From Trueperaceae bacterium (GTDB lineage Bacteria; Deinococcota; Deinococci; Deinococcales; Trueperaceae): a DNA stretch of 64,000 nucleotides. The notes beneath the pieces are model-generated. The model saw nothing but the letters and a program-made list of their open reading frames with translations. It ran no database searches and had not been told where the DNA came from. Positions 1-64,000 of the stretch are shown piece after piece. The DNA is taken from the NCBI GenBank assembly GCA_965213925.1, contig OZ243927.1:3968001-4032000 (forward strand), read 5' to 3'. The first letter of the stretch is position 1; each line of letters begins with the position of its first letter. Made by a program: the position numbers and the translations under genes.

Positions 1-2544
1 CCCGCGCGAACCTCTCATCTCTACGCCTCCGATTTGGGTTTACCACTCGAGCAAGCGCTCCCTTGGGTTTGTGCTTTAGTAGGGCTTCACGACCTCGGCA
101 AAGCGAGTCCTGCTTTTCAACTCACTTCGGATAAGCGCGTCAAGTGGCGAGCTGGCGCAGAGCGGCTGGAAGAGAGCGGGTTGTTGTGGCGCTCGAAGCG
201 GCTCGACCCCGTGCCGCACGGCGTGGTGAGCCAGAAGCTGCTAGGGCGCGTTCTCGAGTCCTACGGTTGGGCAAGAAAAGCCGCTAAACACGCTGCGGAC
301 GCAGTCGGGGCGCATCACGGATTTAGAGCGACGGGAGATGAGCTTAAACGCATCGGCACAGTTGAGCTGGGTGATGAAATTTGGGACGAAGCTCGAGCAG
401 AACTGGTCGAAGCGTTATTGAAGGCTGCCGGGGTTTCTAAAGGCGCTCCGACCTGCGAACGCTTGGGCGGCGCAGCCTTCATGCGCCTCGCCGGACTCAC
501 GAGCTTTGCCGACTGGATAGGCTCCAACCCCGACTTCTTCGGTTACGAGCGAGGGGTCGGCGACCCGGCGGCGTACTATCAAAGGTCGTTGGGAAAGGCG
601 CGGCGGGCGCTCGAGACGATTGGCTGGGAAGCGCGTGAGCCGCTGCGCCCCGCGCTCATCACCTTTTCGGATGTTTTTCCCTTCGCACCGCGACCGTTGC
701 AACGCGTCTTGGAGGGAAAAGTCGAGGGACTTAGCGAGCCGACCCTCCTCATCGTCGAAGCGCCGATGGGCGAGGGCAAGACCGAGGCGGCGTTCTTCGC
801 GCATCTGCGTTTGCAAGCGCAAAGTGGACACCGAGGGATGTACGTTGCGCTGCCGACCCAAGCGACGGGCAACGCGATGTTCGAACGCACAAAGCAGTTT
901 TTAGGCGAGCAGGGACATGCGTCACCGCCTGACTTACAGCTTTTGCACGGCTCCGCCATCCTCGAGGAAAGCTACGCCAACATGCGCGTGAAAAACGTCG
1001 GGGGGAGCGGTGAAGCAGTCGTCGCTAGGGAGTGGTTCACCGCCAAAAAGCGTGCGCTTCTCTCGGAATATGGCGTTGGCACGGTGGACCAAGCGCTGCT
1101 GTCGGTGCTCAACGTCAAGCACCAGTTCATCCGCCTGTGGGGGCTCGGCAACCGCGTGGTTGTCATTGACGAGGTGCACGCCTACGACACGTATACCTCA
1201 CACCTTATCGAAACCCTCATACGCTGGCTGCACGCGCTGGGCTCGTCTGTCATCTTGATGAGCGCGACGCTCCCTAAAGCGCGAAGGGAGGCGCTTTTGG
1301 AGGCTTACGGCGCGAAGGATATACCGGACATTCCGTACCCTCGCCTTCTTAAAGTGAGCGGCGCAGAGGTCTCCGCTGAAACATTTGAGACCCGCGCGTT
1401 GCCCACGCTTACACTCAAGAAGACCGCGCAAGAGGTTGCGACTTTAGCAGACCTGCTCTTTCAGGAGACTGCCGAGGGTGGCTGCGCGGCGTGCATCCTC
1501 AACACGGTGCAGCGGGCGCAAGAGGTGTACTGCGAGTTGCGACTTCGCTTTGACGGCGACCTCATCCTCTTCCACGCTCGCTTCCCGGCTGAGGAGCGGC
1601 AAAAGCTCGAGCAAGAGGTACTGAGACGCTTCGGCAAAGACAGCGCTCACCGTCCGAAAAAGGCTATTTTAGTCGCCACGCAAGTTGTCGAGCAGAGCCT
1701 AGACGTGGACTTCGACGTGATGGTCAGCGACCTCGCGCCCGTCGATCTCATCTTGCAGCGTTCGGGGCGGCTCCATAGGCACGAAGGCAAACACGCCACG
1801 CGCCCTAAAAGCCTGAAAACGCCGAAGCTGTACGTGGCAGGGTTGGAGCACAGCGGGGACTTACCCGACCTGAGCACGCACCACTTTGACTACGTTTACG
1901 ACCCTTACATCCTCTTAAAAACCTGGCTCGCGCTGCGCGAAAAACGAACCATCACGCTACCAGACGATTTTGAACCTCTTATCGAAGTCGTCTATTCGGA
2001 CATCGAACTCGCTAACTTATCTTCGACTATTTCGGAGGCGCTTGAGGCGGCTCGAGAGGTCTCCACAAGAGAGATTGCTGAACATAAAACCGCAGCAAAA
2101 AGCGTGATTATCGGGCAACCCGAAACGCTTACGAAGAATAATCCGCCAGGTCATCAGGTGAGCGAAGACGATGAGAACCCTGAACTGCACCCCACGCTGA
2201 GAGCGCAGACTCGTCTCGGCGAAAAGAGCCTGAGCGTTATTCCGCTCTTCCTCAAAGATGAACAATTTCACATAACGCCAGAGGGCAACTCGGTTACGCT
2301 TTTGGACAAAGCGCCAACCTGGGATGAAGCGAAGCGGCTTTACCTTCGCAACGTGAAGTTGAGCCGAAAGGGAGTCGTCCATGAACTTTCAGAGCAGCCC
2401 GTACCCGAGGGGTGGGAAAAGCACCCCCTCCTCAGAAATTGCCGTCCTTTGATCTTAGAGAACGGTCAAACGCAGATTGGAAACACGGTTGTTAGCCTCG
2501 AGCCTGACTTGGGCGTCGTCTATAGGAAAGTTGATGACCTATAA
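1..2544 (+). CDS. cas3: Cas3 HD nuclease-helicase, type I-E (5' end lies before the window)
   Basis: Frame is open from base 1; HD motif HDLGKA, SFADWIGS, Walker A APMGEGKT, DEVH, SAT, QRSGRLHRH. Confidence 0.97.
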   Translation, partial: PARTSHLYASDLGLPLEQALPWVCALVGLHDLGKASPAFQLTSDKRVKWRAGAERLEESGLLWRSKRLDPVPHGVVSQKLLGRVLESYGWARKAAKHAADAVGAHHGFRATGDELKRIGTVELGDEIWDEARAELVEALLKAAGVSKGAPTCERLGGAAFMRLAGLTSFADWIGSNPDFFGYERGVGDPAAYYQRSLGKARRALETIGWEAREPLRPALITFSDVFPFAPRPLQRVLEGKVEGLSEPTLLIVEAPMGEGKTEAAFFAHLRLQAQSGHRGMYVALPTQATGNAMFERTKQFLGEQGHASPPDLQLLHGSAILEESYANMRVKNVGGSGEAVVAREWFTAKKRALLSEYGVGTVDQALLSVLNVKHQFIRLWGLGNRVVVIDEVHAYDTYTSHLIETLIRWLHALGSSVILMSATLPKARREALLEAYGAKDIPDIPYPRLLKVSGAEVSAETFETRALPTLTLKKTAQEVATLADLLFQETAEGGCAACILNTVQRAQEVYCELRLRFDGDLILFHARFPAEERQKLEQEVLRRFGKDSAHRPKKAILVATQVVEQSLDVDFDVMVSDLAPVDLILQRSGRLHRHEGKHATRPKSLKTPKLYVAGLEHSGDLPDLSTHHFDYVYDPYILLKTWLALREKRTITLPDDFEPLIEVVYSDIELANLSSTISEALEAAREVSTREIAEHKTAAKSVIIGQPETLTKNNPPGHQVSEDDENPELHPTLRAQTRLGEKSLSVIPLFLKDEQFHITPEGNSVTLLDKAPTWDEAKRLYLRNVKLSRKGVVHELSEQPVPEGWEKHPLLRNCRPLILENGQTQIGNTVVSLEPDLGVVYRKVDDL

Positions 2545-4054
2545 CTTTAACCTCACCACCGAGCCTTGGATTCCTGTACGTAATTTGGAGGACAGACTCG
2601 AGCTTCTCAGCTTAGAAGACGCGCTTCTAAGGGCGCATACGCTCCACCGTATCGAAGACCCCTCACCTCTCGTCGTGGCATCTTTACATCGGCTACTTCT
2701 CACTGTGCTGCACCGAGCGTTGAGAGGTCCTGAAGACCTCGAGCAAGCGGCGGACTGGTTTGAGGCGGGACGGCTTCCGGCTGAACCCACCAAGAAGTAT
2801 CTCGAAAGGTGGCGTGAGCGCTTTGACCTCTTTAGCGACACGCACCCTTTCTATCAAGTACCGGATTCTGAGGAGAAGGTTCAGCCTATCTCGAAGCTGG
2901 CGGCAGAACTCTCGAGCGGCACGAATAAACTCCTTTTCGACCACTCACAAGACGCGCAGCCGCTCGCCGTTTCTCCTGCTGTAAGCGCCCGCCTCCTCCT
3001 CGCCCGGCAGATGCTCGCCGTACCCGAAGGCGCAGGCTACAGCCCGAGTCCGTTGGGTGGCACAGCGGTCACGATTCCGCAAGGAGCCACCCTCTTCGAG
3101 ACACTATGCCTCAACCTCGTCACGTATGACGCAGACGAGACGGGCGACGCGCCAATTTGGGAAGAGGACGCGCCGACCTCAAAAAGTATCAAAGAGAACA
3201 AGGAGCGAACGGCGCTTGGGCTCACGAACCGCTACACCTGGCTCAGCCGCTCAGTGAGGCTCGAGCCAGAAAGAGATGAACGCGGCGAAACCGTCGTGCG
3301 CTGGCTGCGCTATACGACAGGCTTGAAGTTTCTACCCGGCGAAGTCTTCGTCGCTGACCCGATGCTCGCGTACCGCAGGGACGAGAAGCGGGGCAACTTG
3401 CCGCAGGGCTTTCGCAAGGGGCGCGGATTCTGGCGAGACTTTCTTGCCCTCGTGCCCAACTCAAACGAAAAGGGACTGCTCACGCCACCCGCGATTGACC
3501 ACGCGCTAGGCGTCTACGAAGCGTTGGACGTTCACAAGCCGCTACAGATAATGGTCTTGGGTCTCTCCAACGACAAAGCCAAAGTCGAGCTGTGGCGGAG
3601 CGAGGTCTTCTATCTTCCTGACGTGCTCACGCAGGACAATCGCGCCTACGAATTGGTGGAAGACGCCTTGCAAAGCGCCGAAGAAACAGGGCGAGAGCTT
3701 CGCAAGGCGGGCTTTGTGCTCGCGGCGAATCTGCTCACGACGGGCGAGCGTCAACCCGACCCCAATGATTCAGCTAGGCTGCGCGACAGCTTCCCGCTGG
3801 ACGCGGTGTACTGGTCGAGGCTCGAGACGCGCTTTCCAGCCTTTTTAGAGAGGTTCAAACCAGGTTATGACGCTGAGGCTCTTTTTGATGATTGGCTCGA
3901 GGAACTCGTCAGCGCGGCGCGTGATGCGTGGAAGAAAACGGCGCAGAGCGTTGGCAAGGACGCGAGAGCGTTGAGGGCACAACAGGAAGGGGACAGGGTG
4001 TTGAGCAGACATATCAATCAACTTCGCCGCGAATCTGGTGAGGTGGCGTCGTGA
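2534..4054 (+). CDS. cas8e: Cascade large subunit Cas8e (CasA/Cse1)
   Basis: N-terminal FNLTTEPWIPV and RFDLF..HPFYQ motifs; follows cas3; ATG 2534 chosen. Confidence 0.93.
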   Translation: MTYNFNLTTEPWIPVRNLEDRLELLSLEDALLRAHTLHRIEDPSPLVVASLHRLLLTVLHRALRGPEDLEQAADWFEAGRLPAEPTKKYLERWRERFDLFSDTHPFYQVPDSEEKVQPISKLAAELSSGTNKLLFDHSQDAQPLAVSPAVSARLLLARQMLAVPEGAGYSPSPLGGTAVTIPQGATLFETLCLNLVTYDADETGDAPIWEEDAPTSKSIKENKERTALGLTNRYTWLSRSVRLEPERDERGETVVRWLRYTTGLKFLPGEVFVADPMLAYRRDEKRGNLPQGFRKGRGFWRDFLALVPNSNEKGLLTPPAIDHALGVYEALDVHKPLQIMVLGLSNDKAKVELWRSEVFYLPDVLTQDNRAYELVEDALQSAEETGRELRKAGFVLAANLLTTGERQPDPNDSARLRDSFPLDAVYWSRLETRFPAFLERFKPGYDAEALFDDWLEELVSAARDAWKKTAQSVGKDARALRAQQEGDRVLSRHINQLRRESGEVAS

Positions 4055-4554
4055 CACTGAACCTTGCAGAAGATTTCGTGGCACATCTCAAGAAGCTCGC
4101 AGGCGAGAACGGAGGAAACCCGAACCGCGCCGCGCTCGCCGAGTTACGCCGAAGCTTGACACAAGCGCCAGGAACCTATGTGCGGGCGTATCGGTACGTG
4201 CCGCCTTACGTGCATAACCTCTTTCAAGAGCAGCGAGACGCCTACTTTCTTGTAGCGGGTCTCTTCGCAAGTCACGTAGATACGGCGTCAGATGAGTCTC
4301 TGGGCGCATCCATCAAAAAACTTTACAGAGAGAAAGATTCGTCAGAGAGCGTCGAAAAGCGCTTTATCACCCTCTTGGACGCGGATGAAACGCAGCTTCC
4401 CTACAGGCTCAGACAGATGGTGTCGCTACTCAAGAGCGAGGACATACCCGTTGACTACCTCAGCCTGCTTCAACATCTCACCCATTGGAGCCATCCAGAC
4501 CGCTGGGTGCAGCAGCGCTGGGCACGCGACTTTTACCGTTCAGCACACGGCTAA
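4051..4554 (+). CDS. cse2: Cascade small subunit Cas11 (CasB/Cse2)
   Basis: RAALAELRRSL, SVEKRF, VQQRWARDFY motifs. Confidence 0.93.
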   Translation: MTLNLAEDFVAHLKKLAGENGGNPNRAALAELRRSLTQAPGTYVRAYRYVPPYVHNLFQEQRDAYFLVAGLFASHVDTASDESLGASIKKLYREKDSSESVEKRFITLLDADETQLPYRLRQMVSLLKSEDIPVDYLSLLQHLTHWSHPDRWVQQRWARDFYRSAHG

Positions 4555-4574
4555 ATTAGGGCTAAGGAGACCCC

Positions 4575-5756
4575 ATGAACGCACTTTTGGAACTTCACAT
4601 CTTACAGAACTTCGCCCCCTCGCTCCTCAACCGCGACGACACCGGCTCCCCGAAAGATTGCGAATTCGGCGGCACCCGCCGTGGGCGCATCTCGAGCCAG
4701 TGCTTAAAACGCGCCGCCCGTGAGTACATTCGCGACAACGATTTGCTCGAGGAAAATGACATGGCGCTGCGAACGAAGCGGCTCACGCAGGCGTTGCAGG
4801 AAAAGCTTAAAGGGCGTGGACACGACAACGAAGAGAAGACCGAACAGGTCATCGAGGCGGCACTCGGCGGTTTGGGGCTCGCGCTGGACAAAAAGGGTGA
4901 GGAGGCGGAGGCGAAAACGCAGTACCTCCTCTTTATCGGCGTGCAAGAGGTGGAAAAACTCGCCGAGCTGATTCACGAACACTGGGACGACTTAGCGAAG
5001 GTCAGCGCGGCGGAGGATTCGGGGAAGAGCAAAAAGAAAACGGCGAAGGCGGCGGTGGATAAGGAAATCAGCAAAGCGATGATGGACAGTCTCGACGGAG
5101 GCAAGGCGGTAGACTTAGCACTTTTCGGGCGGATGCTCGCTGACCTCCCTCAGCGCAACCGCGACGCGGCGTGTCAGGTGGCGCACGCCCTCTCCACGAA
5201 CGCCGTCGCTAGAGAGTTCGACTTCTACACTGCTGTGGACGACCTCAAGCCGGACGACAACGCCGGAGCCGACATGCTGGGCACGGTTGAATTCAACTCC
5301 GCGTGCTACTACCGCTACGCCGCGCTAGACTTAGAGAAGCTGCTGGAGAACCTGCAAGGGGACAAGTCGTTGGCGCTTAAAGGGTTGGAGGCGTTCGTCC
5401 GGGCGAGCGTATTGGCGCTGCCGAGCGGCAAGCAAAACTCCTTCGCCGCGCACAACCCGCCGAGCTTCGTCGCCTTGACCGTGCGGCAGGGCGCTGCGCC
5501 GCGCAACCTTGCTAATGCGTTTGAAGTGCCCGTGCGTCCGAATAGCAGAGACAACGAGGGATTGAGCGAAGGCGCTTTACAGAAGCTCGAGGCGATGTGG
5601 CGGCGGCTCGACACGGTCTACAGCAACGGGAGCGTCAGCACCGCCTGTTTGAACCTCACGGATGCGAAATTGACCTATCTCGGCGAACATGTCAAAGAAT
5701 CCCTCGAGAGAGCGCTTAGCGACACCTTAAATGCGGCTGACCAGGTGATGGGCTAA
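4575..5756 (+). CDS. cas7: Cascade backbone Cas7 (CasC)
   Basis: [44 protein letters not shown]. Confidence 0.97.
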
Positions 5757-5758
5757 GC

Positions 5759-6403
5759 GTGACGACCCTTCTAATGCGCTTAGCCGGACCCATGCAATCG
5801 TGGGGCACGCGCAGCCGCTTCGACGAGCGCGACACCGGGCTCGAGCCCTCTAAAAGCGGCGTGCTCGGGCTTGTGTGCGCCGCGCTCGGGCGTGATCGAC
5901 ACGAAAGCGTGGCGGACCTCGCCGCGCTCAAGATGGGCGTGAGGGTAGACCATGAGGGCATCCTTAAATACGACTACCAAACCGCGCAAAACATCATCGG
6001 TGCGGATGGGAAAAAGATGCACGCTACGGCTGTGACTCAACGCTTCTACCTCTCTGACGCGGTCTTCCTCGTCGGGCTCGAGGGTGACGAAGAACTTTTA
6101 GAACGCATTCACCACGCACTTTACAATCCGCACTGGTTCCTCTCACTCGGGCGCAAATCATATCTGCCGAGCCGGAGCGTGTGGTTAGAAGATGGGCTGC
6201 GTGACGCGCCGCTTTGGGAAGCACTTTCCACCTATCCATCTTTGCTCGCTGAAGGCGACACGACCTGTCGCTACGTCCTCGAGAGTTCCGAAGGTGCACT
6301 GCGCACTGACGAACCCCTCGCGCCCTTCGCCGAGCGGCGTTTTGGCATTCGCTATGTTCAAACGAGGCAGGGAAAGGTGGGGAAACCCGATGTATCTCTC
6401 TAA
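5759..6403 (+). CDS. cas5: Cas5e (CasD)
   Basis: LRLAGPMQSWG..RDT..PSKSGVLGLVCAALG; LGRKS. Confidence 0.96.
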   Translation: MTTLLMRLAGPMQSWGTRSRFDERDTGLEPSKSGVLGLVCAALGRDRHESVADLAALKMGVRVDHEGILKYDYQTAQNIIGADGKKMHATAVTQRFYLSDAVFLVGLEGDEELLERIHHALYNPHWFLSLGRKSYLPSRSVWLEDGLRDAPLWEALSTYPSLLAEGDTTCRYVLESSEGALRTDEPLAPFAERRFGIRYVQTRQGKVGKPDVSL

Positions 6404-6971
6404 GCTCGCACCGAATCTTCGTAACCTTCAGGCGCGGCGTGACCTAGCTAATCCTTATGAGATGCACCGCACGTTGGCTCGAGCAGCCCATTCAGAAAGT
6501 GAGCGGTTGCTCTGGCGGCTCGAGGAGGACGAGCAGCCGACGCTGCTCGTCCAGACACTTTCAGAACCTGACTGGACGTTTCTTGACCCCGCGTATCTTC
6601 GTTGTCCTCCAAAAGCTAAAGCTGTGCACCTCAACTTCGCTAAAGGGCAGACGCTCCGCTTTCGCCTTAGGGCAAATCCAACCGTCAAACGTCAGGGAAA
6701 GCGCCAAGCGCTCTACGCTATTCAAGATCAGCATGAGTGGCTAAAACGCAAGGCTGAGCAGGCGAGCTTTAACATTTTGGGCGCAATGGCGCACCGTCAA
6801 GAGCAGTTGCGAGCGAAGCGCCAGGGCAAAACGGTCACGCTCTTCGCAGTTACGTTCGATGGGCATCTACAAGTCGCTGAGCCGAATTCCTTTCAAACTG
6901 CGCTTGAAAACGGGATAGGTTCAGCCAAAGGCTTCGGTATGGGTCTCCTCTCCCTCGCCCCGGACGCCTGA
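6390..6971 (+). CDS. cas6e: Cas6e crRNA endoribonuclease (CasE)
   Basis: MYLSKL, YEMHR, FRLRANP, Gly-rich GIGSAKGFGMGLL; ATG 6390. Confidence 0.96.
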   Translation: MYLSKLAPNLRNLQARRDLANPYEMHRTLARAAHSESERLLWRLEEDEQPTLLVQTLSEPDWTFLDPAYLRCPPKAKAVHLNFAKGQTLRFRLRANPTVKRQGKRQALYAIQDQHEWLKRKAEQASFNILGAMAHRQEQLRAKRQGKTVTLFAVTFDGHLQVAEPNSFQTALENGIGSAKGFGMGLLSLAPDA

Positions 6972-7954
6972 TGCCCTCCTTACGCAACCTCCGCGAACTC
7001 CCCAAGTTCCGCGACGGTCTCTCGTACCTCTACATCGAGCGCGGACGCATCGAGCAAGACGCTAAAGCTATCGCTTGGTACGGCGAAGAGGGCAAGGTGA
7101 GCGTACCCGCTGCCGCGCTGGGCGTCCTTATGCTCGGCCCCGGCACGAGCATTACGCACGAAGCCGTGAAAGCCCTAGCCGATAACGGCTGCCTCATCAA
7201 CTGGGTCGGCGAGGACAGCGTGCGCTTTTACGCGGGCGGCACGGGCGAGACGCGCAGCAGCGCCAACCTCATGCGCCAAGCGGAATACTGGGCAGACCCC
7301 GCCAAGCACCTTCGAGTCGTGCGGCGCATGTACGGGATGCGCTTTGAGGATGGGCTCGAGCCCGGACTAACCTTAGAGCAGATTCGCGGCAAGGAGGGCG
7401 TGCGGGTGCGCACCGTCTATGCCCGCATGAGTAAGGAAACGGGCGTTCCCTGGCACGGGCGCAGCTATAAGCGCGGCACGTGGGGCAGCGCCGACCCCAT
7501 CAACCGCGCCCTCTCCGCTGGAGCCGCTTGCGTTTACGGCGTTTGCCACGCCGCTATCGTTTCAGCAGGCTACAGCCCCGCACTTGGCTTTATCCACACA
7601 GGCAAGCAACTCTCCTTTGTCTACGACATCGCCGACCTCTACAAGATGGAGGTGCTCGTGCCCGCTGCGTTTAGACTCGTCGCTGAGTCAGACGAACATG
7701 TAGAGAGCCGCATCCGGCATTACCTCCGGGACGCCATGCGCGAGGCGCGAATGTTGGAGCGCGTCGTGAGCGACCTGCACAATCTCTTCAGCAGCGACGA
7801 AGGGAGCGGTGAACGCTTTGCCGAAGACGGCGCAGCACCGGGCGAACTGTGGGACCCGAGCGGCAACGTGGAAGGAGGGGTGAGCTATGGTGGTGATGAC
7901 GCTCGAGAAAGTACCGACGAGCCTACGCGGAGAACTGAGCCGCTGGATGGTTGA
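6971..7954 (+). CDS. cas1: Cas1 spacer integrase, type I-E
   Basis: LGPGTSITHEA, RGKEGVRVR, GFIHTG..SFVYDIADLYK. Confidence 0.97.
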   Translation: MPSLRNLRELPKFRDGLSYLYIERGRIEQDAKAIAWYGEEGKVSVPAAALGVLMLGPGTSITHEAVKALADNGCLINWVGEDSVRFYAGGTGETRSSANLMRQAEYWADPAKHLRVVRRMYGMRFEDGLEPGLTLEQIRGKEGVRVRTVYARMSKETGVPWHGRSYKRGTWGSADPINRALSAGAACVYGVCHAAIVSAGYSPALGFIHTGKQLSFVYDIADLYKMEVLVPAAFRLVAESDEHVESRIRHYLRDAMREARMLERVVSDLHNLFSSDEGSGERFAEDGAAPGELWDPSGNVEGGVSYGGDDARESTDEPTRRTEPLDG

Positions 7955-8240
7955 AGTCTCTACAGGCGTCTACGTCGGCAAACTGAGCGCTCTAGTGCGC
8001 GACCTCTTGTGGGAAAAGGTGATGGCGAGCAAACGCACCGGGCGCTGCTGTCAGGTCTACCGCACCAATACGGAGCAGGGTTTTGTCATTCGCATGGACG
8101 GCGACTCAGAACGGAGCGTGGTTGACCTAGACGGGTTACACTTAGTTGCAGTGAAGAACGCGGCGTGGGAAAAGATGTTCGTTGAGCCCGCTGAGGACTA
8201 TGAAAGCATGGATGGAGACATAGAGGGGTCAAAACGCTAG
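7887..8240 (+). CDS. cas2: Cas2, type I-E
   Basis: LRGELSRWMVEVSTGVYVG..RDLLW..TEQGF..VDLDGL; overlaps cas1 3' end. Confidence 0.95.
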   Translation: MVVMTLEKVPTSLRGELSRWMVEVSTGVYVGKLSALVRDLLWEKVMASKRTGRCCQVYRTNTEQGFVIRMDGDSERSVVDLDGLHLVAVKNAAWEKMFVEPAEDYESMDGDIEGSKR

Positions 8241-8260
8241 TTTTGCCGTCTGGGTCAAGT

Positions 8261-9119
8261 CTATTCCCCACAGGCGTGGGGATGAACCGTCCTGCGGCTT
8301 GCTATTCCCCACAGGCGTGGGGATGAACCGCTCGAGTTCCGCGCTGCCTAGAACCCTTGCCCTATTCCCCACAGGCGTGGGGATGAACCGACTGTCAAGT
8401 TCACCGTGCCTTTCGACCTGTCCTATTCCCCACAGGCGTGGGGATGAACCGCCGCAGCCCGACATCATCGGGCGCAACCACTTCTATTCCCCACAGGCGT
8501 GGGGATGAACCGAGGCGATCCTTCTCTATCTGCATGTCAAAGACTATTCCCCACAGGCGTGGGGATGAACCGAGTCGAAAGATGAGTTGGCGCTCGAGCT
8601 TATCCTATTCCCCACAGGCGTGGGGATGAACCGGTCTTTTACTGCGCGGCTACCTAATCGGCGTTCTATTCCCCACAGGCGTGGGGATGAACCGCTCGAG
8701 CCTCTGACTCCCGTCCAGCAGCAAAGCTATTCCCCACAGGCGTGGGGATGAACCGCACGCGGGCGAAAAAGCCCTGCGTCCCTTTGGCTATTCCCCACAG
8801 GCGTGGGGATGAACCGACGCCGGGAATGATTTTTTCAAGTCCACTTACCTATTCCCCACAGGCGTGGGGATGAACCGCAAGCGTAAAACCAGGTGCGACG
8901 GTACTTCCCCTATTCCCCACAGGCGTGGGGATGAACCGGGCTCGTTGCGGTTTTGGATAGCCTCTACAACCTATTCCCCACAGGCGTGGGGATGAACCGT
9001 AGATGAGCGCAAGGACGGTAGGAACCAACCCTATTCCCCACAGGCGTGGGGATGAACCGGGCGGCGCAGCCCTCACCCTCTACTCCCTCCCTATTCCCTA
9101 CAGGCGTGGGGATGAACCG
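8261..9119 (+). CRISPR. Type I-E CRISPR array, 15 repeats and 14 spacers
   Basis: 29-nt repeat CTATTCCCCACAGGCGTGGGGATGAACCG at 8261, 8302, 8362, 8423, 8484, 8544, 8605, 8666, 8727, 8788, 8849, 8910, 8971, 9031, 9091 (last has one C>T). Spacers are 31-32 nt except spacer 1 (12 nt). Confidence 0.99.
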
Positions 9120-10153
9120 CAGAGATGCGAAGCACCTCGAGTCAAACAACAAACATTGCTAATATTTCGCTAACTGGTATTCGTCCAATACTCGCACCCC
9201 TCCCACCCCTCGAGGAACAAAAACGCATCGTCGTCAAAGTGGACGAGCTTATGGGGCTTATAGACACGCTCGAGGCGCAAGAACGCGCCAAAAGGGACGC
9301 CCGCATGAGGTTCGGCGGTGCGGCGCTAGGCTCTCTCCTAAGCGCAGAGGACGCGGACACGTCTGCGTGGAGCTGGCGGCGCGTGCGGGACAACTTCGAC
9401 CTCTTGTGCGCTGCGCCGGGGAGCGTCGCGGAGTTGCGCAAGGCGGTGTTGCAACTGGCGGTGCAGGGGAAGCTCGTGCCCCAAGACACAAGTGATACAA
9501 ATTGGAAAGAAGTGTCTTTACAAACTTTACTACGAGAAAATTCTCGTAACGGGCTTTCTTCGCGTCCTTCCGATAGCCCTCCAGGTGTCCCGATTTTAAG
9601 AATCAGCGCTGCCACCTCACGCCATGACGCAATAGTAGACGAAAGCGACTACAAATATCTTGAAGTGGATGAAGCTGACCTGAAAAAATACGCCTTAGAG
9701 TCGGACGATTTGTTAGCGTGTCGATTCAACGGCAACCTGCATTATGTAGGAAGGTTTGCCCTTTATTTGAACTACTCGGATGAAACTCGCCTCTATCCAG
9801 ATAAACTCATTAGATTTAGAGTTGACGACACCAAAGTGATACCAAAATATGTCTGTCTAGCTATGAATAGCTCTGAAGGTAGGAAGAAAATAGAATCATA
9901 TTGCGCTACTACTGCGGGCAATATAGGTATAAGCGCGACCAATCTAAAAACTGTCATGATTCCCCTCCCGCCCCTCAACGAACAAAAACGCATCGTCGCT
10001 AAGGTGGATGAGCTTATGGGGCTGATTGACGCGCTGGAGGAGGGGCTAAAGCGGGCGCAGGGGGACGCGGAGCGGCTTTTGGAGGCTGCTGTCCGTAGCC
10101 TCCTCACGCGGAACCGCGCAGCGTCCGCTCGCCGTAGTCACGCCGATGCTTAG
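9120..10153 (+). pseudogene. hsdS: Type I restriction-modification specificity subunit HsdS, 5'-truncated (end of TRD1, central conserved region, TRD2, C-terminal helix)
   Basis: Two PLPPL(E/N)EQKRIV.KVDELM repeats and LQLAVQGKLVPQD; most of TRD1 is missing; no hsdM/hsdR in the window. Confidence 0.85.
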
Positions 10154-10870
10154 AGCAAAATCGGTTGACGCGCCCTTCTCCGAGTGAGAGGTGAAGGGGT
10201 TTTGGGGTGTAGCGCGGCGTCGCGCCCGCGTCAAAACGGATTTTCACCTCTTTTGATAATGTTTCTCTCAGAGAAACGTGCGGCGAGCGTCCAAATGCCT
10301 TCAAAAACACGCCGACCCAAATAAAAAGACACCTCTCCTTAATACTTTAGACGTTCTTTAGCAAAGTCAAAATCTTTTCGTTTTCTAAAGCGTAGCGTTC
10401 TTTAGGCGCTCTTTAGCGAGGCTTATCTTCTTAACGCTTCTTTGAGCTTGGAGGTTGAGGCTACACTGAGCCCTAGCGCCAAGCGTAAACGCTCGGACTA
10501 GAGCGCGATGTGGTGAGCAGTAACGCTTCCCGTCGCCCATCGGCGTCAGCCACAGTAGCAGCCGCTTGTGCGACCTCCCCCTCTGCTACGACCCAACGGT
10601 AGGGGGTTGGTGAAATCACCGCGAAAGCGCACTGCTGTCTAAGGTCTCAACCTCTTACCAACTGCGTCTCGCGAACAGGGGTGCCTTTATCGGACACAGC
10701 TTCTTGCTGCCACCGCGTCAAGGACTTGGGCGAGTATTCTCTAGCCCCCTGCGGGCTTGCCACTATAGTAGAGGTCTGGCTCCCTAAAAGCTGTGAAACT
10801 TTCAGGGAGGTTTCAATCCCAAGTACCGCAATTCAGAATTCTGTAACACTGTTTTATATATGCTAAAAAA

Positions 10871-11026
10871 ATGAAAACTGTCGCGTTCTTAATAGTAATG
10901 ATGGCTTGCGGATTCCTCGGAATGTCAATAGGTTTGAGCGCTGGATTTGGTGAGCTAGGTTTAGTATTGGGCTTGAGCGTAGGAGCATGGATCAACAAAA
11001 GCGCTAAGTTTGACAATCAAATATAA
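10871..11026 (+). CDS. Small hydrophobic protein (51 aa), not in the ORF track
   Basis: MKTVAFLIVMMACGFLGMSIGLSAGFGELGLVLGLSVGAWINKSAKFDNQI*; two Gly-rich hydrophobic segments. Confidence 0.45.
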   Translation: MKTVAFLIVMMACGFLGMSIGLSAGFGELGLVLGLSVGAWINKSAKFDNQI

Positions 11027-11324
11027 ATTGCACACGTCCATTTACTAACTGTTGAAGATGACGTACTGGACGTGCTCGAGCGTCCGGGTAAGCCTCAAGC
11101 ATATGCCGTTGCTATGCCGTTTGTACTCGTGAAAGCAGGCTTGGAGTTCGCTTAGGTATCGGTCTCTCGACCACTTACTGAGGTCCTCATTATCTACAGC
11201 TTCGAGCTTCCGGGAAGCGTAAACAGCGCCGGTCCGGGTTCGGCACGGGTCCTTTGCTCTTTCCCAAATTAAATCTAGCTATATCGCTGCTAAAACAGGT
11301 AAGCTCCAGCGCAGTCCGCTGAGC

Positions 11325-11816
11325 TTATAACCCTAGCGCCTCTCGCATCAGCCCAGCCTCGGGAACGTAGCCGGGCATAACCTGGAGGATTTGCCCTTTC
11401 TGGTCTACCACCATAAACGCAGGTACGCCTTGCAAGGACGCCTCGTCATAGAACGCCTCGTCCGGGTCGAGGTAGGCGGTGTCCGTGAAGCTCGAGGCGA
11501 AGTCCGCGCAACTCTCGCGGCTGTCTGCGCCGACGACGACAGCCATAGGGATGCCGTCACTCAACAACTCGGCGCTGAGCGTCTGAATCATCGGTCTCGC
11601 CGCGTGGCAGTGTGGACACCAGGGCGCGACGTAAACGACGAGGCAGCGCCGAGCCTCGCAGCGAACCGCGCTCTCTTGCTCGGGCTGCTCAGCCGCCGAG
11701 AAGCGCTCTAAGGTCAAGGTGGGTAGCATCTGCTGACCTGTCCATGAAGCGGGCAGCGGGGCAAAAAGTAAGGCGAAAGCGGCGAGCACGGAGACGGCGG
11801 CGATAGCGCGTAGCAT
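11325..11816 (-). CDS. Exported thioredoxin-fold (TlpA-like) oxidoreductase
   Basis: Signal-like N-terminus, WCPHC, GVP cis-Pro loop. Confidence 0.8.
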   Translation of the reverse strand: MLRAIAAVSVLAAFALLFAPLPASWTGQQMLPTLTLERFSAAEQPEQESAVRCEARRCLVVYVAPWCPHCHAARPMIQTLSAELLSDGIPMAVVVGADSRESCADFASSFTDTAYLDPDEAFYDEASLQGVPAFMVVDQKGQILQVMPGYVPEAGLMREALGL

Positions 11817-11931
11817 ACCGAGCAGGGTAGCGCAGCCCGTCTCACAGAAACCTTACAGCGCGGATAGAGTAAGACTTTTGTAAGAGCCTCTCCGCTAAGC
11901 TCCAGGTCGAAATTCTTTTGGAGGATGCGAT

Positions 11932-12309
11932 GTGAACAAACTTTTTTCGATGCAGGGTAGGTTAGGTAGAGGCAATTACTTCTTGATCTCAGTCGTGGCG
12001 TTTCTCATTTATATCTTGGTCCTGTTTTTCGTTGGGCTGGCACTAGGCACTGCTTTGTCCGAGGAAGAGCTGACGATGTTTTCTAACGTTCTTATGATTC
12101 CCTATATCATCGTCATTGCGGTGGCGAAGGTTAAGCGCCTGCACGACCTTGACCGCCCCGGCGCTCACTACTGGCTTCAGCTCATTCCGATATACGGGCT
12201 CTACCTCGAGCTTCTTCTATTGCTTAAACCAGGCACAGAGGGAGAGAACCGCTACGGTCCTGGCTCTACGCAGCCACAGACAGTGAGCGACGAGGTATTG
12301 GCGGTCTAA
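11932..12309 (+). CDS. DUF805 family membrane protein
   Basis: GRLGRGNY, VKRLHDLDRPG, GTEGENRYGP. Confidence 0.9.
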   Translation: MNKLFSMQGRLGRGNYFLISVVAFLIYILVLFFVGLALGTALSEEELTMFSNVLMIPYIIVIAVAKVKRLHDLDRPGAHYWLQLIPIYGLYLELLLLLKPGTEGENRYGPGSTQPQTVSDEVLAV

Positions 12310-12365
12310 GTCAGCGTTTTAGCCACTGCTGAAGCGGCGGCTAAAGACAACGTATGTGGAGACGA

Positions 12366-12392
12366 GCCTGCTCTTAAAGAGCGGGCCTTTTT
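12366..12392 (+). terminator. Intrinsic terminator after DUF805 gene
   Basis: GCCTGCTCT-TAA-AGAGCGGGC followed by a T run. Confidence 0.6.
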
Positions 12393-12881
12393 GATGGCTA
12401 GGGCTGTGACGCTTCGTAAAGTGATGAGAACTCGCGTTGAAGAAACCTCCGTATGTGGCAGTGATCATTAGCTGCTCTAAATGGTATTTGAGCAACTCGC
12501 TTAACGCGAACAGGAACTCTACATTTCCCCATTCATCCTCCTTCTAACCTTCTACTCATAATAGAGATATGGCATATTTCACACTCAAAATTATTGACGC
12601 ACGAATGCCTCGAAAGCGTATCTAAAATGGTGTCAGAAATCGGAATATACAGAATAAACCATGTATATACGTCCAGCATCGCTTAGAAATTCTTGACTCT
12701 TCAACTATAACAAAGCTAAAAAGAGTGGCTTAGGTTCATTACGTTTCTCTCGGAGAAACTTACGTTTCTGACGGGTTTTATGAGAGGTCGCCTGCGCATC
12801 TTATGCGGCGTAAGAGGTGCTTTAAGGTGGAATGACTAAGGAGGAGGGAGTAAGAAGCAAACGAAAGGAGATAGAGATATT

Positions 12882-13103
12882 ATGCAATTTACAGAACGTC
12901 AAGATACGGACAAAAAAGGTCGGTCGTCGGAGAATGTGAGGCTGACGTATACCGTCGAAGAGGTAGCCGAGGCATTAGGCGTCGGCAAGAACACAGCCTA
13001 TGAGCTGGTGCGTTCTCAGCGTCTCAGAGCGGTCAAAATCGGCAGGCGCTACCTCATCCCTCAACAAGAGGTGGGGGAGTTTCTCGAGCGTGAGGCGGCG
13101 TAA
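12882..13103 (+). CDS. Excisionase-like HTH (HTH_17) protein
   Basis: TYTVEEVAEALGVGKNTAYELVRSQRLRAVKIGRRYLIP. Confidence 0.88.
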   Translation: MQFTERQDTDKKGRSSENVRLTYTVEEVAEALGVGKNTAYELVRSQRLRAVKIGRRYLIPQQEVGEFLEREAA

Positions 13104-13199
13104 TACCTGCCTCACACGCAACACCTTGTGCAACCTGTAAAAAGCACGTAATTTCTTAAACCCAAGACAATTCATTCAACCTTTGGAGGTCATACATCT

Positions 13200-15101
13200 A
13201 TGCACCTTAAAGACTCTATTGCCCAAAAGATGGCACAGCAGTTTAGCGACGAGTTTACCCGGCATCCCGCCGCCCACATCGAGTGCGTCTCTAACGGCGC
13301 TGAGGGGAAAAAGGTAGTCACGAGGCATTATCCGCTCTCGGAGAAACGCATCTTGGAGCATCTGAACAGTTCAGACGCGAACGGTCAAAAGGGGGTTGGA
13401 GCGCGGGGCGTCTCCTTCACCTTCCCAGTGGAGGGCAGCGCTGGGAACGGAAAAAGTAAGTGGTACACCAACCGCATTGTTTTTGATTTCGACGACTTAG
13501 TCTTAGACTGGCTGAGCGACCTTGCCCACACGCTCGAGGGCAACGGTATCTACATCTACCTCACCAACGGCACGACGGGGCGCGGCGCACACGTCCATCT
13601 TCCTTTAGAAATCTCTATCCCGCAGCACGAGGCGTACAAGCTGGCAGAAGGATGTGCGGCGTTCTTCGCCGAGCAGGAGTTACCGCGCCCAGAGCTTTTC
13701 CCCTCACGCTCTCATCGTGAGAGCAAGGCTATTCTGCTTCCTTATCGCGGGGCAGCGTCTAGCAAGCACTTAGGATACGGCTATAACCCGCTGCTCGACC
13801 CCACCGAACTCACCCCCATCCCTATCCAGAATTTAGCGCAGCTCAACCGCACCTCCCTCGATGACTTACGGGAGTTCGTCAAAGCGGTCTCTAAACCCGC
13901 GCCGCGCGTGCGCTCAAAAGGGGCGCGGCGTCCGAGCACGCGACATAGCCACGCCGACCCAAATGCCGCGTGGCACGCCGAGCTAGAGCGTGTCGCCCCA
14001 GCGTGGCAGAAGGAGAAGCGGCAATACCTGACGCTCGCTCTGAGCCGCTACGGTCTTTACGACTTGGGGTTGCCTCTCGAGCAGGTTCAGAAGGATGTGC
14101 TCGAGCTGGCACGGCAAAAAGGCGACATCGAAATCAGAGAGAGGTCGAAAGCCATTACGGGAACGCGGGAGAAGATGCAGCGCGGGGAGCCTGTTAGCCG
14201 CAACAACTGGTACAAGAAGGCGGGGCTCGAGCCTCCGGGAAAGCCTGCGCCGAGCCAGGATGTTCTGGACCTCCTAACCGCCCTGGAGAACTTCCTTTTT
14301 GAACATCTGTGGCAGTGGAAACGCAGCGCGGCTCTTACCGATCTCCGGGTGTTACGGACGCTTATCTACGTCGCTCAGCAGCACGGCATCCTTCACGCTG
14401 ACGGCGTCGAGGTCTCTATCAGCCGACGTGAGCTGGCAGAGAGGGCAGGTGTAACCCTGAGTACGGCAAACTCTTCTACCTCGAGATTAAAGGCAAAGGG
14501 GCTCGTTCAGACGCAGCGAGCGGCATATAAAGGTGACGCAGACTCGGTCATTTTGATTTTGCCGCAAATTGACCGCTCCAACATTCTTAACGTTTCTCTG
14601 GAGAAACGTCCAAACACGAGAGGTTTACAGAGTTGTTCTTCGGAGAATCCCTACAAGGGGGGTAGAAAGAGTGTTCTAAGTAAAGGTGTTTGGCATAGCA
14701 TCGCGTGCCCTGTTCTTTTCAGTCAAAAGGGGCTCGGCATGTTGGCTGGACTTATCCTCGACGTGCTTATCCATCTCGGCGGACGTGCCCCTCACGCTCA
14801 GCTCGCCGAGGCGACAGGACGTAAAAGGCGGCAGCTCGACAAACCACTCAAGCGCCTCGTAGACTCCGGCTTGGTTCTCCGGGAAGGTCAGGAATACGTG
14901 CTGCCTGAGAACTTGCCTGCGGCGCTAAAGCGTGCTGCGGAGGTGACAGGTGCGCTCGAGGTGCAGACCAAGCGCAAAGCCTTACATGAGGTGGGACGCG
15001 CCAAGTATGGCGAGTTTTTAGAAAGGCAGCGGGCGGAACGTGAAGCGAGTAACAAGTCTAGGGATAGTGAGTCCGAAGTGGAACTTGCTGATGTGGCTTG
15101 A
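13200..15101 (+). CDS. Replication protein: AEP-type primase domain, PriCT-like helical domain and two winged-helix domains
   Basis: VFDFDD, TTGRGAHVH, ELFP..ILLP (AEP-like); SRRELAERAGVTLSTA and LAEATGRKRRQLDKPLKRLVDSGLV (HTH-like). Confidence 0.65.
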   Translation: MHLKDSIAQKMAQQFSDEFTRHPAAHIECVSNGAEGKKVVTRHYPLSEKRILEHLNSSDANGQKGVGARGVSFTFPVEGSAGNGKSKWYTNRIVFDFDDLVLDWLSDLAHTLEGNGIYIYLTNGTTGRGAHVHLPLEISIPQHEAYKLAEGCAAFFAEQELPRPELFPSRSHRESKAILLPYRGAASSKHLGYGYNPLLDPTELTPIPIQNLAQLNRTSLDDLREFVKAVSKPAPRVRSKGARRPSTRHSHADPNAAWHAELERVAPAWQKEKRQYLTLALSRYGLYDLGLPLEQVQKDVLELARQKGDIEIRERSKAITGTREKMQRGEPVSRNNWYKKAGLEPPGKPAPSQDVLDLLTALENFLFEHLWQWKRSAALTDLRVLRTLIYVAQQHGILHADGVEVSISRRELAERAGVTLSTANSSTSRLKAKGLVQTQRAAYKGDADSVILILPQIDRSNILNVSLEKRPNTRGLQSCSSENPYKGGRKSVLSKGVWHSIACPVLFSQKGLGMLAGLILDVLIHLGGRAPHAQLAEATGRKRRQLDKPLKRLVDSGLVLREGQEYVLPENLPAALKRAAEVTGALEVQTKRKALHEVGRAKYGEFLERQRAEREASNKSRDSESEVELADVA

Positions 15102-15396
15102 GGTCTATTCTGTATATGCAAATAAATATACTTTTAGTAAGCTCGCGTCTTTAGCTTCAAGAGGATAGACGCAGCGAGCGAAGCCCGCTGTCATAGGTAA
15201 ATGCCCATTTGACATGTACTTTAAGAATGAGCGGTCTCGAGAGGTGCACAGTGAAGACCTAAACCATTTTTATGAAGCAGTTCAACATCACTTTTTGGGG
15301 AGCTTTTGCTTGCGCCGCAGTATTGTGCCGAGATAATAGAGAGTCAAATTGCGTTTGGGGTCCATGCCCCCCCTACACCCAAAGACATTAAGAGGA

Positions 15397-15417
15397 GAGC
15401 GGGGACGAACCCCGCTC
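15397..15417 (-). terminator. Hairpin after the leftward small-ORF operon
   Basis: GAGCGGGG-ACGAA-CCCCGCTC. Confidence 0.5.
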
Positions 15418-15419
15418 AC

Positions 15420-15755
15420 TCACCCGCGCAGTCGTGACGCATGAATCTGCAAGTAGATGTGGTGCCATTTGGCTTCGGCAATCTCGACCTCACTCCGCGC
15501 ACGGCTGAGTTCTACCTCCACGTTGTGAAGCCAGTCGTGCAAAGAACCGTTCGCGCGATATACAGCAGCATTGTGTTCAATTGTGCTGTTCCACTTGGCA
15601 CCTCTTCTAACGTGAAAGGAAGTATATTGATACCAAGCATACTCGCATACGTGAACCGCCTTAGTATGTTCTATGAGCGCTGTACGCAACCTTGTTTTAG
15701 CTTTGGTGAGCGCGTCTGTGGCTTGCCTAAGTTGTTGGTCAAGAGGGTCGCTCAT
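15420..15755 (-). CDS. Hypothetical helical protein of the element
   Basis: 111-aa ORF with ATGA overlap to the upstream ORF and a hairpin downstream. Confidence 0.6.
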   Translation of the reverse strand: MSDPLDQQLRQATDALTKAKTRLRTALIEHTKAVHVCEYAWYQYTSFHVRRGAKWNSTIEHNAAVYRANGSLHDWLHNVEVELSRARSEVEIAEAKWHHIYLQIHASRLRG

Positions 15756-15967
15756 GCGAGCACCTTCGCTAAGACTCGCGTAGCCGCTTTGGCCGTTGCG
15801 TGGCGGCTTGGCTCGGTGCCGTAAGAACCGAGTACGCGCCGCTGAGTAAGGTCAAGGCGCTGCTTGAGTGTGCCAGCTTGTTGACCGTTGCGTAGGGGCG
15901 TGTAGCGCTTAGGAGAGTGCCAGGTATGACGCACTCCCGACAATCTACTGAGTTTGATATGCTACAT
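15752..15967 (-). pseudogene. Small ORF whose RBS-linked ATG (15967) is followed immediately by TAG
   Basis: Minus strand GAAAGGA-TTCAAC-ATG-TAG, in frame with the 15752..15943 ORF. Confidence 0.4.
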
Positions 15968-16038
15968 GTTGAATCCTTTCAACTGAGAGATTCCCAAAGG
16001 GCTCGAGGCTTTCCAGGCGTAAGCCCTTTGGGTAGCAT

Positions 16039-16084
16039 ACTCTATCACTTGTGATATATATAAGTCAACTACTTGTGATATACT
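16039..16084. promoter_or_regulatory. Divergent promoter region with operator sites
   Basis: Palindrome TATCAC-TT-GTGATA (16043-16056); direct repeat ACTTGTGATATA (16047, 16071); rightward TGnTATACT; leftward TTGACT-18-TAGAGT. Confidence 0.6.
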
Positions 16085-16090
16085 AGGGGT

Positions 16091-16342
16091 ATGGGGAGAG
16101 TTGTGTGGAAATTGCGAGCGTATCTAGGTGAACGAAACATCAAGCCGAGGGCGGTTGAGAACGAAGCGATAGAACTGGGCTATAGCTTTGGACGGAATAT
16201 GATCTACAGGCTGCTCAGAGATGATGGTCCTGTCAACGTTAATAGAGACACCTTAGCCGCTCTTATCGGGGCGCTGAGGAGTCTCACGGGACGCAAGGTG
16301 AAGGTGCAGGATTTGTTGGAGTACGAGGAAGGAAGCGACTAG
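16091..16342 (+). CDS. Cro/C1-type HTH regulator (HTH_26-like), probably leaderless
   Basis: WKLRAYL...DTLAALIGALRSLTG..V.VQDLLEY; ATG 6 nt after TATACT. Confidence 0.75.
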   Translation: MGRVVWKLRAYLGERNIKPRAVENEAIELGYSFGRNMIYRLLRDDGPVNVNRDTLAALIGALRSLTGRKVKVQDLLEYEEGSD

Positions 16343-16375
16343 CTCGAGGGGGACGAGACCGTTTAGGAGAACATT

Positions 16376-17518
16376 GTGGCGAGACGACGCGGTAAAGGTG
16401 AAGGCAGTATTTTTAAGCGCAAAGATGGCGTATGGCAAGGCGCAGTAACCGTCGGTTACACTGAGGAGGGCAAACAGAAGCGCAAGACGGAATATGGCAA
16501 GACTCAAGCCGAAGTGCGAGGTAAGATTGACGAGATTAAGCATCAGCTCGCAAGCGGTACATTCACTGATTCAAACTTCACGGTCAAAACGTATTTAGAG
16601 CGTTGGTTAGCGGAAAAGGCGCGTCAGGTTGAGAAGAGTACGATGGACTCCTACGAACGCCTCACGCGGCTTCACATCGTCCCACGTATCGGGAGAGTGC
16701 CGCTCGTCAAACTCACTGCTTTGCAGGTACAAAGCATGATGCGCGAGGTCTCAGAGGTCGCAGGCGTGCGCACCGCAAACGCCTGCCGCACTTTGCTCTA
16801 TAGCGTCCTCAAACAAGCAATGCGCTGGCAACTCGTGTCACGCAATGTCGCGGAGGCAGTAGACCCAATCAAGAAAGCCTCGCAAGAGATGGCGCTGTGG
16901 ACACCTGATGAGGCGGTACGCTTTTTAGACACAGCAAGCGGACATAGACTATACGCGGCGTTCTATTTAGCGATGTCTACAGGGTTAAGGCGCGGCGAGC
17001 TGTTGGGTTTACACTGGTCGGACCTCGAGGGGAACGTTCTCCACATTCGGCAGCAGCTCACTTACCGCGAGGGCACATTCGTCTTCAAGCAGACGAAGAC
17101 CGAACGCGGAAAGCGTCGCGTCGCCATCTCGGAGGATGTACTTGACGTGCTAGCGGACCACCGCAAGCGTCAGGATTCCGAAAAGCGATTCTTAGGCGAA
17201 GCGTGGGCAGATACCGACTTAGTTTTCACCTCAGAGGTAGGGACACCTATTCACCCTCGCAACTTCGACAGGACCTGGAAGCAGCTCAAGACGAAAGCAG
17301 GCGTGCCACAAGTAAGACTTCACGACCTGCGCCACCTTCACGTCTCGCTTCTAGTAAAGCAGGGCTTTGACCCCGCTACCATCGCCGACCGCGTGGGGCA
17401 TACTGACCCTGCGTTCACGTTGCGCAAGTACACCCACATGTTCGAAGAGCAGCGTCAAGCCGCCGCTATCGGCGTCAATGACCTGTTGAAAAGTAGGAAT
17501 CCCGGTGATGCAAACTGA
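16376..17518 (+). CDS. int: Tyrosine recombinase/integrase
   Basis: RRGKGEGSI N-terminus; TGLRRGELLGL, HDLRH, VGH, catalytic Y in YTH. Confidence 0.96.
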   Translation: MARRRGKGEGSIFKRKDGVWQGAVTVGYTEEGKQKRKTEYGKTQAEVRGKIDEIKHQLASGTFTDSNFTVKTYLERWLAEKARQVEKSTMDSYERLTRLHIVPRIGRVPLVKLTALQVQSMMREVSEVAGVRTANACRTLLYSVLKQAMRWQLVSRNVAEAVDPIKKASQEMALWTPDEAVRFLDTASGHRLYAAFYLAMSTGLRRGELLGLHWSDLEGNVLHIRQQLTYREGTFVFKQTKTERGKRRVAISEDVLDVLADHRKRQDSEKRFLGEAWADTDLVFTSEVGTPIHPRNFDRTWKQLKTKAGVPQVRLHDLRHLHVSLLVKQGFDPATIADRVGHTDPAFTLRKYTHMFEEQRQAAAIGVNDLLKSRNPGDAN

Positions 17519-17559
17519 ACCCTGTAGCTGTAGTTAAGCTGTAAATGGTGCTGAATGAG

Positions 17560-17590
17560 AAAGCCCCTAGCTAGGCTAGGGGTCTTTTTC
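17560..17590. terminator. Hairpin between convergent int and tRNA
   Basis: CCCCTAGC-TAG-GCTAGGGG with A/T tracts on the flanks. Confidence 0.65.
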
Positions 17591-17612
17591 TCTGTGCTAG
17601 ACGGGCTTTTCC

Positions 17613-17688
17613 TGGTGGAGCTGGGGGGATTCGAACCCCCGACCTCGTGAGTGCGATTCACGCGCGCTCCCAACTGCGCCACAGCCCC
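17613..17688 (-). tRNA. tRNA-Ala(CGC)
   Basis: 76 nt GGGGCTG...CAGCTCCACCA; G3:U70 pair; anticodon arm CGTGA-ATCGCAC-TCACG; TTCGAAT T-loop; encoded CCA. Confidence 0.96.
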
Positions 17689-18139
17689 AAGCGCCCATAA
17701 GTCTACCGCGCAGACGCAGGGGCGTCAAGCTAGGCGCGAACGAAAGCCAGGGCTTACGCGCATAGATTCGTGAGATCTTGTTTGCATTCGATTTATAACT
17801 TTTCAAGGGACAGAATTCAGCTTAATACCCTCTCTCAGCGAGTTCTGGTTCCGTTTCGAAAGGTTTACAGCGACCTCTCTCTGAGAATTAGCGTACATGT
17901 GTATGCCTTGCGAATGAAACTTGAATAGCGCACCTTCTCGAGCGTTCTGAATCATCGCCATTTTATGTAGCGCCTGAAAAATCCAAGCGAACTGAAGCGT
18001 TGAAACCTATTCTCCCCCTTTCGCAGTTCCCGTAAGCCAATTCACAACTTCACTATACCTTCAGACTCTTACAGAAATCTTACAGACCGAGTGACCTGCT
18101 CGGCTTAAACTACCACTATCACTGAGGGGAAAGACCCCA

Positions 18140-18220
18140 CCCCTCGGAAGCGATGATACCTAGACCCGCAATTTGGGCGCTTGGGACTAGGAGGAGCTAG
18201 TAGCGCAACCGGCCGAGGGT
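18140..18220 (+). ncRNA. c-di-GMP-II riboswitch
   Basis: CCCTCGG/CCGAGGG closing stem; GGAAGCGATGA, TTGGGCGCTTG, GAGCTAGTAGCGCAACCGGCC match the class II consensus; GCGC/GCGC pseudoknot. Confidence 0.85.
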
Positions 18221-18278
18221 AGCACTTTGCTATGCCCGGTACCTACATCGACTTCTTATGGGGTCAAGGGAGCAGAGT

Positions 18279-20279
18279 ATGCCAGTGACCAGCACAACCC
18301 ACACCCAAGCCAACCAGACCAACCAAGCTAACCAGACCAACCAAGCTAACCAGACTAACCGCCAGTCCTACCTTCGCTTAGCCCTCTTAGCCGTACTCGT
18401 CTTGTTCTTCACCGCTTGTAGCAGCGTTACCGACACGCCTAACCTAGAGACCCAGGGCAAGACCAAGTACCTCAAGGTGCGCGTCGCCTCGGACAAAGAC
18501 GACGCCGAAGAGCGCGCCTCGGGCAAGGTCGTGCTTGACAGCACCGACTTAGAGCTGCCCTACGACGTCAAGCGCGGTCAGCAGATCGTGGGCGTGCGCT
18601 TCAAGCGCGTTACGATTCCCCAAGGTGCGACCATCAAGCGCGCCGAGGTGCGTTTCAAGGCGGACGAGCGTGACGGCGGCACGGTGCGCCTCAAGGTGCG
18701 CGCCGTTGACAGCGACAGCGCCGCCCCTTTTAGCACAGCGCACCGCAGCCTCTCCAAGCGCAAGACCACCGCCGCCTCGGTCACCTGGCAACCCGCCGCC
18801 TGGCGCAAGGTCGGCGAGCACGGCGGCAAGCAGTGGACGCCCGACATCGCCGCGCTCTTGCAAGAGGTCGTGAACCGTCAAGGCTGGAGAGAGGGCAACG
18901 CCTTCGCGCTACTCATCAGCGGCGAGGGCAAAGCCAAGCGCGTCGCCGAGTCCTACCGCGGTGACCGGCGCGGCGCTCCGCAGCTCTACGTCGAGTACAC
19001 CCTTAGTAGCGCCGCTCCGAGCGCTCCCGAAGCGGCACCTGCGCCCGCGCCCACCCCTGCACCTGCGCCCACAACTAAGCCCACGACCAAGAACGCGCTC
19101 TACGTCTCGACCAAGGGCTCCGACAGCAACGACGGTCGCTCCAAGGACAAGCCGATCAAGACCATCTACAAAGCCACCAAGCTCGTCAAGCCTGGCGACA
19201 CGGTCTACTTGCGCGGCGGCGTCTACAAGGGCAAGTACCAGGGCTACGTCGGCTACGACCGCACCCCCTTTACCACCGACGGCACCCAAGACAAGCCCAT
19301 CACCATCACCAGCTACCCTGGCGAGCGCGCCATCATCGACGGCAGCGACCGCCACTGGCGCGACTCCAAGAGCCTCAGCAGCCCCGAGCTGTTCAAAGTG
19401 ACCGCCGACCACTACGTCATCCAAAACCTGACCTTCCGCCGCGGTGCCGGGCGCGGTCTCTACCTGAGGGGCAAGCACATCACCGTGCGCAACGTCTTAT
19501 CGCACCACCATCATAGCGACGGCATCTACTTCTTGGGCGACTACGGCACCTTTGAGGACACCGTTTCGCACTCCAACTACAGCGAGCAAAATGGCGGCGA
19601 CTCTGCCGACGGCATCAAGATTCCTGGCGGCGTCAAGCACGTGGTGAGAAACTTCTTAGCCTACAACAACTCCGACGACGGTGTCGACATCTTCTGCTCC
19701 AGAAACACGCTCATCGAGTACAGCGTTGCGCACTCCAACGGGCGCGGTTATGCGGGCAACGGCAACGGCTACAAGTTAGGCTGCCGCGGCAACTACCAGT
19801 CGCGCATGAACAACCAAAACGTAGTGCGTTACAACATCGCTTACAAAAACCGCTCGAACAACTTTGACACCAACGGCAGTGGCGGGGTGACCCTCTTACA
19901 CAACACCTCCTGGAAAGCGGGCGGGCGCGGTTTCGCTGGTGACACCGACAGCCGCCGCCGGGTCAACGTCGTCAAGAACAACATCAGCTACCAAGACGCC
20001 AAGGGTGTCGGCATGGGCAAGGGTGACAAGGAGAGTTACAACAACTGGAACCTGGGCATCCGCAACCCCGAGTTCGTCTCCCTAGACCACCGTTCCAGCC
20101 ACTTCTTCAAGCTCAGCCGCGGCAGCGACGCGATTGACGCCGGCAGCAAGCTGAGCAGCTCCTACCGCGGTTCTGCGCCTGACCTAGGTGCTTTAGAGTA
20201 CGGCTCCAGTGTCGCTGAACTGCTCGGTCCGACCGTTAAAGCCCTTCAGGGTGGCACCCTCAAGTTAGCCGGCTTCTAA
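18279..20279 (+). CDS. Secreted lipoprotein: N-terminal beta-sandwich (DDAEE) domain, Pro/Ala linker and PL9-like right-handed beta-helix lyase
   Basis: Lipobox FTAC; PGDTVYLRGG, SADG, NSDDGVD, GNGNGYKLG, PDLGALE. Confidence 0.75.
   Translation: MPVTSTTHTQANQTNQANQTNQANQTNRQSYLRLALLAVLVLFFTACSSVTDTPNLETQGKTKYLKVRVASDKDDAEERASGKVVLDSTDLELPYDVKRGQQIVGVRFKRVTIPQGATIKRAEVRFKADERDGGTVRLKVRAVDSDSAAPFSTAHRSLSKRKTTAASVTWQPAAWRKVGEHGGKQWTPDIAALLQEVVNRQGWREGNAFALLISGEGKAKRVAESYRGDRRGAPQLYVEYTLSSAAPSAPEAAPAPAPTPAPAPTTKPTTKNALYVSTKGSDSNDGRSKDKPIKTIYKATKLVKPGDTVYLRGGVYKGKYQGYVGYDRTPFTTDGTQDKPITITSYPGERAIIDGSDRHWRDSKSLSSPELFKVTADHYVIQNLTFRRGAGRGLYLRGKHITVRNVLSHHHHSDGIYFLGDYGTFEDTVSHSNYSEQNGGDSADGIKIPGGVKHVVRNFLAYNNSDDGVDIFCSRNTLIEYSVAHSNGRGYAGNGNGYKLGCRGNYQSRMNNQNVVRYNIAYKNRSNNFDTNGSGGVTLLHNTSWKAGGRGFAGDTDSRRRVNVVKNNISYQDAKGVGMGKGDKESYNNWNLGIRNPEFVSLDHRSSHFFKLSRGSDAIDAGSKLSSSYRGSAPDLGALEYGSSVAELLGPTVKALQGGTLKLAGF
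18306..18359 (+). repeat. 3 x 18-nt tandem repeat encoding QANQTN
   Basis: CAAGCYAACCAGACYAAC x3 in the signal-peptide n-region. Confidence 0.9.
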
Positions 20280-20337
20280 ACGGAGACGACAAAGGTAAAC
20301 GAGTCAATGAAGTTGAACAAGGTAAATAAGCTAAAGC

Positions 20338-20366
20338 GCAAGGGCGTCCACTTGGGACGCCCTTGC
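20338..20366 (+). terminator. Intrinsic terminator-like hairpin
   Basis: GCAAGGGCGTCC...GGACGCCCTTGC. Confidence 0.65.
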
Positions 20367-20530
20367 TTGTTGGGACTACAAAATTGCAAGAGCAAACGCT
20401 CGAGCCTACTCTTCTAAATTCACCCAAAGTACTTAGCGCAAGTTCCTTACTCGAGGCATCATTACGCAAAGCGTCTACCTAACGTTTGCAGATAGCAGCC
20501 GCAAACGGCTACGTGCGATAAGCTAGAACC

Positions 20531-21916
20531 ATGACGAAACATGACCTTATCATCATCGGCGCGGGACCGGGCGGCTACGTAGCCGCGATTCGCGCCGCCC
20601 AACTCGGCTTCGACGTGGCTTGCATCGACAAGAACGACGCCTTAGGCGGAACGTGCCTGCGCGTAGGCTGCATCCCTAGCAAAGCCCTTTTGGAGTCGAG
20701 CGAGAAGTTCTACGAAGCCCAGAAAAGTTTTCAAGATCACGGCATCAAGGTGAGCGGCGTCGAGCTGGACTTGGACACGATGCTCAAACGTAAGGACAAC
20801 GTGGTTAAAAGCCTTACGGGGGGTGTAGCAGGGCTCTTCAAGAAGAATAAGGTTAAACACTACCAGGGACTCGGACGCATCACGGGTCAAGGTAAAGTCA
20901 CCGTCCAGAGCGACGAAGGCGAAGAGGAGTTAGAAGCGCAGCGCATCCTCATTGCTACGGGCAGCGCCGTCGCTACCTTGCCCGGCGTCGAGTTAGACGG
21001 CGACCGCATCGGTACGAGCAGCCAAGCGATTGATTATCATGAGGTCCCCGAGCACCTCGTTGTGATTGGCGCGGGCTACATCGGCTTGGAACTCGGCTCG
21101 GTCTGGAAACGACTAGGCGCAAACGTCACCGTCGTCGAGTATTTAGACCGCATCCTCCCCGGCATGGACGCCGAAATCGCTAAAGAAGCGCTCAAGCAGT
21201 TTAAGAAGCAGGGCTTAGAGTTTCGCTTGGGCAGCAAAGTGACGTCCGCTAAAGCAGAGGGCGACACCTGCACCGTCGAGATTGAGGGCGCGGACCCCAT
21301 CACCTGTGACCGCGTGCTCGTGGCGGTAGGGCGCAAGCCGAACACGGAAGGGTTGGGTTTAGAGTCCATCGGGCTCGAGCTAGACGACAAGGGACGCATC
21401 CCCGTAGACGAAAGCTTCAAGACCTCAGTGGAGAACGTCTACGCCATCGGCGACGTCATTCGCGGTCCGATGCTGGCGCATAAGGCGGAGGAAGAGGGCA
21501 TCGCCTGCGTGGAGGGCATTGCTAACGGTTACGGACACGTCAACTACGGCGCGATTCCTGCGGTTGCTTATACCGAGCCGGAAATCGCCTCCGTCGGCAA
21601 GACCGAAGAGGAACTCAAGGACGAAGGCGTGGACTTCAAAAAGGGCGTCTTCCCCTATCAAGCGAACGGACGCGCCAAAGCGCTCGGTCATCCCGAGGGC
21701 AAGGTCAAAATCTTAGCGGACGCGGAGACGGACCGCGTGCTGGGCGTGCACATCATCGGCGTACGGGCAGGCGATATGATCGCCGAAGCGGTAGCGGCGA
21801 TGGAGTTCGGCGCGTCGGCGGAGGACATTGCCCGCACCAGCCACGCGCACCCCACACTAGCGGAAACGATTAAAGAGGCGGCGTTGGCCGTGGAGAAACG
21901 TCCTATTCATATATAA
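20531..21916 (+). CDS. lpdA: Dihydrolipoamide dehydrogenase
   Basis: GAGPGGY, GGTCLRVGCIPSK, GAGYIG, HAHPTLAE. Confidence 0.97.
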   Translation: MTKHDLIIIGAGPGGYVAAIRAAQLGFDVACIDKNDALGGTCLRVGCIPSKALLESSEKFYEAQKSFQDHGIKVSGVELDLDTMLKRKDNVVKSLTGGVAGLFKKNKVKHYQGLGRITGQGKVTVQSDEGEEELEAQRILIATGSAVATLPGVELDGDRIGTSSQAIDYHEVPEHLVVIGAGYIGLELGSVWKRLGANVTVVEYLDRILPGMDAEIAKEALKQFKKQGLEFRLGSKVTSAKAEGDTCTVEIEGADPITCDRVLVAVGRKPNTEGLGLESIGLELDDKGRIPVDESFKTSVENVYAIGDVIRGPMLAHKAEEEGIACVEGIANGYGHVNYGAIPAVAYTEPEIASVGKTEEELKDEGVDFKKGVFPYQANGRAKALGHPEGKVKILADAETDRVLGVHIIGVRAGDMIAEAVAAMEFGASAEDIARTSHAHPTLAETIKEAALAVEKRPIHI

Positions 21917-21954
21917 GAACGCAAGCACAAAGAGGTCAAAGAGTCCCAACATTC

Positions 21955-21980
21955 AAGAGAGGTCATGACCTCTCTTTTTC
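21955..21980 (+). terminator. Terminator after lpdA
   Basis: AAGAGAGGTC-AT-GACCTCTCTT followed by a T run. Confidence 0.7.
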
Positions 21981-22042
21981 TTTTGTTTGGAAAAGCTTTA
22001 TAAAAATACTTCAGAATCGTTACCCAGGTATTTGAATACAAA

Positions 22043-22080
22043 ATAGAACTTGACAATATTAAGTTTTAGTTCTATATTAC
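22043..22080 (+). promoter_or_regulatory. Sigma70-type promoter with flanking inverted repeat
   Basis: TTGACA at 22050 and TATATT -10; ATAGAACT...AGTTCTAT inverted repeat. Confidence 0.55.
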
Positions 22081-22159
22081 TCTCTGAGGACTAACGCAGA
22101 AGAGTGATTGGTAAATTCAGCTTTCGATTTATTCACATCTATTATTAAAGGAGGCGAAG

Positions 22160-23053
22160 ATGAGTGAACAAGACCGTATTCACGCGCTTGTCGAAGAAGG
22201 AAAAATCAGCCAGCAGGAAGCGGCGCTTCTGCTCGAGACGCTCCAAGACACCGAACAAAATACCGAAGGGAACATAGGAGGGAATACCGAGCGAGAAGAG
22301 AACGAGCGCGTAAACGTGTCGAAACCGATCACACCGCCTCATCCGCCAACCTCTTTGCCTAACGCCGAACTTGTGGCGAGTACCCCGCCGCCCAACGCAC
22401 CGGAACCCCCCTCTAAAGCCCCGCCAACCTCATCCGCCCAAGAGGTCACACGCTGGGTTACGGTTTCGATGCTGGCGGGGGACTTGGACGTACACGTCGA
22501 TACCTCTTTAAGCGAGCCCGTCTTCGAAGGCAAGGCGGAGCTGACGCGGCGCGGCGACAACTTCGAAATCAGGCAGCGCCCGCGCCAGAAGGAGGGCGAG
22601 AGCATCTTAGATAACCTCTTGAACTGGGTCAAAGCGGGCGACTTGCGGGTGCGTATCCCAGCCGGGTACGGCTTAGAGGTGCAGAGCAAGGCGGGCGACA
22701 TCAACGTCAGAGACATTCCCTACCTCAAAGGAAAACTCTTAGCGGGTGACGTGGACGCGCAAGCGATAGGCGGCGTGGACCTGGTGCTGCAAGCGGGTGA
22801 CGTGGACGTAAGTCTGCGCCTTACAGCGGGAGAGCACCGCCTCAAAGCGAAGGCTGGCGACGTCAATGTTGTACTGTTGGCAGGCTCGAGCGTCACCACG
22901 AAGGGAAACATAAGCGCGGGCTCGCTCCACGTCGAGGGACCGTTCACCCGTCGGGAGAGCATGACCGGCGGGCGCTTCGAGGGCACGGTGGGGGCGGGGA
23001 CGGCGAGGCTCGAGGTTGACCTCATGGCGGGCGACGTGAGCGTGAAAGCGTGA
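22160..23053 (+). CDS. SHOCT-like N-terminus plus DUF4097-like beta-solenoid protein
   Basis: RIHALVEEGKISQQEAALLL; repeated AGD(V/I) strands. Confidence 0.7.
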   Translation: MSEQDRIHALVEEGKISQQEAALLLETLQDTEQNTEGNIGGNTEREENERVNVSKPITPPHPPTSLPNAELVASTPPPNAPEPPSKAPPTSSAQEVTRWVTVSMLAGDLDVHVDTSLSEPVFEGKAELTRRGDNFEIRQRPRQKEGESILDNLLNWVKAGDLRVRIPAGYGLEVQSKAGDINVRDIPYLKGKLLAGDVDAQAIGGVDLVLQAGDVDVSLRLTAGEHRLKAKAGDVNVVLLAGSSVTTKGNISAGSLHVEGPFTRRESMTGGRFEGTVGAGTARLEVDLMAGDVSVKA

Positions 23054-23418
23054 ACGAGCAGCGCCGCATTTTGGAGATGCTTATAGCCGGGCAAGTCAGC
23101 GTGGACGAAGCCGACGCGCTCCTGAGCGCTCTACAGGCGGAGACGCGCGCCGAGGTGAAACCCAAAGGTGCAGCGAAGTTGCTCCGCATCGCCGTGGACG
23201 CGGACGGCGTGTCGAAGGTGCGCGTGAACGTGCCACTCAGCTTAGCCAAATTTGCCGCGCGGTTCGTTCCAAAAGAGGGTCAGATGACGCTGCAAGGGCA
23301 AGGGGTTGACCTCAACGAACTGCTCGCGTCGCTGAACAGCTCGAGCGAAGGACGCCTCCTCGACTTGGAAACGAACGAGCACGGCTATCCGGTCCGAATC
23401 GTCCTCGATATGGTCTAG
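23050..23418 (+). CDS. SHOCT-like domain protein (DUF2089-associated)
   Basis: RRILEMLIAGQVSVDEADALL, KVRVNVPLSLAK. Confidence 0.7.
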   Translation: MNEQRRILEMLIAGQVSVDEADALLSALQAETRAEVKPKGAAKLLRIAVDADGVSKVRVNVPLSLAKFAARFVPKEGQMTLQGQGVDLNELLASLNSSSEGRLLDLETNEHGYPVRIVLDMV

Positions 23419-23425
23419 TGGTGAC

Positions 23426-23812
23426 ATGAGCGAGATGAAAAAACTGCCGATGCCCACCCACTGCCCCGTGACGGGGGAGCCTTTGGAGGTGACGCGGCTA
23501 GAGTGCCCCGAGAGCGGCGTCACCATCGAAGGACGTTTTGCACCGAACGAGTTCGCCCTCCTGTCGAACGAACCCTTGGAGTTCTTACGCCTCTTCGTCA
23601 AGGTGCGCGGCAACCTCAAAGAGGTCGAGCGGATTTTGGGGCTTTCCTACCCCACCGTGCGCCTGCGCTTCGACACGATGCTTAAAGCGCTGGGTTACGA
23701 GGCGGCGGAAGAGGTTAGGGGCGAACGGGCTAATGTTATTGGGCTCTTGGAAAAGGGCGAGATTACGGCTGAAGAGGCGACGGCGCGGCTGCGGGCGTTG
23801 CAGAAGCGGTGA
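23426..23812 (+). CDS. DUF2089 family Zn-ribbon/HTH protein
   Basis: CPVTG..LECPES, GNLKEVERILGLSYPTVR. Confidence 0.88.
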   Translation: MSEMKKLPMPTHCPVTGEPLEVTRLECPESGVTIEGRFAPNEFALLSNEPLEFLRLFVKVRGNLKEVERILGLSYPTVRLRFDTMLKALGYEAAEEVRGERANVIGLLEKGEITAEEATARLRALQKR

Positions 23813-24061
23813 GCGCTTATGTGAGCCTTGGCTTATAAACCTCTCTTATTGGTACATCTGTATACTCGTAATGGGTAAGAGCGGCGCATGGCTCTTGTGT
23901 TCACCCACCTTGGTCAGCAAAGCTGATGGTCGTTAGTGAAAGTGCCTGCGCCGCTCTTAAAGTGTCTATCGCTAGGTCCGCCTATGTCGGACGTGTCCTG
24001 CAGCAGAAGCGTGACCTCGCCCCAAGGGAGAGCGTAACATGAGGCCGTAATCGGCTGAGGT

Positions 24062-24733
24062 TTACTCGAGTACGATCAAGCCACTTTCCGGTACCGGGTA
24101 CCACTGCGCCCCCGGCACGCCGCCGTCCCTGAGCCGCTGGTAGTAGTCGGGCCCGTCGGCGGCCTCGATACGGACAGCGTTCCAACCCGCTTCAAGGTCT
24201 AGGTCGAGGGTCAGCTCCTCATCGGTACCCGCATCACAGGTGCCTTGAAGAGATACATCCCTATCGGTGAAGATGCGCATTTCGAAGACGTAAACGCCGG
24301 GGTTGTTGCGCGGGTCCTCGGCAGCCAGTGAGGTTCCCACGGCGAAGGCGTCACCCTCGTAGACTGATAGGCCCGATACGACACCCCAACGAAACGCTGG
24401 GTCCGAAACCGCTATATCAGCGCAAAAGGGGGGCGTTTCCAATTCCTCATCCGGGACCGGGTCGTCCAGGTCGAGCATGAAGTTACCTTGAGCGTCGATG
24501 GTGCCTCTGCCGAAATCGTCCGAGCTGCCGAAGGCGGTGCCAGCGACGAGCGTACCGGCTGGGCCGCTATAGTCCGTCACCGTTCCCGACAGGAGGCTAA
24601 CGTCAGGAGCAGGGCCAACCGGGTTGTCAGTACCTGGTCTGTTGCTGTCTGGGTCGGTCGCAGCACTACAGGCTGCAAGGGTAAGCGCGAGGGCAAGCGC
24701 GAGAGCAAGCGCAAGAATAGGGTTAAGGTTCAT
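24062..24733 (-). CDS. Hypothetical lipoprotein
   Basis: (LA)n h-region with LAAC lipobox; LDLEAGWN motif. Confidence 0.75.
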   Translation of the reverse strand: MNLNPILALALALALALTLAACSAATDPDSNRPGTDNPVGPAPDVSLLSGTVTDYSGPAGTLVAGTAFGSSDDFGRGTIDAQGNFMLDLDDPVPDEELETPPFCADIAVSDPAFRWGVVSGLSVYEGDAFAVGTSLAAEDPRNNPGVYVFEMRIFTDRDVSLQGTCDAGTDEELTLDLDLEAGWNAVRIEAADGPDYYQRLRDGGVPGAQWYPVPESGLIVLE

Positions 24734-25514
24734 AGAATCTCCTCTCGTAAACCATCGAATCAGAAATAGTCACGGTCTGGCTGGAAAAACTTCACTTTAC
24801 GCTCTAATCCGCACGGATAAATCCTTATAAAGATGCTCCTCGGGAAGTCAGCTTTGAGCAGGGTGTAGAATGGGAGACATCCGAGTCATAGGTCGGCACA
24901 TGTGCCGAACCCATACTAACTTGGCGGTGAACTTTGCCTAGACCTAAGCTTTCAGCCCACGTTAAACCCACTAGAGAGCGCCTACTCGAGGCCGCCGAGG
25001 AACACCTTCAGCGTGGCGGCTATTCAGGGCTGTCCCTCCTGATATCAATGCTGACCGAGTCGTGCGCTTGGGTCAAGACCTAGAGAACGAGCAGCTTCGC
25101 CGAACCCATCAATCCGCATTTTGCAACGCGGGCAGGATATACGAGCACATAGTGGTATACCTGGGGAGCGGAGACTTCATCATTCAGGACCTCGAGTACT
25201 GGACCGAGGATGAGGCCCTGTATTTCCGGCTTTATCAGAACCGTCGGCTGACGGCTGAAGTCGTTGGTCGCTAATCCTGTAGAGACAATCTCGTCAGGCT
25301 TCAGATCGCCAAAACCACAAGAATCAGTTCGAAACCGGTGACCTCATTCAGGTTTCTTCGCCGCGTATATCGTTCGAAGTCTCCCTCGCATCTTTTAACA
25401 GTTCCAAAACATACTGAGGCAAAGTGTCGCAGATACCATCTCATAACGTGCGTACTGAACAGTGTTTTCTACAGTGAGAGTGTCTCAAACCAGATGATAC
25501 CTGCTATTTTAACC

Positions 25515-25778
25515 TCACTTCTCGAAGATTCGCAAATCCTCCGGGACCGCGTCGTGCTCGTCAGCAGGCACGTCAGGCACAGCTGCCAGCACCTCCCTGT
25601 AAGCGTCCTCGTCGGCTCGGTCCGCCCGCTCGCGCAGGTACGTCGCCGCGTCCAGCGCCGAGACCTTCTCGGCTACCGCTAGCGTAATGAGCTGATTGAT
25701 CGAAACGCCCTCCCGCTTAGCGAGTTCGCGGATGTGGTCGTGTAGATAATCAGGGAGGCGCAGGTTCAAACTGCTCAT
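25515..25778 (-). CDS. RHH antitoxin (HicB-like DNA-binding)
   Basis: LNLRLPDYLH...AKREGVSINQLI. Confidence 0.8.
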   Translation of the reverse strand: MSSLNLRLPDYLHDHIRELAKREGVSINQLITLAVAEKVSALDAATYLRERADRADEDAYREVLAAVPDVPADEHDAVPEDLRIFEK

Positions 25779-26203
25779 GGGGTCCATCCTTTCTCGAGAA
25801 GCCTTCGGAACAGCTCGGCGGGGTCGATCACTTCGACGCCCAACGTTTCACTCCCTCTAAAGTCCTTGAGGTTATAGGTGACGATATTAGCGTTCGCGTT
25901 GGCAGCGAGTTCGAGGAGCATGTCGTCGTTTGGGTCATCCAAGAAGGGTCGCCACAGGTAGTTGATGGTCGGGTGCACGGTGTTTGCGCAGAGGAAATCT
26001 AAGAAGGTTTCGATCTGTGTATGGGTGAGGGGCACCATGCCAGGGCGCTTCAACACAGCTTCGTACTCGAGTACCAGCGCGACCGACACGCATAGCTCGG
26101 TAGGCAGCGTAGTCAGTCTGGTGAGCAGTTGGTAGCTGAGCCCCTGCCGAGAGCGCAAACCCGCTACGAGAACATTCGTATCGAAGACGAGGCGCATCAC
26201 CAA
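25775..26203 (-). CDS. PIN-domain toxin (VapC/PIN_3-like)
   Basis: VFDTNVLV, DPNDDMLLELA, IVTYNLKDF. Confidence 0.88.
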   Translation of the reverse strand: MVMRLVFDTNVLVAGLRSRQGLSYQLLTRLTTLPTELCVSVALVLEYEAVLKRPGMVPLTHTQIETFLDFLCANTVHPTINYLWRPFLDDPNDDMLLELAANANANIVTYNLKDFRGSETLGVEVIDPAELFRRLLEKGWTP

Positions 26204-26348
26204 TCAACGTCCAGCGGCATAATTTATAGTACCATATGCGGTGCTATTTAGAAACTAAAAGACCTCTCCTGAAATTTAGCAATGCCTCAGAAAGTCTTTA
26301 TGGTGGGTATCCTTCTGCAAGCGCCGCGCGCGAGCGCAGAAGACCCGC

Positions 26349-28463
26349 TCAATCTGAACTCGCCGCCTGCGCCTCGCCCTGCACCCCTTCCTCCTGACGC
26401 ATCTTAAAGAAGTTGATCGCTAAAACCACGAGGATCAGTCCGAAACCGATGACCTCATAGAGCAAGTTCGGCCAGAAGATACCGACTAAACCTGCTGTAG
26501 CGAGGAGCCTCGAGACCAGATACATCTTCGTGAACATGTAACCTTCTAGCGCCGCCGCGAACGCCCCAAGCGCCGCGAACGCTGTGACGACGTTCCACGC
26601 GACAACGAGCACCGGACCGCCCGTAATAATCTCCGGGTTGAAGACCATGAAGAGCGGGATAAGGTAGAGCCCCTTCGCGAACTTCCACGCTTCGACGCCC
26701 GTCTTCATCGGGTCACTGTTGGCAATACCCGCTGCCGCAAACGCAGCTAGCGCGACAGGTGGCGTCACGTTCGAGTCTTGCGAGTACCAGAAGATGACCA
26801 AGTGCGCGATGATGAGCGGCACGCCGAACTCGTTCTGCAGGGCGGGCGCGGCGAGCACCGCTAAGACGATGTAACTTGCGGTGACGGGCAGACCTAAACC
26901 GAGGACGAGCGAAGCGATGGCGAGCAAGAGGAGCGCCAACAAGAGGTTACCGTTCGAAAACGAGAGCATCAGGGAGGAAAACTTGAGCCCGAGCCCGGTC
27001 AAGCCGATCACGCCAACCACGACGCCCGCGATGGCGCACGCGACGCTGACGGGCACAGCGTTTCTCGCGCCGACTTCCATCGCCTCGAAAAATTTACCCA
27101 ACCCGATCAGGAGCTGGCTCAGCATCGACTTAGAGGAACCCGCCTCCCCCTCTTCATCCTCTTCTAACCGCTCACCTCTTTGAATGAGGGCGTCGCCGAT
27201 TTCGTTGGAGGTTTGGCGCTCAAGCAGCCCCATCCCCTCTACCTCTTCCCGTTCGCCCGACGGCTGCGCATAGAAGTAGCGCACCAGCGCCCGCGCCACC
27301 GATACCACAACGATAGCGACGATGGCGATGAAGCCCACCAAGCTCGGCGAGATGTTCAGAAAGAGGAAATAGATGAGCGCCGCCAGTGGGATGAGGAAGT
27401 GCCAGCCCTCTTTGAACACGCTGCGCACGCTCGGCAGGTTCTCGTCCTTGATGCCTTTCATCCCCCGCTTCGCCGCGATGATATCTACGAAGAGGTAGAC
27501 CGTCGTGAAGTAGAGAATGGCAGGCAAAATACTCAGCTTGACGATGTCGAGGTAGGGCAAACCCGTATACTCGGCAATCAGAAACGCGCCTGCGCCCATA
27601 ATGGGCGGCATGATCTGACCGCCCGTACTCGCCGCCGCCTCCACGCCGCCCGCTTGCTCGGGTTTATAACCGAGCTGCTTCATCAGGGGAATCGTGAACG
27701 AACCGCTCGTCACAACGTTCGCAATCGCGCTGCCCGAGATCGAGCCCATGAACGCCGAGGCGACGACGGCTGCCTTCGCAGGTCCGCCGCGCTGCCGCCC
27801 CGCCGCCGCATACGCCAAGTCGATGAAGAACTTGCCGCCGCCCGTGACCTCTAAAAACGCGCCGAAAAGCACGAAGATAAAAACGAACGTCGCTGCGACG
27901 CCCAGCGGCACGCCGTAGATTCCCTCTTGCCCTAGATAGAGCTGCGCGACGATGCGGTCTACGCGGTAGCCCCTATGTTCCAATATTCCTGGTAAAACGT
28001 TACCTAAAAAGGGAACCGTCCCCCTCGGTCCCGCCATCGCGTAGAGGATGAAAATAAGCCCGATAACCGTAATAAAAAGCCCGATGACGCGGCGGCTCGC
28101 CTCCAAAAGCGTGACCACCGCAACCACGCCGACGATAATATCGGTCTGCGTCCAGAAGCCCGCTCGGTTGATGATGTCGTCTAAAAAGTAAACGAGGTAG
28201 AAGCCCGAGTACGCGCTCCCGAGGATGAACGCGCCGTCGATGAGCCAGCCCAAAATGCCGCGCTTGCGCTCTTTACCGAAAACCGGGAAGAGCAAGAATG
28301 CCAAGATCAAAATAAGCGCCAAGTGGATGCCGCGCTGATAGAAGAGGTTGAGGGCGACGAAGCCCGAGGTGTAGAGTTGGAAGAGGGAGAGACCAACCGC
28401 CACCGCAGAAATGGTCAATAAGATAACTTTAGGCTGGTGTGTGGGAGTATCTTGAACGCTCAC
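26349..28463 (-). CDS. TRAP transporter fused permease (TAXI type)
   Basis: GGPAKAAV, GSAIANVV, ASTGGQIMPPIMGAGAF, NVTPPVALAA. Confidence 0.95.
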   Translation of the reverse strand: MSVQDTPTHQPKVILLTISAVAVGLSLFQLYTSGFVALNLFYQRGIHLALILILAFLLFPVFGKERKRGILGWLIDGAFILGSAYSGFYLVYFLDDIINRAGFWTQTDIIVGVVAVVTLLEASRRVIGLFITVIGLIFILYAMAGPRGTVPFLGNVLPGILEHRGYRVDRIVAQLYLGQEGIYGVPLGVAATFVFIFVLFGAFLEVTGGGKFFIDLAYAAAGRQRGGPAKAAVVASAFMGSISGSAIANVVTSGSFTIPLMKQLGYKPEQAGGVEAAASTGGQIMPPIMGAGAFLIAEYTGLPYLDIVKLSILPAILYFTTVYLFVDIIAAKRGMKGIKDENLPSVRSVFKEGWHFLIPLAALIYFLFLNISPSLVGFIAIVAIVVVSVARALVRYFYAQPSGEREEVEGMGLLERQTSNEIGDALIQRGERLEEDEEGEAGSSKSMLSQLLIGLGKFFEAMEVGARNAVPVSVACAIAGVVVGVIGLTGLGLKFSSLMLSFSNGNLLLALLLLAIASLVLGLGLPVTASYIVLAVLAAPALQNEFGVPLIIAHLVIFWYSQDSNVTPPVALAAFAAAGIANSDPMKTGVEAWKFAKGLYLIPLFMVFNPEIITGGPVLVVAWNVVTAFAALGAFAAALEGYMFTKMYLVSRLLATAGLVGIFWPNLLYEVIGFGLILVVLAINFFKMRQEEGVQGEAQAASSD

Positions 28464-28960
28464 GGTTTGATCCTTATCGTCACGCGCTCACCTGCGGCTA
28501 CGTCGCTCAGTGAATAGACCTGCCCGGCGTGAACGATGCGGTGATCCACCTCTTCGTAGCCGACTCTAAGCGCGTAGGCATTACCGATCACAGGCTCGTC
28601 GATATCTCTAATCCAGTAGCCGTGCGCGTCGTCGGACTCGAGCCGCCCCCGCCCCGGAATGTGCCCTAGCCCCGCGTCGAAAGAAGGCGTATGAGAATCC
28701 GTCAGCATCATTTGTCCCTCCCTATAAGCGTAGTAATCGCTGACTGTAATACCGGTGACGGAGTGGTTCCACAAAAGGTGCCAGGTGGTGTCTTCTGCTA
28801 GGTCGAGTTGTAAAAGGGTGACTTTTTGGGTTGCCCCTTGTGGCGTGACCTCTTGTTGAATGACCTCGAGATAGGGCGCAGCCAGCGTTAAACTGAAAAC
28901 CGCAAAGAGGAAGAGCAGAACACTCTTCCTCAATATCATCCCTAATCTATCACGCTTCAT
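28460..28960 (-). CDS. DUF1850-like protein
   Basis: WNHSV and SFDAGLG motifs; lies between TAXI receptor and permease. Confidence 0.75.
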   Translation of the reverse strand: MKRDRLGMILRKSVLLFLFAVFSLTLAAPYLEVIQQEVTPQGATQKVTLLQLDLAEDTTWHLLWNHSVTGITVSDYYAYREGQMMLTDSHTPSFDAGLGHIPGRGRLESDDAHGYWIRDIDEPVIGNAYALRVGYEEVDHRIVHAGQVYSLSDVAAGERVTIRIKP

Positions 28961-29923
28961 CTAGCCTGGCGGCATCAACTCTTGCGGCACCTCTTGCCCT
29001 GTCTCCTGGTAGTAGCGCGCCGCGCCAGGGTGAAAGGGAATGGGCGTCGCGTCTAAGCTAAACTCGATAGTCGTATTGTTCGCCGCTGGGTGAATCGCGA
29101 TGAGTTCGTCCACGTGGTCGTACATCGCTTGGGTCATCTGATAGGCCAACTCTTCGTCCATGTCCGCGTTGACGATCAAGACGTTCGGCGTGCTGATGGT
29201 CGTCACGTCCTCGTCTTGACCCGGATAGGTGCCGGCGGGTAGCGTGTAGGACGCGAAGACGGGCTCTTCCTCCTGCGCGGCGCTGATCTCCTCTTCGGAG
29301 AGGGAGATGATCGTGACATCCCTCGTCGTCGCCAAGTCAAGAATCGAACTCGTGGGCGGTCCGACGCTCCAGAAACCCGCGTCGATCTGACCGTCACGCA
29401 GAGCGTTCGCGGTCTCGTTGAAGTTCAAGCGGCGCTCGTCGATGTCGTCATAGGTGATGCCGTTGGCGTTCAGAATCGTTTCGGCGGAGAGTTCGGTGCC
29501 GCTCCCCGGTGCGCCTACCGAGACGCGCATACCCTCTAGGTCCGCTAAGGAGGCGATGCCCGAATCCGCGAGCGTCACGATCTGCACGGCGTTCGGGTAG
29601 ATGGAGCTTAGGGCGCGTAGATTATCGACCTGTCGCCCTTCGAAGTCGCCGGTGCCTTCGTACGCGGCGAGCACCGTGTCGGCGAGGGCTAAGGCCATGT
29701 CCGAGTCACCCCGAAAGACCAGCCCGACGTTCTCGACGGACGCGCCCGTGACCTCCGCCACCGCGTCGTAACCGTCGATATACTTGTTGACCAACTCGGC
29801 TAAGCCGCCGCCGTAAGGGTAGTAGACGCCGCCCGTGCCGCCCGTCGCGATGGACAAGCTTCCTTGAGCGAACGCGCCGCTTAGAGCGAGGGCTAGAAGC
29901 GACATAATGAACCGCAAGCGCAT
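28961..29923 (-). CDS. TAXI family TRAP solute receptor
   Basis: IATGGTGGVYYPYGG, GAPGSGTE, PFHPGA; RBS GAAGGAGG before ATG 29923. Confidence 0.95.
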   Translation of the reverse strand: MRLRFIMSLLALALSGAFAQGSLSIATGGTGGVYYPYGGGLAELVNKYIDGYDAVAEVTGASVENVGLVFRGDSDMALALADTVLAAYEGTGDFEGRQVDNLRALSSIYPNAVQIVTLADSGIASLADLEGMRVSVGAPGSGTELSAETILNANGITYDDIDERRLNFNETANALRDGQIDAGFWSVGPPTSSILDLATTRDVTIISLSEEEISAAQEEEPVFASYTLPAGTYPGQDEDVTTISTPNVLIVNADMDEELAYQMTQAMYDHVDELIAIHPAANNTTIEFSLDATPIPFHPGAARYYQETGQEVPQELMPPG

Positions 29924-30112
29924 ATGTTCCTCCTTCAAATTGGTGTAAGGCTCACTATAGCAGATTGGCGCGAAAGGCGTCTTCATCATTACGTACAACA
30001 ATTCCATCGCCCGTTGCTACGCCACTGGTTGCGTCCATGTCTATTCGCATCCGCTTGTATGTGGAGTTTAGAACGTTCAGAAGCGGCTCGAGCACCCGTA
30101 CGCCTCACCCTT

Positions 30113-30733
30113 CTACACCTCGCGAATTCTCACACCTTCCAGTACCGTTTGAATAACCCGCCTCGCGTAAGCTTCGTCTAAGGGCGCATGTTCCAAGAGG
30201 AGCCGATACCAGGCTGCCCCAAGCATCATGTCAATGAGCGCGTCTTCATCGGCGCTTTTGCGCAGCTCGCCGCGCCGCTTGGCTCGCGCCAGCACGTTGC
30301 GAAGAGGTCCGCGCCAGTAGACGTGAAGCTGCGCGTAGGTTTTCAGAAAATCCGCGTCGAGTTGCGCCTCAGCCATGAGGGTTTTGTTCGCCAGAGCCGT
30401 CCCCCGGTCATACGCCTCGTTGAGCTTGAACACGGGCAGTAAGATAGCCTCTAGGTCACGCGCCACCTCGCCCGTGTCGGGTTCGGGTACGCGCACGTCG
30501 CTCGCCGCTATGTACGCCTCTAAGACAAGCTCGGCCTTGCCCTTCCACCAGCGGTAGATGGTCTGCTTGCCCACGCCCGCATGGGCCGCGATTCCTTCGA
30601 TAGTGAGATTTTTGTAACCTCCCTCTTCTAAAAGTTCGGTGGTCGCCTCCAGAATTGCCCGGTGCGACTTAGTATTGCGGCGTTTGATGTCGGGTTCCGT
30701 ATGATTTTTCTTTACTGTTTCCTCGCTCGACAT
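30113..30733 (-). CDS. TetR family regulator
   Basis: LTIEGIAAHAGVGKQTIYRWW. Confidence 0.93.
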   Translation of the reverse strand: MSSEETVKKNHTEPDIKRRNTKSHRAILEATTELLEEGGYKNLTIEGIAAHAGVGKQTIYRWWKGKAELVLEAYIAASDVRVPEPDTGEVARDLEAILLPVFKLNEAYDRGTALANKTLMAEAQLDADFLKTYAQLHVYWRGPLRNVLARAKRRGELRKSADEDALIDMMLGAAWYRLLLEHAPLDEAYARRVIQTVLEGVRIREV

Positions 30734-30748
30734 AAAACAGTGTACCTC

Positions 30749-30806
30749 TTGACAAGACGCTGCGTCTCGTCTATAGTCATTTTATTAAACGAGACGCCGC
30801 GTCTCG
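30749..30806 (+). promoter_or_regulatory. SDR promoter with two TetR-type operators
   Basis: TTGACA-17-TATAGT; palindromes CAAGACGC-T-GCGTCTCG (30753) and CGAGACGC-C-GCGTCTCG (30790). Confidence 0.75.
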
Positions 30807-30824
30807 CTTAGAAAGGAGAAGCTG

Positions 30825-31544
30825 ATGAAAGAGGTCGCACTCGTTACCGGGGCAAGTCATGGGATTGGGTTGGAGGCTGTTCGGCAGCTCTCTCAAAAGG
30901 GGATGACGGTCATTCTTACAGCTAGGAACGAGGAGACAGGGCGGGCGGCGGTGCAAGAACTCACGGGTGAGGGGCTGGGGGTGCACTTCCTCCGGCTCGA
31001 CGTGTCGGAGAACGCGAGTGTGGAGAACGCCGTTAGCAAGGTCGAACAGGACTACGGAAAGTTAGACGTGCTCGTCAACAACGCCGCGGCCTTTGCCGAC
31101 TGGTCGGAGACGGCGAGCAGCGCCGACTTAGCGCACTCGCAAGCGGTCATGAACGTCAACCTCTTCGGTCCCTGGCGTGTCACCCAGGCGTTTCTGCCGC
31201 TTCTCAAAAAGAGTAAGCACGCGCGCATCGTCAACGTCTCCTCGGGCGCAGGCTCGCACGGCGAAGCTCAGTTTGGTCTCGCTGCGAGCCCGACCACCGC
31301 CAGCTACGCCGTTTCCAAAGCTGCGCTGAACGCGCTTACGGTGAAGCTCGCGGGCGAGCTTGAAGAGGTAGGAATGCGGGTCAACGCGGTAGACCCAGGT
31401 TTAACGGCGACCGCGCCCGGCATGGAGGAGATGGGCGCACGCCCTGTACCTGAAGGTGCGGCGAGCGTCGTTTGGGCGGCGACGCTGGATAAAGGTGGAC
31501 CCACAGGCGGATTCTACCGCGACGGTCAGCCGCTGCCCTGGTAG
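30825..31544 (+). CDS. Short-chain dehydrogenase/reductase
   Basis: TGASHGIG, NNAA, YAVSK. Confidence 0.93.
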   Translation: MKEVALVTGASHGIGLEAVRQLSQKGMTVILTARNEETGRAAVQELTGEGLGVHFLRLDVSENASVENAVSKVEQDYGKLDVLVNNAAAFADWSETASSADLAHSQAVMNVNLFGPWRVTQAFLPLLKKSKHARIVNVSSGAGSHGEAQFGLAASPTTASYAVSKAALNALTVKLAGELEEVGMRVNAVDPGLTATAPGMEEMGARPVPEGAASVVWAATLDKGGPTGGFYRDGQPLPW

Positions 31545-31590
31545 GCAAACAGGCTCACATCTACCACGTATTCGGTCAGCGAGGGCGCTC

Positions 31591-32274
31591 TTAGAGCCAC
31601 GGAAACCCATAAGGCTCCCGCGCCGCGTGCGCCATCACCTCGTCGTTGTCATGACCCCTCACCTGCGTCAACAGGGGGAAGTCTTCGGGCGTTACCTGAA
31701 GTTTTACAAGAGGTCGGACAGGGTTCAAGTTAGCGTAATGAGGCTCATATATCCTCCCGTGCTTTCCAAGCATATAGGGTGGTTGCCGTACAAACCCGTC
31801 CGAAGACAGCACATAGACAACGCCTTCGCGCCAAGGGTAGCGCTTCAGAACCTCTTGCGTCACCGAAAAGAAATAGTGCATCCGCGTCCAACCCTCAGCC
31901 GCTTCAAACTGCAGCGCACCGTTAAGCATTCGTAAGCGGAAGTTCACGCGGTCAATCACCGCGTAAAAAACCGCCCAGATGCCGTCACCTGCAGCGAAGA
32001 CAGCGGTCTGTTTGCTGAAGTCGTCTGGTGAATTATCGATGGGCGTGCGCGGCTCAAATAGGGCGATGTCTGGATTTCCGGTCCCATGCATGAGCAAGCC
32101 CTTTTCATCGGCGAGCCAGTTTAGAAACACCCACTTAGGAACCGGAAGAGGTAGGTTCAGCCAATCGCCTTGTCCGTTCACAATGTGCTCAGCGTAGAGG
32201 GTTTCTAGCTCGAGCCTATCCTCATCCGAAAGTTCAAATCTGGGACGCGGGAGCCAGTAGTCGGAAATCTTCAT
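31591..32274 (-). CDS. Conserved hypothetical protein
   Basis: 227-aa ORF with HGT..IALFEPR motif. Confidence 0.7.
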   Translation of the reverse strand: MKISDYWLPRPRFELSDEDRLELETLYAEHIVNGQGDWLNLPLPVPKWVFLNWLADEKGLLMHGTGNPDIALFEPRTPIDNSPDDFSKQTAVFAAGDGIWAVFYAVIDRVNFRLRMLNGALQFEAAEGWTRMHYFFSVTQEVLKRYPWREGVVYVLSSDGFVRQPPYMLGKHGRIYEPHYANLNPVRPLVKLQVTPEDFPLLTQVRGHDNDEVMAHAAREPYGFPWL

Positions 32275-32283
32275 ACTTGCAGT

Positions 32284-33066
32284 TTAAGGGGAGGGCTCGA
32301 GCGGGTTTCCATGCTGAAACTCGTAACCTAGACCTTTCAATTTTTCACTGCTGACCTCTTTGTAATCTACCTCGTGCGGCTCCACAAAGCGCGGCGGCTC
32401 AAAGCCCAACCGCTCCGCCTGCGCGGTATAGACCTCTTTGCGAGACGGATGCGCGTCAGCGCAGACGTTGAACACGCCCCGAACGTTCTCCTCGATGACT
32501 TTGACCAAGATCGAGACAACATCGTCACGGTGCACGAGATTGACACTTGCGTCTCCCCCGCTGACTTCTTTGCCCGCTAACCTCCGTCCAGGCTGCCGCC
32601 CGTAACCGTAAAGCCCGGCCAGCCGCAAAATCGTTACGTTCGGATGTTCTTGTAAAACCTCTTCCGCCGCTAAGACTGCCCGCCCCGACCTCTTATCAGG
32701 GTCTTTCGCGTCCTCTTCTGTCACGGCGCGGTTTACGTTCGGATAGACCGACGTCGAGCTTGTGAAGATGACGTGCTCAGCTTTAGCCGCGTCCAGAGCA
32801 TGTCGAATCTGCGCAGGATAGTACGTTTCGATATCGTCGCGGCGTTCGGGGGGCAAGGTGAGGACGAGCACGTCCGCCTCGAGCCACGCCTTGTTGCCCA
32901 CAAATTCCGGCTCCAACGTAGCAAGATGGGGCTCGATTCCAGCCTCTTTCAGAAGACCTAAGCGCTCAGGGGAGGTCTTAGAACCCCGCACCTCGTGACC
33001 TCTAAGCGCGAGCGCAGCCCCGAACGGCAAGCCCACCCAGCCACAGCCCAAAATCGAGACCTTCAA
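32284..33066 (-). CDS. NAD(P)-dependent epimerase/SDR (YeeZ-like)
   Basis: ILGCGWVG, SSTSVY, LRLAGLYG; TTG start overlaps the gldC stop. Confidence 0.85.
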   Translation of the reverse strand: MKVSILGCGWVGLPFGAALALRGHEVRGSKTSPERLGLLKEAGIEPHLATLEPEFVGNKAWLEADVLVLTLPPERRDDIETYYPAQIRHALDAAKAEHVIFTSSTSVYPNVNRAVTEEDAKDPDKRSGRAVLAAEEVLQEHPNVTILRLAGLYGYGRQPGRRLAGKEVSGGDASVNLVHRDDVVSILVKVIEENVRGVFNVCADAHPSRKEVYTAQAERLGFEPPRFVEPHEVDYKEVSSEKLKGLGYEFQHGNPLEPSP

Positions 33067-33425
33067 GCGCCTCGCTGCTCTTTCTGCGCCGCCTTCTCCG
33101 CAAACTCTCGCGCGAACGTTTTGATGTCCGCCATGATTTCCAAATTGTTCGTTGCGTTTTTGTAGGTATCCGCCATCGTCAGGAGCGTCTGGAAGAAGAA
33201 GTCGTTCATGTCCTCCACGGTCATCTGCTTTGTCCACAGGTCGATGCGGAGCGAGTTGCGCTCCTCCGGGTCCCAGAGCGCCAAAATCATCGCGTTCGCG
33301 CTCTGCTTGCCGTTTGTTGGCGCGTCGGTCGCTTGCCAGTCGATCGTCTCGATATTGTCCTCGTCGTCACGGCGCACGCGCAGGCGGATGTTGGCTTCTT
33401 TGCTGACTTTTTTAGTTTGGCTCAT
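33063..33425 (-). CDS. gldC: GldC-family protein
   Basis: LWD....SLRIDLWTKQMTVEDM..FFFQTLLTMADTY..AT signature. Confidence 0.8.
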   Translation of the reverse strand: MSQTKKVSKEANIRLRVRRDDEDNIETIDWQATDAPTNGKQSANAMILALWDPEERNSLRIDLWTKQMTVEDMNDFFFQTLLTMADTYKNATNNLEIMADIKTFAREFAEKAAQKEQRGA

Positions 33426-33533
33426 TGCCGCATCATACGTGTAAGCGGTTGGTGTGGCGGACGTGTAGCCTACTCACGAGGTTGTGAAACTTGCACGCGC
33501 AGGCGGGCGTCAAGAGGTTTAGCCTATTTGCAG

Positions 33534-33848
33534 ATGAGCAACACAACGACAAAACTCTCTCCGAGCTTGAAATGGCATCTGGGAATCTGTGGTTTCTATG
33601 CACTCGTAAGCATCTTTACAACATCACCGCACGGGCTTTTTGGCTCGCTGTTTGTAGCTCTATTCGGCGGGTCAATCGTGGCGACCAGTCTTATCTTGTT
33701 AGCGACCGCAGTCCTTCTGTCACATCTTTCGTCACGAAGGATAAACGTTGCAACCGTAGTTTTAGTACATGTCGCCAATCTCGTCTTAGGTGTTCTGCTC
33801 GGAGGTCACGTTTATCTCTATGAATTTCTAAGCGATATTTCGCCCTAG
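33534..33848 (+). CDS. Small membrane protein
   Basis: 104 aa, three hydrophobic segments. Confidence 0.55.
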   Translation: MSNTTTKLSPSLKWHLGICGFYALVSIFTTSPHGLFGSLFVALFGGSIVATSLILLATAVLLSHLSSRRINVATVVLVHVANLVLGVLLGGHVYLYEFLSDISP

Positions 33849-33895
33849 TGATACCGCGCCAGCGCGACTAAAAATACCGCTTGCTCATCTGCAAA

Positions 33896-35584
33896 TCACT
33901 CGAGTCTCAAACTCACCCTTACTACTCCCGCTCTCTCATGCCGCGCCGTCAACCTGACCTCTCCCCCATCCGGCGCGTGAACGACCCACTCGAGCTTCAC
34001 CCTCTCCTGCGTCTCATCCGCACTGAAAAAGGGATTAGGCGTGGAGGGTTTATAGGCGCGTCCTTCTAGCTGACCTCTTTCTTCTCTCTTTTTACCAGAG
34101 ATGAGGCTCGAGCCTTCCGGCAGCTCAATCTCCGCCACCACGCCGCGCACGACTCTGTTCTCGAGCGCCTTTTTCGTTACATACGTCGGTAGCCAACCTG
34201 TATTGTGAAGGACGAGTTTGATGCGGTAGTGGTCGTTGCCGAGAGGTTCGCTGCTTGCTTCGAATAGCTCCAACTTAGGTGAAATCAAGAGGTGCCAGAT
34301 AACCCAATTGGGGAAGCGCTCGAGTTCCCGTTCCAATAACTGCGGCGGCGGATTCCGAAATGCGTAGAGCATGTTCCACCCACCGAGTTCGACCTCGCCG
34401 AGTTGCGGATGCTCATATTTGTACCAGTCCACATATCCTTCACCGCCGAGAACGTCATCATTCCACTTTAAGAGTTTAAGGTCATCCTCCACCGGATGCT
34501 CGCGGTACCACTCGATAAACTTACGCCCTTTGATCCCCGCTTCCACCTGCGGGCTCCACATCTCTACCGTCCAGCCGAAGACGCCCAAGTGGTCGAACAT
34601 CCAGTCATCGAACGCGCCCGTCATGACCTCTTTAGGGTGATAGCGAAAGTCGTGGTAGACCGAGACGTTCGGGTAGCCGGTGAGTTCTGTACCCTTTTGC
34701 CCGATTTTCTTGAACGTCCAGAGGTCTTCGGCGGGCATCGCCTCGTCGGGCTGATGCGACGACGGACGCAACAAAACGCCGCCATGCGTATGAAAGCTGA
34801 TGCCGCCCGTGATGTTCGGGTGCTTTGCCACAAAATCCACCACGTTGCGCACCTCCGGTTCCGAGGTCGGGTAGAGACCTGCACCCTTCTGCTTCCCCTC
34901 TTGCCGCCACTCGGAGGGGAAGTTGCGGTTGAGGTCTAAGCCTTCTTTGATAGGTTTCATCTCGAGCGTCGTACCGTCGTAATTTTCCAGCGTCCCTTCG
35001 GGCAGCACGCGGTAGTACGTCCCGCCCGTTTCTGCTGGTTCACGTCGTACCAACAAGCGTGAGTCGTGCTCCGAAATCTTCCAGGGTCCGTTCTCATCTC
35101 TAAAACGCATCATCAACATTCGCCCGTCGCCGTCCACGTCCTCACGCACTAAACCGCTCAGTGCGTCCTCGTCGTAAGGATAAGGGCGGGTGGAGGAGCG
35201 GATGATTTTGGGCTGGTCGGCGAGCGCCCACTCCGCGCCGTCGGGGTTGACACGGGGGCAGAGGTAGAGGGTGCGGGTGTCGAGGCAGCGGGTGATGTCC
35301 TCATCAATGCCGTAGCCGTTCGTGAGCGTGTGCAAGAGGTAGAGGCACGCCATCGAGGGTGAGACTTCGGTGGCGTGGATGTTGCCGTCTACCCATAAGG
35401 CGGGTTTCTCTCGAGCTTCACCTGTTTCTATATTTGTGAGCGTGAGGAGCCACACGTCGCGCCCTTCGTAGCTCTTGCCGATGCTTTCTATCTGAACGAG
35501 GTTTGGGTATTCGTCGGCGTAGGCGTGGAGGAGGCTCGAGAGGTCGTCATAGCGGTAGTAGGTGTCGAAGTGGGGGGTGGGCAT
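33896..35584 (-). CDS. M14 zinc carboxypeptidase
   Basis: GNIHATE, NPDG, DLNRNF, SFHT. Confidence 0.92.
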   Translation of the reverse strand: MPTPHFDTYYRYDDLSSLLHAYADEYPNLVQIESIGKSYEGRDVWLLTLTNIETGEAREKPALWVDGNIHATEVSPSMACLYLLHTLTNGYGIDEDITRCLDTRTLYLCPRVNPDGAEWALADQPKIIRSSTRPYPYDEDALSGLVREDVDGDGRMLMMRFRDENGPWKISEHDSRLLVRREPAETGGTYYRVLPEGTLENYDGTTLEMKPIKEGLDLNRNFPSEWRQEGKQKGAGLYPTSEPEVRNVVDFVAKHPNITGGISFHTHGGVLLRPSSHQPDEAMPAEDLWTFKKIGQKGTELTGYPNVSVYHDFRYHPKEVMTGAFDDWMFDHLGVFGWTVEMWSPQVEAGIKGRKFIEWYREHPVEDDLKLLKWNDDVLGGEGYVDWYKYEHPQLGEVELGGWNMLYAFRNPPPQLLERELERFPNWVIWHLLISPKLELFEASSEPLGNDHYRIKLVLHNTGWLPTYVTKKALENRVVRGVVAEIELPEGSSLISGKKREERGQLEGRAYKPSTPNPFFSADETQERVKLEWVVHAPDGGEVRLTARHERAGVVRVSLRLE

Positions 35585-35634
35585 GGGGTCTATCCTAACA
35601 ACGTCCGGTGAGCTTACTGTCTTAGAATAAGTAC

Positions 35635-36648
35635 ATGAAATTCAGCTTTATCTACATCGACGATTACGGCAACACTGGAAACCGAATGGATGATCCTGAT
35701 CAGCCTATCTTTATGCTTACTGGTCTTGTCGTTCCATCTGACAACTTGAACCGGCTCGAGTATGAGGTTATGAAAGCAACTCTTGAGCTAAGAGATTTAG
35801 CAGATAAACCAGCAGAAAAGATGTTTGAATACCCTGATTTTGAACTGCATGGACAAGACCTTTTTTCGAGAAGAAATAAAGCCTTATCTGGCGTGCCCAT
35901 AGAAGCGCGTACAGAAATGGTTCTGCGCTTAGCTAAAGTAACAGTACGTTTAGGAGGAAAGATAGTTTCAACTTTTGTAGATAAAGCGAAACTCCTTCAG
36001 GCAAGAGAAGATTTAGTAGATAGTCATGTTTCTGAAGATATTGAGAATGCGAAATCCGAATTAAAAGAGAGGGGGATTCCCTACGACGATGACAAGCTCG
36101 CTAAAGTTTATCAGGAAACGCACCGACAAACATATACGCCCTATGTGGTTGGTTACTCCACTTTGCTAGTTCCCTTAAACGATCTTCTTCAAAAGCAGAA
36201 CCGATTTGGCGTTCTCATCGTAGATCAACAAAACCAGTTTAAGAGTGTCCATTACTTGAACTCTACAAGGGCGTTGAGACTCAGTGCTCAGAAAGATAAA
36301 ACCTTAACTTTTGCAAGAATTATTGAACAGCCTTTACAGGGCGATGGTAAATCTAATCCCTTACTTCAATTGGCTGATGTTTTCGGCTATATTGTTGGAC
36401 GGCAAATTAAAGCAGAAATGCAAGGCAGGTCTGCACACGATATGTATCAGCCAGTTCTTGATATATTGGACCGCGTAAGTAGTATTAAGAATGCGGAAGG
36501 CTACTGGCAGGATAAGAGGGTTCATGCAGTTTCTGAAGACCTCGCCCAACATATTCTCAAACACAAAATGCCAGCAATTATATCAATAGGTATGACAAAA
36601 GAAATCGTTGAGGGTCTGGACTTTCAAAGAAAAGGCGAGGAGCACTAG
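35635..36648 (+). CDS. DUF3800 family (RNase H-like) protein, AT-rich
   Basis: IYIDDYGNTG, FELH, LLQLADV. Confidence 0.75.
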   Translation: MKFSFIYIDDYGNTGNRMDDPDQPIFMLTGLVVPSDNLNRLEYEVMKATLELRDLADKPAEKMFEYPDFELHGQDLFSRRNKALSGVPIEARTEMVLRLAKVTVRLGGKIVSTFVDKAKLLQAREDLVDSHVSEDIENAKSELKERGIPYDDDKLAKVYQETHRQTYTPYVVGYSTLLVPLNDLLQKQNRFGVLIVDQQNQFKSVHYLNSTRALRLSAQKDKTLTFARIIEQPLQGDGKSNPLLQLADVFGYIVGRQIKAEMQGRSAHDMYQPVLDILDRVSSIKNAEGYWQDKRVHAVSEDLAQHILKHKMPAIISIGMTKEIVEGLDFQRKGEEH

Positions 36649-36836
36649 TGACTAGTTGGAGCTGCTAAGGGCAACTCTCTGCTCCACGCTACTTCATAAG
36701 TTTAGCAAATTACCGTGTCCGCTAGAGAGCTTTCGCTACATTAAATAATTCACGGTAAGTGTGCTTACCTGTTGGGGCTTTTTGCTACGGGCAAGGGTGG
36801 CTCGAGCGATTACACTACAGTAACAAGGAGAACCCT

Positions 36837-38174
36837 GTGACTCCCTCTCACGCTGGACCCAAAACCTACCCCCTAGTCGGCAGCGTCCCCGAACTGCTCA
36901 AAGACCCCTTCGCCTATTTCTTCGGCGCACAGCGCGAATTCGGTGACGTTTTTCCCTACCGCATCGGACCGCGCCGACTCTACTTCGTCGCGCATCCGCT
37001 CGACATCAAACACGTCCTGTTGGACAACTATAAAAACTACCGCAAGCACAGCGCCTACGACAAGATCAAACCGCTCGTCGGTGAGGGTCTCCTGACGAGT
37101 GAAGGTGAGACGTGGCTCGCGAACCGCCGCTTGGCTCAAAGCGTCTTTCACCGGCAGCGTATCGCGGGCTTCGGGCAGCTTATGACGGACGAGACCGAAG
37201 CGATGTTAACCCGCTGGGAGCACTCCCAAGCTGACGCCTTCGACGTCGCCGCTGAGATGATGCGCTTGACTCTCACCGTGGTCGGCAAAGCGCTCTTTAG
37301 CACCGATTTGAGCCTCGAGGCGCAAGAGATAGGCGAAGCGCTGAATTTCGCTTTAGAGGAGACCAACCGCCGCAACCTCGCCCCGTTTAGCTTGCCGCCG
37401 AGCTTACCGACGCCGAACAACCTGCGCTATCAGAAAGCAATTGGGGTGTTAGACGACGTGGTCTATGGACTCATCGAGGAGCGCCGCCGTTCGGATAAAG
37501 ATGAGGGGGACCTCCTCTCGATGCTCCTAGACGCGCAAGACGCCGACACGGGCGAGCGTATGAGCGACAAACAACTGCGCGACGAGGCGATGACCCTTTT
37601 TTTAGCGGGACACGAGACCTCAGCCACCGCGCTCAGTTGGACGTTTTACTTGCTGTCTAAGCATCCAGCGGTTAGACGTGAACTGCTGAGAGAGTTTGAC
37701 CAGACCTTAGAGGGGCGCGTCGCTACCGTAGCTGACGTGCCTAAGCTGCGCTACACGCGCCAAGTCGTCGATGAAGCCTTGCGGCTCTATCCACCCGCCT
37801 GGATTATCGGACGGCACACTTTAGCAACAGACCGCTTGCCGAGCGGCGCAACTTTAGACGCAGACACGGACGTCTCGATCAGCCCCTATGTGACCCACCG
37901 CCACCCGGATTTTTGGACGAATCCCGAAGGTTTTGACCCTGAGCGCTTTGCGCCGGAGCGCCCAGAGCAGCACCGCTTCGCCTATTTTCCTTTTGGAGCC
38001 GGACCGCGCATCTGTATCGGCAACAACTTCGCTCTTTTAGAGATGGTATTGACATTGGCAACAGTGTCGCAGCGTTGCACTTTAGAGCTTGTTGAGGGTG
38101 AGCAGGGCAAGATGCAACCCAAGATTACGCTGCGTCCGAAAGAGGGAATCAGGGTTAGGTTGAGGGCAAGGTAA
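36837..38174 (+). CDS. Cytochrome P450
   Basis: AGHET, EALR, PERF, FGAGPRICIG; RBS AAGGAG before GTG 36837. Confidence 0.96.
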   Translation: MTPSHAGPKTYPLVGSVPELLKDPFAYFFGAQREFGDVFPYRIGPRRLYFVAHPLDIKHVLLDNYKNYRKHSAYDKIKPLVGEGLLTSEGETWLANRRLAQSVFHRQRIAGFGQLMTDETEAMLTRWEHSQADAFDVAAEMMRLTLTVVGKALFSTDLSLEAQEIGEALNFALEETNRRNLAPFSLPPSLPTPNNLRYQKAIGVLDDVVYGLIEERRRSDKDEGDLLSMLLDAQDADTGERMSDKQLRDEAMTLFLAGHETSATALSWTFYLLSKHPAVRRELLREFDQTLEGRVATVADVPKLRYTRQVVDEALRLYPPAWIIGRHTLATDRLPSGATLDADTDVSISPYVTHRHPDFWTNPEGFDPERFAPERPEQHRFAYFPFGAGPRICIGNNFALLEMVLTLATVSQRCTLELVEGEQGKMQPKITLRPKEGIRVRLRAR

Positions 38175-38200
38175 GCGCGGCGTAGACCGCTAAGGACAGC

Positions 38201-38713
38201 TCAGCACGTCCATCTGTACAAATAGCTAAGCCCGTACTGGTCCCTAACCTCACCATAGCGCTCTAACCCCAACCGCTCGAGCACCCGAATCGAAGGCACA
38301 TTATCCGGTCTCACCGACGCGACGATCTTGTCGTAATCCAAGAGGGTGCAGCCAGTTTTGAGTGCTACTTTTCCCAGCTCTGTCGCGTAACCTTGACCCT
38401 ACGCCGCTGGGCTAAACCTGAAGTAGAGGTTAGGCAACATCTCACCGTCAACCTCTTTAGGCGAAAGTCCGCCGAAGCCTAGAATTTCAGATGAATCTTT
38501 TTTAAGGACGGTCCAGTAGCCGAAGCCGTACGCATCCCATAGGTCGAGCCAGTGCTCCAACATGGCTCGGCTTTGGTCAAGAGAGGTGTGCGCACCCGTA
38601 GGGTTAAAAGCGTTGGTTTTAGGATCGCTGTGAATAGCGAAGAGGACGTTTAAGTCTTCGTAGATTGGTTTGCGGAGGAGTAGACACTCAGTCGGAACAT
38701 AGCGGTAATTCAT
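38201..38713 (-). pseudogene. RimJ/RimL-type GNAT acetyltransferase with internal TAG (38399-38401)
   Basis: Reads SPAA*GQGYATE...DNVPSIRVLERLG in frame past the stop; ends at TGA 38201. Confidence 0.85.
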
Positions 38714-38751
38714 TGTGATCTTTGCTCCAACCTGCCATCACCGAATCAACG

Positions 38752-39057
38752 CTATTGCGTGTGATACCACTTTACAACACTACCATCTGCTTTTGAGATG
38801 ACAACATGGGGTCCTCCGCCAGGACGAGGTGGTACGTAAGAGCGGTAGAAACCAACGTCCCAAGTATCTTTACCATTACGAACAGACGCGGTAAGGTTAT
38901 CCCAATCGTAATTGGGGAATTTATCAGTCCAAAAAGCCTTCGCTCTCACGACAGCCATATTCCGAGTTATAGTCTGCGGCGCTTGTTCGGTAGGCTTGTT
39001 CGGCGAGGCGCACCCACTGATAAAGCAGGTAAGAAAAAGGATAACCATTAATCTCAT
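38752..39057 (-). CDS. Small lipoprotein, NTF2-fold immunity-protein-like
   Basis: Lipobox ISGC; W.V...PGGGPHVVISKADGSV..YH. Confidence 0.55.
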   Translation of the reverse strand: MRLMVILFLTCFISGCASPNKPTEQAPQTITRNMAVVRAKAFWTDKFPNYDWDNLTASVRNGKDTWDVGFYRSYVPPRPGGGPHVVISKADGSVVKWYHTQ

Positions 39058-39101
39058 GTGGATAGTATAAAAGAGCGGCGTCTCTCCTCGAGGCTCAACA
39101 C

Positions 39102-39491
39102 TCACTCCGCCGTCTGCACCAACTCCTCTTTCGTGAACCACATCGCCTCGGGCTCCACCTCTTCAGAAAGTTCCGGCCCAGTATCTTTCCACTCCTGATT
39201 CTCCAAGGTCATGATGGGCTCAACTACCATGTCCTGCGAGCATTTGATTTGGCACGACAAGCGGTAGGTCGGCGCACCCACTTGACCTCGAGTTCCGTAG
39301 CCGAGCTTTAAGAACTCCGCGCGGGTCATCTCAAGAGGTTCACCCGAGACGAACTCGACGCGGCAGGTCGTACACCTCGCTTGACCGCCGCAGCGGTGTC
39401 CGATGTTAACGCCTAAGTCTTTGATAGCTAAGACGAGGCGTTTGTCTTCGCTGAATTCTGCGCTTTGTCCGTTGACGGTGATGGTGGGCAT
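39102..39491 (-). CDS. 2Fe-2S ferredoxin
   Basis: CGGQARCTTC...RLSCQ. Confidence 0.9.
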   Translation of the reverse strand: MPTITVNGQSAEFSEDKRLVLAIKDLGVNIGHRCGGQARCTTCRVEFVSGEPLEMTRAEFLKLGYGTRGQVGAPTYRLSCQIKCSQDMVVEPIMTLENQEWKDTGPELSEEVEPEAMWFTKEELVQTAE

Positions 39492-39542
39492 AATATCTCC
39501 TAAGTTGTAGCTGAGTTTTCTGATGGCTATGTATGTGGGTAC

Positions 39543-39625
39543 AAGTAGACAGTAGTCAGAATTCAGTAGTCAGCCAATGCACTAGGATTCACTACTGAAT
39601 TCTGACACCTGACTACCGTCTACTT
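39543..39625. repeat. Long imperfect inverted repeat built from short repeat units
   Basis: AAGTAGACAGTAGTCAGAATTCAGTAGT ... ACTACTGAATTCTGACACCTGACTACCGTCTACTT. Confidence 0.75.
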
Positions 39626-39633
39626 CTTTCACG

Positions 39634-40389
39634 TTACTTCTGCTCTCTCGCAGCCACGATTGCAGCCCCCACAATCCCCGCCTCGTTGCGCAACTCCGCC
39701 GCGACAAAGGGCGTCTCTAGCTCTAAAACCTCGAAGAACTTCTCGCTCTTTTTACTGACGCCGCCGCCGATGATAAAGAGGTCGGGGGAAAAGAGGAACT
39801 CGAGCTTCCCCAGATACACGTTTACCCGCTTGCCCCACTTTTTCCAACTTAAATCTTCCGCTTTACGCACGCTGCTCGCCGCCCACTTCTCGGCGTCTTC
39901 GTGCTCTTTAAGCGCCATGTGCCCCAGTTCGGTATTGGGAATGAGTTTGCCGTCAATAAACATCCCGCTACCGATGCCCGTGCCGAAGGTCAGGGTGAAG
40001 ACGACGCCTTTTTTGCCCTTGCCCGCACCGAAGGTCATTTCCGCCACACCCGCGGCGTCCGCGTCGTTGAGAAGGCTCACAGGGCAGCCCGTCGCTTCGC
40101 TAAAAAGCGCGGCGGCGTCCGTGCCGATCCAGTCGTCGTCCACGTTCGCCGCCGACAGGGCGACGCCATTTTTAACAACCGCGGGAAAGGTGCAGCCGAT
40201 AGGACCCTTCCACTCGAAGTGCTTGACGATGTCCACGACCACCTCAGCCACTGCCTCCGGTTTGGAGGGCTGCGGCGTCTCGATGCGGTAGCGCTCACGG
40301 GTGAGTTCGCCTGTCTCCAAGTTCACCGTCGCACCCTTGATGCCCGAGCCGCCGATGTCGATCCCTAAAATGTCGCTTTTATTTGCCAT
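39634..40389 (-). CDS. ppgK: Polyphosphate glucokinase (ROK family)
   Basis: GIDIGGSGIKG, TPQPS, NDADAAG, NTELGH, GGGVSKK. Confidence 0.9.
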   Translation of the reverse strand: MANKSDILGIDIGGSGIKGATVNLETGELTRERYRIETPQPSKPEAVAEVVVDIVKHFEWKGPIGCTFPAVVKNGVALSAANVDDDWIGTDAAALFSEATGCPVSLLNDADAAGVAEMTFGAGKGKKGVVFTLTFGTGIGSGMFIDGKLIPNTELGHMALKEHEDAEKWAASSVRKAEDLSWKKWGKRVNVYLGKLEFLFSPDLFIIGGGVSKKSEKFFEVLELETPFVAAELRNEAGIVGAAIVAAREQK

Positions 40390-40490
40390 GAGGGGATTAT
40401 GACCTATTTTGACTTCTTAGGGCTAGGAAAGTGCGTTTCAGCTTTCTTTCAACCTCTCTAGGAGCGTTTAGGTTGAGACAAGGAGGCAAG

Positions 40491-41306
40491 ATGATTGTAG
40501 AAACGATTCAAGGACAAGAGGTCCCCGCGCTCGGCTTCGGCACCTGGGACTTAAACGGTGAGGATTGCGTTAAAGGCGTCGAGCACGCGCTTTCGCTCGG
40601 CTATAGGCATATCGACACCGCACAAGGCTACGACAACGAAGCGGAGGTCGGGCGCGGGCTCAAGAACTCGAGCGTGAGCCGCGAGGACATCTTTCTTGTC
40701 ACGAAGCTGAAACCGAGCAACTTCGCAGAGGATAAAGCGCTCAGGACGACGCGGGAGAGCTTGGAGAAGTTGGACGCGGGCTACGTCGACCTCTTGCTGC
40801 TGCACTGGCCTAACCCAGACGTACCCGTAGGCGAAACGCTCGGCACACTACGTCAGTTCGTCGAAGAGGGCAGCGTGCGGCGCGTGGGCGTCAGCAACTT
40901 TACGCCGTCACTGGTAGAGGAGGCAAAGCAGCACGCGGAAATTTTTGCGAATCAGGTGGAGTATCATCCATATCTGTCGCAGGACAAGCTCGTCGATCAA
41001 GCGAAAAGTCTAGGCTACCTCTTGACCGCATATAGCCCCATCGCCAAAGGAAAAGTCATGGACGACGAGACCTTGCGAGACATCGGTGAGGCGCACGGTA
41101 AGTCGCCCGTGCAGGTCTGCTTGCGCTGGCTCGTGCAGCAAGAGCACGTCGCGGCGATCCCGAAAGCGAGCAGCGCGGCGCACAGGGAGAGCAACTTCGA
41201 CATCTTCGACTTTGAGCTATCCGACGAGGAGATGCGGAAAATCTACGACTTGCGCCGCGAAGAGCGCATCGTTGACCCGGCGGGCGGTCCGGACTGGGAG
41301 CGGTAG
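40491..41306 (+). CDS. Aldo/keto reductase
   Basis: LGFGTW, DTAQGY, LLHWP, GVSNF, AIPKA. Confidence 0.93.
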   Translation: MIVETIQGQEVPALGFGTWDLNGEDCVKGVEHALSLGYRHIDTAQGYDNEAEVGRGLKNSSVSREDIFLVTKLKPSNFAEDKALRTTRESLEKLDAGYVDLLLLHWPNPDVPVGETLGTLRQFVEEGSVRRVGVSNFTPSLVEEAKQHAEIFANQVEYHPYLSQDKLVDQAKSLGYLLTAYSPIAKGKVMDDETLRDIGEAHGKSPVQVCLRWLVQQEHVAAIPKASSAAHRESNFDIFDFELSDEEMRKIYDLRREERIVDPAGGPDWER

Positions 41307-41423
41307 AGGCGAGTTTGAAGCTTGTCTTAGAGTTGCCTGCACTTACTCTCGAGCACGGCCCAGCAACCACTTCAGTCTTCGAATGCTAGAGTGACCTCTT
41401 ATGAGAGGTAACATCTTAGCATT

Positions 41424-42287
41424 ATGAGAGGTATCATCTTAGCAGGCGGCTCCGGCACGCGCCTCTATCCGGCGACTCGTGCGCTCAGCAAACAGCTCGT
41501 CCCCGTGTACGACAAGCCGATGATCTACTATCCCTTGTCCGTCCTGATGCTCGCGGATATCCGCGAGGTGCTTGTCATCACCACGCCGCATGACCGGGAG
41601 AGCTTCGAGCGGCTTTTAGGCGACGGCTCGCAGTGGGGCGTGACGCTCCGCTACGCCGAGCAGCCTGAGCCCGAGGGCTTGGCGCAAGCCTTTATCATCG
41701 GGCGCGAGTTCGTCGGTGACAGTTCCGTCTGCCTTATTTTAGGCGATAACATCTTTTTCGGACAGAGCTTCGGTCAGCAGCTCCGGCGGGCGACCTCTTT
41801 GGAAAAAGGTGCCACTGTTTTCGGCTACTACGTGCGCGACCCCGAGCGCTACGGCGTGGTGGAGTTCGGCGAGGACGGCAAAGCGGTAAGTTTGGAGGAG
41901 AAACCCGCGCAGCCTAAATCGAACTACGCCGTGACCGGGCTCTACTTCTACGACAACCAGGTTTTAGACATCGCCAAAAACCTCGAACCTTCGCCCAGGG
42001 GCGAGCTGGAAATCACCGACGTGAACAAGGCATATTTGCAACAGGATCAACTCCACGTCGAACTGATGGGGCGCGGCATGGCGTGGCTCGATACGGGCAC
42101 ACACGAATCACTCCTGCAAGCCTCGAACTTCGTCGAGACCATCGAGCAGCGCCAAGGGCTCAAAATCGCCTGTTTGGAAGAGGTCGCCTACCGCAAAGGT
42201 TGGATAAACGCCGAGACCCTAGCCGAACTCGCGGAGCCGATGAAGAAAAATGAGTACGGTCAGTATTTACTCAACCTCTTGAAATAA
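41424..42287 (+). CDS. rmlA: Glucose-1-phosphate thymidylyltransferase
   Basis: [28 protein letters not shown]. Confidence 0.97.
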
Positions 42288-42298
42288 AGGAGTTGCGG

Positions 42299-42841
42299 AT
42301 GTCGCACGAAGTCTCATGGGCAAGGATGGCGGAGGGCTTGTCGGAGCCGTGGAAGAATGTATTTGCTGATTTTATGAAGAGAAATACGCTCGATGCTGCA
42401 CGCTATACCACTGTTAATGAGATCAATCTTGAAGGTTTACCGATTATCAACCTAGAACCTCTTGAGTTCTTTCCGGACCTCCGCCAACTCAATATCTCGA
42501 GCACAAGGATTCGAGACTTACGACCTTTAACAAATGTGCCAAGACTCGAGATGTTTTACGCAGACTTCGGTGAATTCGAAGACTTAGGGCCGCTGGCTCA
42601 GCTTACCGAACTTAGAGAAGTTGACGTGACCTGTTCTCTCGCGCACCTTACCGATATATCTGCGCTCTCAGAGTGTCGAAAGCTAGAGAAGGTCTACTTG
42701 GCGCATAGCCCGATCACCTCAATTAAACCTCTATTTGAGTTACCGTCGCTCGAGCTTCTCAGCGTAACCAACACGGAAATACCTGAGGAAGAGCTAGAGT
42801 CCTTTCGGGAGTTGCATCCAACATGTGTCATTTGGAGTTAA
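42299..42841 (+). CDS. Leucine-rich repeat protein
   Basis: Repeated L..L..L..L.L units of about 22 aa. Confidence 0.85.
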   Translation: MSHEVSWARMAEGLSEPWKNVFADFMKRNTLDAARYTTVNEINLEGLPIINLEPLEFFPDLRQLNISSTRIRDLRPLTNVPRLEMFYADFGEFEDLGPLAQLTELREVDVTCSLAHLTDISALSECRKLEKVYLAHSPITSIKPLFELPSLELLSVTNTEIPEEELESFRELHPTCVIWS

Positions 42842-43007
42842 AGCGCTACGCCTAGTCAGTGTTAGCACATCCAAGATTAGGGTGAAGTTGTCTGCATCAT
42901 CCCTAATTGCACTTTGCATTAAGGGAAAATGTTGGACTTTCGGGATAAAATAGTGCGCTGATGTTACGAACTGTCCCCATCTCTATTCCGACTTCGGACG
43001 CTACCCC

Positions 43008-43745
43008 ATGACGATTCTCTTAACAGGCGGCTCCGGACGACTCGGTAGCGAGTTGCGTACGCTGATGCCAGACATCATCGCGCCGCCGAGCGCAGAACTC
43101 GACCTCACGAACGCCGCCAACGTGCAGCACGCGCTCAGGCTCTACAAACCCGGTGTCGTCATCCACGCCGCCGCCTACACCGACGTCAAAGGGGCGGAAA
43201 CGAATCAAGCCGCGTGCTGGCGAGTCAACGTCGAGGGCACGCGCAACCTCATCAGGGCGCTAAAGCATACTGAGAAAGACACGGTGCTCGTTCACATCTC
43301 CACCGATTATGTCTTTTACGGCGACACAGGGAACTACCTCGAGGATGACCCGGTTGGACCCGTGCGCAACTATTACGCGCTGAGCAAGCTCGTCGCGGAA
43401 GAGGTCGCGAGACTCGCCGAGCGCCACCTGATCATCCGCACCAGCTTTCGCCCACGAGAGTTTCCGTATCCGGTGGCGTTCGCGGACGTGTTTACGAGCC
43501 AAGACTACGTGGACGTTATCGCGCCAGAAATCGCTTTAGCGGTGCAGCACGTGAACGACATCTCCTTCAGCACCTTGCATATCGCCACCGAACGCAAAAG
43601 CGTCTACGACCTCGCCAAAAGGCGGAGTGACGACGTTAAACCGGGCTCCAAAGCCGACGCGGGCGTTTCGCTGCCGGGCGACATCAGCTTAAATGTCGAG
43701 CGGTGGCAAAACCTCCGAGCGTCCTTAGAAAAGAGTACTTTATGA
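43008..43745 (+). CDS. rmlD: dTDP-4-dehydrorhamnose reductase
   Basis: TGGSGRLG, AAYTDV, ISTDYVF, YALSK. Confidence 0.92.
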   Translation: MTILLTGGSGRLGSELRTLMPDIIAPPSAELDLTNAANVQHALRLYKPGVVIHAAAYTDVKGAETNQAACWRVNVEGTRNLIRALKHTEKDTVLVHISTDYVFYGDTGNYLEDDPVGPVRNYYALSKLVAEEVARLAERHLIIRTSFRPREFPYPVAFADVFTSQDYVDVIAPEIALAVQHVNDISFSTLHIATERKSVYDLAKRRSDDVKPGSKADAGVSLPGDISLNVERWQNLRASLEKSTL

Positions 43746-44278
43746 CCGACCTCTCTAAACCCGCCGCTGAAGCGCTGACCTTTCAGGCTTACGAGCCTCA
43801 TCCCGCAATCGACGGCGTATGGACCCACAAACTCGTTAAGCGGCGGAGCGATAACGGCTTCTTCATGGAGTACGCGCGGCTTAGTCAAGGAAACGTGGAG
43901 GGTCTGCCGCACGACTTCACGGCTAAGCAAATCAGTGTCTCGAGAGCCGAGCCAGGGCGCATCAACGCCTTTCACATCCACCCGAGGGAGCCGCAGAACG
44001 AACTCTGGACGGTCATTCAAGGTCGACTCAAGGTGTGGCTCGCGGACTGCCGCGCAGGTTCCCCGACCGAAGGCAAAAAACGACCCTTTATCTTAAACGG
44101 CGAAGAACCCGCGCAGCTCTATATTCCAGCGGGCGTGGCGCACGGCTACCAAGCAGGACCGGACGGCGCAACGCTCCTCTACGCGATGGACCAACAATTC
44201 AACCTGGACAACCCGAACGAGGGACGCTTGCCCTGGGACTTCTTCGGGGCGGACCTGTGGGCAGAGGATAGGGGTTAA
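43742..44278 (+). CDS. rmlC: dTDP-4-dehydrorhamnose 3,5-epimerase family
   Basis: D.GFFME, AFHIH, LYIPAGVAHGY. Confidence 0.88.
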   Translation: MTDLSKPAAEALTFQAYEPHPAIDGVWTHKLVKRRSDNGFFMEYARLSQGNVEGLPHDFTAKQISVSRAEPGRINAFHIHPREPQNELWTVIQGRLKVWLADCRAGSPTEGKKRPFILNGEEPAQLYIPAGVAHGYQAGPDGATLLYAMDQQFNLDNPNEGRLPWDFFGADLWAEDRG

Positions 44279-44280
44279 AG

Positions 44281-45282
44281 ATGGATTATAAGAAACTTTT
44301 AGTCACGGGCGGGCTCGGCTTTATCGGCTCCTCGTACATCCGCATCATACTGAGCGAGACGGACTTGGAAATCGTCAACTTAGACCTCATGACCTACGCC
44401 GCGAACCCCGCGACGCTAAGCGACTTCGAGGATGACCCGCGCTACACCTTCATCAAAGGAGACATCGCTGACCCAGAGGTTGTCGAAGAAGCCGCGCAGG
44501 GCTGTGACGCGGTGCTCAACTTCGCCGCCGAGACGCACGTAGACCGCTCCATTCAGGACGCCGCGCCCTTTACGCGCACGAATGTGGAGGGGGTGCGGGT
44601 GTTGCTCGAGGCTGCCCGCGCCCGCAACATCCGCTTCGTCCAAGTCTCCACCGATGAGGTCTACGGCGAAGTCATGGAAGGTTTGAGCGTCGAAAACGAC
44701 CCTTTTAGACCGCGCAGCCCGTACAGCGCCTCCAAAGCGGGCGGCGATCTCCTGGTGCAAGCCTACGCCACGACCTACGGCATGGACGTGGTGACGACGC
44801 GCGGCTCGAACAACTACGGTCCCTACCAGTTCCCCGAAAAGGTCATCCCGCTCTTCGTGACCAACGCTTTGGAGGACCAACCGCTGCCCATCTACGGCAC
44901 GGGCAAAGCGATTCGCGACTATATCTTTGTAGATGACCATGCGCGAGGCATTCACCAGGCGCTGCTCGAGGGCAAAAGCGGCGAGGCGTATAACATCGGC
45001 GGAGAGAATCAGACGGACGGGCTGGCGGTTGCCGCAACGATTCTGAACACGTTGGACAAACCCGGCGACCTCATCCAACACGTTAAAGACCGCCCCGGTC
45101 ACGACTACCGCTACGCGCTGGATATTTCTAAGGCGAAGCGTGAGCTAGATTGGCAGCCGAGCATGACCTTTGCCGAGGGAATTGCGAAGACGATTAAATG
45201 GTATCAGGAGCACCCGGAGTGGTGGCGGGAGACGAAGGCGGGGCAGAAGGAGTATTTCGAGAAGCAGTACGTGGAGCGCTGA
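44281..45282 (+). CDS. rmlB: dTDP-glucose 4,6-dehydratase
   Basis: TGGLGFIGS, AETHVDRS, STDEVYG, YSASK, DRPGHD. Confidence 0.96.
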   Translation: MDYKKLLVTGGLGFIGSSYIRIILSETDLEIVNLDLMTYAANPATLSDFEDDPRYTFIKGDIADPEVVEEAAQGCDAVLNFAAETHVDRSIQDAAPFTRTNVEGVRVLLEAARARNIRFVQVSTDEVYGEVMEGLSVENDPFRPRSPYSASKAGGDLLVQAYATTYGMDVVTTRGSNNYGPYQFPEKVIPLFVTNALEDQPLPIYGTGKAIRDYIFVDDHARGIHQALLEGKSGEAYNIGGENQTDGLAVAATILNTLDKPGDLIQHVKDRPGHDYRYALDISKAKRELDWQPSMTFAEGIAKTIKWYQEHPEWWRETKAGQKEYFEKQYVER

Positions 45283-45821
45283 GCGTTAGTTGAACTGTTG
45301 AGGCTAGAAAGTGTCCAACGCAAGGTTCAGGCTGTAGTATGAGGAATTCAAAGAAAATCGAGACGTAGCCAAAGATATTTTCGGTTTGACTCGTGAAGGA
45401 CTGGTCGGGTTTTTAGGGCAACCTGATGACGTCGGCGGTACATCGCGTAAATACGAAACTCCTTCGGTCTACAAGTATGATGACCTCGAGTTCTTCTTTG
45501 AACCTTGGCAGGACGGCAGGCTACACACGCCTTACAAGATAGTCAGAGTAACTGCACGCTAAGCCTTACACTTAACGATTTGCATGGGTCAACTTAGCCT
45601 TTAACGCTACATTCCTCCCACCGACCTGTAAAGCAAGCCGAACATAAGGTTGTAGGCTCGAGCAGCCAAACACAACTCAATTCGCATAACAACGATTTAG
45701 CGGATTCACTCACCGTGAATCCGCTAAATGTCACTTCTAATGACAATTTTAACTCCTTTAAGACGACGTAATTGACTTCATAGCCGCGTTTGAAGCAATT
45801 TGCTCTAATAGTGACAAGAAT

Positions 45822-45894
45822 TTCCGGAGCGATGAAGCTTATCCCGTTATCTGGGCACCTGGGGTAAGTGGAGCGAGTGGTGCAACCGACGGGA
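45822..45894 (+). ncRNA. c-di-GMP-II riboswitch
   Basis: GGAGCGATGAA-GCTTATCCC...CTGGGCACCTGGGGTAAGT-GGAGCGAGTGGTGCAACCGAC; GCAC/GTGC pseudoknot. Confidence 0.85.
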
Positions 45895-45934
45895 CGGCGC
45901 ATACGCCCTCCCACAGCAATACCTGGGAGGGTTC

Positions 45935-48187
45935 ATGCAGCTTGCACGCATCTCATCACACATTTTGGGCATTATGGTCTTTTCGCTCCTCGCCGCGTGT
46001 AGCAGCGCCGGAAACCAGGTCGTCGAGCCTAAACTCGCGGAGCCTCTACTGACCAGCTCGAGCACCAGCGCCACGCTGCGCCTCGCCAACGAAGGCGGCG
46101 CACCCCTCTCCTTCGAAGTCACGAGTAACGACCCGCGCATCGTCGTCACCCCGCAAAAAGGCACCCTAAAAGGCAACAAAGCGCGCACCCTAGAAGTCAG
46201 CGCGGTATGCGACGAGGGCACGGCTGAAAGCGACCTCACCATCACATCGAACGACGCGGCGACGCCCGTTAAAACCGTTCCGCTCACGCTTACGTGCGGC
46301 GCGACCCAAGGACCCGTCTGGTGGCTCAGCGCGAACACCTTAACCGTCGATAGTGACGGCGATCTGAGCGCCCAACAAGAGGTCACGAAGAAAGTAACAC
46401 TCAGTAACAGCGGGCGCGTGAAGGGCGAGTACACCCTCTCGAGCACCCAAGACTGGCTCAGCGTGGCGCGCACCTCCGGCGAATTGGACGCGGGCGAGAA
46501 GGACGAGTTGGCGTTCTCCGTTCGCCCTTGCACCGAGCCTAAGCGTGACAGCGCCGAGCTTACGGTCAATGGCGGCGGCGCGAGCGCTTCACTCACCGTA
46601 GTGCGCGACTGCGACGCCGAAAACGCGGCGACCTTAGACCTCAAGTTCGAGCGCTTTTACATCAACCAGGCGGTACCGGCGGCGGATTCACACCGCCCGC
46701 CCCACGAGCGCCGCACCCTCATCGCCTCGCGCGAAGGTCTGGCGCGCGCGTTCGTCCACGCGAACCAGCTCAGCGACCAAGAGGTCACCGTGCGCCTTCA
46801 CTACAAAAACGCTGACGGCGAAGGTCACCTCGACCTCAGCGGTCCGGCGAGCGCCCCGACTCAAGCGGACGAAGGCGACCTTGGCAGCACCTTTAACGCC
46901 ATGTTGGACAAAACGCTCCTCACGCCTGGCCTCAAAATCGCGGTGGAAATCGACCCCGAAAATAAGGTCGCCGAGCGCAACGAGGCGAACAACCGCTACC
47001 CCGCTTCGGGCTTCGTCTCCCTAAAGGTGACGCAAGCGCCGACGCTCAACCTCACGCTCGTGCCGGTGAGCTACAAAGGCAGAACTCCGGTGCTGGACAA
47101 AGCGGCGCAAGAGGACCTCTTGCAGCAAACGCGCCTGATGTACCCTCTAAGCGACGTTCGCGTTCGCGTTCATACGCCCTACACCTTTAGCGGCGTTTTA
47201 GAGGCGCGAGACGGCAAGGGCTGGAACCAACTCCTCTCGCAACTCACCAAGTTACGCACCCTGGACGGCAGCAGCGACCTCTACTACGGCGTCGTCGAGC
47301 CCGGCTATAGCGGCGGCATCGCGGGCGTGGGCTGGGTCGGCGGCTCGCCCGTGTCGGTCGGCTGGAATAGAGCGACGGGCACCCCCTCGAGCCGCAGCTC
47401 CGTCATGGCGCACGAGCTAGGTCACAACTGGCAGCGCAACCACGCACCTTGCAATGTAGACGGCGACAGACACTACCCCCACACCGAAGGACAGATAGGG
47501 GTATGGGGCTTCGACCACAGCACGCATACTCTCAAAGCGCCCGCAGACAACGCCGACATCATGGGCTACTGCCGCCCCGCCTGGATCAGCGACTACACCT
47601 ACGACGGCATCATGGACTACCGCCAAGGGCACGCCTACGACATTCAGAGCCAATCTCTTCCCACGAACGCCCTCATCGTGAGCGGCAGCGTCGAGCGCGG
47701 CGCGGTGACGCTCAACCCCGTCTTCCAAGCCGAAGCCGTCACCGACACCCCCACCCCCGGTCCCTACACCCTCATCGGCACGGACAGCGCCGGACGCACC
47801 CTCTTCAGCGTGCCCTTTAGCACCCAAAGCGTGGCGGACGTGCCCGAAGCGAGCTTCTCCGGTTTCAACCTCACCGTGCCCCTCAGTGAAGGCGAGGCGA
47901 GTGACCTCTCGAGTCTCCGTATTGAGCGTAATGGCAAAGTCCTCGCCGAGCAGAGTACGGCACTCCGCACGCAGTCCGCGCAGAAGACCGAGGTAAAGCG
48001 CGTCAATGGCAAGCTCACCCTCACCTGGGACGCCAGCGCCTACGACGCCGTGATCGTTCGCGACGCCGAGGGCAACATCCTAGCGATGGACGAAAGTGGA
48101 GAGGTTGTTTTGGAGACGCAGAGCAGCGCCTTAACGCTCACCTTCTCCGACGGCTTACGCTCGCACGAAGAGGTATTGACGTTCTAA
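45935..48187 (+). CDS. Secreted lipoprotein: Ig/BACON-like repeats plus M66-like zinc metallopeptidase
   Basis: Lipobox LAAC; HELGHNWQRNHAPC; DIMGYC Met-turn; WISDYTY. Confidence 0.8.
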   Translation: MQLARISSHILGIMVFSLLAACSSAGNQVVEPKLAEPLLTSSSTSATLRLANEGGAPLSFEVTSNDPRIVVTPQKGTLKGNKARTLEVSAVCDEGTAESDLTITSNDAATPVKTVPLTLTCGATQGPVWWLSANTLTVDSDGDLSAQQEVTKKVTLSNSGRVKGEYTLSSTQDWLSVARTSGELDAGEKDELAFSVRPCTEPKRDSAELTVNGGGASASLTVVRDCDAENAATLDLKFERFYINQAVPAADSHRPPHERRTLIASREGLARAFVHANQLSDQEVTVRLHYKNADGEGHLDLSGPASAPTQADEGDLGSTFNAMLDKTLLTPGLKIAVEIDPENKVAERNEANNRYPASGFVSLKVTQAPTLNLTLVPVSYKGRTPVLDKAAQEDLLQQTRLMYPLSDVRVRVHTPYTFSGVLEARDGKGWNQLLSQLTKLRTLDGSSDLYYGVVEPGYSGGIAGVGWVGGSPVSVGWNRATGTPSSRSSVMAHELGHNWQRNHAPCNVDGDRHYPHTEGQIGVWGFDHSTHTLKAPADNADIMGYCRPAWISDYTYDGIMDYRQGHAYDIQSQSLPTNALIVSGSVERGAVTLNPVFQAEAVTDTPTPGPYTLIGTDSAGRTLFSVPFSTQSVADVPEASFSGFNLTVPLSEGEASDLSSLRIERNGKVLAEQSTALRTQSAQKTEVKRVNGKLTLTWDASAYDAVIVRDAEGNILAMDESGEVVLETQSSALTLTFSDGLRSHEEVLTF

Positions 48188-48207
48188 AGCTCTGATCTGA
48201 CTGTTCA

Positions 48208-48238
48208 AAAGAGCGCACTCACCGTAGGTGCGCTCTTT
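48208..48238 (+). terminator. Terminator after the peptidase gene
   Basis: AAAGAGCGCAC...GTGCGCTCTTT. Confidence 0.7.
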
Positions 48239-48670
48239 CGTTGTTGAAGCCAGCTTTTAGTTGTCAAAACGGGTAGAGGTTCTGAGTCGAATGCTCCTAT
48301 GTACCCCTTCTGCCGCCTCCACGCGACAAAGGGGTTTCAACCCCTTGCTTCTGACCTCAGTGTCATTCCAGACAGAGCCACTACCACGTGATGGAGTCCG
48401 AAAACGGCCATGCGCAAATGGTCACTTCGGCTACGGCTCTAACCCGAGGACGTCTCAAAGTCTAGGGCAACCAAGTGTTAAATTTTCCATATTTTTAAGC
48501 GGGTGAATTCCTTAACATAGGGGTGCGCGACACATTCTTTTCGTTGCCTCCCGCGCGAAATCTACATAGATTCATTCGGGGGATGAGGGATATTGAGGTC
48601 AACCGCGCCAACAACTCACACAACTTCACATTGCACTACTGCACTCCAAGAAGGTGTGTATAGTTTCTCT

Positions 48671-49597
48671 ATGCCCGACAACATCCCCGCGCTACCCAAA
48701 GGTCTTAGTGTGAAGCGGCAGGGGGAGAGCCTCGAGGTCACTCGTTCTAAAGCAGGCGAAATTCACCTTTTGTCTACCCGCTACACAGCCGAACTGGTAA
48801 GAACAACTATGAGAGTCGGCAAGCGAATCACGCTTACGCCCGCTGAGGATGACAAGGTGACTGAGATTTATTTCATCTTAAAAGGTATGTTGCGGTGTGA
48901 CTTGCCTGCAGGACCACTAAGAATAAGCTCCGGCGACTACCTCATCGCTGAAGGTTTAGAGCAACCCGTCATCTTCACTACGGAGACAAGCGTCGAGTTT
49001 TTGTATCTCACATCGCACCCTTTCTTTCACCATATCAGCAGCGAAATACATGAGTTGAGGCAGCTCGCCGTCGAGGTCGAGCAGAAAGACGGTTACACGG
49101 CGAACCATTGTGAAAGGTTGCAGTCGCTTTCTTATGCGGTGGGCAAAGTTCTCGGGCTGCCTCTCTACCGCCTTCACTATCTTGACTACGGTGCTTACTT
49201 GCATGATGTTGGAAAAGTGCACGTACCAATAGAAATACTCAATAAGCCCTCTGCCCTCACACCTTTAGAATGGGATATCATTAAGAAACATCCTATTTTT
49301 GGTAGAGAGATGGTCGACAAGACTTTCATGAAAGAATCTGGACCCATCATTGAGCAGCACCATGAGAAGCTTGATGGAAGCGGCTATCCCTACGGTCTAT
49401 CTGGGGACGAAATATCAACGGAAGCCTACATCATAGCGGTTGCCGACGCTTACGACGCGATGACGAGCAACCGCCCCTACCGCCGCGCACTGAGCCATGA
49501 CGAAGCTATCGCTGAACTTATGCGCTTTTCAGGTCGGCATTACCCGAGTGAGATTATTCAGGCGTTTCTCGAGGTGGTGGGCACGATGAAACCTTAA
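48671..49597 (+). CDS. HD-GYP phosphodiesterase with N-terminal cupin-like domain
   Basis: HDVGK, HHEKLDGSGYP, ADAYDAMTSNRPYR. Confidence 0.9.
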   Translation: MPDNIPALPKGLSVKRQGESLEVTRSKAGEIHLLSTRYTAELVRTTMRVGKRITLTPAEDDKVTEIYFILKGMLRCDLPAGPLRISSGDYLIAEGLEQPVIFTTETSVEFLYLTSHPFFHHISSEIHELRQLAVEVEQKDGYTANHCERLQSLSYAVGKVLGLPLYRLHYLDYGAYLHDVGKVHVPIEILNKPSALTPLEWDIIKKHPIFGREMVDKTFMKESGPIIEQHHEKLDGSGYPYGLSGDEISTEAYIIAVADAYDAMTSNRPYRRALSHDEAIAELMRFSGRHYPSEIIQAFLEVVGTMKP

Positions 49598-49642
49598 TAC
49601 ACAACCGTGCTCAAAGTCTCGTCTCGTTCAAGGGAGGAACAG

Positions 49643-49963
49643 ATGAACATCACGACCTACAGAAGTTTAGCCTTTATCCTCGTTCTACTCTTCGCACTTC
49701 TCGGCTGCGAAGAAGATGTCACGTTGGAGACGACGGACTACCATCCAGAGGACGACGTTTACATCATGATAAGAGGTGAGGTCATCGAGGACGCCACCTC
49801 AGTCCTACCCGCCGCCCTTATCGGTGAGCTGGCTTTCGACTTGCAAGAAGGAACGCACGAAAGCATCACCGATGTGAGCGGCGCAGAGGTGGACCACTAC
49901 TACATTTGGGTGTGCTTGGAAGACGCCTGCATTCCGGTTGACCCGTTTCGCTTCAATAATTAG
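49643..49963 (+). CDS. Small lipoprotein
   Basis: RBS GGAGG; lipobox LLGC. Confidence 0.7.
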   Translation: MNITTYRSLAFILVLLFALLGCEEDVTLETTDYHPEDDVYIMIRGEVIEDATSVLPAALIGELAFDLQEGTHESITDVSGAEVDHYYIWVCLEDACIPVDPFRFNN

Positions 49964-49982
49964 GACAAATCACAACACTCGA

Positions 49983-50014
49983 GAGACCCGCAACATCTAT
50001 AGGTTGCGGGTCTC
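49983..50014. terminator. Hairpin between convergent genes
   Basis: GAGACCCGCAAC...GTTGCGGGTCTC. Confidence 0.65.
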
Positions 50015-50019
50015 GTCAT

Positions 50020-50319
50020 TTAACAGCTAATCACCGCGTTCTCCGTCCCCTGGTCATTCTGCACAGTGCTGTCCGCGTCGGGGTCGTTGAAGTAGTGGTC
50101 GTGGTCGTTGTGGAGGGCGCGGTAGCGAAACTGGTAGTCGTGGCCGGGCTCGACCTCTTGCACCAACTTCCACTTGCCACTTTTCTGCTTGTTAAAGGGC
50201 ACCTCTTGCCAACCGTTAAACTCCGCGACGAGGTGAACGGCGTCCGCTTCGAAGTCGGCGGGCAGTTCGAAGGTGACTTTGCAGACTTTACGGGTTTTGA
50301 CCTGCTGTTTTTTAATCAT
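50020..50319 (-). CDS. Isoamylase early-set (CBM48-like) domain protein
   Basis: KVTFELP, AEFNGW, YQFRY, NDPDAD. Confidence 0.85.
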   Translation of the reverse strand: MIKKQQVKTRKVCKVTFELPADFEADAVHLVAEFNGWQEVPFNKQKSGKWKLVQEVEPGHDYQFRYRALHNDHDHYFNDPDADSTVQNDQGTENAVISC

Positions 50320-50451
50320 CGCTCGTCCTTTCGCATTCACAATGTCAGTGTTAAAGGTCTCCCCCTCACCTAAATGAAGAGGTCTTGTGGCATGAAGGAT
50401 ACCAAATTATGCCGTATGTCAACAAAAGGTGAGCGCGTGGTATAAGGTAAC

Positions 50452-51165
50452 GTGACCTTAGATGTTCAGTTTGTGCCGCGCAGCACGGATGATAGTAAAC
50501 CTGATACAGCTGTTGTAGTCGACGTTTTACGGATGACGACCACCTCAGGACTTCTCTTCTCGAAAGGGTTAGAGGAGCTTTTCGTCGTCGCAGAAGTCGA
50601 GGACGCAAGAGGTCTGGCGGCTCAAACGGGCGCACTCCTTTTGGGTGAAAGAGGTGGAGAGAAGGTGGAGGGATTCGACGGGGGCAATTCGCCGCTCGAG
50701 TACACCCAATCTCTAAGCGGTCAAAAGGCTATTTTATGCACCTCGAACGGTTCCAAAGCAGTTCAAACAACTCGAGAGGTTGAGCATGTCCTTTTAGGCG
50801 CAATCGTTAATGCAAAAGCGGTGGCGGCAAGGGTGCTCGAGGTTGCTACGAAAAACATCACGCTAATCTGTGCGGGAACGGGTGGACATATTTCTTTGGA
50901 CGACGTTATCGGCGCGGCGTGTATCGCCAGGGAACTGTTAGACTTCAATTCCAAGCTAGACCTCACAGACGCCTGCAAGATTGCGGTGGGGAGTCTCGAG
51001 CTGAACTCCGACCTCTTGAGCGGCTTACAAGGTGCCCACCACAGCACTGTTCTAAAGAATTTGGGCTATGAAGAAGATATCGCTTTCGCCGCCAAGCTCA
51101 ACCTCTTAGACACCGTACCTGTACGAGCCTCGCGAAATCCGACTTGCTTCACACTTGCGACGTGA
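50452..51165 (+). CDS. comB: 2-phosphosulfolactate phosphatase family
   Basis: VVDVLRMTT, GERGG, GNSP, TSNGS. Confidence 0.9.
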   Translation: MTLDVQFVPRSTDDSKPDTAVVVDVLRMTTTSGLLFSKGLEELFVVAEVEDARGLAAQTGALLLGERGGEKVEGFDGGNSPLEYTQSLSGQKAILCTSNGSKAVQTTREVEHVLLGAIVNAKAVAARVLEVATKNITLICAGTGGHISLDDVIGAACIARELLDFNSKLDLTDACKIAVGSLELNSDLLSGLQGAHHSTVLKNLGYEEDIAFAAKLNLLDTVPVRASRNPTCFTLAT

Positions 51166-51659
51166 ACGCCTACACTGTCAAACTGCTCAAACCGGGCAAA
51201 GGTACGGAAATTACCTATCAAGGTTTTGAACTGCTACGCGAACCGAATCATCTGCTCATTCATGCGCGGTGGGACAGAGACGCGCTCGAGCTTGGTTACG
51301 TGACCTTTGAGACCGGCGACCACTTTTATGAACACTACTACACGAACAAATGGTTCAACATCTTCGAAATTCGTAGTGAAAGAGGTCGGCTCAAGGGCTG
51401 GTACTGCAACGTGACGAAACCGGCGAGGGTCGAAGACCGCACGGTTTACTCAGAAGATTTAGAACTCGACCTCTTTGTCTCGGCGGACAGGAGGCACGTA
51501 GTCACGCTCGATAAAGAGGAGTTTGAGGAGAGGGAGTTTAGCCAAGAGGTTCGGGAGGCTGCTTTGAATGGGCTCGAGGCGTTGCGAAAGATGGCGCGTT
51601 TGGCTACGCCACCCTTTGACAGTACCTCTTCCCGTTTGAGTCTGGGCAAGTCGGTGTGA
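51162..51659 (+). CDS. DUF402 family protein
   Basis: KGWYCNV, DLELDL, LDKEEF. Confidence 0.85.
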   Translation: MNAYTVKLLKPGKGTEITYQGFELLREPNHLLIHARWDRDALELGYVTFETGDHFYEHYYTNKWFNIFEIRSERGRLKGWYCNVTKPARVEDRTVYSEDLELDLFVSADRRHVVTLDKEEFEEREFSQEVREAALNGLEALRKMARLATPPFDSTSSRLSLGKSV

Positions 51660-52051
51660 AGCTCATAGGCTATCCCTGGGACGTAGTAAGGGAACTCGCG
51701 CTTCCAGCACATGACTACGCCATTTTCGGCAGCGCACCTCTTCTTGCCTACGATTTAATCGAAAAGGTTGGCGATATAGACCTTTTGGCGAGGGGTGAAG
51801 TGTGGGAGAGGGTTCAGCAGTTCGGTTTCATAGAAACTACGCCGAAAGGCGATAAAGTTGTCCGACTTGATGAAGGGCTCGAGGTATTTAACGCCTGGCT
51901 CGGCTTGAACACTGACGACATTATCAACCATGCCAAAATTATAGACGGGCTTCCCGTTGCAAACCTAAAGGACGTGCTCGAGTTCAAAAAGCAGCTCAAC
52001 CGACCTAAAGATAAGACCCACATTGCGCTTATTGAGAGCTTTTTACATTGA
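51656..52051 (+). CDS. Hypothetical protein, nucleotidyltransferase-like
   Basis: FGSAPL...DIDL; K..LNRPKD. Confidence 0.65.
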   Translation: MKLIGYPWDVVRELALPAHDYAIFGSAPLLAYDLIEKVGDIDLLARGEVWERVQQFGFIETTPKGDKVVRLDEGLEVFNAWLGLNTDDIINHAKIIDGLPVANLKDVLEFKKQLNRPKDKTHIALIESFLH

Positions 52052-52076
52052 CATCCCCTTTGCGCCTTGTTACGAT
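52048..52076 (+). promoter_or_regulatory. Sigma70 promoter of the aspS2 leader
   Basis: TTGACA (52048), 17-nt spacer, extended TGn-TACGAT (-10 at 52071). Confidence 0.8.
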
Positions 52077-52083
52077 ACCCGCA

Positions 52084-52146
52084 ATGAAATGTGCCGCACG
52101 CCCAAACAACCTATCTAATAATGATGATTGGCAGTTCGGGGCATAG
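52084..52146 (+). CDS. Putative Asn/Asp-rich attenuator leader peptide MKCAARPNNLSNNDDWQFGA
   Basis: ATG 7 nt after the -10 (leaderless); AAC AAC .. AAT AAT GAT GAT; overlaps the antiterminator arm. Confidence 0.75.
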   Translation: MKCAARPNNLSNNDDWQFGA

Positions 52147-52168
52147 GCGTCACGACGATGCTATGACA

Positions 52169-52201
52169 CCCCGAGGCGAACCTCGGGGATTTTTCTTTTT
52201 T
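52169..52201 (+). terminator. Attenuator terminator upstream of aspS2
   Basis: CCCCGAGG-CGAA-CCTCGGGG-ATTTTTCTTTTTT, 11 nt before the aspS2 ATG. Confidence 0.85.
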
Positions 52202-52212
52202 GGGAGTTCAAT

Positions 52213-53496
52213 ATGATAACCGCAACCCGCAGCCTCGTGTCTGAAATTCCGACGCAGTTAGGTGAAAATGTTCTTCTAAGGGGCTGGGTGCACAACCGCC
52301 GCGACTTGGGCGGCGTCAAGTTTTTAATCCTGCGTGACCGGAGCGGTCTGGTACAGTGCGTTTTCTCCAAAGGGGACATGCCGCTGCAAGAGAGCTGCGT
52401 CGAGGTAACCGGCAAGGTTGTTGAAAATGCGCGGGCTCCGGGCGGCTTTGAACTCCACGCCGACGGGCTCCACATCATCTCCGAAGCGACGGACGCGCCG
52501 CCCATCGAAATCCCGAAAGAGGAGTGGACGGTCAACCCGGATACGCTTTTGGAGTACCGCCACGTCTCGCTAAGAGGTCAAAAGGCGCAAGCCGCGATGA
52601 AGGTGCAAGCCGAACTCGTGCGCGCCTTTCGCGCTTATCTCAACTCGGAGCAGTTCACCGAAATCTTCTCCCCGAAAATCGTCGCCGCGGGCGCAGAAGG
52701 GGGCGCGAACCTCTTCGAGGTGGACTACTACGGCAAACGCGCCTACCTCGCACAGTCGCCGCAGCTCTACAAGCAGATTATGGTGGGCGTTTACGAGCGC
52801 GTCTATGAGACCGCGCCGGTCTACCGCGCCGAACTCTCGCACACCTCGCGCCACCTCTCCGAATACCTCTCGCTGGACGTGGAGATGGGCTTTATCGACT
52901 CTGACAGCGACGTGATGGATTTGGAAGAAGCGCTGCTCAAGTCCATGATGGCGCACGTCGGGGAGCACTGCGAGCGGCAACTCGGGGTGATGGAGGCGGA
53001 GCTTCCCAACCTAAACGTCACCTTTCCGCGCATCCCTCTTTTCGAAGCTCGAGACCTTATCAAAGAGCGCTACGGACACCAGACGGGCGGCAAAGACCTA
53101 GACCCCGAAGCCGAACGCCTCTTAGGGCGCTGGGCGAAAGAGGAGCACGGTTCGGACTTCGTCTTCGTGACGCACTACCCGCAGGCGGCGCGTCCCTTCT
53201 ACACCTACCCGACCGAGGACGGGCTCACACGCGGGCTCGACCTCATCTTTCGTGGCGTCGAAATCACCTCGGGCGGGCAGCGGATTCACGAGTACGGCGC
53301 GCTTGTTGACGAGATGAAGAAGCGCAACATGGACCCGGAGCGTTTTCAGGGCTACTTGGAAGTGTTCAAACACGGGATGCCGCCGCACGGCGGGTTTGCG
53401 ATTGGGGCGGAGCGGCTGACGGCGCTGCTTTTAGGAATTAGCAATGTGCGCTTTGCGCGGGCGTTTCCGAGGGATGGGAGTCGGTTGCAGCCCTAA
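52213..53496 (+). CDS. aspS2: Non-discriminating aspartyl-tRNA(Asp/Asn) synthetase (archaeal-type AspRS2)
   Basis: 427 aa without the bacterial insertion domain; GWVH.RRDLG, APGG, LAQSPQLYKQ, EITSGGQR, GMPPHGGFAIGAER. Confidence 0.92.
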   Translation: MITATRSLVSEIPTQLGENVLLRGWVHNRRDLGGVKFLILRDRSGLVQCVFSKGDMPLQESCVEVTGKVVENARAPGGFELHADGLHIISEATDAPPIEIPKEEWTVNPDTLLEYRHVSLRGQKAQAAMKVQAELVRAFRAYLNSEQFTEIFSPKIVAAGAEGGANLFEVDYYGKRAYLAQSPQLYKQIMVGVYERVYETAPVYRAELSHTSRHLSEYLSLDVEMGFIDSDSDVMDLEEALLKSMMAHVGEHCERQLGVMEAELPNLNVTFPRIPLFEARDLIKERYGHQTGGKDLDPEAERLLGRWAKEEHGSDFVFVTHYPQAARPFYTYPTEDGLTRGLDLIFRGVEITSGGQRIHEYGALVDEMKKRNMDPERFQGYLEVFKHGMPPHGGFAIGAERLTALLLGISNVRFARAFPRDGSRLQP

Positions 53497-53631
53497 ATTT
53501 TATGTCAATGACAAGGTAGCTTTCAATCAGGAGTATTCCCCTCTGCCGAAACAGTGTATTACGACGTTGACAATTAGGCTGCGAACTGGGTTAGCTCGGT
53601 CACGAGGGCGTTTTCATAGATTAGGTTTTTA

Positions 53632-54180
53632 ATGTCACAAAAAATTCGGCAGGAAAATGGAGGGTCCAACGCAAAAGCCGTCTCTTCTAGAAAGGGAATG
53701 GTCTGGGTCATTCTTATGGTTTCTATCGGTGGAGGACTCGTCATGGCAGCGTACAATATCAAAACGTTTTTGAGCGGGGGCAACGTTAGCCTTCAAGAAC
53801 TTTTAGTTACTCTAGCCATGATTGTATTCTTTATGTGGCTCGTGCTAACTAGCTCTACCCTCAAAGTCGAGGTGGACAAGGAGGGCATAATCTTCAACAG
53901 CATCTGGGGAGAGCGGACGCTCGCGTGGAAGGAGATACACAGCATAACCGTCCTTCCCGGCTACGGTTACATCCCTTTCATCGGCTACAATGTCTTGCTT
54001 CATACTACGACCTCGAGACGCGCCGTGCCGCTTGTCACTATAATGTTCGGTAATAGTCACAAGGTCATGAAAGCTGTTATAGAGGCGTCTTACCGAAGCA
54101 ACCCCGGCATCAGCATCAAAGGAAGTCTGCTCGACACCTACGGCTTGCCTCCCTACGGAATCTTCAAGCTAGAAAAGTGA
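53632..54180 (+). CDS. Membrane protein with bacterial PH-like domain
   Basis: Two TM segments then V.VDKEGI....L.WKEI. Confidence 0.6.
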   Translation: MSQKIRQENGGSNAKAVSSRKGMVWVILMVSIGGGLVMAAYNIKTFLSGGNVSLQELLVTLAMIVFFMWLVLTSSTLKVEVDKEGIIFNSIWGERTLAWKEIHSITVLPGYGYIPFIGYNVLLHTTTSRRAVPLVTIMFGNSHKVMKAVIEASYRSNPGISIKGSLLDTYGLPPYGIFKLEK

Positions 54181-54435
54181 GGCAGTCGCACTAGGCAAAG
54201 GGGTACCTCTATTTTGGGCGCTTGAGGGCTATCACTAAACTTACTCAAAAGACCATATTTTTGCGTGTAATAGAAGATGTTCCGTTTTGCGTGTATACAA
54301 AGTTTGCACCATCTCTTCTCGAGCAAGCTCTTACAAACAGCTACCCGAACGCGACCAGATAGAATCACTTAAAGCATGGTTACAGGAGAAGTAGGACAAT
54401 ACCTAATCAGGTACTTTTGCTGTAAAATACGAATT

Positions 54436-54654
54436 ATGACGACGCTTCTCGAGCAAGCCTTCTCCAAAGCCTCACAGCTACCCGAGCGCGAGCAGGACGC
54501 ACTTGCCGAACGCCTCTTAGCCGAGCTTGCCTCGGAGGAGCGCTGGAGAACGCTTTTCGGTGAATCGCAAGATTTACTCTCTGAGTTAGCTGAGGAAGCG
54601 TTGGCGGAGCACAGTGTAGATAAAACAAAAGTTCTACATCCTAATGATTTGTAG
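54436..54654 (+). CDS. Putative antitoxin (orphan)
   Basis: LLEQAF....LPE.EQD.LA..LL.EL..E..W...F..SQD.L..LA.EAL.E pattern. Confidence 0.6.
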   Translation: MTTLLEQAFSKASQLPEREQDALAERLLAELASEERWRTLFGESQDLLSELAEEALAEHSVDKTKVLHPNDL

Positions 54655-54734
54655 TGTTCAGAACGACAAGTAGATCAATAGAACGCGGTGGATACCCCGA
54701 GGTGTCCACCGCGTTCAACTCTCTCAAACGACCG

Positions 54735-57700
54735 CTACGACTTACTCTCCGCCGTCTGCGGTCTAGGCGTTCTCTGCAAACTCGGTGCGGGCGTGCGCGG
54801 GCGTTCGGTCTCGGCGACCTCGCCCGAGCCGCCTTCGCCCCGCTCGAAGTTGCGGCGTTCGAACTGGTAGAAGGCGGCGGGCACGACGTAGAAGGTCAGG
54901 AGCGAAGAGGTCAGCACGCCCGCCAAGATAACTAAACCGAGCGGGCGACGAAACTCCGCGCCTTCGCCGAGCCCGAGCAGGAGGGGCGCGCTGATGATGA
55001 CGACGGTCACGGCGGTCATGACGATAGGGCGGAAGCGTAGCCGTCCCGCCTCGATGAGCGCGTCTTTGAGCGAGCGCCGCTCCCCTTCGCGGAGCTGCTC
55101 GAAGAGCACGTCGAGGAGGAGAATCGCGTTTTTCACGACCAAACCGATGAGCATGATCACGCCCAGCACGCTGATGATGTCGAACGAGGTGCCGGTGAAG
55201 TAAAAGGTCCAGAACACGCCGATGAGCGCTAAAGGTACGGTCAGCAAGAGGTATACGGGGAAGCGGAACGAGTTGAACTGCGTGGCGATAACCAGGTAGG
55301 TCAGCAGCAGCGCTAAGCCGAAGGCGATAGGACCGTATCTGGCGAGGTCACCGACCAGGTCGAGTTCGCCGCTGTCGCCTATGCCGACGGCGTCGCCGAT
55401 GAGACCCTCCTGGCGGAGACCCTCTTCGATCTCGTTACGCACCGTGAGGAGCGGCGGCGCACCCGTGGTGAGGTTCGCCTCGAAGTTGACCGAGTAGGTC
55501 TGGTTCGAGCGGGTGAGCGTCGTGGGCGCGGCGCGGCTTTCGAAGCGTCCGAGCGAGTTGATGGGGACGCGCGACTCCAAGCCGGGCGCGAAGATGGGCA
55601 GGCTGATGAGCGCCTGCTCGTCGCGGACGAAGCGCGGGTTGACCTGGACTTGGATGGGGATATCTTCGCCGCCCGAGCGAACCTGCGCCGCCTCCGTGCC
55701 GACGTTGTAGGTGCGCAGCGTGCCGTAGATATCCGATGCGCTCAGCCCCGTGCCCGTCAGTTGGGCGCGGTTGAGGATGAAAACCTGTTCGCTGACGGTG
55801 GACTCTAGGCTCGAGCTAACGTTGCGCAGATAGGGCACGCTCTCTAAGTAGCTGATCACCTCGGGTTCGCGCGCCTGGAGCGCCCCGAAGTCGTTCGAGG
55901 CGAGCGTGAGGGTGTAGACGTCCGAGGGCGGAGGTCCGCCCGCCGCGTCGCCCGCTTGGACGCTCACGTTAGCCGCCGGGAAGTTGGCGAGCGTCTCTTC
56001 AATACGGTTCTGATAGACCACCGCGTACTCGTTCGTCGTGCGCGTGCGCGCGTCCTTGCCGACGAGCTGGAGCGCTAACGCGATGCGCTCCGCCCCCGAG
56101 ACGCCGTTCTGATCCGACGCGCCCACGGTGACTTGCAACGTTTCGACAAGCGGGTCGTCCAAGAGGGCGTCTTCGACCCGGTTCGCCACCGCGTTGCTCT
56201 CGTCCAAGTTGACGCCCGTCGGCAACTCGACGGTCGCGGAGAGGAGACCCGAGTCGTCCGGCGGCGTGAAGTTAAAGCCGATGCGCGGCGCGACGAAGAT
56301 CAAACTGGCGAAGAGGAGCGCCGCCACCACCAGCACGACCCAGGGTTGCGCGAGCACACCGCTCAAGGACGAGACGTAAGCGTCCCTGACCACGTTCGTC
56401 GCTGCGTTGCCGACGCGGTAGATGCTGAGCGCCACCACACCCAAGAGGTGGCCGATAAGCCGCCCAATGTAGCGAACGACCACGAGAACGACCGGCACGG
56501 CGAGCAAGGCGAGCAGCCAGATGAGGCCGAGCTGCGTGTAGAGAGCCGCTGCGGCCGCCACCATGAGCACCCAGAACCAGATGCGCCGCCAGAGGTTGAG
56601 CCCCCAGCGCAGGTCGCTCCCAATCTTGCTAAACGCGCGCGGCAGGTCGCGCCAGCCGGGGGGGAGCGGATTGGGGGTGTACGCCAGGAGCATCGGCAGG
56701 AAGAAGATCGAGGCGAGGTAAGAAAATACGACCATCGCGACCATCGAGAGCCCAAAGGTCGCGAAGAAGTCGCCGATGACGCCGGGCAAGAAGGAGATGG
56801 GCAAGAAGACCGCCAGGAGCGCCAGCGTCGAGGCTAAGACGGGCGTCGAGACCTCCGCCGCGCCCACGACCACGCCCTCTTGCGGGTCCCTATCGCGGTA
56901 CCTGTCGATGTTCTCGGCGACCACGATGGAGTCGTCGACGACCAAGCCCACCGCCACCGTGATGGCTAAGAGCGTCATCAGGTTGAAGGTGAAGCCTAAG
57001 AGGAAAAAGGCGATGAACGCGCCTAAAATCGAGATAGGGATGGCGAGAATCACGCCTAAGAGCGTGCCGAGCCGCCCGACGAAGAAGAGCATGGTGATGC
57101 CGACTGCGGCGACGGCGATGGCGATCTCGACCAAGGTATCGCTTACGACGGCTTCGGTGAATTCGGTCGTGTCGCTGACGATCCGGGCGCTGTAGCCCTC
57201 TGGCAGCTCGAGTTCTGATAGCGCCCGCTCCACGCTGTTCGCCGCCGCCACCGAGTTGCCGCCCGAGGTCTTCTGCGCTTCTAAGAGGACGACCTGTTCA
57301 CCGTCAACGCGCGAGAAGCTCTCCAAATCTTCCGAGCTGTCGCGCACCGTGGCGATGTCAGACACGCTGACGCCGCGCGCCGAATCCACCGTGATATTCG
57401 CGACCGCCTCTAACGACGTCGGCGTGTTGCGCCCGGTCAAGAGGATGCGCCCGTTCGACACGTCCAAGCTGCCGATGGGCACGTCCGTCGCTGAGGCTTG
57501 GATCGCGCCCACGACCTGCGAGGGCGAGAGGTCGTACGAGTTCAACTGGTCGGGGTTTAAGAGCACCTGAATCTGCCGGTCCACTTCGCCCACCAACGAC
57601 ACGTCCGCGATGCCCTCGACGCGCTGCAACACCGGCGAGATGTTGTCGTCCACGTACCTCTGCAGCTCGGTGAGCGACACGCCGGGGGCGTCGACAGCGA

Positions 57701-58124
57701 TATCTAAAATCGGCTCCTCGCTCGGGTCGAACTTCTGCACGATGGGCGTGTCCGCGTCGCTGGGGAGCGCGTTCAAAATCGTGTCGAGGCGTTGCCCCAC
57801 GTCCACCGCCGCCTGGTCCTGGTCGACGCTGTTATTGAAGTTGATGATGATCACGCTCAAACCCTCGGACGAGGTCGAGGTGATGCTGCTCACGCCGGGC
57901 AGGGTCGCGAGCGAATCCTCGATGGGCTCGGTCAGCTCTTGGGCGACCTCTTCGGGACCCGCGCCGGGGTAAGGGGTCGAGACGGCGACAACGGGGATGG
58001 AAATCTCGGGGAAGAACTCGATGCCGAGTTCGAAGTAGGCGATGAGACCGAACAAGACCAGCGCCCCGAAAACGCTCACCGACGCGACGAAGCGCGTCAC
58101 GAAGAGTTGAATGAGACCTCTCAC
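54735..58124 (-). CDS. RND efflux permease (AcrB/CzcA-like)
   Basis: YPGAGPEEV, GLVVDDSIVVAEN, KNAILL, RFRPIVMT. Confidence 0.95.
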   Translation of the reverse strand: MRGLIQLFVTRFVASVSVFGALVLFGLIAYFELGIEFFPEISIPVVAVSTPYPGAGPEEVAQELTEPIEDSLATLPGVSSITSTSSEGLSVIIINFNNSVDQDQAAVDVGQRLDTILNALPSDADTPIVQKFDPSEEPILDIAVDAPGVSLTELQRYVDDNISPVLQRVEGIADVSLVGEVDRQIQVLLNPDQLNSYDLSPSQVVGAIQASATDVPIGSLDVSNGRILLTGRNTPTSLEAVANITVDSARGVSVSDIATVRDSSEDLESFSRVDGEQVVLLEAQKTSGGNSVAAANSVERALSELELPEGYSARIVSDTTEFTEAVVSDTLVEIAIAVAAVGITMLFFVGRLGTLLGVILAIPISILGAFIAFFLLGFTFNLMTLLAITVAVGLVVDDSIVVAENIDRYRDRDPQEGVVVGAAEVSTPVLASTLALLAVFLPISFLPGVIGDFFATFGLSMVAMVVFSYLASIFFLPMLLAYTPNPLPPGWRDLPRAFSKIGSDLRWGLNLWRRIWFWVLMVAAAAALYTQLGLIWLLALLAVPVVLVVVRYIGRLIGHLLGVVALSIYRVGNAATNVVRDAYVSSLSGVLAQPWVVLVVAALLFASLIFVAPRIGFNFTPPDDSGLLSATVELPTGVNLDESNAVANRVEDALLDDPLVETLQVTVGASDQNGVSGAERIALALQLVGKDARTRTTNEYAVVYQNRIEETLANFPAANVSVQAGDAAGGPPPSDVYTLTLASNDFGALQAREPEVISYLESVPYLRNVSSSLESTVSEQVFILNRAQLTGTGLSASDIYGTLRTYNVGTEAAQVRSGGEDIPIQVQVNPRFVRDEQALISLPIFAPGLESRVPINSLGRFESRAAPTTLTRSNQTYSVNFEANLTTGAPPLLTVRNEIEEGLRQEGLIGDAVGIGDSGELDLVGDLARYGPIAFGLALLLTYLVIATQFNSFRFPVYLLLTVPLALIGVFWTFYFTGTSFDIISVLGVIMLIGLVVKNAILLLDVLFEQLREGERRSLKDALIEAGRLRFRPIVMTAVTVVIISAPLLLGLGEGAEFRRPLGLVILAGVLTSSLLTFYVVPAAFYQFERRNFERGEGGSGEVAETERPRTPAPSLQRTPRPQTAESKS

Positions 58125-59382
58125 GGCTCTCTCCGATCACCTGAACGGGCGTGCCGTCTCTCAGGTCGGCGGGCAGCGGGTAGACGACCCTGGTGCCGGG
58201 CCCCAACCCGTTCACCACGACGTTGCCGCCCGCTTCGCCGACTGTGCTCACCTCTTGGCTCCGCGCCACGCCGTCCTGTAACGCCAGCACAACGCTCCGC
58301 CCGCCCGTGGTGCGCACTGCACCCGACGGGAGTCTAACGCCTTCGGCGAGCGTGATCTCATAGGTGAGCTGCGCGACCGTGCCGACCGGAATCTGCTGCT
58401 CGGACGGGTAGACGCGGGCGGTGATGTTGACCAAGCGCGACTCGCCGGGGACCTGTGAAGAGCGGATGATCTGCGCCGCGTAGTCGAGCCCGTTGTAGTC
58501 GATGTAGACGAGACCCTGCTCGACCAAGGGTCCAGCGTCTTGCGGCGGCACAGAGAACTTGGCGAGCTGCTCTTCGGTGCTCACCAGTCTAAAGGCGGGG
58601 CTGCCCGAGCCGATGAACTCGCCCTGCTCGACCAAGACCTCGGCGACCTCGCCCGTAAAGGGCGCGGTAATGGTCGCGTCGTTTAAGGCGCGCTGCGCCT
58701 GGGCGAGTTGGTTTTGGGCTTGTTGCACCTGAAGACGTTGTAATTCTAAGTTTTCACTAGGGGCGCGTTCTAGCTGCGCCAAGCTTGCCTGGGCTTGCTG
58801 GAAGGAGGACTGCGACTGCTCCAACTGCGCCTTAAACTGCGTGAGCTGCGTCTGCGAGATGCCGCCCGAACGGAAGAGCTGCTGACCCTCCTCGTACTGC
58901 TGCCGCGCCAACTCCAGGTTGGTCCGCGCCGCGTCCAGCGCAGCTCTCGCCTGCTCGGTATTTTCCTGCGTCGAATTCTGAGCGCTCTGCAGGTTGACGC
59001 GGGCGGTCTGCAAGGCGGTGCGGGCGTTTTCGACTTGGAGCTGCGACGTTTCGGCGTCCAAACGGACGACCGTGTCGCCCTCCTGGACTTGGGCTCCCTC
59101 CCTCGCCACGACGCTCGCGACCTGACCCGAGGTGCCCGCCGCGATTTGGCTCTCGCGACCCGGCTCGATATCAACCGACGTGCTCCTTTGAGTTGTGAGT
59201 TCGCCCGTCTCGGCGGCGAGCACGCGTACGCGCCGCGCGTTGTTCTGGGCTTGGTTTTGAGATTGGCTTTGCTCGTCGCTATTCTGATCTTGCGCTTGTA
59301 CACCGCCACACGCGCTAAGCACGCCAAGTATGAGTACAAAGGCGAGCGCGGTACACCCCCGCTGACACTGTTGAACACTCAC
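57832..59382 (-). CDS. RND periplasmic adaptor (MFP), lipoprotein; natural end expected at ~58121 but the stop is out of frame
   Basis: Lipobox LSAC; ITAPFTG lipoyl-like motif; MFP-like sequence ends at GTPVQVIG. Confidence 0.85.
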   Translation of the reverse strand: MSVQQCQRGCTALAFVLILGVLSACGGVQAQDQNSDEQSQSQNQAQNNARRVRVLAAETGELTTQRSTSVDIEPGRESQIAAGTSGQVASVVAREGAQVQEGDTVVRLDAETSQLQVENARTALQTARVNLQSAQNSTQENTEQARAALDAARTNLELARQQYEEGQQLFRSGGISQTQLTQFKAQLEQSQSSFQQAQASLAQLERAPSENLELQRLQVQQAQNQLAQAQRALNDATITAPFTGEVAEVLVEQGEFIGSGSPAFRLVSTEEQLAKFSVPPQDAGPLVEQGLVYIDYNGLDYAAQIIRSSQVPGESRLVNITARVYPSEQQIPVGTVAQLTYEITLAEGVRLPSGAVRTTGGRSVVLALQDGVARSQEVSTVGEAGGNVVVNGLGPGTRVVYPLPADLRDGTPVQVIGESRERSHSTLRDALRRVGERFRGAGLVRSHRLLRTRHRVLPRDFHPRCRRLDPLPRRGSRRGRPRADRAHRGFARDPARREQHHLDLVRGFERDHHQLQ

Positions 59383-60752
59383 TGATTTCCTCCTTGTGAG
59401 CCACCCGTCGCGTCATCGGCGGCGTTATCTGTACCCGGCGTTTCACCTGTGGTCTCACTCTGCGCATCTTCATCGCCGCTGTTATCGGTACCTGTGCTGC
59501 CCGTACCTGTATCGTTTGTACCCGTATCATTTGCACCTGTATTACTTGTGCCCGTATCACTTGTACCCGTACCGCCTGCGCCGCTCGAGCTTCCCGCTTC
59601 CTGCTCACTTCCAGAGGGTGAACTGGTAGGCGCACTGCCCGTCTCCCCCCGCGCCGCGCCAAAGGCTGCCGAAGCTTCGATGGGCTCGGTCGAGGGCACG
59701 TCGAGCACTTCGGGACCGCCTAAGTCCACGAGCGTGCCCGACTGAAGGCTCAAGAGAGAGGTGAGGTAGCCGTAGCGGGCTTGCAACGCCTCTAGCTCCG
59801 CTTGCAAGTTCGACAGCTCCGCCTGGCTCAGTTCGATGCGGGCGATGAGCCCCCCTTCGAAGCGCTGGCGCTGGGTTTGCAACCGCTCGTTGGCGTTTTG
59901 CAGGGCTTCCTGCTCGGTCTGGTAGGTCTCCTGGGCGCTTGCGGCGCTGTTGTAGAGGTTGCGCGCCTGGATGCGGAAGCTGCGCTTCGTTTCCTGCACG
60001 CTCTCCCTAGCGTTCGTGAGCCCCGTCTCCGCACCGTCGATCTGCGAGCGTGAGGCGTACGAGGGGTCGAGCAAATCGGTATTGAGTTGGGCTAGCTCGA
60101 GCTGCTGCTCCGCCTGCAACACAGTAGGGTGCTGTGCGGCGGCGTTAAGCACGCGCTCCAACTCGGGAACTTGCGCGAGGTAGTCGTCAGAGATAGACTC
60201 TAAATTTTCCGCCTGGAGTTCCCTAGCCAAGATGCTCTCTAGGTTATTCACCGCGACGCTCAAGTTGTCTCGCGACGAGCGCAAGTTGTTCTGCGCCTCG
60301 TTCAGCGCGGTTCGCGCCTCGTCCAAGTCGAGCTGCGTGCCGCTGCCGTTCTCCAAGCGAATCTGCGCGATCTCCAAAGAGGTCTCGTTGACCGCCACGC
60401 CCTTTTGCGCCACCTGCACCCCTTTCAGCCCTTGCACCACGTTCGTATACGCCGCAGCGATCTCTTGCAGGGCGCTGTAGTAGGTCTGCTCGAAGTTCGC
60501 GCGCGCGAGCGCCAAGCGCTGCTCCGCTTGCAAGGTGTCGTTTCTGACCGCTAAGGGGTCGTTCTCGGTGCGCTGCAAATTGATGACCGCGTCGCGCAGT
60601 TCAATGCGGGCGGTGGCGACGGCGGGGCGGTTCTCGGCGGCTTGCAGCGACGCCTCTAAGGTGAGCGCGTGCGCGAACGGCAAGAGGAGAAAGAGGACGG
60701 GCGCTAAGCGCGTCATCACACCTTCGAAAGCAGTCACGGTGAAAACGGTCAT
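59379..60752 (-). CDS. TolC-family outer membrane factor with Gly/Thr/Asp-rich C-terminal tail
   Basis: Signal peptide; R.ENG.GT.LDL..A and RFEGGLI...EL..A repeats. Confidence 0.8.
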   Translation of the reverse strand: MTVFTVTAFEGVMTRLAPVLFLLLPFAHALTLEASLQAAENRPAVATARIELRDAVINLQRTENDPLAVRNDTLQAEQRLALARANFEQTYYSALQEIAAAYTNVVQGLKGVQVAQKGVAVNETSLEIAQIRLENGSGTQLDLDEARTALNEAQNNLRSSRDNLSVAVNNLESILARELQAENLESISDDYLAQVPELERVLNAAAQHPTVLQAEQQLELAQLNTDLLDPSYASRSQIDGAETGLTNARESVQETKRSFRIQARNLYNSAASAQETYQTEQEALQNANERLQTQRQRFEGGLIARIELSQAELSNLQAELEALQARYGYLTSLLSLQSGTLVDLGGPEVLDVPSTEPIEASAAFGAARGETGSAPTSSPSGSEQEAGSSSGAGGTGTSDTGTSNTGANDTGTNDTGTGSTGTDNSGDEDAQSETTGETPGTDNAADDATGGSQGGNQ

Positions 60753-62602
60753 AGCAGCACCTCCGAGGGGGGCAGAGCGTAAAATTCATAGAGGTCTAAG
60801 CGCGCTTGCAACGCGGCGAGGCGCGCCTGGCGCAGTTCGGTATCCGCCTGGAGCAACTCGACCAACGCTTGCTGCGTCTCGATGGGGTTGATGAGCCCTA
60901 AGTCCTGGCGCTGCTGGTTCTCCTCGAACGCCCGCCGCGCGTTGCGGAACTGGAGACGCTCGAGTTCGAGCGTCCGCTCCGCCTCGCCCAGCGTATTCAT
61001 GAGCGAGACGCGCTGCAGCTCCGCGTTGTCCTGCGACGCCTCCAAACCCGCCTCCGCCGCCCTGCGCTGGTCCTTCGCCGCGTCGATCTCATTGAACAGG
61101 CCGAAGGACACGCTCGCCGACGCGCTCAAGGTGAGGCTGCCGTTCACCGCGCTCTCCGGTCCGGAACGCGCCGGGTCCTGGTAGCTGTAGCCGACGCTCG
61201 GTTGCAGGGTGCGCGACTCGATCGAGGCGCTGAGGCTGCTCCGGTCGTCTAAGTTGTAGTTGTACGAGGCTTGTGCGGTGGGAATGAGGTCGCGCCGCGC
61301 ACTTCCGACGCCGATGGCGGCTTGCCCCAAGGAAATCTGCGAACGCCGCACGGAGAGCGGCAAGCCTTCAGTGGCCTGAGGGAGGTCGAGGAGCATGTCG
61401 ACCTCTTCGGGCGAGGCGTTCTCGATGACGTTGCCGAAAGGTCCTAGGTCGAGGGTGCTGAGGCTCAGGCGGGCGAGTTGAAGGTTCGCTTGAGCGTTCT
61501 GGACGAAGTTCTGCGACTCCTGAAAGTTCGCCTCGGCGTCGCGGAGTTCGCGCTCGTTCGCGGCACCCCGGTCGAAGCGCGTCTGCGTCGCTTCCAAACC
61601 CGAACGCGCGGCCTCTAACGTGTTGTTCGCCAACTCGACGGACTGCAGCGCGAGCCGGAGTTGCAGGGCGGACTCGAGCGCCTGTCCCTGCAAGCTCGTC
61701 ACCGTCTCGCGGAAGTCGAGGATGGCATTATCCAGCGCCAGCTCTTGCTGCCGCACCAGGTCGCGGACGTCGCCAAAGGGAAAGGGGCGAAAGGTCGCGT
61801 TAGCGGAGAGCTGGGTCGCGTTGGGTGCGCCTATCTGTTGCCCACCGCCCTCGTCCGGCTGCTCCTGCTGCTGGGGTTCCACTTGCGGAGCCGCCGAGGG
61901 GTCGGCGTCGGTATCGGTGGTGTTGTAGGTTCCTTGCACCTCTAAAGACGCAGGGTTGTACGCGGCGCGGAGCTGCGCTTCGGCAGCGTCGACGGCGGCT
62001 TGCGCGGCGACGTAACGCGGGTTGTCCTCCAAGGTTACGAGCAGGGACTCGAGGAGTTGCTGCTGCGCCGCTTGAGCCGCTTCACGCCGCCTCGCCGCCG
62101 CCTGTTCAGCCTGCGCGACGCTTTCGCGGAGCGCCGCAACTTCGGCTTCTTGCGCGGCTAACGCCTCCTCTTGTGAGGCTAAGTCAGCCTCCAGCGCCGC
62201 GACCTCTTCGATCTGTCCTTGCAGCGCAGCGCGCTGCGCCTCGAACGCTTCACGCTGCAACTGGAGCGCTTCACGTTGCGCGTCGGACACGCTCTCTTGC
62301 GCGGCTAACGCCGCCTCTTGCATCAGGAGGGCTTTCTCCTGCGAATCTAGCGCTGCTAACTGTTGGTCTAAGACCTCACGCCTGCGCTGCACCTCAGCAC
62401 GTTGGGGCTCTAAGTCAGCGTCAACTTCCGCCAACACGCTCGCGCGCGCCTCGAGTTCGGCGCGTTGTGCCTCTAAGGACGCGGACTGGTCTTCTTGGTT
62501 CTGATCTTGAGCGTCCTGACTTTGAGCCGCTTGAGAGGACCCGAAAGGCACGCTAGCGAAGACGAAACAAAAGAGTAAAGCAAAACGAAAGACGAAACTC
62601 AC
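60749..62602 (-). CDS. TolC-family outer membrane factor with long N-terminal coiled coil
   Basis: Signal peptide, Ala/Gln/Glu coiled coil, RFDRGAANERELRDA, C-terminal OEP-like helices. Confidence 0.75.
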   Translation of the reverse strand: MSFVFRFALLFCFVFASVPFGSSQAAQSQDAQDQNQEDQSASLEAQRAELEARASVLAEVDADLEPQRAEVQRRREVLDQQLAALDSQEKALLMQEAALAAQESVSDAQREALQLQREAFEAQRAALQGQIEEVAALEADLASQEEALAAQEAEVAALRESVAQAEQAAARRREAAQAAQQQLLESLLVTLEDNPRYVAAQAAVDAAEAQLRAAYNPASLEVQGTYNTTDTDADPSAAPQVEPQQQEQPDEGGGQQIGAPNATQLSANATFRPFPFGDVRDLVRQQELALDNAILDFRETVTSLQGQALESALQLRLALQSVELANNTLEAARSGLEATQTRFDRGAANERELRDAEANFQESQNFVQNAQANLQLARLSLSTLDLGPFGNVIENASPEEVDMLLDLPQATEGLPLSVRRSQISLGQAAIGVGSARRDLIPTAQASYNYNLDDRSSLSASIESRTLQPSVGYSYQDPARSGPESAVNGSLTLSASASVSFGLFNEIDAAKDQRRAAEAGLEASQDNAELQRVSLMNTLGEAERTLELERLQFRNARRAFEENQQRQDLGLINPIETQQALVELLQADTELRQARLAALQARLDLYEFYALPPSEVLL

Positions 62603-63081
62603 CTTTCCTCCAATAAAACGCGCTGGATGCGCGCTAAAGCGCGAAGCTGTTTCGAGCTGAGCCGCGCTAAGCGCTCGCGCTGCAACTCGCGCCAGGTGCG
62701 CTGCGCTCGTGCGTGCGCTTCTCGACCCGACTCCGTCAGGGCTAAAGAAACGCGCCGGTGGTCCTCGGGGTCGAGGGTGCGTTCAATCAACCCCTTCGCT
62801 TCCAGCGAGCGCAGCAGCGCCGATATGACCGGGGGCGCGACGTCAAGGGCGTGCGCCAAATCTTTGGGGTAGTGCGAGGTCTGCGTGAGCAGCTCGAGCG
62901 TCAATACCCCTAAAGGTTTGAGGTCCAGAGCGCGAAAGGTCTCGTCTATGTCGCGTCTAAGCTGCCACATCAGGGTGAACGAGTCGTGGTGGACGCACTC
63001 GAGTAGCCGCACCCTAGCCGCGTCACCCGCCGCATCGACTGAACAGTCCTCCGCCGTAACCCCCGTCACGTGACGTTCCAC
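62599..63081 (-). CDS. MarR family regulator
   Basis: DLAHAL.V....IS.LL..LEAKGLIER..DPEDHRR..LALTESG. Confidence 0.9.
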   Translation of the reverse strand: MERHVTGVTAEDCSVDAAGDAARVRLLECVHHDSFTLMWQLRRDIDETFRALDLKPLGVLTLELLTQTSHYPKDLAHALDVAPPVISALLRSLEAKGLIERTLDPEDHRRVSLALTESGREAHARAQRTWRELQRERLARLSSKQLRALARIQRVLLEER

Positions 63082-63369
63082 TTTTTAGCGTTTGGTTTCA
63101 TAGCGGTCCATTCCATAGGGTGCAGTATGCGGTGGTGTTGCAAAGAATAGGTTTACGCTTTGTTAAGATTCTGCAAAGTCTTAACAGTTCATCAACTTTA
63201 ACAACTTGCGCAGGTGCGGTATAGGCGACCTCTCGCCTTAGAGCAACCTCTCTTTTTTCGGTCACGCGCCTCCTCGCCGGCGTGCAGAAACGCTCGTCAA
63301 AGAATACCGCGCAACCGCGCCTAAAAACGTGTTCGGCGGCGAGGTGTAGGCGATTTCACGCGCCAAAAA

Positions 63370-63392
63370 AAAGACCTCTTTGCGAGGTCTTT
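63370..63392 (-). terminator. Terminator after the secreted-protein gene
   Basis: AAAGACCTC...GAGGTCTTT preceded by an A run on the + strand. Confidence 0.65.
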
Positions 63393-63412
63393 CCGAAGTG
63401 TAAAAACGTGCG

Positions 63413-63769
63413 CTAGTTGCTGTAGCGCTCCAAGGCGTTGGGGTCCGCGCTCTGCTTCGCGAGCAGCTCTGCGACGGAGAGGTCGTCGCCCTCCAAGTCC
63501 AAGTAAACAGAGTTGCGGCTCGCCCCCGCTGTCGCAACCTCGAAGGTGTAGCTCTGGTCGCCGTAACCGATCGTGACGTACTCGGCGTCCTCCAAGTCTT
63601 CGTTGCGCTGGGCGACCGAGTTGGCTGAGACCTCTTCGGTGGCGATCGCTTCGGCATCGGCAGTGGGGCTGCTCTCGTAAAACGCGACCTCGAACGTGTC
63701 GGGGCTCGCTTGCGCCCCCGCTAAACCGGCGACCAACATCAGCCCTGTGAGAAGTGCAACCTGTCTCAT
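63413..63769 (-). CDS. Secreted hypothetical protein
   Basis: Signal peptide ending AGA-Q; RBS AGGAAGG. Confidence 0.65.
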   Translation of the reverse strand: MRQVALLTGLMLVAGLAGAQASPDTFEVAFYESSPTADAEAIATEEVSANSVAQRNEDLEDAEYVTIGYGDQSYTFEVATAGASRNSVYLDLEGDDLSVAELLAKQSADPNALERYSN

Positions 63770-64000
63770 GGCACCTTCCTCTCTCGGTAGCGACCTCTAC
63801 AGTCTGCGACTACCTGATCGGCAGTTTGCTCGTGCGAGATGAAGAACGGGGCAAGGTAACGTCAAGATTGGGTGAAGATAGCGCTAGCAACTACCTAGAC
63901 GATTATGAGAAGCGCTGACACCCCCCGAAACCCGCACGACAACGACCTCTTTTGCGCCTGCTGCTACTTTGGAGAGGGGCAACGTAAAGCGGGTGAACGG

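Follow-up and report, generated by a model that had tools for sequence, protein, structure and literature searches.

A type I-E CRISPR array ending inside an hsdS gene in a Trueperaceae genome: a probable scar of recombination between spacer and protospacer

Recombination between a CRISPR spacer and its target has been described in staphylococci, where a phage recombined with the CRISPR locus (Varble et al. 2019, Nat Microbiol, cited in the review PMC8616872). The locus analysed in this work, as we read it, is similar in that identity of spacer and target joins array DNA to mobile DNA. According to the available part of that review, the staphylococcal event occurs in trans with an invading phage and the locus is transduced, whereas here we deal with a chromosomal scar in a natural genome, of type I-E, where the PAM has gone together with the left arm of the adjoining island. 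The portion of Watson 2018 (PMC5821089) consulted contains no description of spacer-target recombination. Escape from chromosomal self-targeting through loss or remodelling of islands is also known (Vercoe et al. 2013, PMC3630108; review PMC6990116), and the likeness lies in a type I system whose action on a resident island favours deletions by which the target is lost. The escape routes named in the accessible parts of these two papers are precise excision, microhomology joining, repeat-repeat loss of the spacer, and mutation of PAM or cas genes; merging of spacer and protospacer, with an array ending in the target gene, is not among them.

Single repeats in or against genes of mobile elements are found as well in solitary repeat units and mini-arrays, as covered by the same part of PMC8616872. 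Unlike those, the repeat presented here closes a full array which has its leader and stands next to a complete cas operon, and no anti-CRISPR role is implied. The half-HsdS enzymes EcoR124I(delta50), the EcoDXXI truncations and NgoAV (PMC3874165) share with our hsdS fragment one complete TRD with flanking conserved helices, but they belong to family IC and have their own HsdM, whereas the fragment is EcoEI-like, judging from the HsdR of its relatives, and has no cognate HsdM or HsdR. Among the papers listed by our search of the open-access literature, none dealt with natural chromosomal scars in which an array ends in the target gene.

The DNA analysed (the window; 64,000 nucleotides, G000:C1:3968001-4032000) comes from a genome, G000, of 4.75 Mb in six contigs with an assembly completeness of 96.9%; the contig carrying the junction measures 4.58 Mb. 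The features around the junction are:

1..8240, + strand: type I-E cas operon (casA, casB, cas7, cas5, cas6e, cas1e, cas2e; the start of cas3 lies just before the window), identified with NCBIfam
8201..8260, + strand: short leader, which overlaps the 3' end of cas2 and whose left limit is approximate; its motif also stands before other arrays
8261..9119, + strand: CRISPR array of 15 repeats of 29 nt and 14 spacers, from the repeat/spacer layout
9091..9119, + strand: terminal repeat 15, C>T at 9099, its final G common to an hsdS Ala codon
9119..10153, + strand: 5'-truncated hsdS (the stub) with the last 26 TRD1 codons, central conserved region, TRD2 and C-terminal helix; 209 codons fewer than the intact HsdS protein P0102
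9120..9151, + strand: putative merged spacer/protospacer of 32 nt at the end of TRD1, placed by spacer length and junction position

All eight type I-E cas genes were matched with open frames, so the operon is complete. The 29-nt hairpin repeat, spacers mostly of 32 nt and a leader at the cas2 side are those of a type I-E array; the first spacer has 12 nt only and the remainder 31-32 nt. Since the leader motif recurs before the first repeat of a second array upstream in G000 and before the arrays of the sister species G001, we take the left end of the array as its leader end, which places the hsdS junction at the trailer end. The C>T change in repeat 15 preserves the hairpin as a G-U pair. No terminator-like site was found on the + strand 3' of the array, in agreement with the original prediction made from the window alone. 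Both sister species have a short spacer next to the leader, of 12 nt in G000 (window 8290-8301) and of 24 nt in G001 (L014:2107-2130). A gene which we take, by its motif, for a WYL-type regulator lies 5' of the upstream array in G000 (C1:3963431-3967100) and likewise in G001. Between the G000 upstream array and cas3, within the same interval, there are genes and fragments which by their motifs are presumably of toxin-antitoxin type.

Repeat 15 abuts HsdS codon 210 (numbering of the intact, 577-residue P0102). Its last base, G9119, is at the same time the first base of an Ala codon, from which the HsdS frame runs to 10153; the 32 nt 3' of the repeat and the hsdS DNA are single copy in the G000 genome. 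The claim that the last repeat is joined straight onto the middle of hsdS is thus confirmed and the junction is real. The original prediction had made its case dependent on hsdS homology starting at the repeat end and on reads crossing the junction; homology does begin exactly there, and spanning sequence exists. Four sequencing runs (X1-X4) were compared, all as contigs, with X1 and X2 derived from one sample, perhaps the source sample. In X2, a contig of 196 nt at depth 2 covers 9031-9226 with 0 differences, reaching 89 and 107 nt to either side of the junction, and its depth equals that of the TRD2 contig of the same strain. Run X1 has zero cover at 9084-9190, though its TRD2 depth is 10.9. 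This gap counts against the junction, though holes in cover prove nothing, and contig cleaning could have dropped a thin link between deep nodes. Several strains are present in the sample, and these have different spacers and hsdS alleles. Read support is positive, yet thin. Neither the pre-deletion array (repeat, hsdS spacer, repeat) nor a reciprocal circle appeared among the contig matches listed for the four runs.

The stub has one Pfam Methylase_S domain (residues 146-311). Its closest HsdS relatives are mostly of 500-580 aa, and the alignment is confined to their 3' part. The best match to stub residues 1-40 was P0102, encoded on a contig of 4672 nt, with 93% identity and the junction at its residue 210; it departs from the window allele at a few residues near the junction. 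A DNA counterpart came from run X3 (another study, 2019), in which a contig of 1102 nt matches 9119-9256 at 137/138 nt, the match ending at 9119. At a distance of 523 nt beyond, this contig resembles 9393-9472, a block repeated at the N-terminus of intact HsdS, and the spacing of 523 nt to the N-terminal conserved block is exactly that of P0102. It follows that an intact, near-identical hsdS allele exists which shares the final G of the repeat.

In P0102 the residue directly before the junction Ala is Gln, so the lost bases together with the last G of the repeat should read A[A/G]G. Deduced in this way from a protein, the motif would represent the I-E PAM at the junction; by chance it is expected at ~4% of positions, the background for AAG being 2.1-2.5%. 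Gln codons of the stub are CAA in 7/9 cases, and the distant Gln-Ala homologues, with 3 CAA vs 6 CAG, carry little information. The DNA of a near-identical intact gene was not found: searches of metagenome and genome contigs with degenerate patterns, and of viral contigs with an exact 18-mer, returned none. P0102 itself gave at best 44% over near-full-length matches in metagenomes, and its TRD1 gave 3 distant matches in 363 genomes of the order and at most 62% in genome contigs. Comparison with relatives, proposed originally for recognition of an AAG-like PAM, has therefore given the motif at the level of protein and not of DNA.

AAG is the PAM reported for type I-E of Thermus in the accessible part of PMC6452258, and the G of the PAM becomes the final repeat base according to that of PMC8482600. 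Our own search for the PAM through protospacers gave no usable protospacer, from 219 and then from 3247 spacers. Repeats in the arrays of the order end in G in 2979/3173 cases. Where a repeat ends in A, the following base is G in 35/65 vs a background of 31% (P=1e-4; 4/6 within the family), an excess which fits a one-base slip on a PAM ending in AG and lends indirect support. A spacer length of 32 nt was found in 2790/3288 spacers surveyed.

To the right, the stub opens what the original prediction, in its account of the deletion, had missed: its place in an integrase island at tRNA-Ala without a far att site. The DNA at 9120-17612 is an 8.4-kb remnant of this island, starting at the stub and ending at the tRNA gene, with the following features:

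11325-11816, - strand: thioredoxin-like cargo gene (domain search)
11932-12309, + strand: DUF805 cargo gene (domain search)
12882-13103, + strand: excisionase-like HTH_17 gene (Pfam, PHROGs)
13200-15101, + strand: replication-initiator-like HTH protein (Pfam, PHROGs; the replication label is weak, E 5e-6)
16376..17518, + strand: tyrosine integrase of the island (domain searches)
17522..17612, no strand: direct repeats and a hairpin between integrase and tRNA, the repeats called arm-like from position and conservation
17613..17688, - strand: tRNA-Ala(CGC), the integration site

An integrase adjoining the 3' end of the tRNA together with an excisionase is the arrangement of a tRNA-integrated island. 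Integrase, arm-like repeats and hairpin are colinear with elements at tRNA-Ala in G134, G137, G138 and G139, and the integrase region has 66-72% DNA identity to theirs. In G138 and G139 the far boundary carries a second copy, 45 bp long, of the tRNA 3' end. It is missing in G000, which we read as loss by deletion, and the island as a remnant; besides the far att site, it lacks hsdR, hsdM and the first 209 hsdS codons. In the sister species G001 the last array repeat is perfect and joined to the homologue of 17551, before the tRNA hairpin (L014:2438-2530; G001:C4:4350437-4350530). This array end may be an empty site or a second deletion, and both readings stand. As the G001 array abuts the tRNA-Ala hairpin, array and integration site were neighbours, and the DNA deleted in G000 need have held nothing essential, only spacers and island DNA. 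We also asked whether the junction in G001 could be another event precise to the PAM; the homologous bases are GTG (G000) or AGG (G002), and this was not established. G002 gave no match to the array or to cas1. Just past tRNA-Ala, at 18258-20279 of the window, there is a gene for a secreted-looking beta-helix protein of 673 aa with QANQTN repeats.

The junction is probably a scar, formed when a CRISPR spacer and its protospacer on the adjacent island recombined. Of the explanations offered originally, a self-spacer recombining with its protospacer is thus the one best supported, by the flush homology and the implied A[A/G]G, with the reservation that one-ended joining by Cas1-Cas2 gives the same sequence. 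The spacer would have been acquired by Cas1-Cas2 from the island hsdS, next to an A[A/G]G PAM, and the G of this PAM would have become the last base of the preceding repeat. Acquisition could have occurred with the island resident or in an earlier encounter before its integration, the sequence being compatible with both. Spacer and protospacer would then have formed a direct repeat of 33 bp a few kb apart in a cell targeting itself. Recombination or annealing of the two copies would have removed the older spacers, trailer, far att site, left arm of the island, hsdR, hsdM, 5' part of hsdS and first two bases of the PAM. In the merged copy a repeat would stand in place of the PAM and no repeat would follow, by which the status of target would be lost, and the island would be left unable to excise. 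What is left of hsdS is in all likelihood a pseudogene. Degradation by Cas3 proceeds towards the PAM side, and it is this side that has been lost here. DdrB was not found in G000, with a positive control, so the annealing route of Deinococcus cannot be invoked. The mutated terminal repeat resembles an old trailer repeat and counts against the recombination reading.

We looked for similar junctions across the order, where I-E cas1 was present in 88/363 genomes; 87 loci were scanned and 84 had repeats. Genome G104, which is unpublished, enters into the search tallies only. Where the protospacer lies upstream of the array, the expected product is an AAG-protospacer joined to a repeat. There were 123 array starts without an upstream repeat, 113 leader-like and 10 leaderless. 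AAG was found 31-33 nt before the repeat in 3/10 leaderless starts (G001, G044, G303) vs 0/113 leader-like ones (binomial P=0.007, background 0.04), in a test which was post hoc, two of the three matches having been seen before its definition, and with a leader cut-off chosen by the author. A cruder leader filter gave 3/29 vs 0/111, not above chance for the 29. The other readable junctions have a motif other than AAG: GTG/AGG at the G001 array end, ACG at the left one in G044, and none at 31-33 nt for an orphan repeat in G000. A gap of 2269 bp in L229, presumably an insertion sequence by its translation motif, was not counted as a scar and was kept among the ten leaderless starts.

Pfam and PHROGs were searched with 137 open frames from 85 array ends, and a recognisable gene was cut at 4/85: the hsdS stub, the end of the G000 upstream array and two in G303, one of the latter breaking inside a repeat. 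A PlsY-like frame after the L210 array was ambiguous and not counted as cut. Genes cut by a repeat are therefore recurrent but uncommon, and outside G000 the family-verified cases are those of G303 only. The upstream array of G000 ends ~2.8 kb 5' of the window (C1:3965217-3965470; L071:502-755), where its last repeat runs into the final 75 codons of a gene for phage head morphogenesis, the relatives of which have ~310 aa; this repeat ends in A followed by G, which would fit a one-base slip on an AAG PAM. In G303 (C108; L194:15568-17600), 1310 bp of Mu-like head genes stand between two repeats with both ends cut, AAG lies 31 nt before the right repeat, and behind the last repeat, which is broken, there is a further head-morphogenesis gene without its head. 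In G044 (C2; L103:8836-9775), 882 bp between two orphan repeats are 82% like DNA of G005 that is free of repeats; the right repeat, with AAG 33 nt before it, cuts a frame which continues in G005 and whose start, by its motif, we take to be that of a GIY-YIG nuclease.

How the junction could have arisen otherwise has to be weighed against these data. An assembly mis-join through a true 32-nt spacer matching an hsdS elsewhere, one of the original explanations, might be read from the X1 gap beside well-covered TRD2, from a sole spanning contig of depth 2, perhaps from the source sample itself, and from the several strains in the sample with their other spacers and hsdS alleles. We consider it very improbable: the X2 contig crosses the junction without a difference and at the depth of the strain's TRD2 contig, the junction lies within the 4.58-Mb contig, and a continuation of the array, the 5' part of hsdS, cognate hsdM/hsdR and a far att site were all looked for elsewhere in the 96.9%-complete assembly and not found. 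For an ordinary deletion, by microhomology joining or island decay, which would have run by chance from an old trailer-repeat end into hsdS with the PAM-like motif accidental, the terminal repeat offers an argument: it is mutated, and trailer repeats, though normally stable, are often polymorphic as far as the available part of PMC8047081 tells. The G001 array likewise ends flush on non-CRISPR DNA, imprecise island deletions with short microhomology follow type I self-targeting (PMC3630108, in its accessible part), and the junction was selected for study because it is flush. Such a deletion would nevertheless need its left break at one exact base and its right break at an A[AG]G site (~4% of positions), with a single shared G as the sole microhomology, and repeat-precise cuts were seen again in G000 and G303; we regard it as unlikely.

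The remaining explanation is one-ended integration by Cas1-Cas2. Here the chromosome would have broken, one end would have been trimmed back to the hsdS PAM and, with the island still attached to it, joined to the spacer side of the repeat, repair would have dropped the intervening DNA, and a complete spacer would never have existed. It predicts an identical junction, with the PAM-derived G and everything 3' of the repeat lost, it is compatible with the intact Cas1 and Cas2 of G000, and the kilobase inserts between two repeats (970, 1086, 882 and 1310 bp) are readable as oversized integrations. The mirror junctions with AAG 31-33 nt before a leaderless repeat are not what it yields, and no paper on rearrangements of this kind was found in the open-access literature. 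Cas1-Cas2 of E. coli starts integration at the leader side and works with a fixed, measured length, which also counts against it. The aberrant Cas1-Cas2 integration proposed originally hence accounts for the sequence and leaves the mirror junctions unexplained, and we hold it for quite unlikely.

A separate matter is whether the stub has been retained as a working single-TRD HsdS, transcribed from the leader, freed by Cas6, dimerising and recognising a symmetric site, as the original prediction supposed. Its frame is open over 344 codons with ATGs at 9125 and 9251, no terminator-like site stands between leader and stub, so that read-through from the leader is possible, and half-S homodimers do exist (PMC3874165 and the part of PMC6158711 available). 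They have been reported for family IC only (PMC3874165), whereas the partner HsdR of the stub's relatives in G001 and G009 carries EcoEI_R_C and is thus EcoEI-like, not of family IC. EcoEI_R_C marks family IB. The stub has no cognate HsdM or HsdR in G000, where the best long matches to the G001 proteins reach just 25-30% (HsdM) and 22% (HsdR) identity. The absence of the 5' part of hsdS and of hsdM/hsdR, as stated originally, consequently holds for the cognate genes; type I R-M parts of other families are present in the assembly (C1:2621-2627 kb, C3, C5), and the genome, searched for an intact hsdS, hsdM/hsdR or a second array, does have the second array upstream. Of the 11 differences from G001 in the central conserved region, 8 alter the encoded residue. 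Eight of these 11 positions are likewise different in every one of the four runs, and six of the eight are non-synonymous. These substitutions would fit relaxed selection. The identity of 9119-9233 with the X3 allele speaks against decay, and the DNA downstream differs by ~4% among strains, so allelic diversity could explain part of them. From sequence comparison a working half-HsdS appears unlikely, and the full chain of events from leader transcription to symmetric specificity extremely so; the broken hsdS is probably not a new enzyme. The hsdRMS of the stub's family in G001 is located elsewhere in the genome, beside Tn7-like genes, with a different TRD1. In that hsdS (L011:15100-17652), TRD2 is interrupted by an IS4/5-like element, of which a second copy is found in the neighbouring Tn7-like cluster. 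Contig C6 of G000 is 79-93% like several places on C1 and may come from another strain.

What happens in nature to self-targeting spacers is deduced for the most part from those which survive, and a scar of the present kind escapes usual surveys because its spacer has neither a second repeat nor a PAM. If the recombination reading holds, such events leave a base-precise signature, either a repeat end on the G of the PAM in an intact gene or a PAM and ~32 nt before a leaderless repeat, and arrays truncate themselves and immobilise neighbouring islands. Tentatively, and with less confidence than for the single scar, we suggest that spacer-target recombination may recur in nature and be detectable from sequence, as a means by which type I-E arrays edit the DNA around them, neutralising self-targeting, locking in or stripping adjacent islands (here an R-M system and an att site were removed) and leaving kilobases of mobile DNA between repeats. 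Should this be true, junctions of a repeat with a headless gene and of a PAM-protospacer with an orphan repeat would be reciprocal products of one reaction, countable across genomes.

Some further repeats were noticed in the course of the survey. The orphan repeat of G000 (G000:C1:3966150-3966300), 970 bp after the upstream array, has no AAG at 31-33 nt. It is preceded by what may be the 3' terminus of a minus-strand HU-like gene (a weak match, E 0.025) and followed by a spacer of 26-27 nt and a degenerate repeat; the short spacer has no clear target. Single degenerate repeats stand near the I-E operons of the order at L233:6528, L240:6468, L247:6466, L187:6217 and L105:12467 and in L189, L192 and L101; in appearance they are similar to repeat-derived regulatory RNAs. 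Several of them have a -10-like hexamer just upstream and flanks that are alike across genomes.

Follow-up and report, generated by a model that had tools for sequence, protein, structure and literature searches.

How do cells that own two routes to Asn-tRNA(Asn) choose between them? The literature that we searched held no account of this choice. The Deinococcus-Thermus group has both routes, and the tRNA-dependent one is supplied by an additional AspRS of archaeal type (excerpts of PMC4206432). We analyzed a window of 64,000 nucleotides from a Trueperaceae bacterium (contig OZ243927.1) in which the gene for such an enzyme, aspS2 (52213..53496, forward strand, 427 aa), is preceded by the leader described below. 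The product of aspS2 scored 563.6 bits against NF003483, aspartate--tRNA(Asn) ligase (cut-off 353), and 398.9 bits against TIGR00458 (cut-off 368.4), and carries the Pfam tRNA-synt_2 and OB anticodon domains, in agreement with its earlier assignment as a non-discriminating AspRS (ND-AspRS). The tRNA-dependent route to Asn, which had been ascribed to this locus, may not be the only Asn route in this genome, where AsnRS and two AsnB-like genes above the TIGR01536 cut-off are also present. Given those genes, it is an assumption that the cell needs to induce aspS2 when Asn runs short.

We consider it likely that the leader attenuates transcription of aspS2 by the ribosome-mediated (leader-peptide) mechanism, which explains it best. 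The gene would most likely be turned on when charged tRNA-Asn or tRNA-Asp runs short. An attenuator reading Asn and Asp codons ahead of aspS2 would offer a testable answer to the question of choice, in that the indirect route would be induced on a drop in tRNA charging.

The leader region and its two folds

A preliminary description of the window had placed a promoter, a 20-codon upstream ORF with four Asn and two Asp codons, an intrinsic terminator and a competing antiterminator between positions 52048 and 52201, and each of these was recovered at its position. All features lie on the forward strand. The promoter is of the sigma-70 type, TTGACA-17-(TG)TACGAT (52048..52076), with TTGACA at 52048-52053, a 17-nt spacer and TACGAT at 52071-52076, and matches 10 of 12 consensus positions; taken alone, the match has no significance, as 5 kb contained 5 promoter-like sites versus 2.0 ± 1.4 in shuffled sequence. 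Its -35 hexamer shares letters with the TGA codon that ends the upstream ORF (51656-52051). That ORF matched no Pfam or NCBIfam family, and its only protein-atlas clusters were labelled "hypothetical protein", one of them with DUF6036 on 13% of its members.

Seven nucleotides past the -10 hexamer, an ATG at 52084 opens the leader ORF (52084..52146), which encodes the 20-residue peptide MKCAARPNNLSNNDDWQFGA, ends in TAG and has no Shine-Dalgarno sequence, so that its mRNA is presumed to be leaderless. The putative regulatory codons (52105..52128) are AAC AAC (N8, N9), AAT AAT (N12, N13) and GAT GAT (D14, D15). The 5' arm of the antiterminator, segment 2 (TTCGGGG, 52135..52141), falls in codons 18-20 just ahead of the stop codon at 52144-46, and is followed by a middle hairpin that emerged from fold computation (52142..52165; CATAG-G-CGTC, loop ACGAC, GATG-CTATG). 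Segment 3 (CCCCGAGG, 52169..52176) is the arm common to both helices, for which segments 2 and 4 are alternative partners. The latter (CCTCGGGG, 52181-88) runs into the U-tract A-TTTTTCTTTTTT (together 52181..52201) and forms the intrinsic terminator with segment 3. The leader measures 118 nt from the ATG to the end of the U-tract (52084-52201). Among sequencing runs, two of DNA or unknown type, both from one study, contain this region, and no RNA run does. The aspS2 Shine-Dalgarno sequence, GGGAG (52202..52206), lies outside the terminator and is unsequestered.

The terminator stem (52169-52188) has 8 bp, 7 of them G-C, with a loop of 4 and a T-run that extends to 52201, and its computed fold energy was -16.7 kcal/mol. 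Both antiterminator pairings, TTCGGGG (52135-41) with CCCCGAG and CATAG (52142-46) with CTATG (52161-65), appeared in the minimum free energy (MFE) fold of 52135-52176, at -19.6 kcal/mol, and none of 200 shuffles was as stable. When the nascent RNA was folded as far as 52176 from 52084, the MFE structure was the antiterminator, and after addition of segment 4 it became the terminator. The middle hairpin was found in both folds and stacks on the 2:3 helix in the antiterminator. For the leader as a whole, the fold z-score was only -1.74.

We did not find a convincing 1:2 anti-antiterminator in the window. Without such a hairpin, an untranslated leader, such as would arise by read-through from the upstream ORF, would default to read-through into aspS2. 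A 4-bp 1:2 hairpin (CGAG/CUCG) was considered and rejected for the window, where it is missing; across Trueperaceae 78% of its cells were paired, with weak covariation (42 of 500 shuffles reached the observed number of covarying pairs).

Conservation and geometry in related genomes

The preliminary description had named conservation of the ORF and covarying stems in relatives as a check on its proposal. We searched loci of relatives with a pipeline that looked upstream of aspS2 for a promoter, a short ORF close to the transcript start and a terminator, and that used no Asp/Asn criterion. The arrangement was present at 143 of 167 loci, corresponding to 125 unique leaders from four Deinococcus-Thermus families including Trueperaceae, and it is this conservation of the whole that places the observation beyond chance. 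A promoter of the same type stood ahead of the leader ORF at 89 of 107 related loci and at 56 of 60 further loci. Of the 66 unique Trueperaceae leaders, 40 have 7 nt and 17 have 8 nt between the -10 hexamer and the ATG, and from this kept distance we infer that transcription in the window would start on or beside the ATG. A side survey of promoter spacing in one genome (G000) placed the start codon 5-9 nt past the -10 in 13 of 51 strict promoter matches with a long ORF downstream, a suggestive pattern for leaderless genes whose numbers are too small to lean on.

At least two Asp/Asn residues were encoded in all 66 Trueperaceae leaders and in 29 of 29, 23 of 25 and 5 of 5 leaders from the other three families (f2, f4 and f3, respectively). 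By family, Asp plus Asn made up 19-39% of residues in-frame versus 0-4% in frames +1 and +2 of the 125 leaders; in Trueperaceae the in-frame share was 19.4%, compared with 1.6% and 3.7% in the other frames. The order of the two residues differed among groups (NNDD, DDN, DNN, NN, NNNDND, NVNDD), which points to a reading of codon identity and not of an RNA sequence motif. Leaders also favour the rarer, U-ending codons for both amino acids: AAT accounted for 79 of 105 Asn codons in leaders versus 71 of 392 in aspS2 coding sequences, and GAT for 67 of 159 Asp codons versus 234 of 1337. The leu leader, with its use of rare codons, is a parallel.

The stop codon is held in place relative to the antiterminator. 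In Trueperaceae it overlaps segment 2, whose first nucleotide precedes the stop by 7-12 nt in 59 of 66 leaders, and in the other three families it lies 0-2 nt ahead of a G-run or overlaps it. A G-run at the stop codon, complementary to the 5' arm of the terminator, was always present, and the last codon of the main Asp/Asn run was never less than 9 nt upstream of it.

We assessed both helices in 57 Trueperaceae leaders. For the terminator, 93.8% of cells were paired and 7 of 10 pairs had changed on both sides, so this stem does covary. For the antiterminator (segments 2:3), 91.1% of cells were paired versus at most 66% when the partner was slid by 1-3 columns; both-sided changes occurred in only 10 cells, at 4 of 8 pairs, and support for this helix comes mostly from conservation. 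Related sequences can score above shuffles even where there is no structure. One leader (L007) has a three-way change in which CCCCAAGG is matched by UUGGGG and CCUUGGGG. The sequence of the middle hairpin is not conserved among relatives.

We also determined how specific the element is to aspS2. A covariance model of the leader gave one full-length match in the window's own genome (E 4.7e-16), and the remaining matches there covered the terminator only. Among 26 genomes in which both positions were given, the strong match lay just upstream of aspS2 in 25, and in the 26th the two were on different contigs. Second-tier matches (five examined, E 6e-6 to 4e-5) were discarded, as they proved to be not Asn/Asp leaders but stretches resembling terminators that lie within ORFs or where other genes end. 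Inspection by eye of the regions upstream of asnS, gatB, the bacterial-type aspS and both asnB-like genes in the same genome found no Asn/Asp leader or terminator. The device is dispensable: a strong match was obtained in only 74 of 101 sampled Trueperaceae genomes, leaving about a quarter (27 of 101) without one, and the leader was clearly missing at 13 of 107 loci.

Proposed mechanism and competing explanations

The leader combines a start-proximal short ORF, clustered cognate codons, an intrinsic terminator and a mutually exclusive antiterminator, the parts of which an attenuator consists. Taking these elements, the two alternative folds and the phylum-wide conservation and geometry together, we infer the start site in the Trueperaceae bacterium, translation of the leader, stalling and a response to Asn/Asp as follows. 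Transcription would begin on the A of the ATG at 52084 or right beside it, and a ribosome would load on the 5' end and read the 20-codon leader. With Asn-tRNA(Asn) and Asp-tRNA(Asp) plentiful, the ribosome would reach the TAG at 52144 and its footprint would hide segment 2 (UUCGGGG, 52135-41). Segments 3 and 4 would then pair into the terminator, and polymerase would halt in the U-tract (52190-52201), some 12 nt short of aspS2. If either charged tRNA were scarce, the ribosome would stall on the Asn/Asp codons at 52105-52128, which precede segment 2 by 9-30 nt. That segment, with the middle hairpin as its extension, would be free to pair with newly made segment 3, the terminator would not form, and aspS2 would be transcribed. 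With more ND-AspRS, the amounts of Asp-tRNA(Asp) and of the GatCAB substrate Asp-tRNA(Asn) would rise.

Masking at the stop codon and stalling at Asn/Asp codons, the mechanism put forward in the preliminary description, is consistent with the comparative evidence, in which the ORF, the codon cluster, the spacing, the G-run and the terminator are kept and both pairings recur in the 57 Trueperaceae leaders. This reasoning takes the usual size of a ribosome footprint, and by that measure D14 and D15, which precede segment 2 by just 12 and 9 nt, would be so close that a ribosome stalled on them might barely leave that segment exposed.

We slightly favour a still broader proposal. The attenuator would be ancient and phylum-wide and would read Asp and Asn codons as the two tRNA substrates of ND-AspRS; it would stand alone among known leader-peptide attenuators in sensing asparagine, and, by inducing aspS2 only on undercharging of tRNA(Asn) or tRNA(Asp), it would decide when a cell owning both the AsnRS and the ND-AspRS/GatCAB routes turns on tRNA-dependent Asn synthesis, with the rare AAU and GAU codons tuning its sensitivity.

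A terminator and antiterminator pair is by itself silent on whether a ribosome or a trans-acting factor flips it. It could be that AspRS2, another protein or, as in a T-box, an uncharged tRNA binds the RNA and switches the hairpins, and that translation of the short ORF is irrelevant; aminoacyl-tRNA synthetase genes are often under T-box or autoregulatory control (in part from excerpts of PMC2965389). However, an Rfam 15 E-value scan of 51500-52700 found no T-box sequence or Stem I and no other family, only terminator-driven sub-threshold matches, the best at 18.1 bits against a gathering score of 49.5. The leader, at 118 nt, is also far shorter than T-box leaders. Nor does an RNA-binding factor give any reason why Asp/Asn residues should cluster in-frame in an order that varies, why promoter and ATG should keep a fixed distance, or why the stop codon should be locked on the G-run, and the sole candidate binding site would be the middle hairpin with its unconserved sequence. 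We regard this explanation as improbable.

The leader might be translated and might gate the terminator, yet sense general translation capacity or coupling and not the charging of Asn and Asp tRNAs specifically. Any ribosome short of the stop codon would free segment 2, and the fold computations suggest that untranslated RNA from the window defaults to the antiterminator. General sensing is at odds with an Asp/Asn enrichment that is frame-specific and phylum-wide and that names the two tRNA substrates of the regulated enzyme. The window's genome appears to use the same class of device for other amino-acid genes: a strict attenuator scan gave 5 matches, ahead of ilvB, leuS, aspS2, leuC and pheS, and Val/Ile/Leu or Leu abound in the leaders of ilvB and leuC, although the leuS, pheS and proS leaders of this genome show no clear enrichment for the cognate residue. 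Several D. deserti leaders likewise bear their own cognate residues (excerpts of PMC4007540). General sensing thus appears distinctly improbable.

We think it very improbable that the main product is a short transcript or peptide acting in trans, as an sRNA or small protein, with control of aspS2 secondary. Attenuator RNAs and leader peptides that act in trans have precedents in rnTrpL and peTrpL of Sinorhizobium, according to excerpts of the published accounts, and termination would yield an RNA of about 118 nt. On the other side, the peptides are conserved only in the Asp/Asn cluster and at residues that segment 2 dictates, and the element is single-copy and always directly upstream of aspS2. 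A trans role could also add to attenuation of aspS2 instead of replacing it. Finally, that the ORF arose by chance and the hairpin merely terminates the upstream gene (51656-52051) is hardly credible, for while the single promoter match and the whole-leader z-score would allow it, the comparative data already contradict it, the arrangement being kept in the 125 leaders where the upstream gene is often a different one, and a terminator placed after a promoter and right before a Shine-Dalgarno sequence and start codon has the layout of an attenuator.

Relation to known regulatory systems

The leader-peptide attenuator that we propose shares with the classical ones a short ORF with cognate codons, a terminator that an antiterminator overlaps, and a stop codon at which a terminating ribosome would mask segment 2. 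The classical examples are led by a Shine-Dalgarno sequence and precede biosynthetic operons, whereas the leader in the window has a presumably leaderless start, precedes a tRNA synthetase gene, would sense two amino acids and has no clear 1:2 hairpin for pausing or anti-antitermination. We know of no Asn-sensing member among the classical attenuators. A synthetase operon is controlled in this way in E. coli, where the pheST attenuator has a leader peptide (pheM) rich in the cognate amino acid; it differs from the window in being Shine-Dalgarno-led and proteobacterial and in sensing one amino acid. The classical set comprises trp, his, leu, thr, ilv and pheA (Yanofsky 1981, via PMC4007540). 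T-boxes resemble the proposed device in inducing synthetase genes, aspS and asnS included, on uncharged cognate tRNA through a terminator/antiterminator switch, but they bind the tRNA directly and need no ribosome. In mycobacteria, translation of leaderless polycysteine short ORFs similarly signals to the genes downstream how well one amino acid is supplied, though in another phylum and for another amino acid (excerpts of bioRxiv 10.1101/834739).

In the full-text literature, a scope outside which most subscription journals fall, we found no experimental study of aspS2 regulation and no description of the leader other than that of de Groot et al. (2014); a term look-up in PMC2965389 and PMC4833913 found no mention of aspS. 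The statement in the preliminary description that no such attenuator had been described was mistaken, as Table S9 of de Groot et al. (PMC4007540) lists a leader peptide for the ND-AspRS of Deinococcus deserti. The device, which on our comparative evidence occurs across the Deinococcus-Thermus phylum, had thus already been predicted in that species. The D. deserti peptide, MFAALANNNDNDPH, is leaderless, with the transcription start placed on the A of the ATG by differential RNA-seq (PMC4007540). As in the window, where a leaderless start is presumed, a short Asn/Asp-rich ORF lies right upstream of the ND-AspRS gene and attenuation was proposed (Tables S9 and S10). The excerpts of that study list peptide and start site, with no structure model, conservation analysis or functional test. 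Our advance over this annotation is one of breadth and of a structural model, not of a new principle. With 125 leaders in three architectural variants of one four-segment design, these leaders would make a compact model for attenuation on leaderless mRNAs, where ribosome loading must couple to transcription from the first nucleotide.

The variants differ in the position of the stop codon, which lies inside segment 2 in Trueperaceae, whose peptides end in LGA or FGA, while in f2 the G-run follows the stop and is bracketed by a CCCC/GGGG 1:2 hairpin. The window's peptide is longer (20 aa) than that of D. deserti and cannot be aligned with it outside the Asn/Asp cluster. The exact peptide MFAALANNNDNDPH was encoded in an f2 genome (G088, leader L143), within the same layout of promoter, G-run and terminator that is found in the window's family.

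The aspS2 leader and its alternative folds

The preliminary description had placed a leaderless, Asn/Asp-rich leader ORF upstream of aspS2, the gene for a non-discriminating (ND) AspRS, and every element it listed can be read in the window. The promoter, TTGACA-17 nt-TACGAT with an upstream TG, matches 10 of 12 consensus positions, and the ATG at 52084 lies 7 nt past the -10 hexamer with no Shine-Dalgarno sequence. The ORF encodes MKCAARPNNLSNNDDWQFGA and ends in TAG at 52144-52146. It is followed by an intrinsic terminator at 52169-52201 (CCCCGAGG-CGAA-CCTCGGGG, then A-T5CT6), 3' of which stand GGGAG and the ATG of aspS2 (gene start 52213; 427 aa). The product is an archaeal-type, non-discriminating AspRS that scored over cut-off with NF003483 (563.6 bits) and TIGR00458 (398.9 bits), and under the cut-offs of the AsnRS models. 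A 131-aa ORF on the forward strand (51656-52051) runs into the leader promoter, its TGA stop falling within the -35 hexamer. Searches against Pfam and NCBIfam assigned it to no family; a C-terminal motif of this ORF, ...RPKD..HI.L..., was found again upstream of aspS2 in many Trueperaceae.

We folded the RNA around three segments, namely segment 2 (TTCGGGG, 52135-52141), segment 3 (52169-52176) and segment 4 (52181-52188). The antiterminator drawn earlier agrees with the computed fold of 52135-52176, in which UUCGGGG/CCCCGAG, CAUAG/CUAUG and an inner hairpin reach -19.6 kcal/mol; none of 200 shuffles was as stable. This was also the minimum free energy (MFE) fold of the nascent RNA 52084-52176. 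When segment 4 was included (52135-52201) the terminator together with a middle hairpin became the MFE structure (-25.2 kcal/mol; terminator by itself, -16.7 kcal/mol), and the antiterminator is therefore able to form first. It would then be displaced only if segment 2 were unavailable or if there were enough time. Rfam holds no family for the leader region.

Conservation and loss across the phylum

All 41 relatives have an AspRS2 ortholog, as do 159 of 161 genomes from a sampling of the phylum. Judged by its named relatives, the window belongs to Trueperaceae (phylum Deinococcota); locus L031 is 99% identical. Upstream DNA was read at 30, 80 and 60 loci, with some genomes common to several sets; three of the first 110 loci, with a match starting past residue 15, were left out, leaving 107. 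A promoter-plus-ATG regular expression returned a short ORF at 89 of these 107 loci and at 56 of the further 60, where the ORF is visible by eye at the 4 loci missed and 2 were regained with a looser -35. A second pipeline, which required promoter, short ORF and terminator and did not ask for Asp/Asn content, kept 143 of 167 loci, yielding 125 unique leaders. At least two Asp/Asn residues were present in 123 of the 125, and the N/D-rich ORF is kept upstream of aspS2 in four families of the phylum. In-frame Asp+Asn made up 19.4% of residues in Trueperaceae and 38.7%, 35.7% and 31.9% in three other families (f2, f3 and f4, respectively); read in either of the two remaining frames, the same DNA gave 0-3.7%.

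Typical peptides are ...R-D-D-N-S-x-x-R-x-L-G-A in Trueperaceae, M-L-R-x-D-D-N-x in the Calidithermus/Meiothermus type, M-R-P-R-L-L-N-N-G/A/S in a second f4 group, MRGLLNNDR in f3, and ...N-N-V-N-D-D-P-C/R or ...N-N-N-D-N-D-P-x in f2. The Asp/Asn codons differ in order and number between groups; what stays constant is that they are present, in frame and close to the ORF's 3' end. At five f4 loci (L163, L166, L167, L169 and L181) the leader hairpins CCCCCCCGG...CCGGGGGGG have hardly any U-tract behind them, and for this reason they did not pass the terminator filter; termination at these loci may be weak or of a different mode.

For pairing statistics we aligned 57 unique Trueperaceae leaders picked with an Asp/Asn motif filter, which five leaders failed (L016, L018, L033, L048 and L090); L005 and L032, where the script chose the wrong hairpin, were left out. 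A covariance model built from this alignment found a single full-length copy when run on the genome of the window. Of 101 Trueperaceae genomes sampled (a tally that takes in the unpublished G187), 79 had a match at E <= 0.01, which reached E <= 1e-7 in 74 and was terminator-only in the other 5. In 25 of 26 genomes with both positions given, the strong match and aspS2 shared a strand, with the match 10-230 nt upstream; in G087 the two are on different contigs. Genome G002, of the same genus, carries two aspS2 copies (C2:213573-214963 and C6:165-1556) with one leader each (E 2.8e-16 and 4.3e-16), and one copy has an in-frame TGA.

The device can be lost, since the leader is absent at 13 of 107 loci and L015 retains the hairpins with a single Asn only. 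At L019, L023 and L077 aspS2 abuts a conserved upstream ORF, the counterpart of the 131-aa ORF. L085 and L089 retain a TTGACA...TAGACT promoter, and aspS2, which starts approximately 7-8 nt past the -10, appears from this arrangement to be leaderless and unattenuated. By eye, L082 has neither a leader nor a promoter-like site upstream of aspS2. Unrelated DNA lies upstream at L044, L046, L047, L050 and L063, and a different short ORF at L012 and L054.

Pairing, spacing and codon choice

In the alignment, 93.8% of terminator (3:4) cells were paired, both sides changed in 7 of 10 pairs, and sliding the partner lowered pairing to at most 63%. The antiterminator (2:3) helix was 91.1% paired (at most 66% when slid), with both-side changes in 4 of 8 pairs and in just 10 cells. 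Segments 2, 3 and 4 are strongly conserved because segment 3 must fit both 2 and 4. Where A96 of segment 3 became G, segment 4 changed to C in 6 leaders and segment 2 retained U, leaving a G-U pair; in L007 all three segments are altered together. In the other families GGGGG(G) lies 3' of the stop and the terminator opens with CCCCC(C). Support for the predicted 2:3 helix comes mainly from conservation and from its reappearance with different sequences in these families. In f2, RNAalifold placed a CCCC-GNUA-GGGG hairpin bracketing the stop codon, so that f2 leaders share with the trp attenuator its complete scheme of 1:2, 2:3 and 3:4 pairing. Neither the pairing test in the alignment nor the window folds revealed a comparable 1:2 element in the window leader.

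Of 66 Trueperaceae leaders, 59 have a segment 2 that begins 7-12 nt ahead of the stop codon, counted to its first base, and the G-runs of f4, f3 and f2 begin 2-5 nt past that base. In every scored leader the main Asp/Asn run has its final codon 9-21 nt 5' of the G-run. This distance was 21 nt for 43 of the 59 scored Trueperaceae leaders and 11 nt for 26 of the 29 f2 leaders; in f4 it was 9-11 nt and in f3 10 nt. In the window, D15 and N12 are 9 and 18 nt upstream of segment 2. A ribosome shields approximately 9-12 nt past the first base of the A-site codon. Given this footprint, segment 2 must be covered when the ribosome stands on the stop codon, but can stay exposed when it is held on the Asp/Asn codons, and attenuation requires just such a layout.

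Leaders also favor the rarer U-ending codons, with AAT at 75% of Asn codons versus 18% in the aspS2 coding sequence and GAT at 42% of Asp codons versus 17.5%. The regulatory codons of the aligned Trueperaceae leaders (window 52105-52128) show a strong AAT/GAT bias in genomes that favor AAC/GAC. The GAYGAYAAU core is conserved at the nucleotide level too, which may reflect an extra RNA-level constraint.

Taken with conservation in relatives, the window elements and folds confirm the original observation. The mechanism proposed with it, in which a ribosome at the stop masks segment 2 and allows termination, and stalling on Asn/Asp codons frees segment 2 for read-through, is the best-supported reading and probably the right one.

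Precedent, Asn supply and similar leaders

The preliminary description knew of no attenuator described for aspS2. De Groot et al. 2014 (PMC4007540) list a D. deserti ND-AspRS leader peptide in Table S9 and give its transcription start in Table S10 as ORF position 1; the identical peptide occurs at f2 locus L143. Both the kind of element and its link to ND-AspRS had therefore already been printed as a prediction, made for a sister family of the window's own. We found no structural model, cross-family survey or experiment on the aspS2 leader in the literature searched. New here are the phylum-wide conservation, a predicted model of four segments in three architectural variants, and proposed rules for codon bias and spacing.

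In D. radiodurans and T. thermophilus, an extra archaeal-type AspRS works with GatCAB to form Asn on tRNA(Asn), although both organisms have AsnRS as well (PMC4206432). The window's genome has GatB, AsnRS and a 603-aa bacterial-type AspRS, and no AsnA was found in it. Two AsnB-like ORFs over the TIGR01536 cut-off, both starting Met-Cys-Gly (G000:C1:1407696-1409426 and G000:C1:2757805-2759094, the latter matching in three pieces in one frame), co-occur with the tRNA-dependent route and AsnRS. As these AsnB-like proteins may make free Asn, we do not claim AspRS2 as the only Asn source.

A strict scan of the same genome (TTGACN, 16-18 nt, TANNNT, 5-11 nt, ATG/GTG, short ORF, perfect terminator) gave 5 matches, all before amino-acid genes (ilvB, leuS, aspS2, leuC and pheS); a looser scan added proS among 32 mostly doubtful matches. 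A promoter-proximal short ORF and terminator precede five genes other than aspS2 (L111-L115; L111 is G000:C1:3570071-3572087). The peptides, MFHVHFTFLFTEFASEFVAVMAGGVLILGSWGVV (ilvB), MTYSFTTLRLGGSKHE (leuS), MNRIPHLTNVKQVPSICRGALS (proS), MFYPRANLLSLISLGVVAA (leuC) and MRGYLASPFTK (pheS), appear to correspond to the leader peptides of the D. deserti set.
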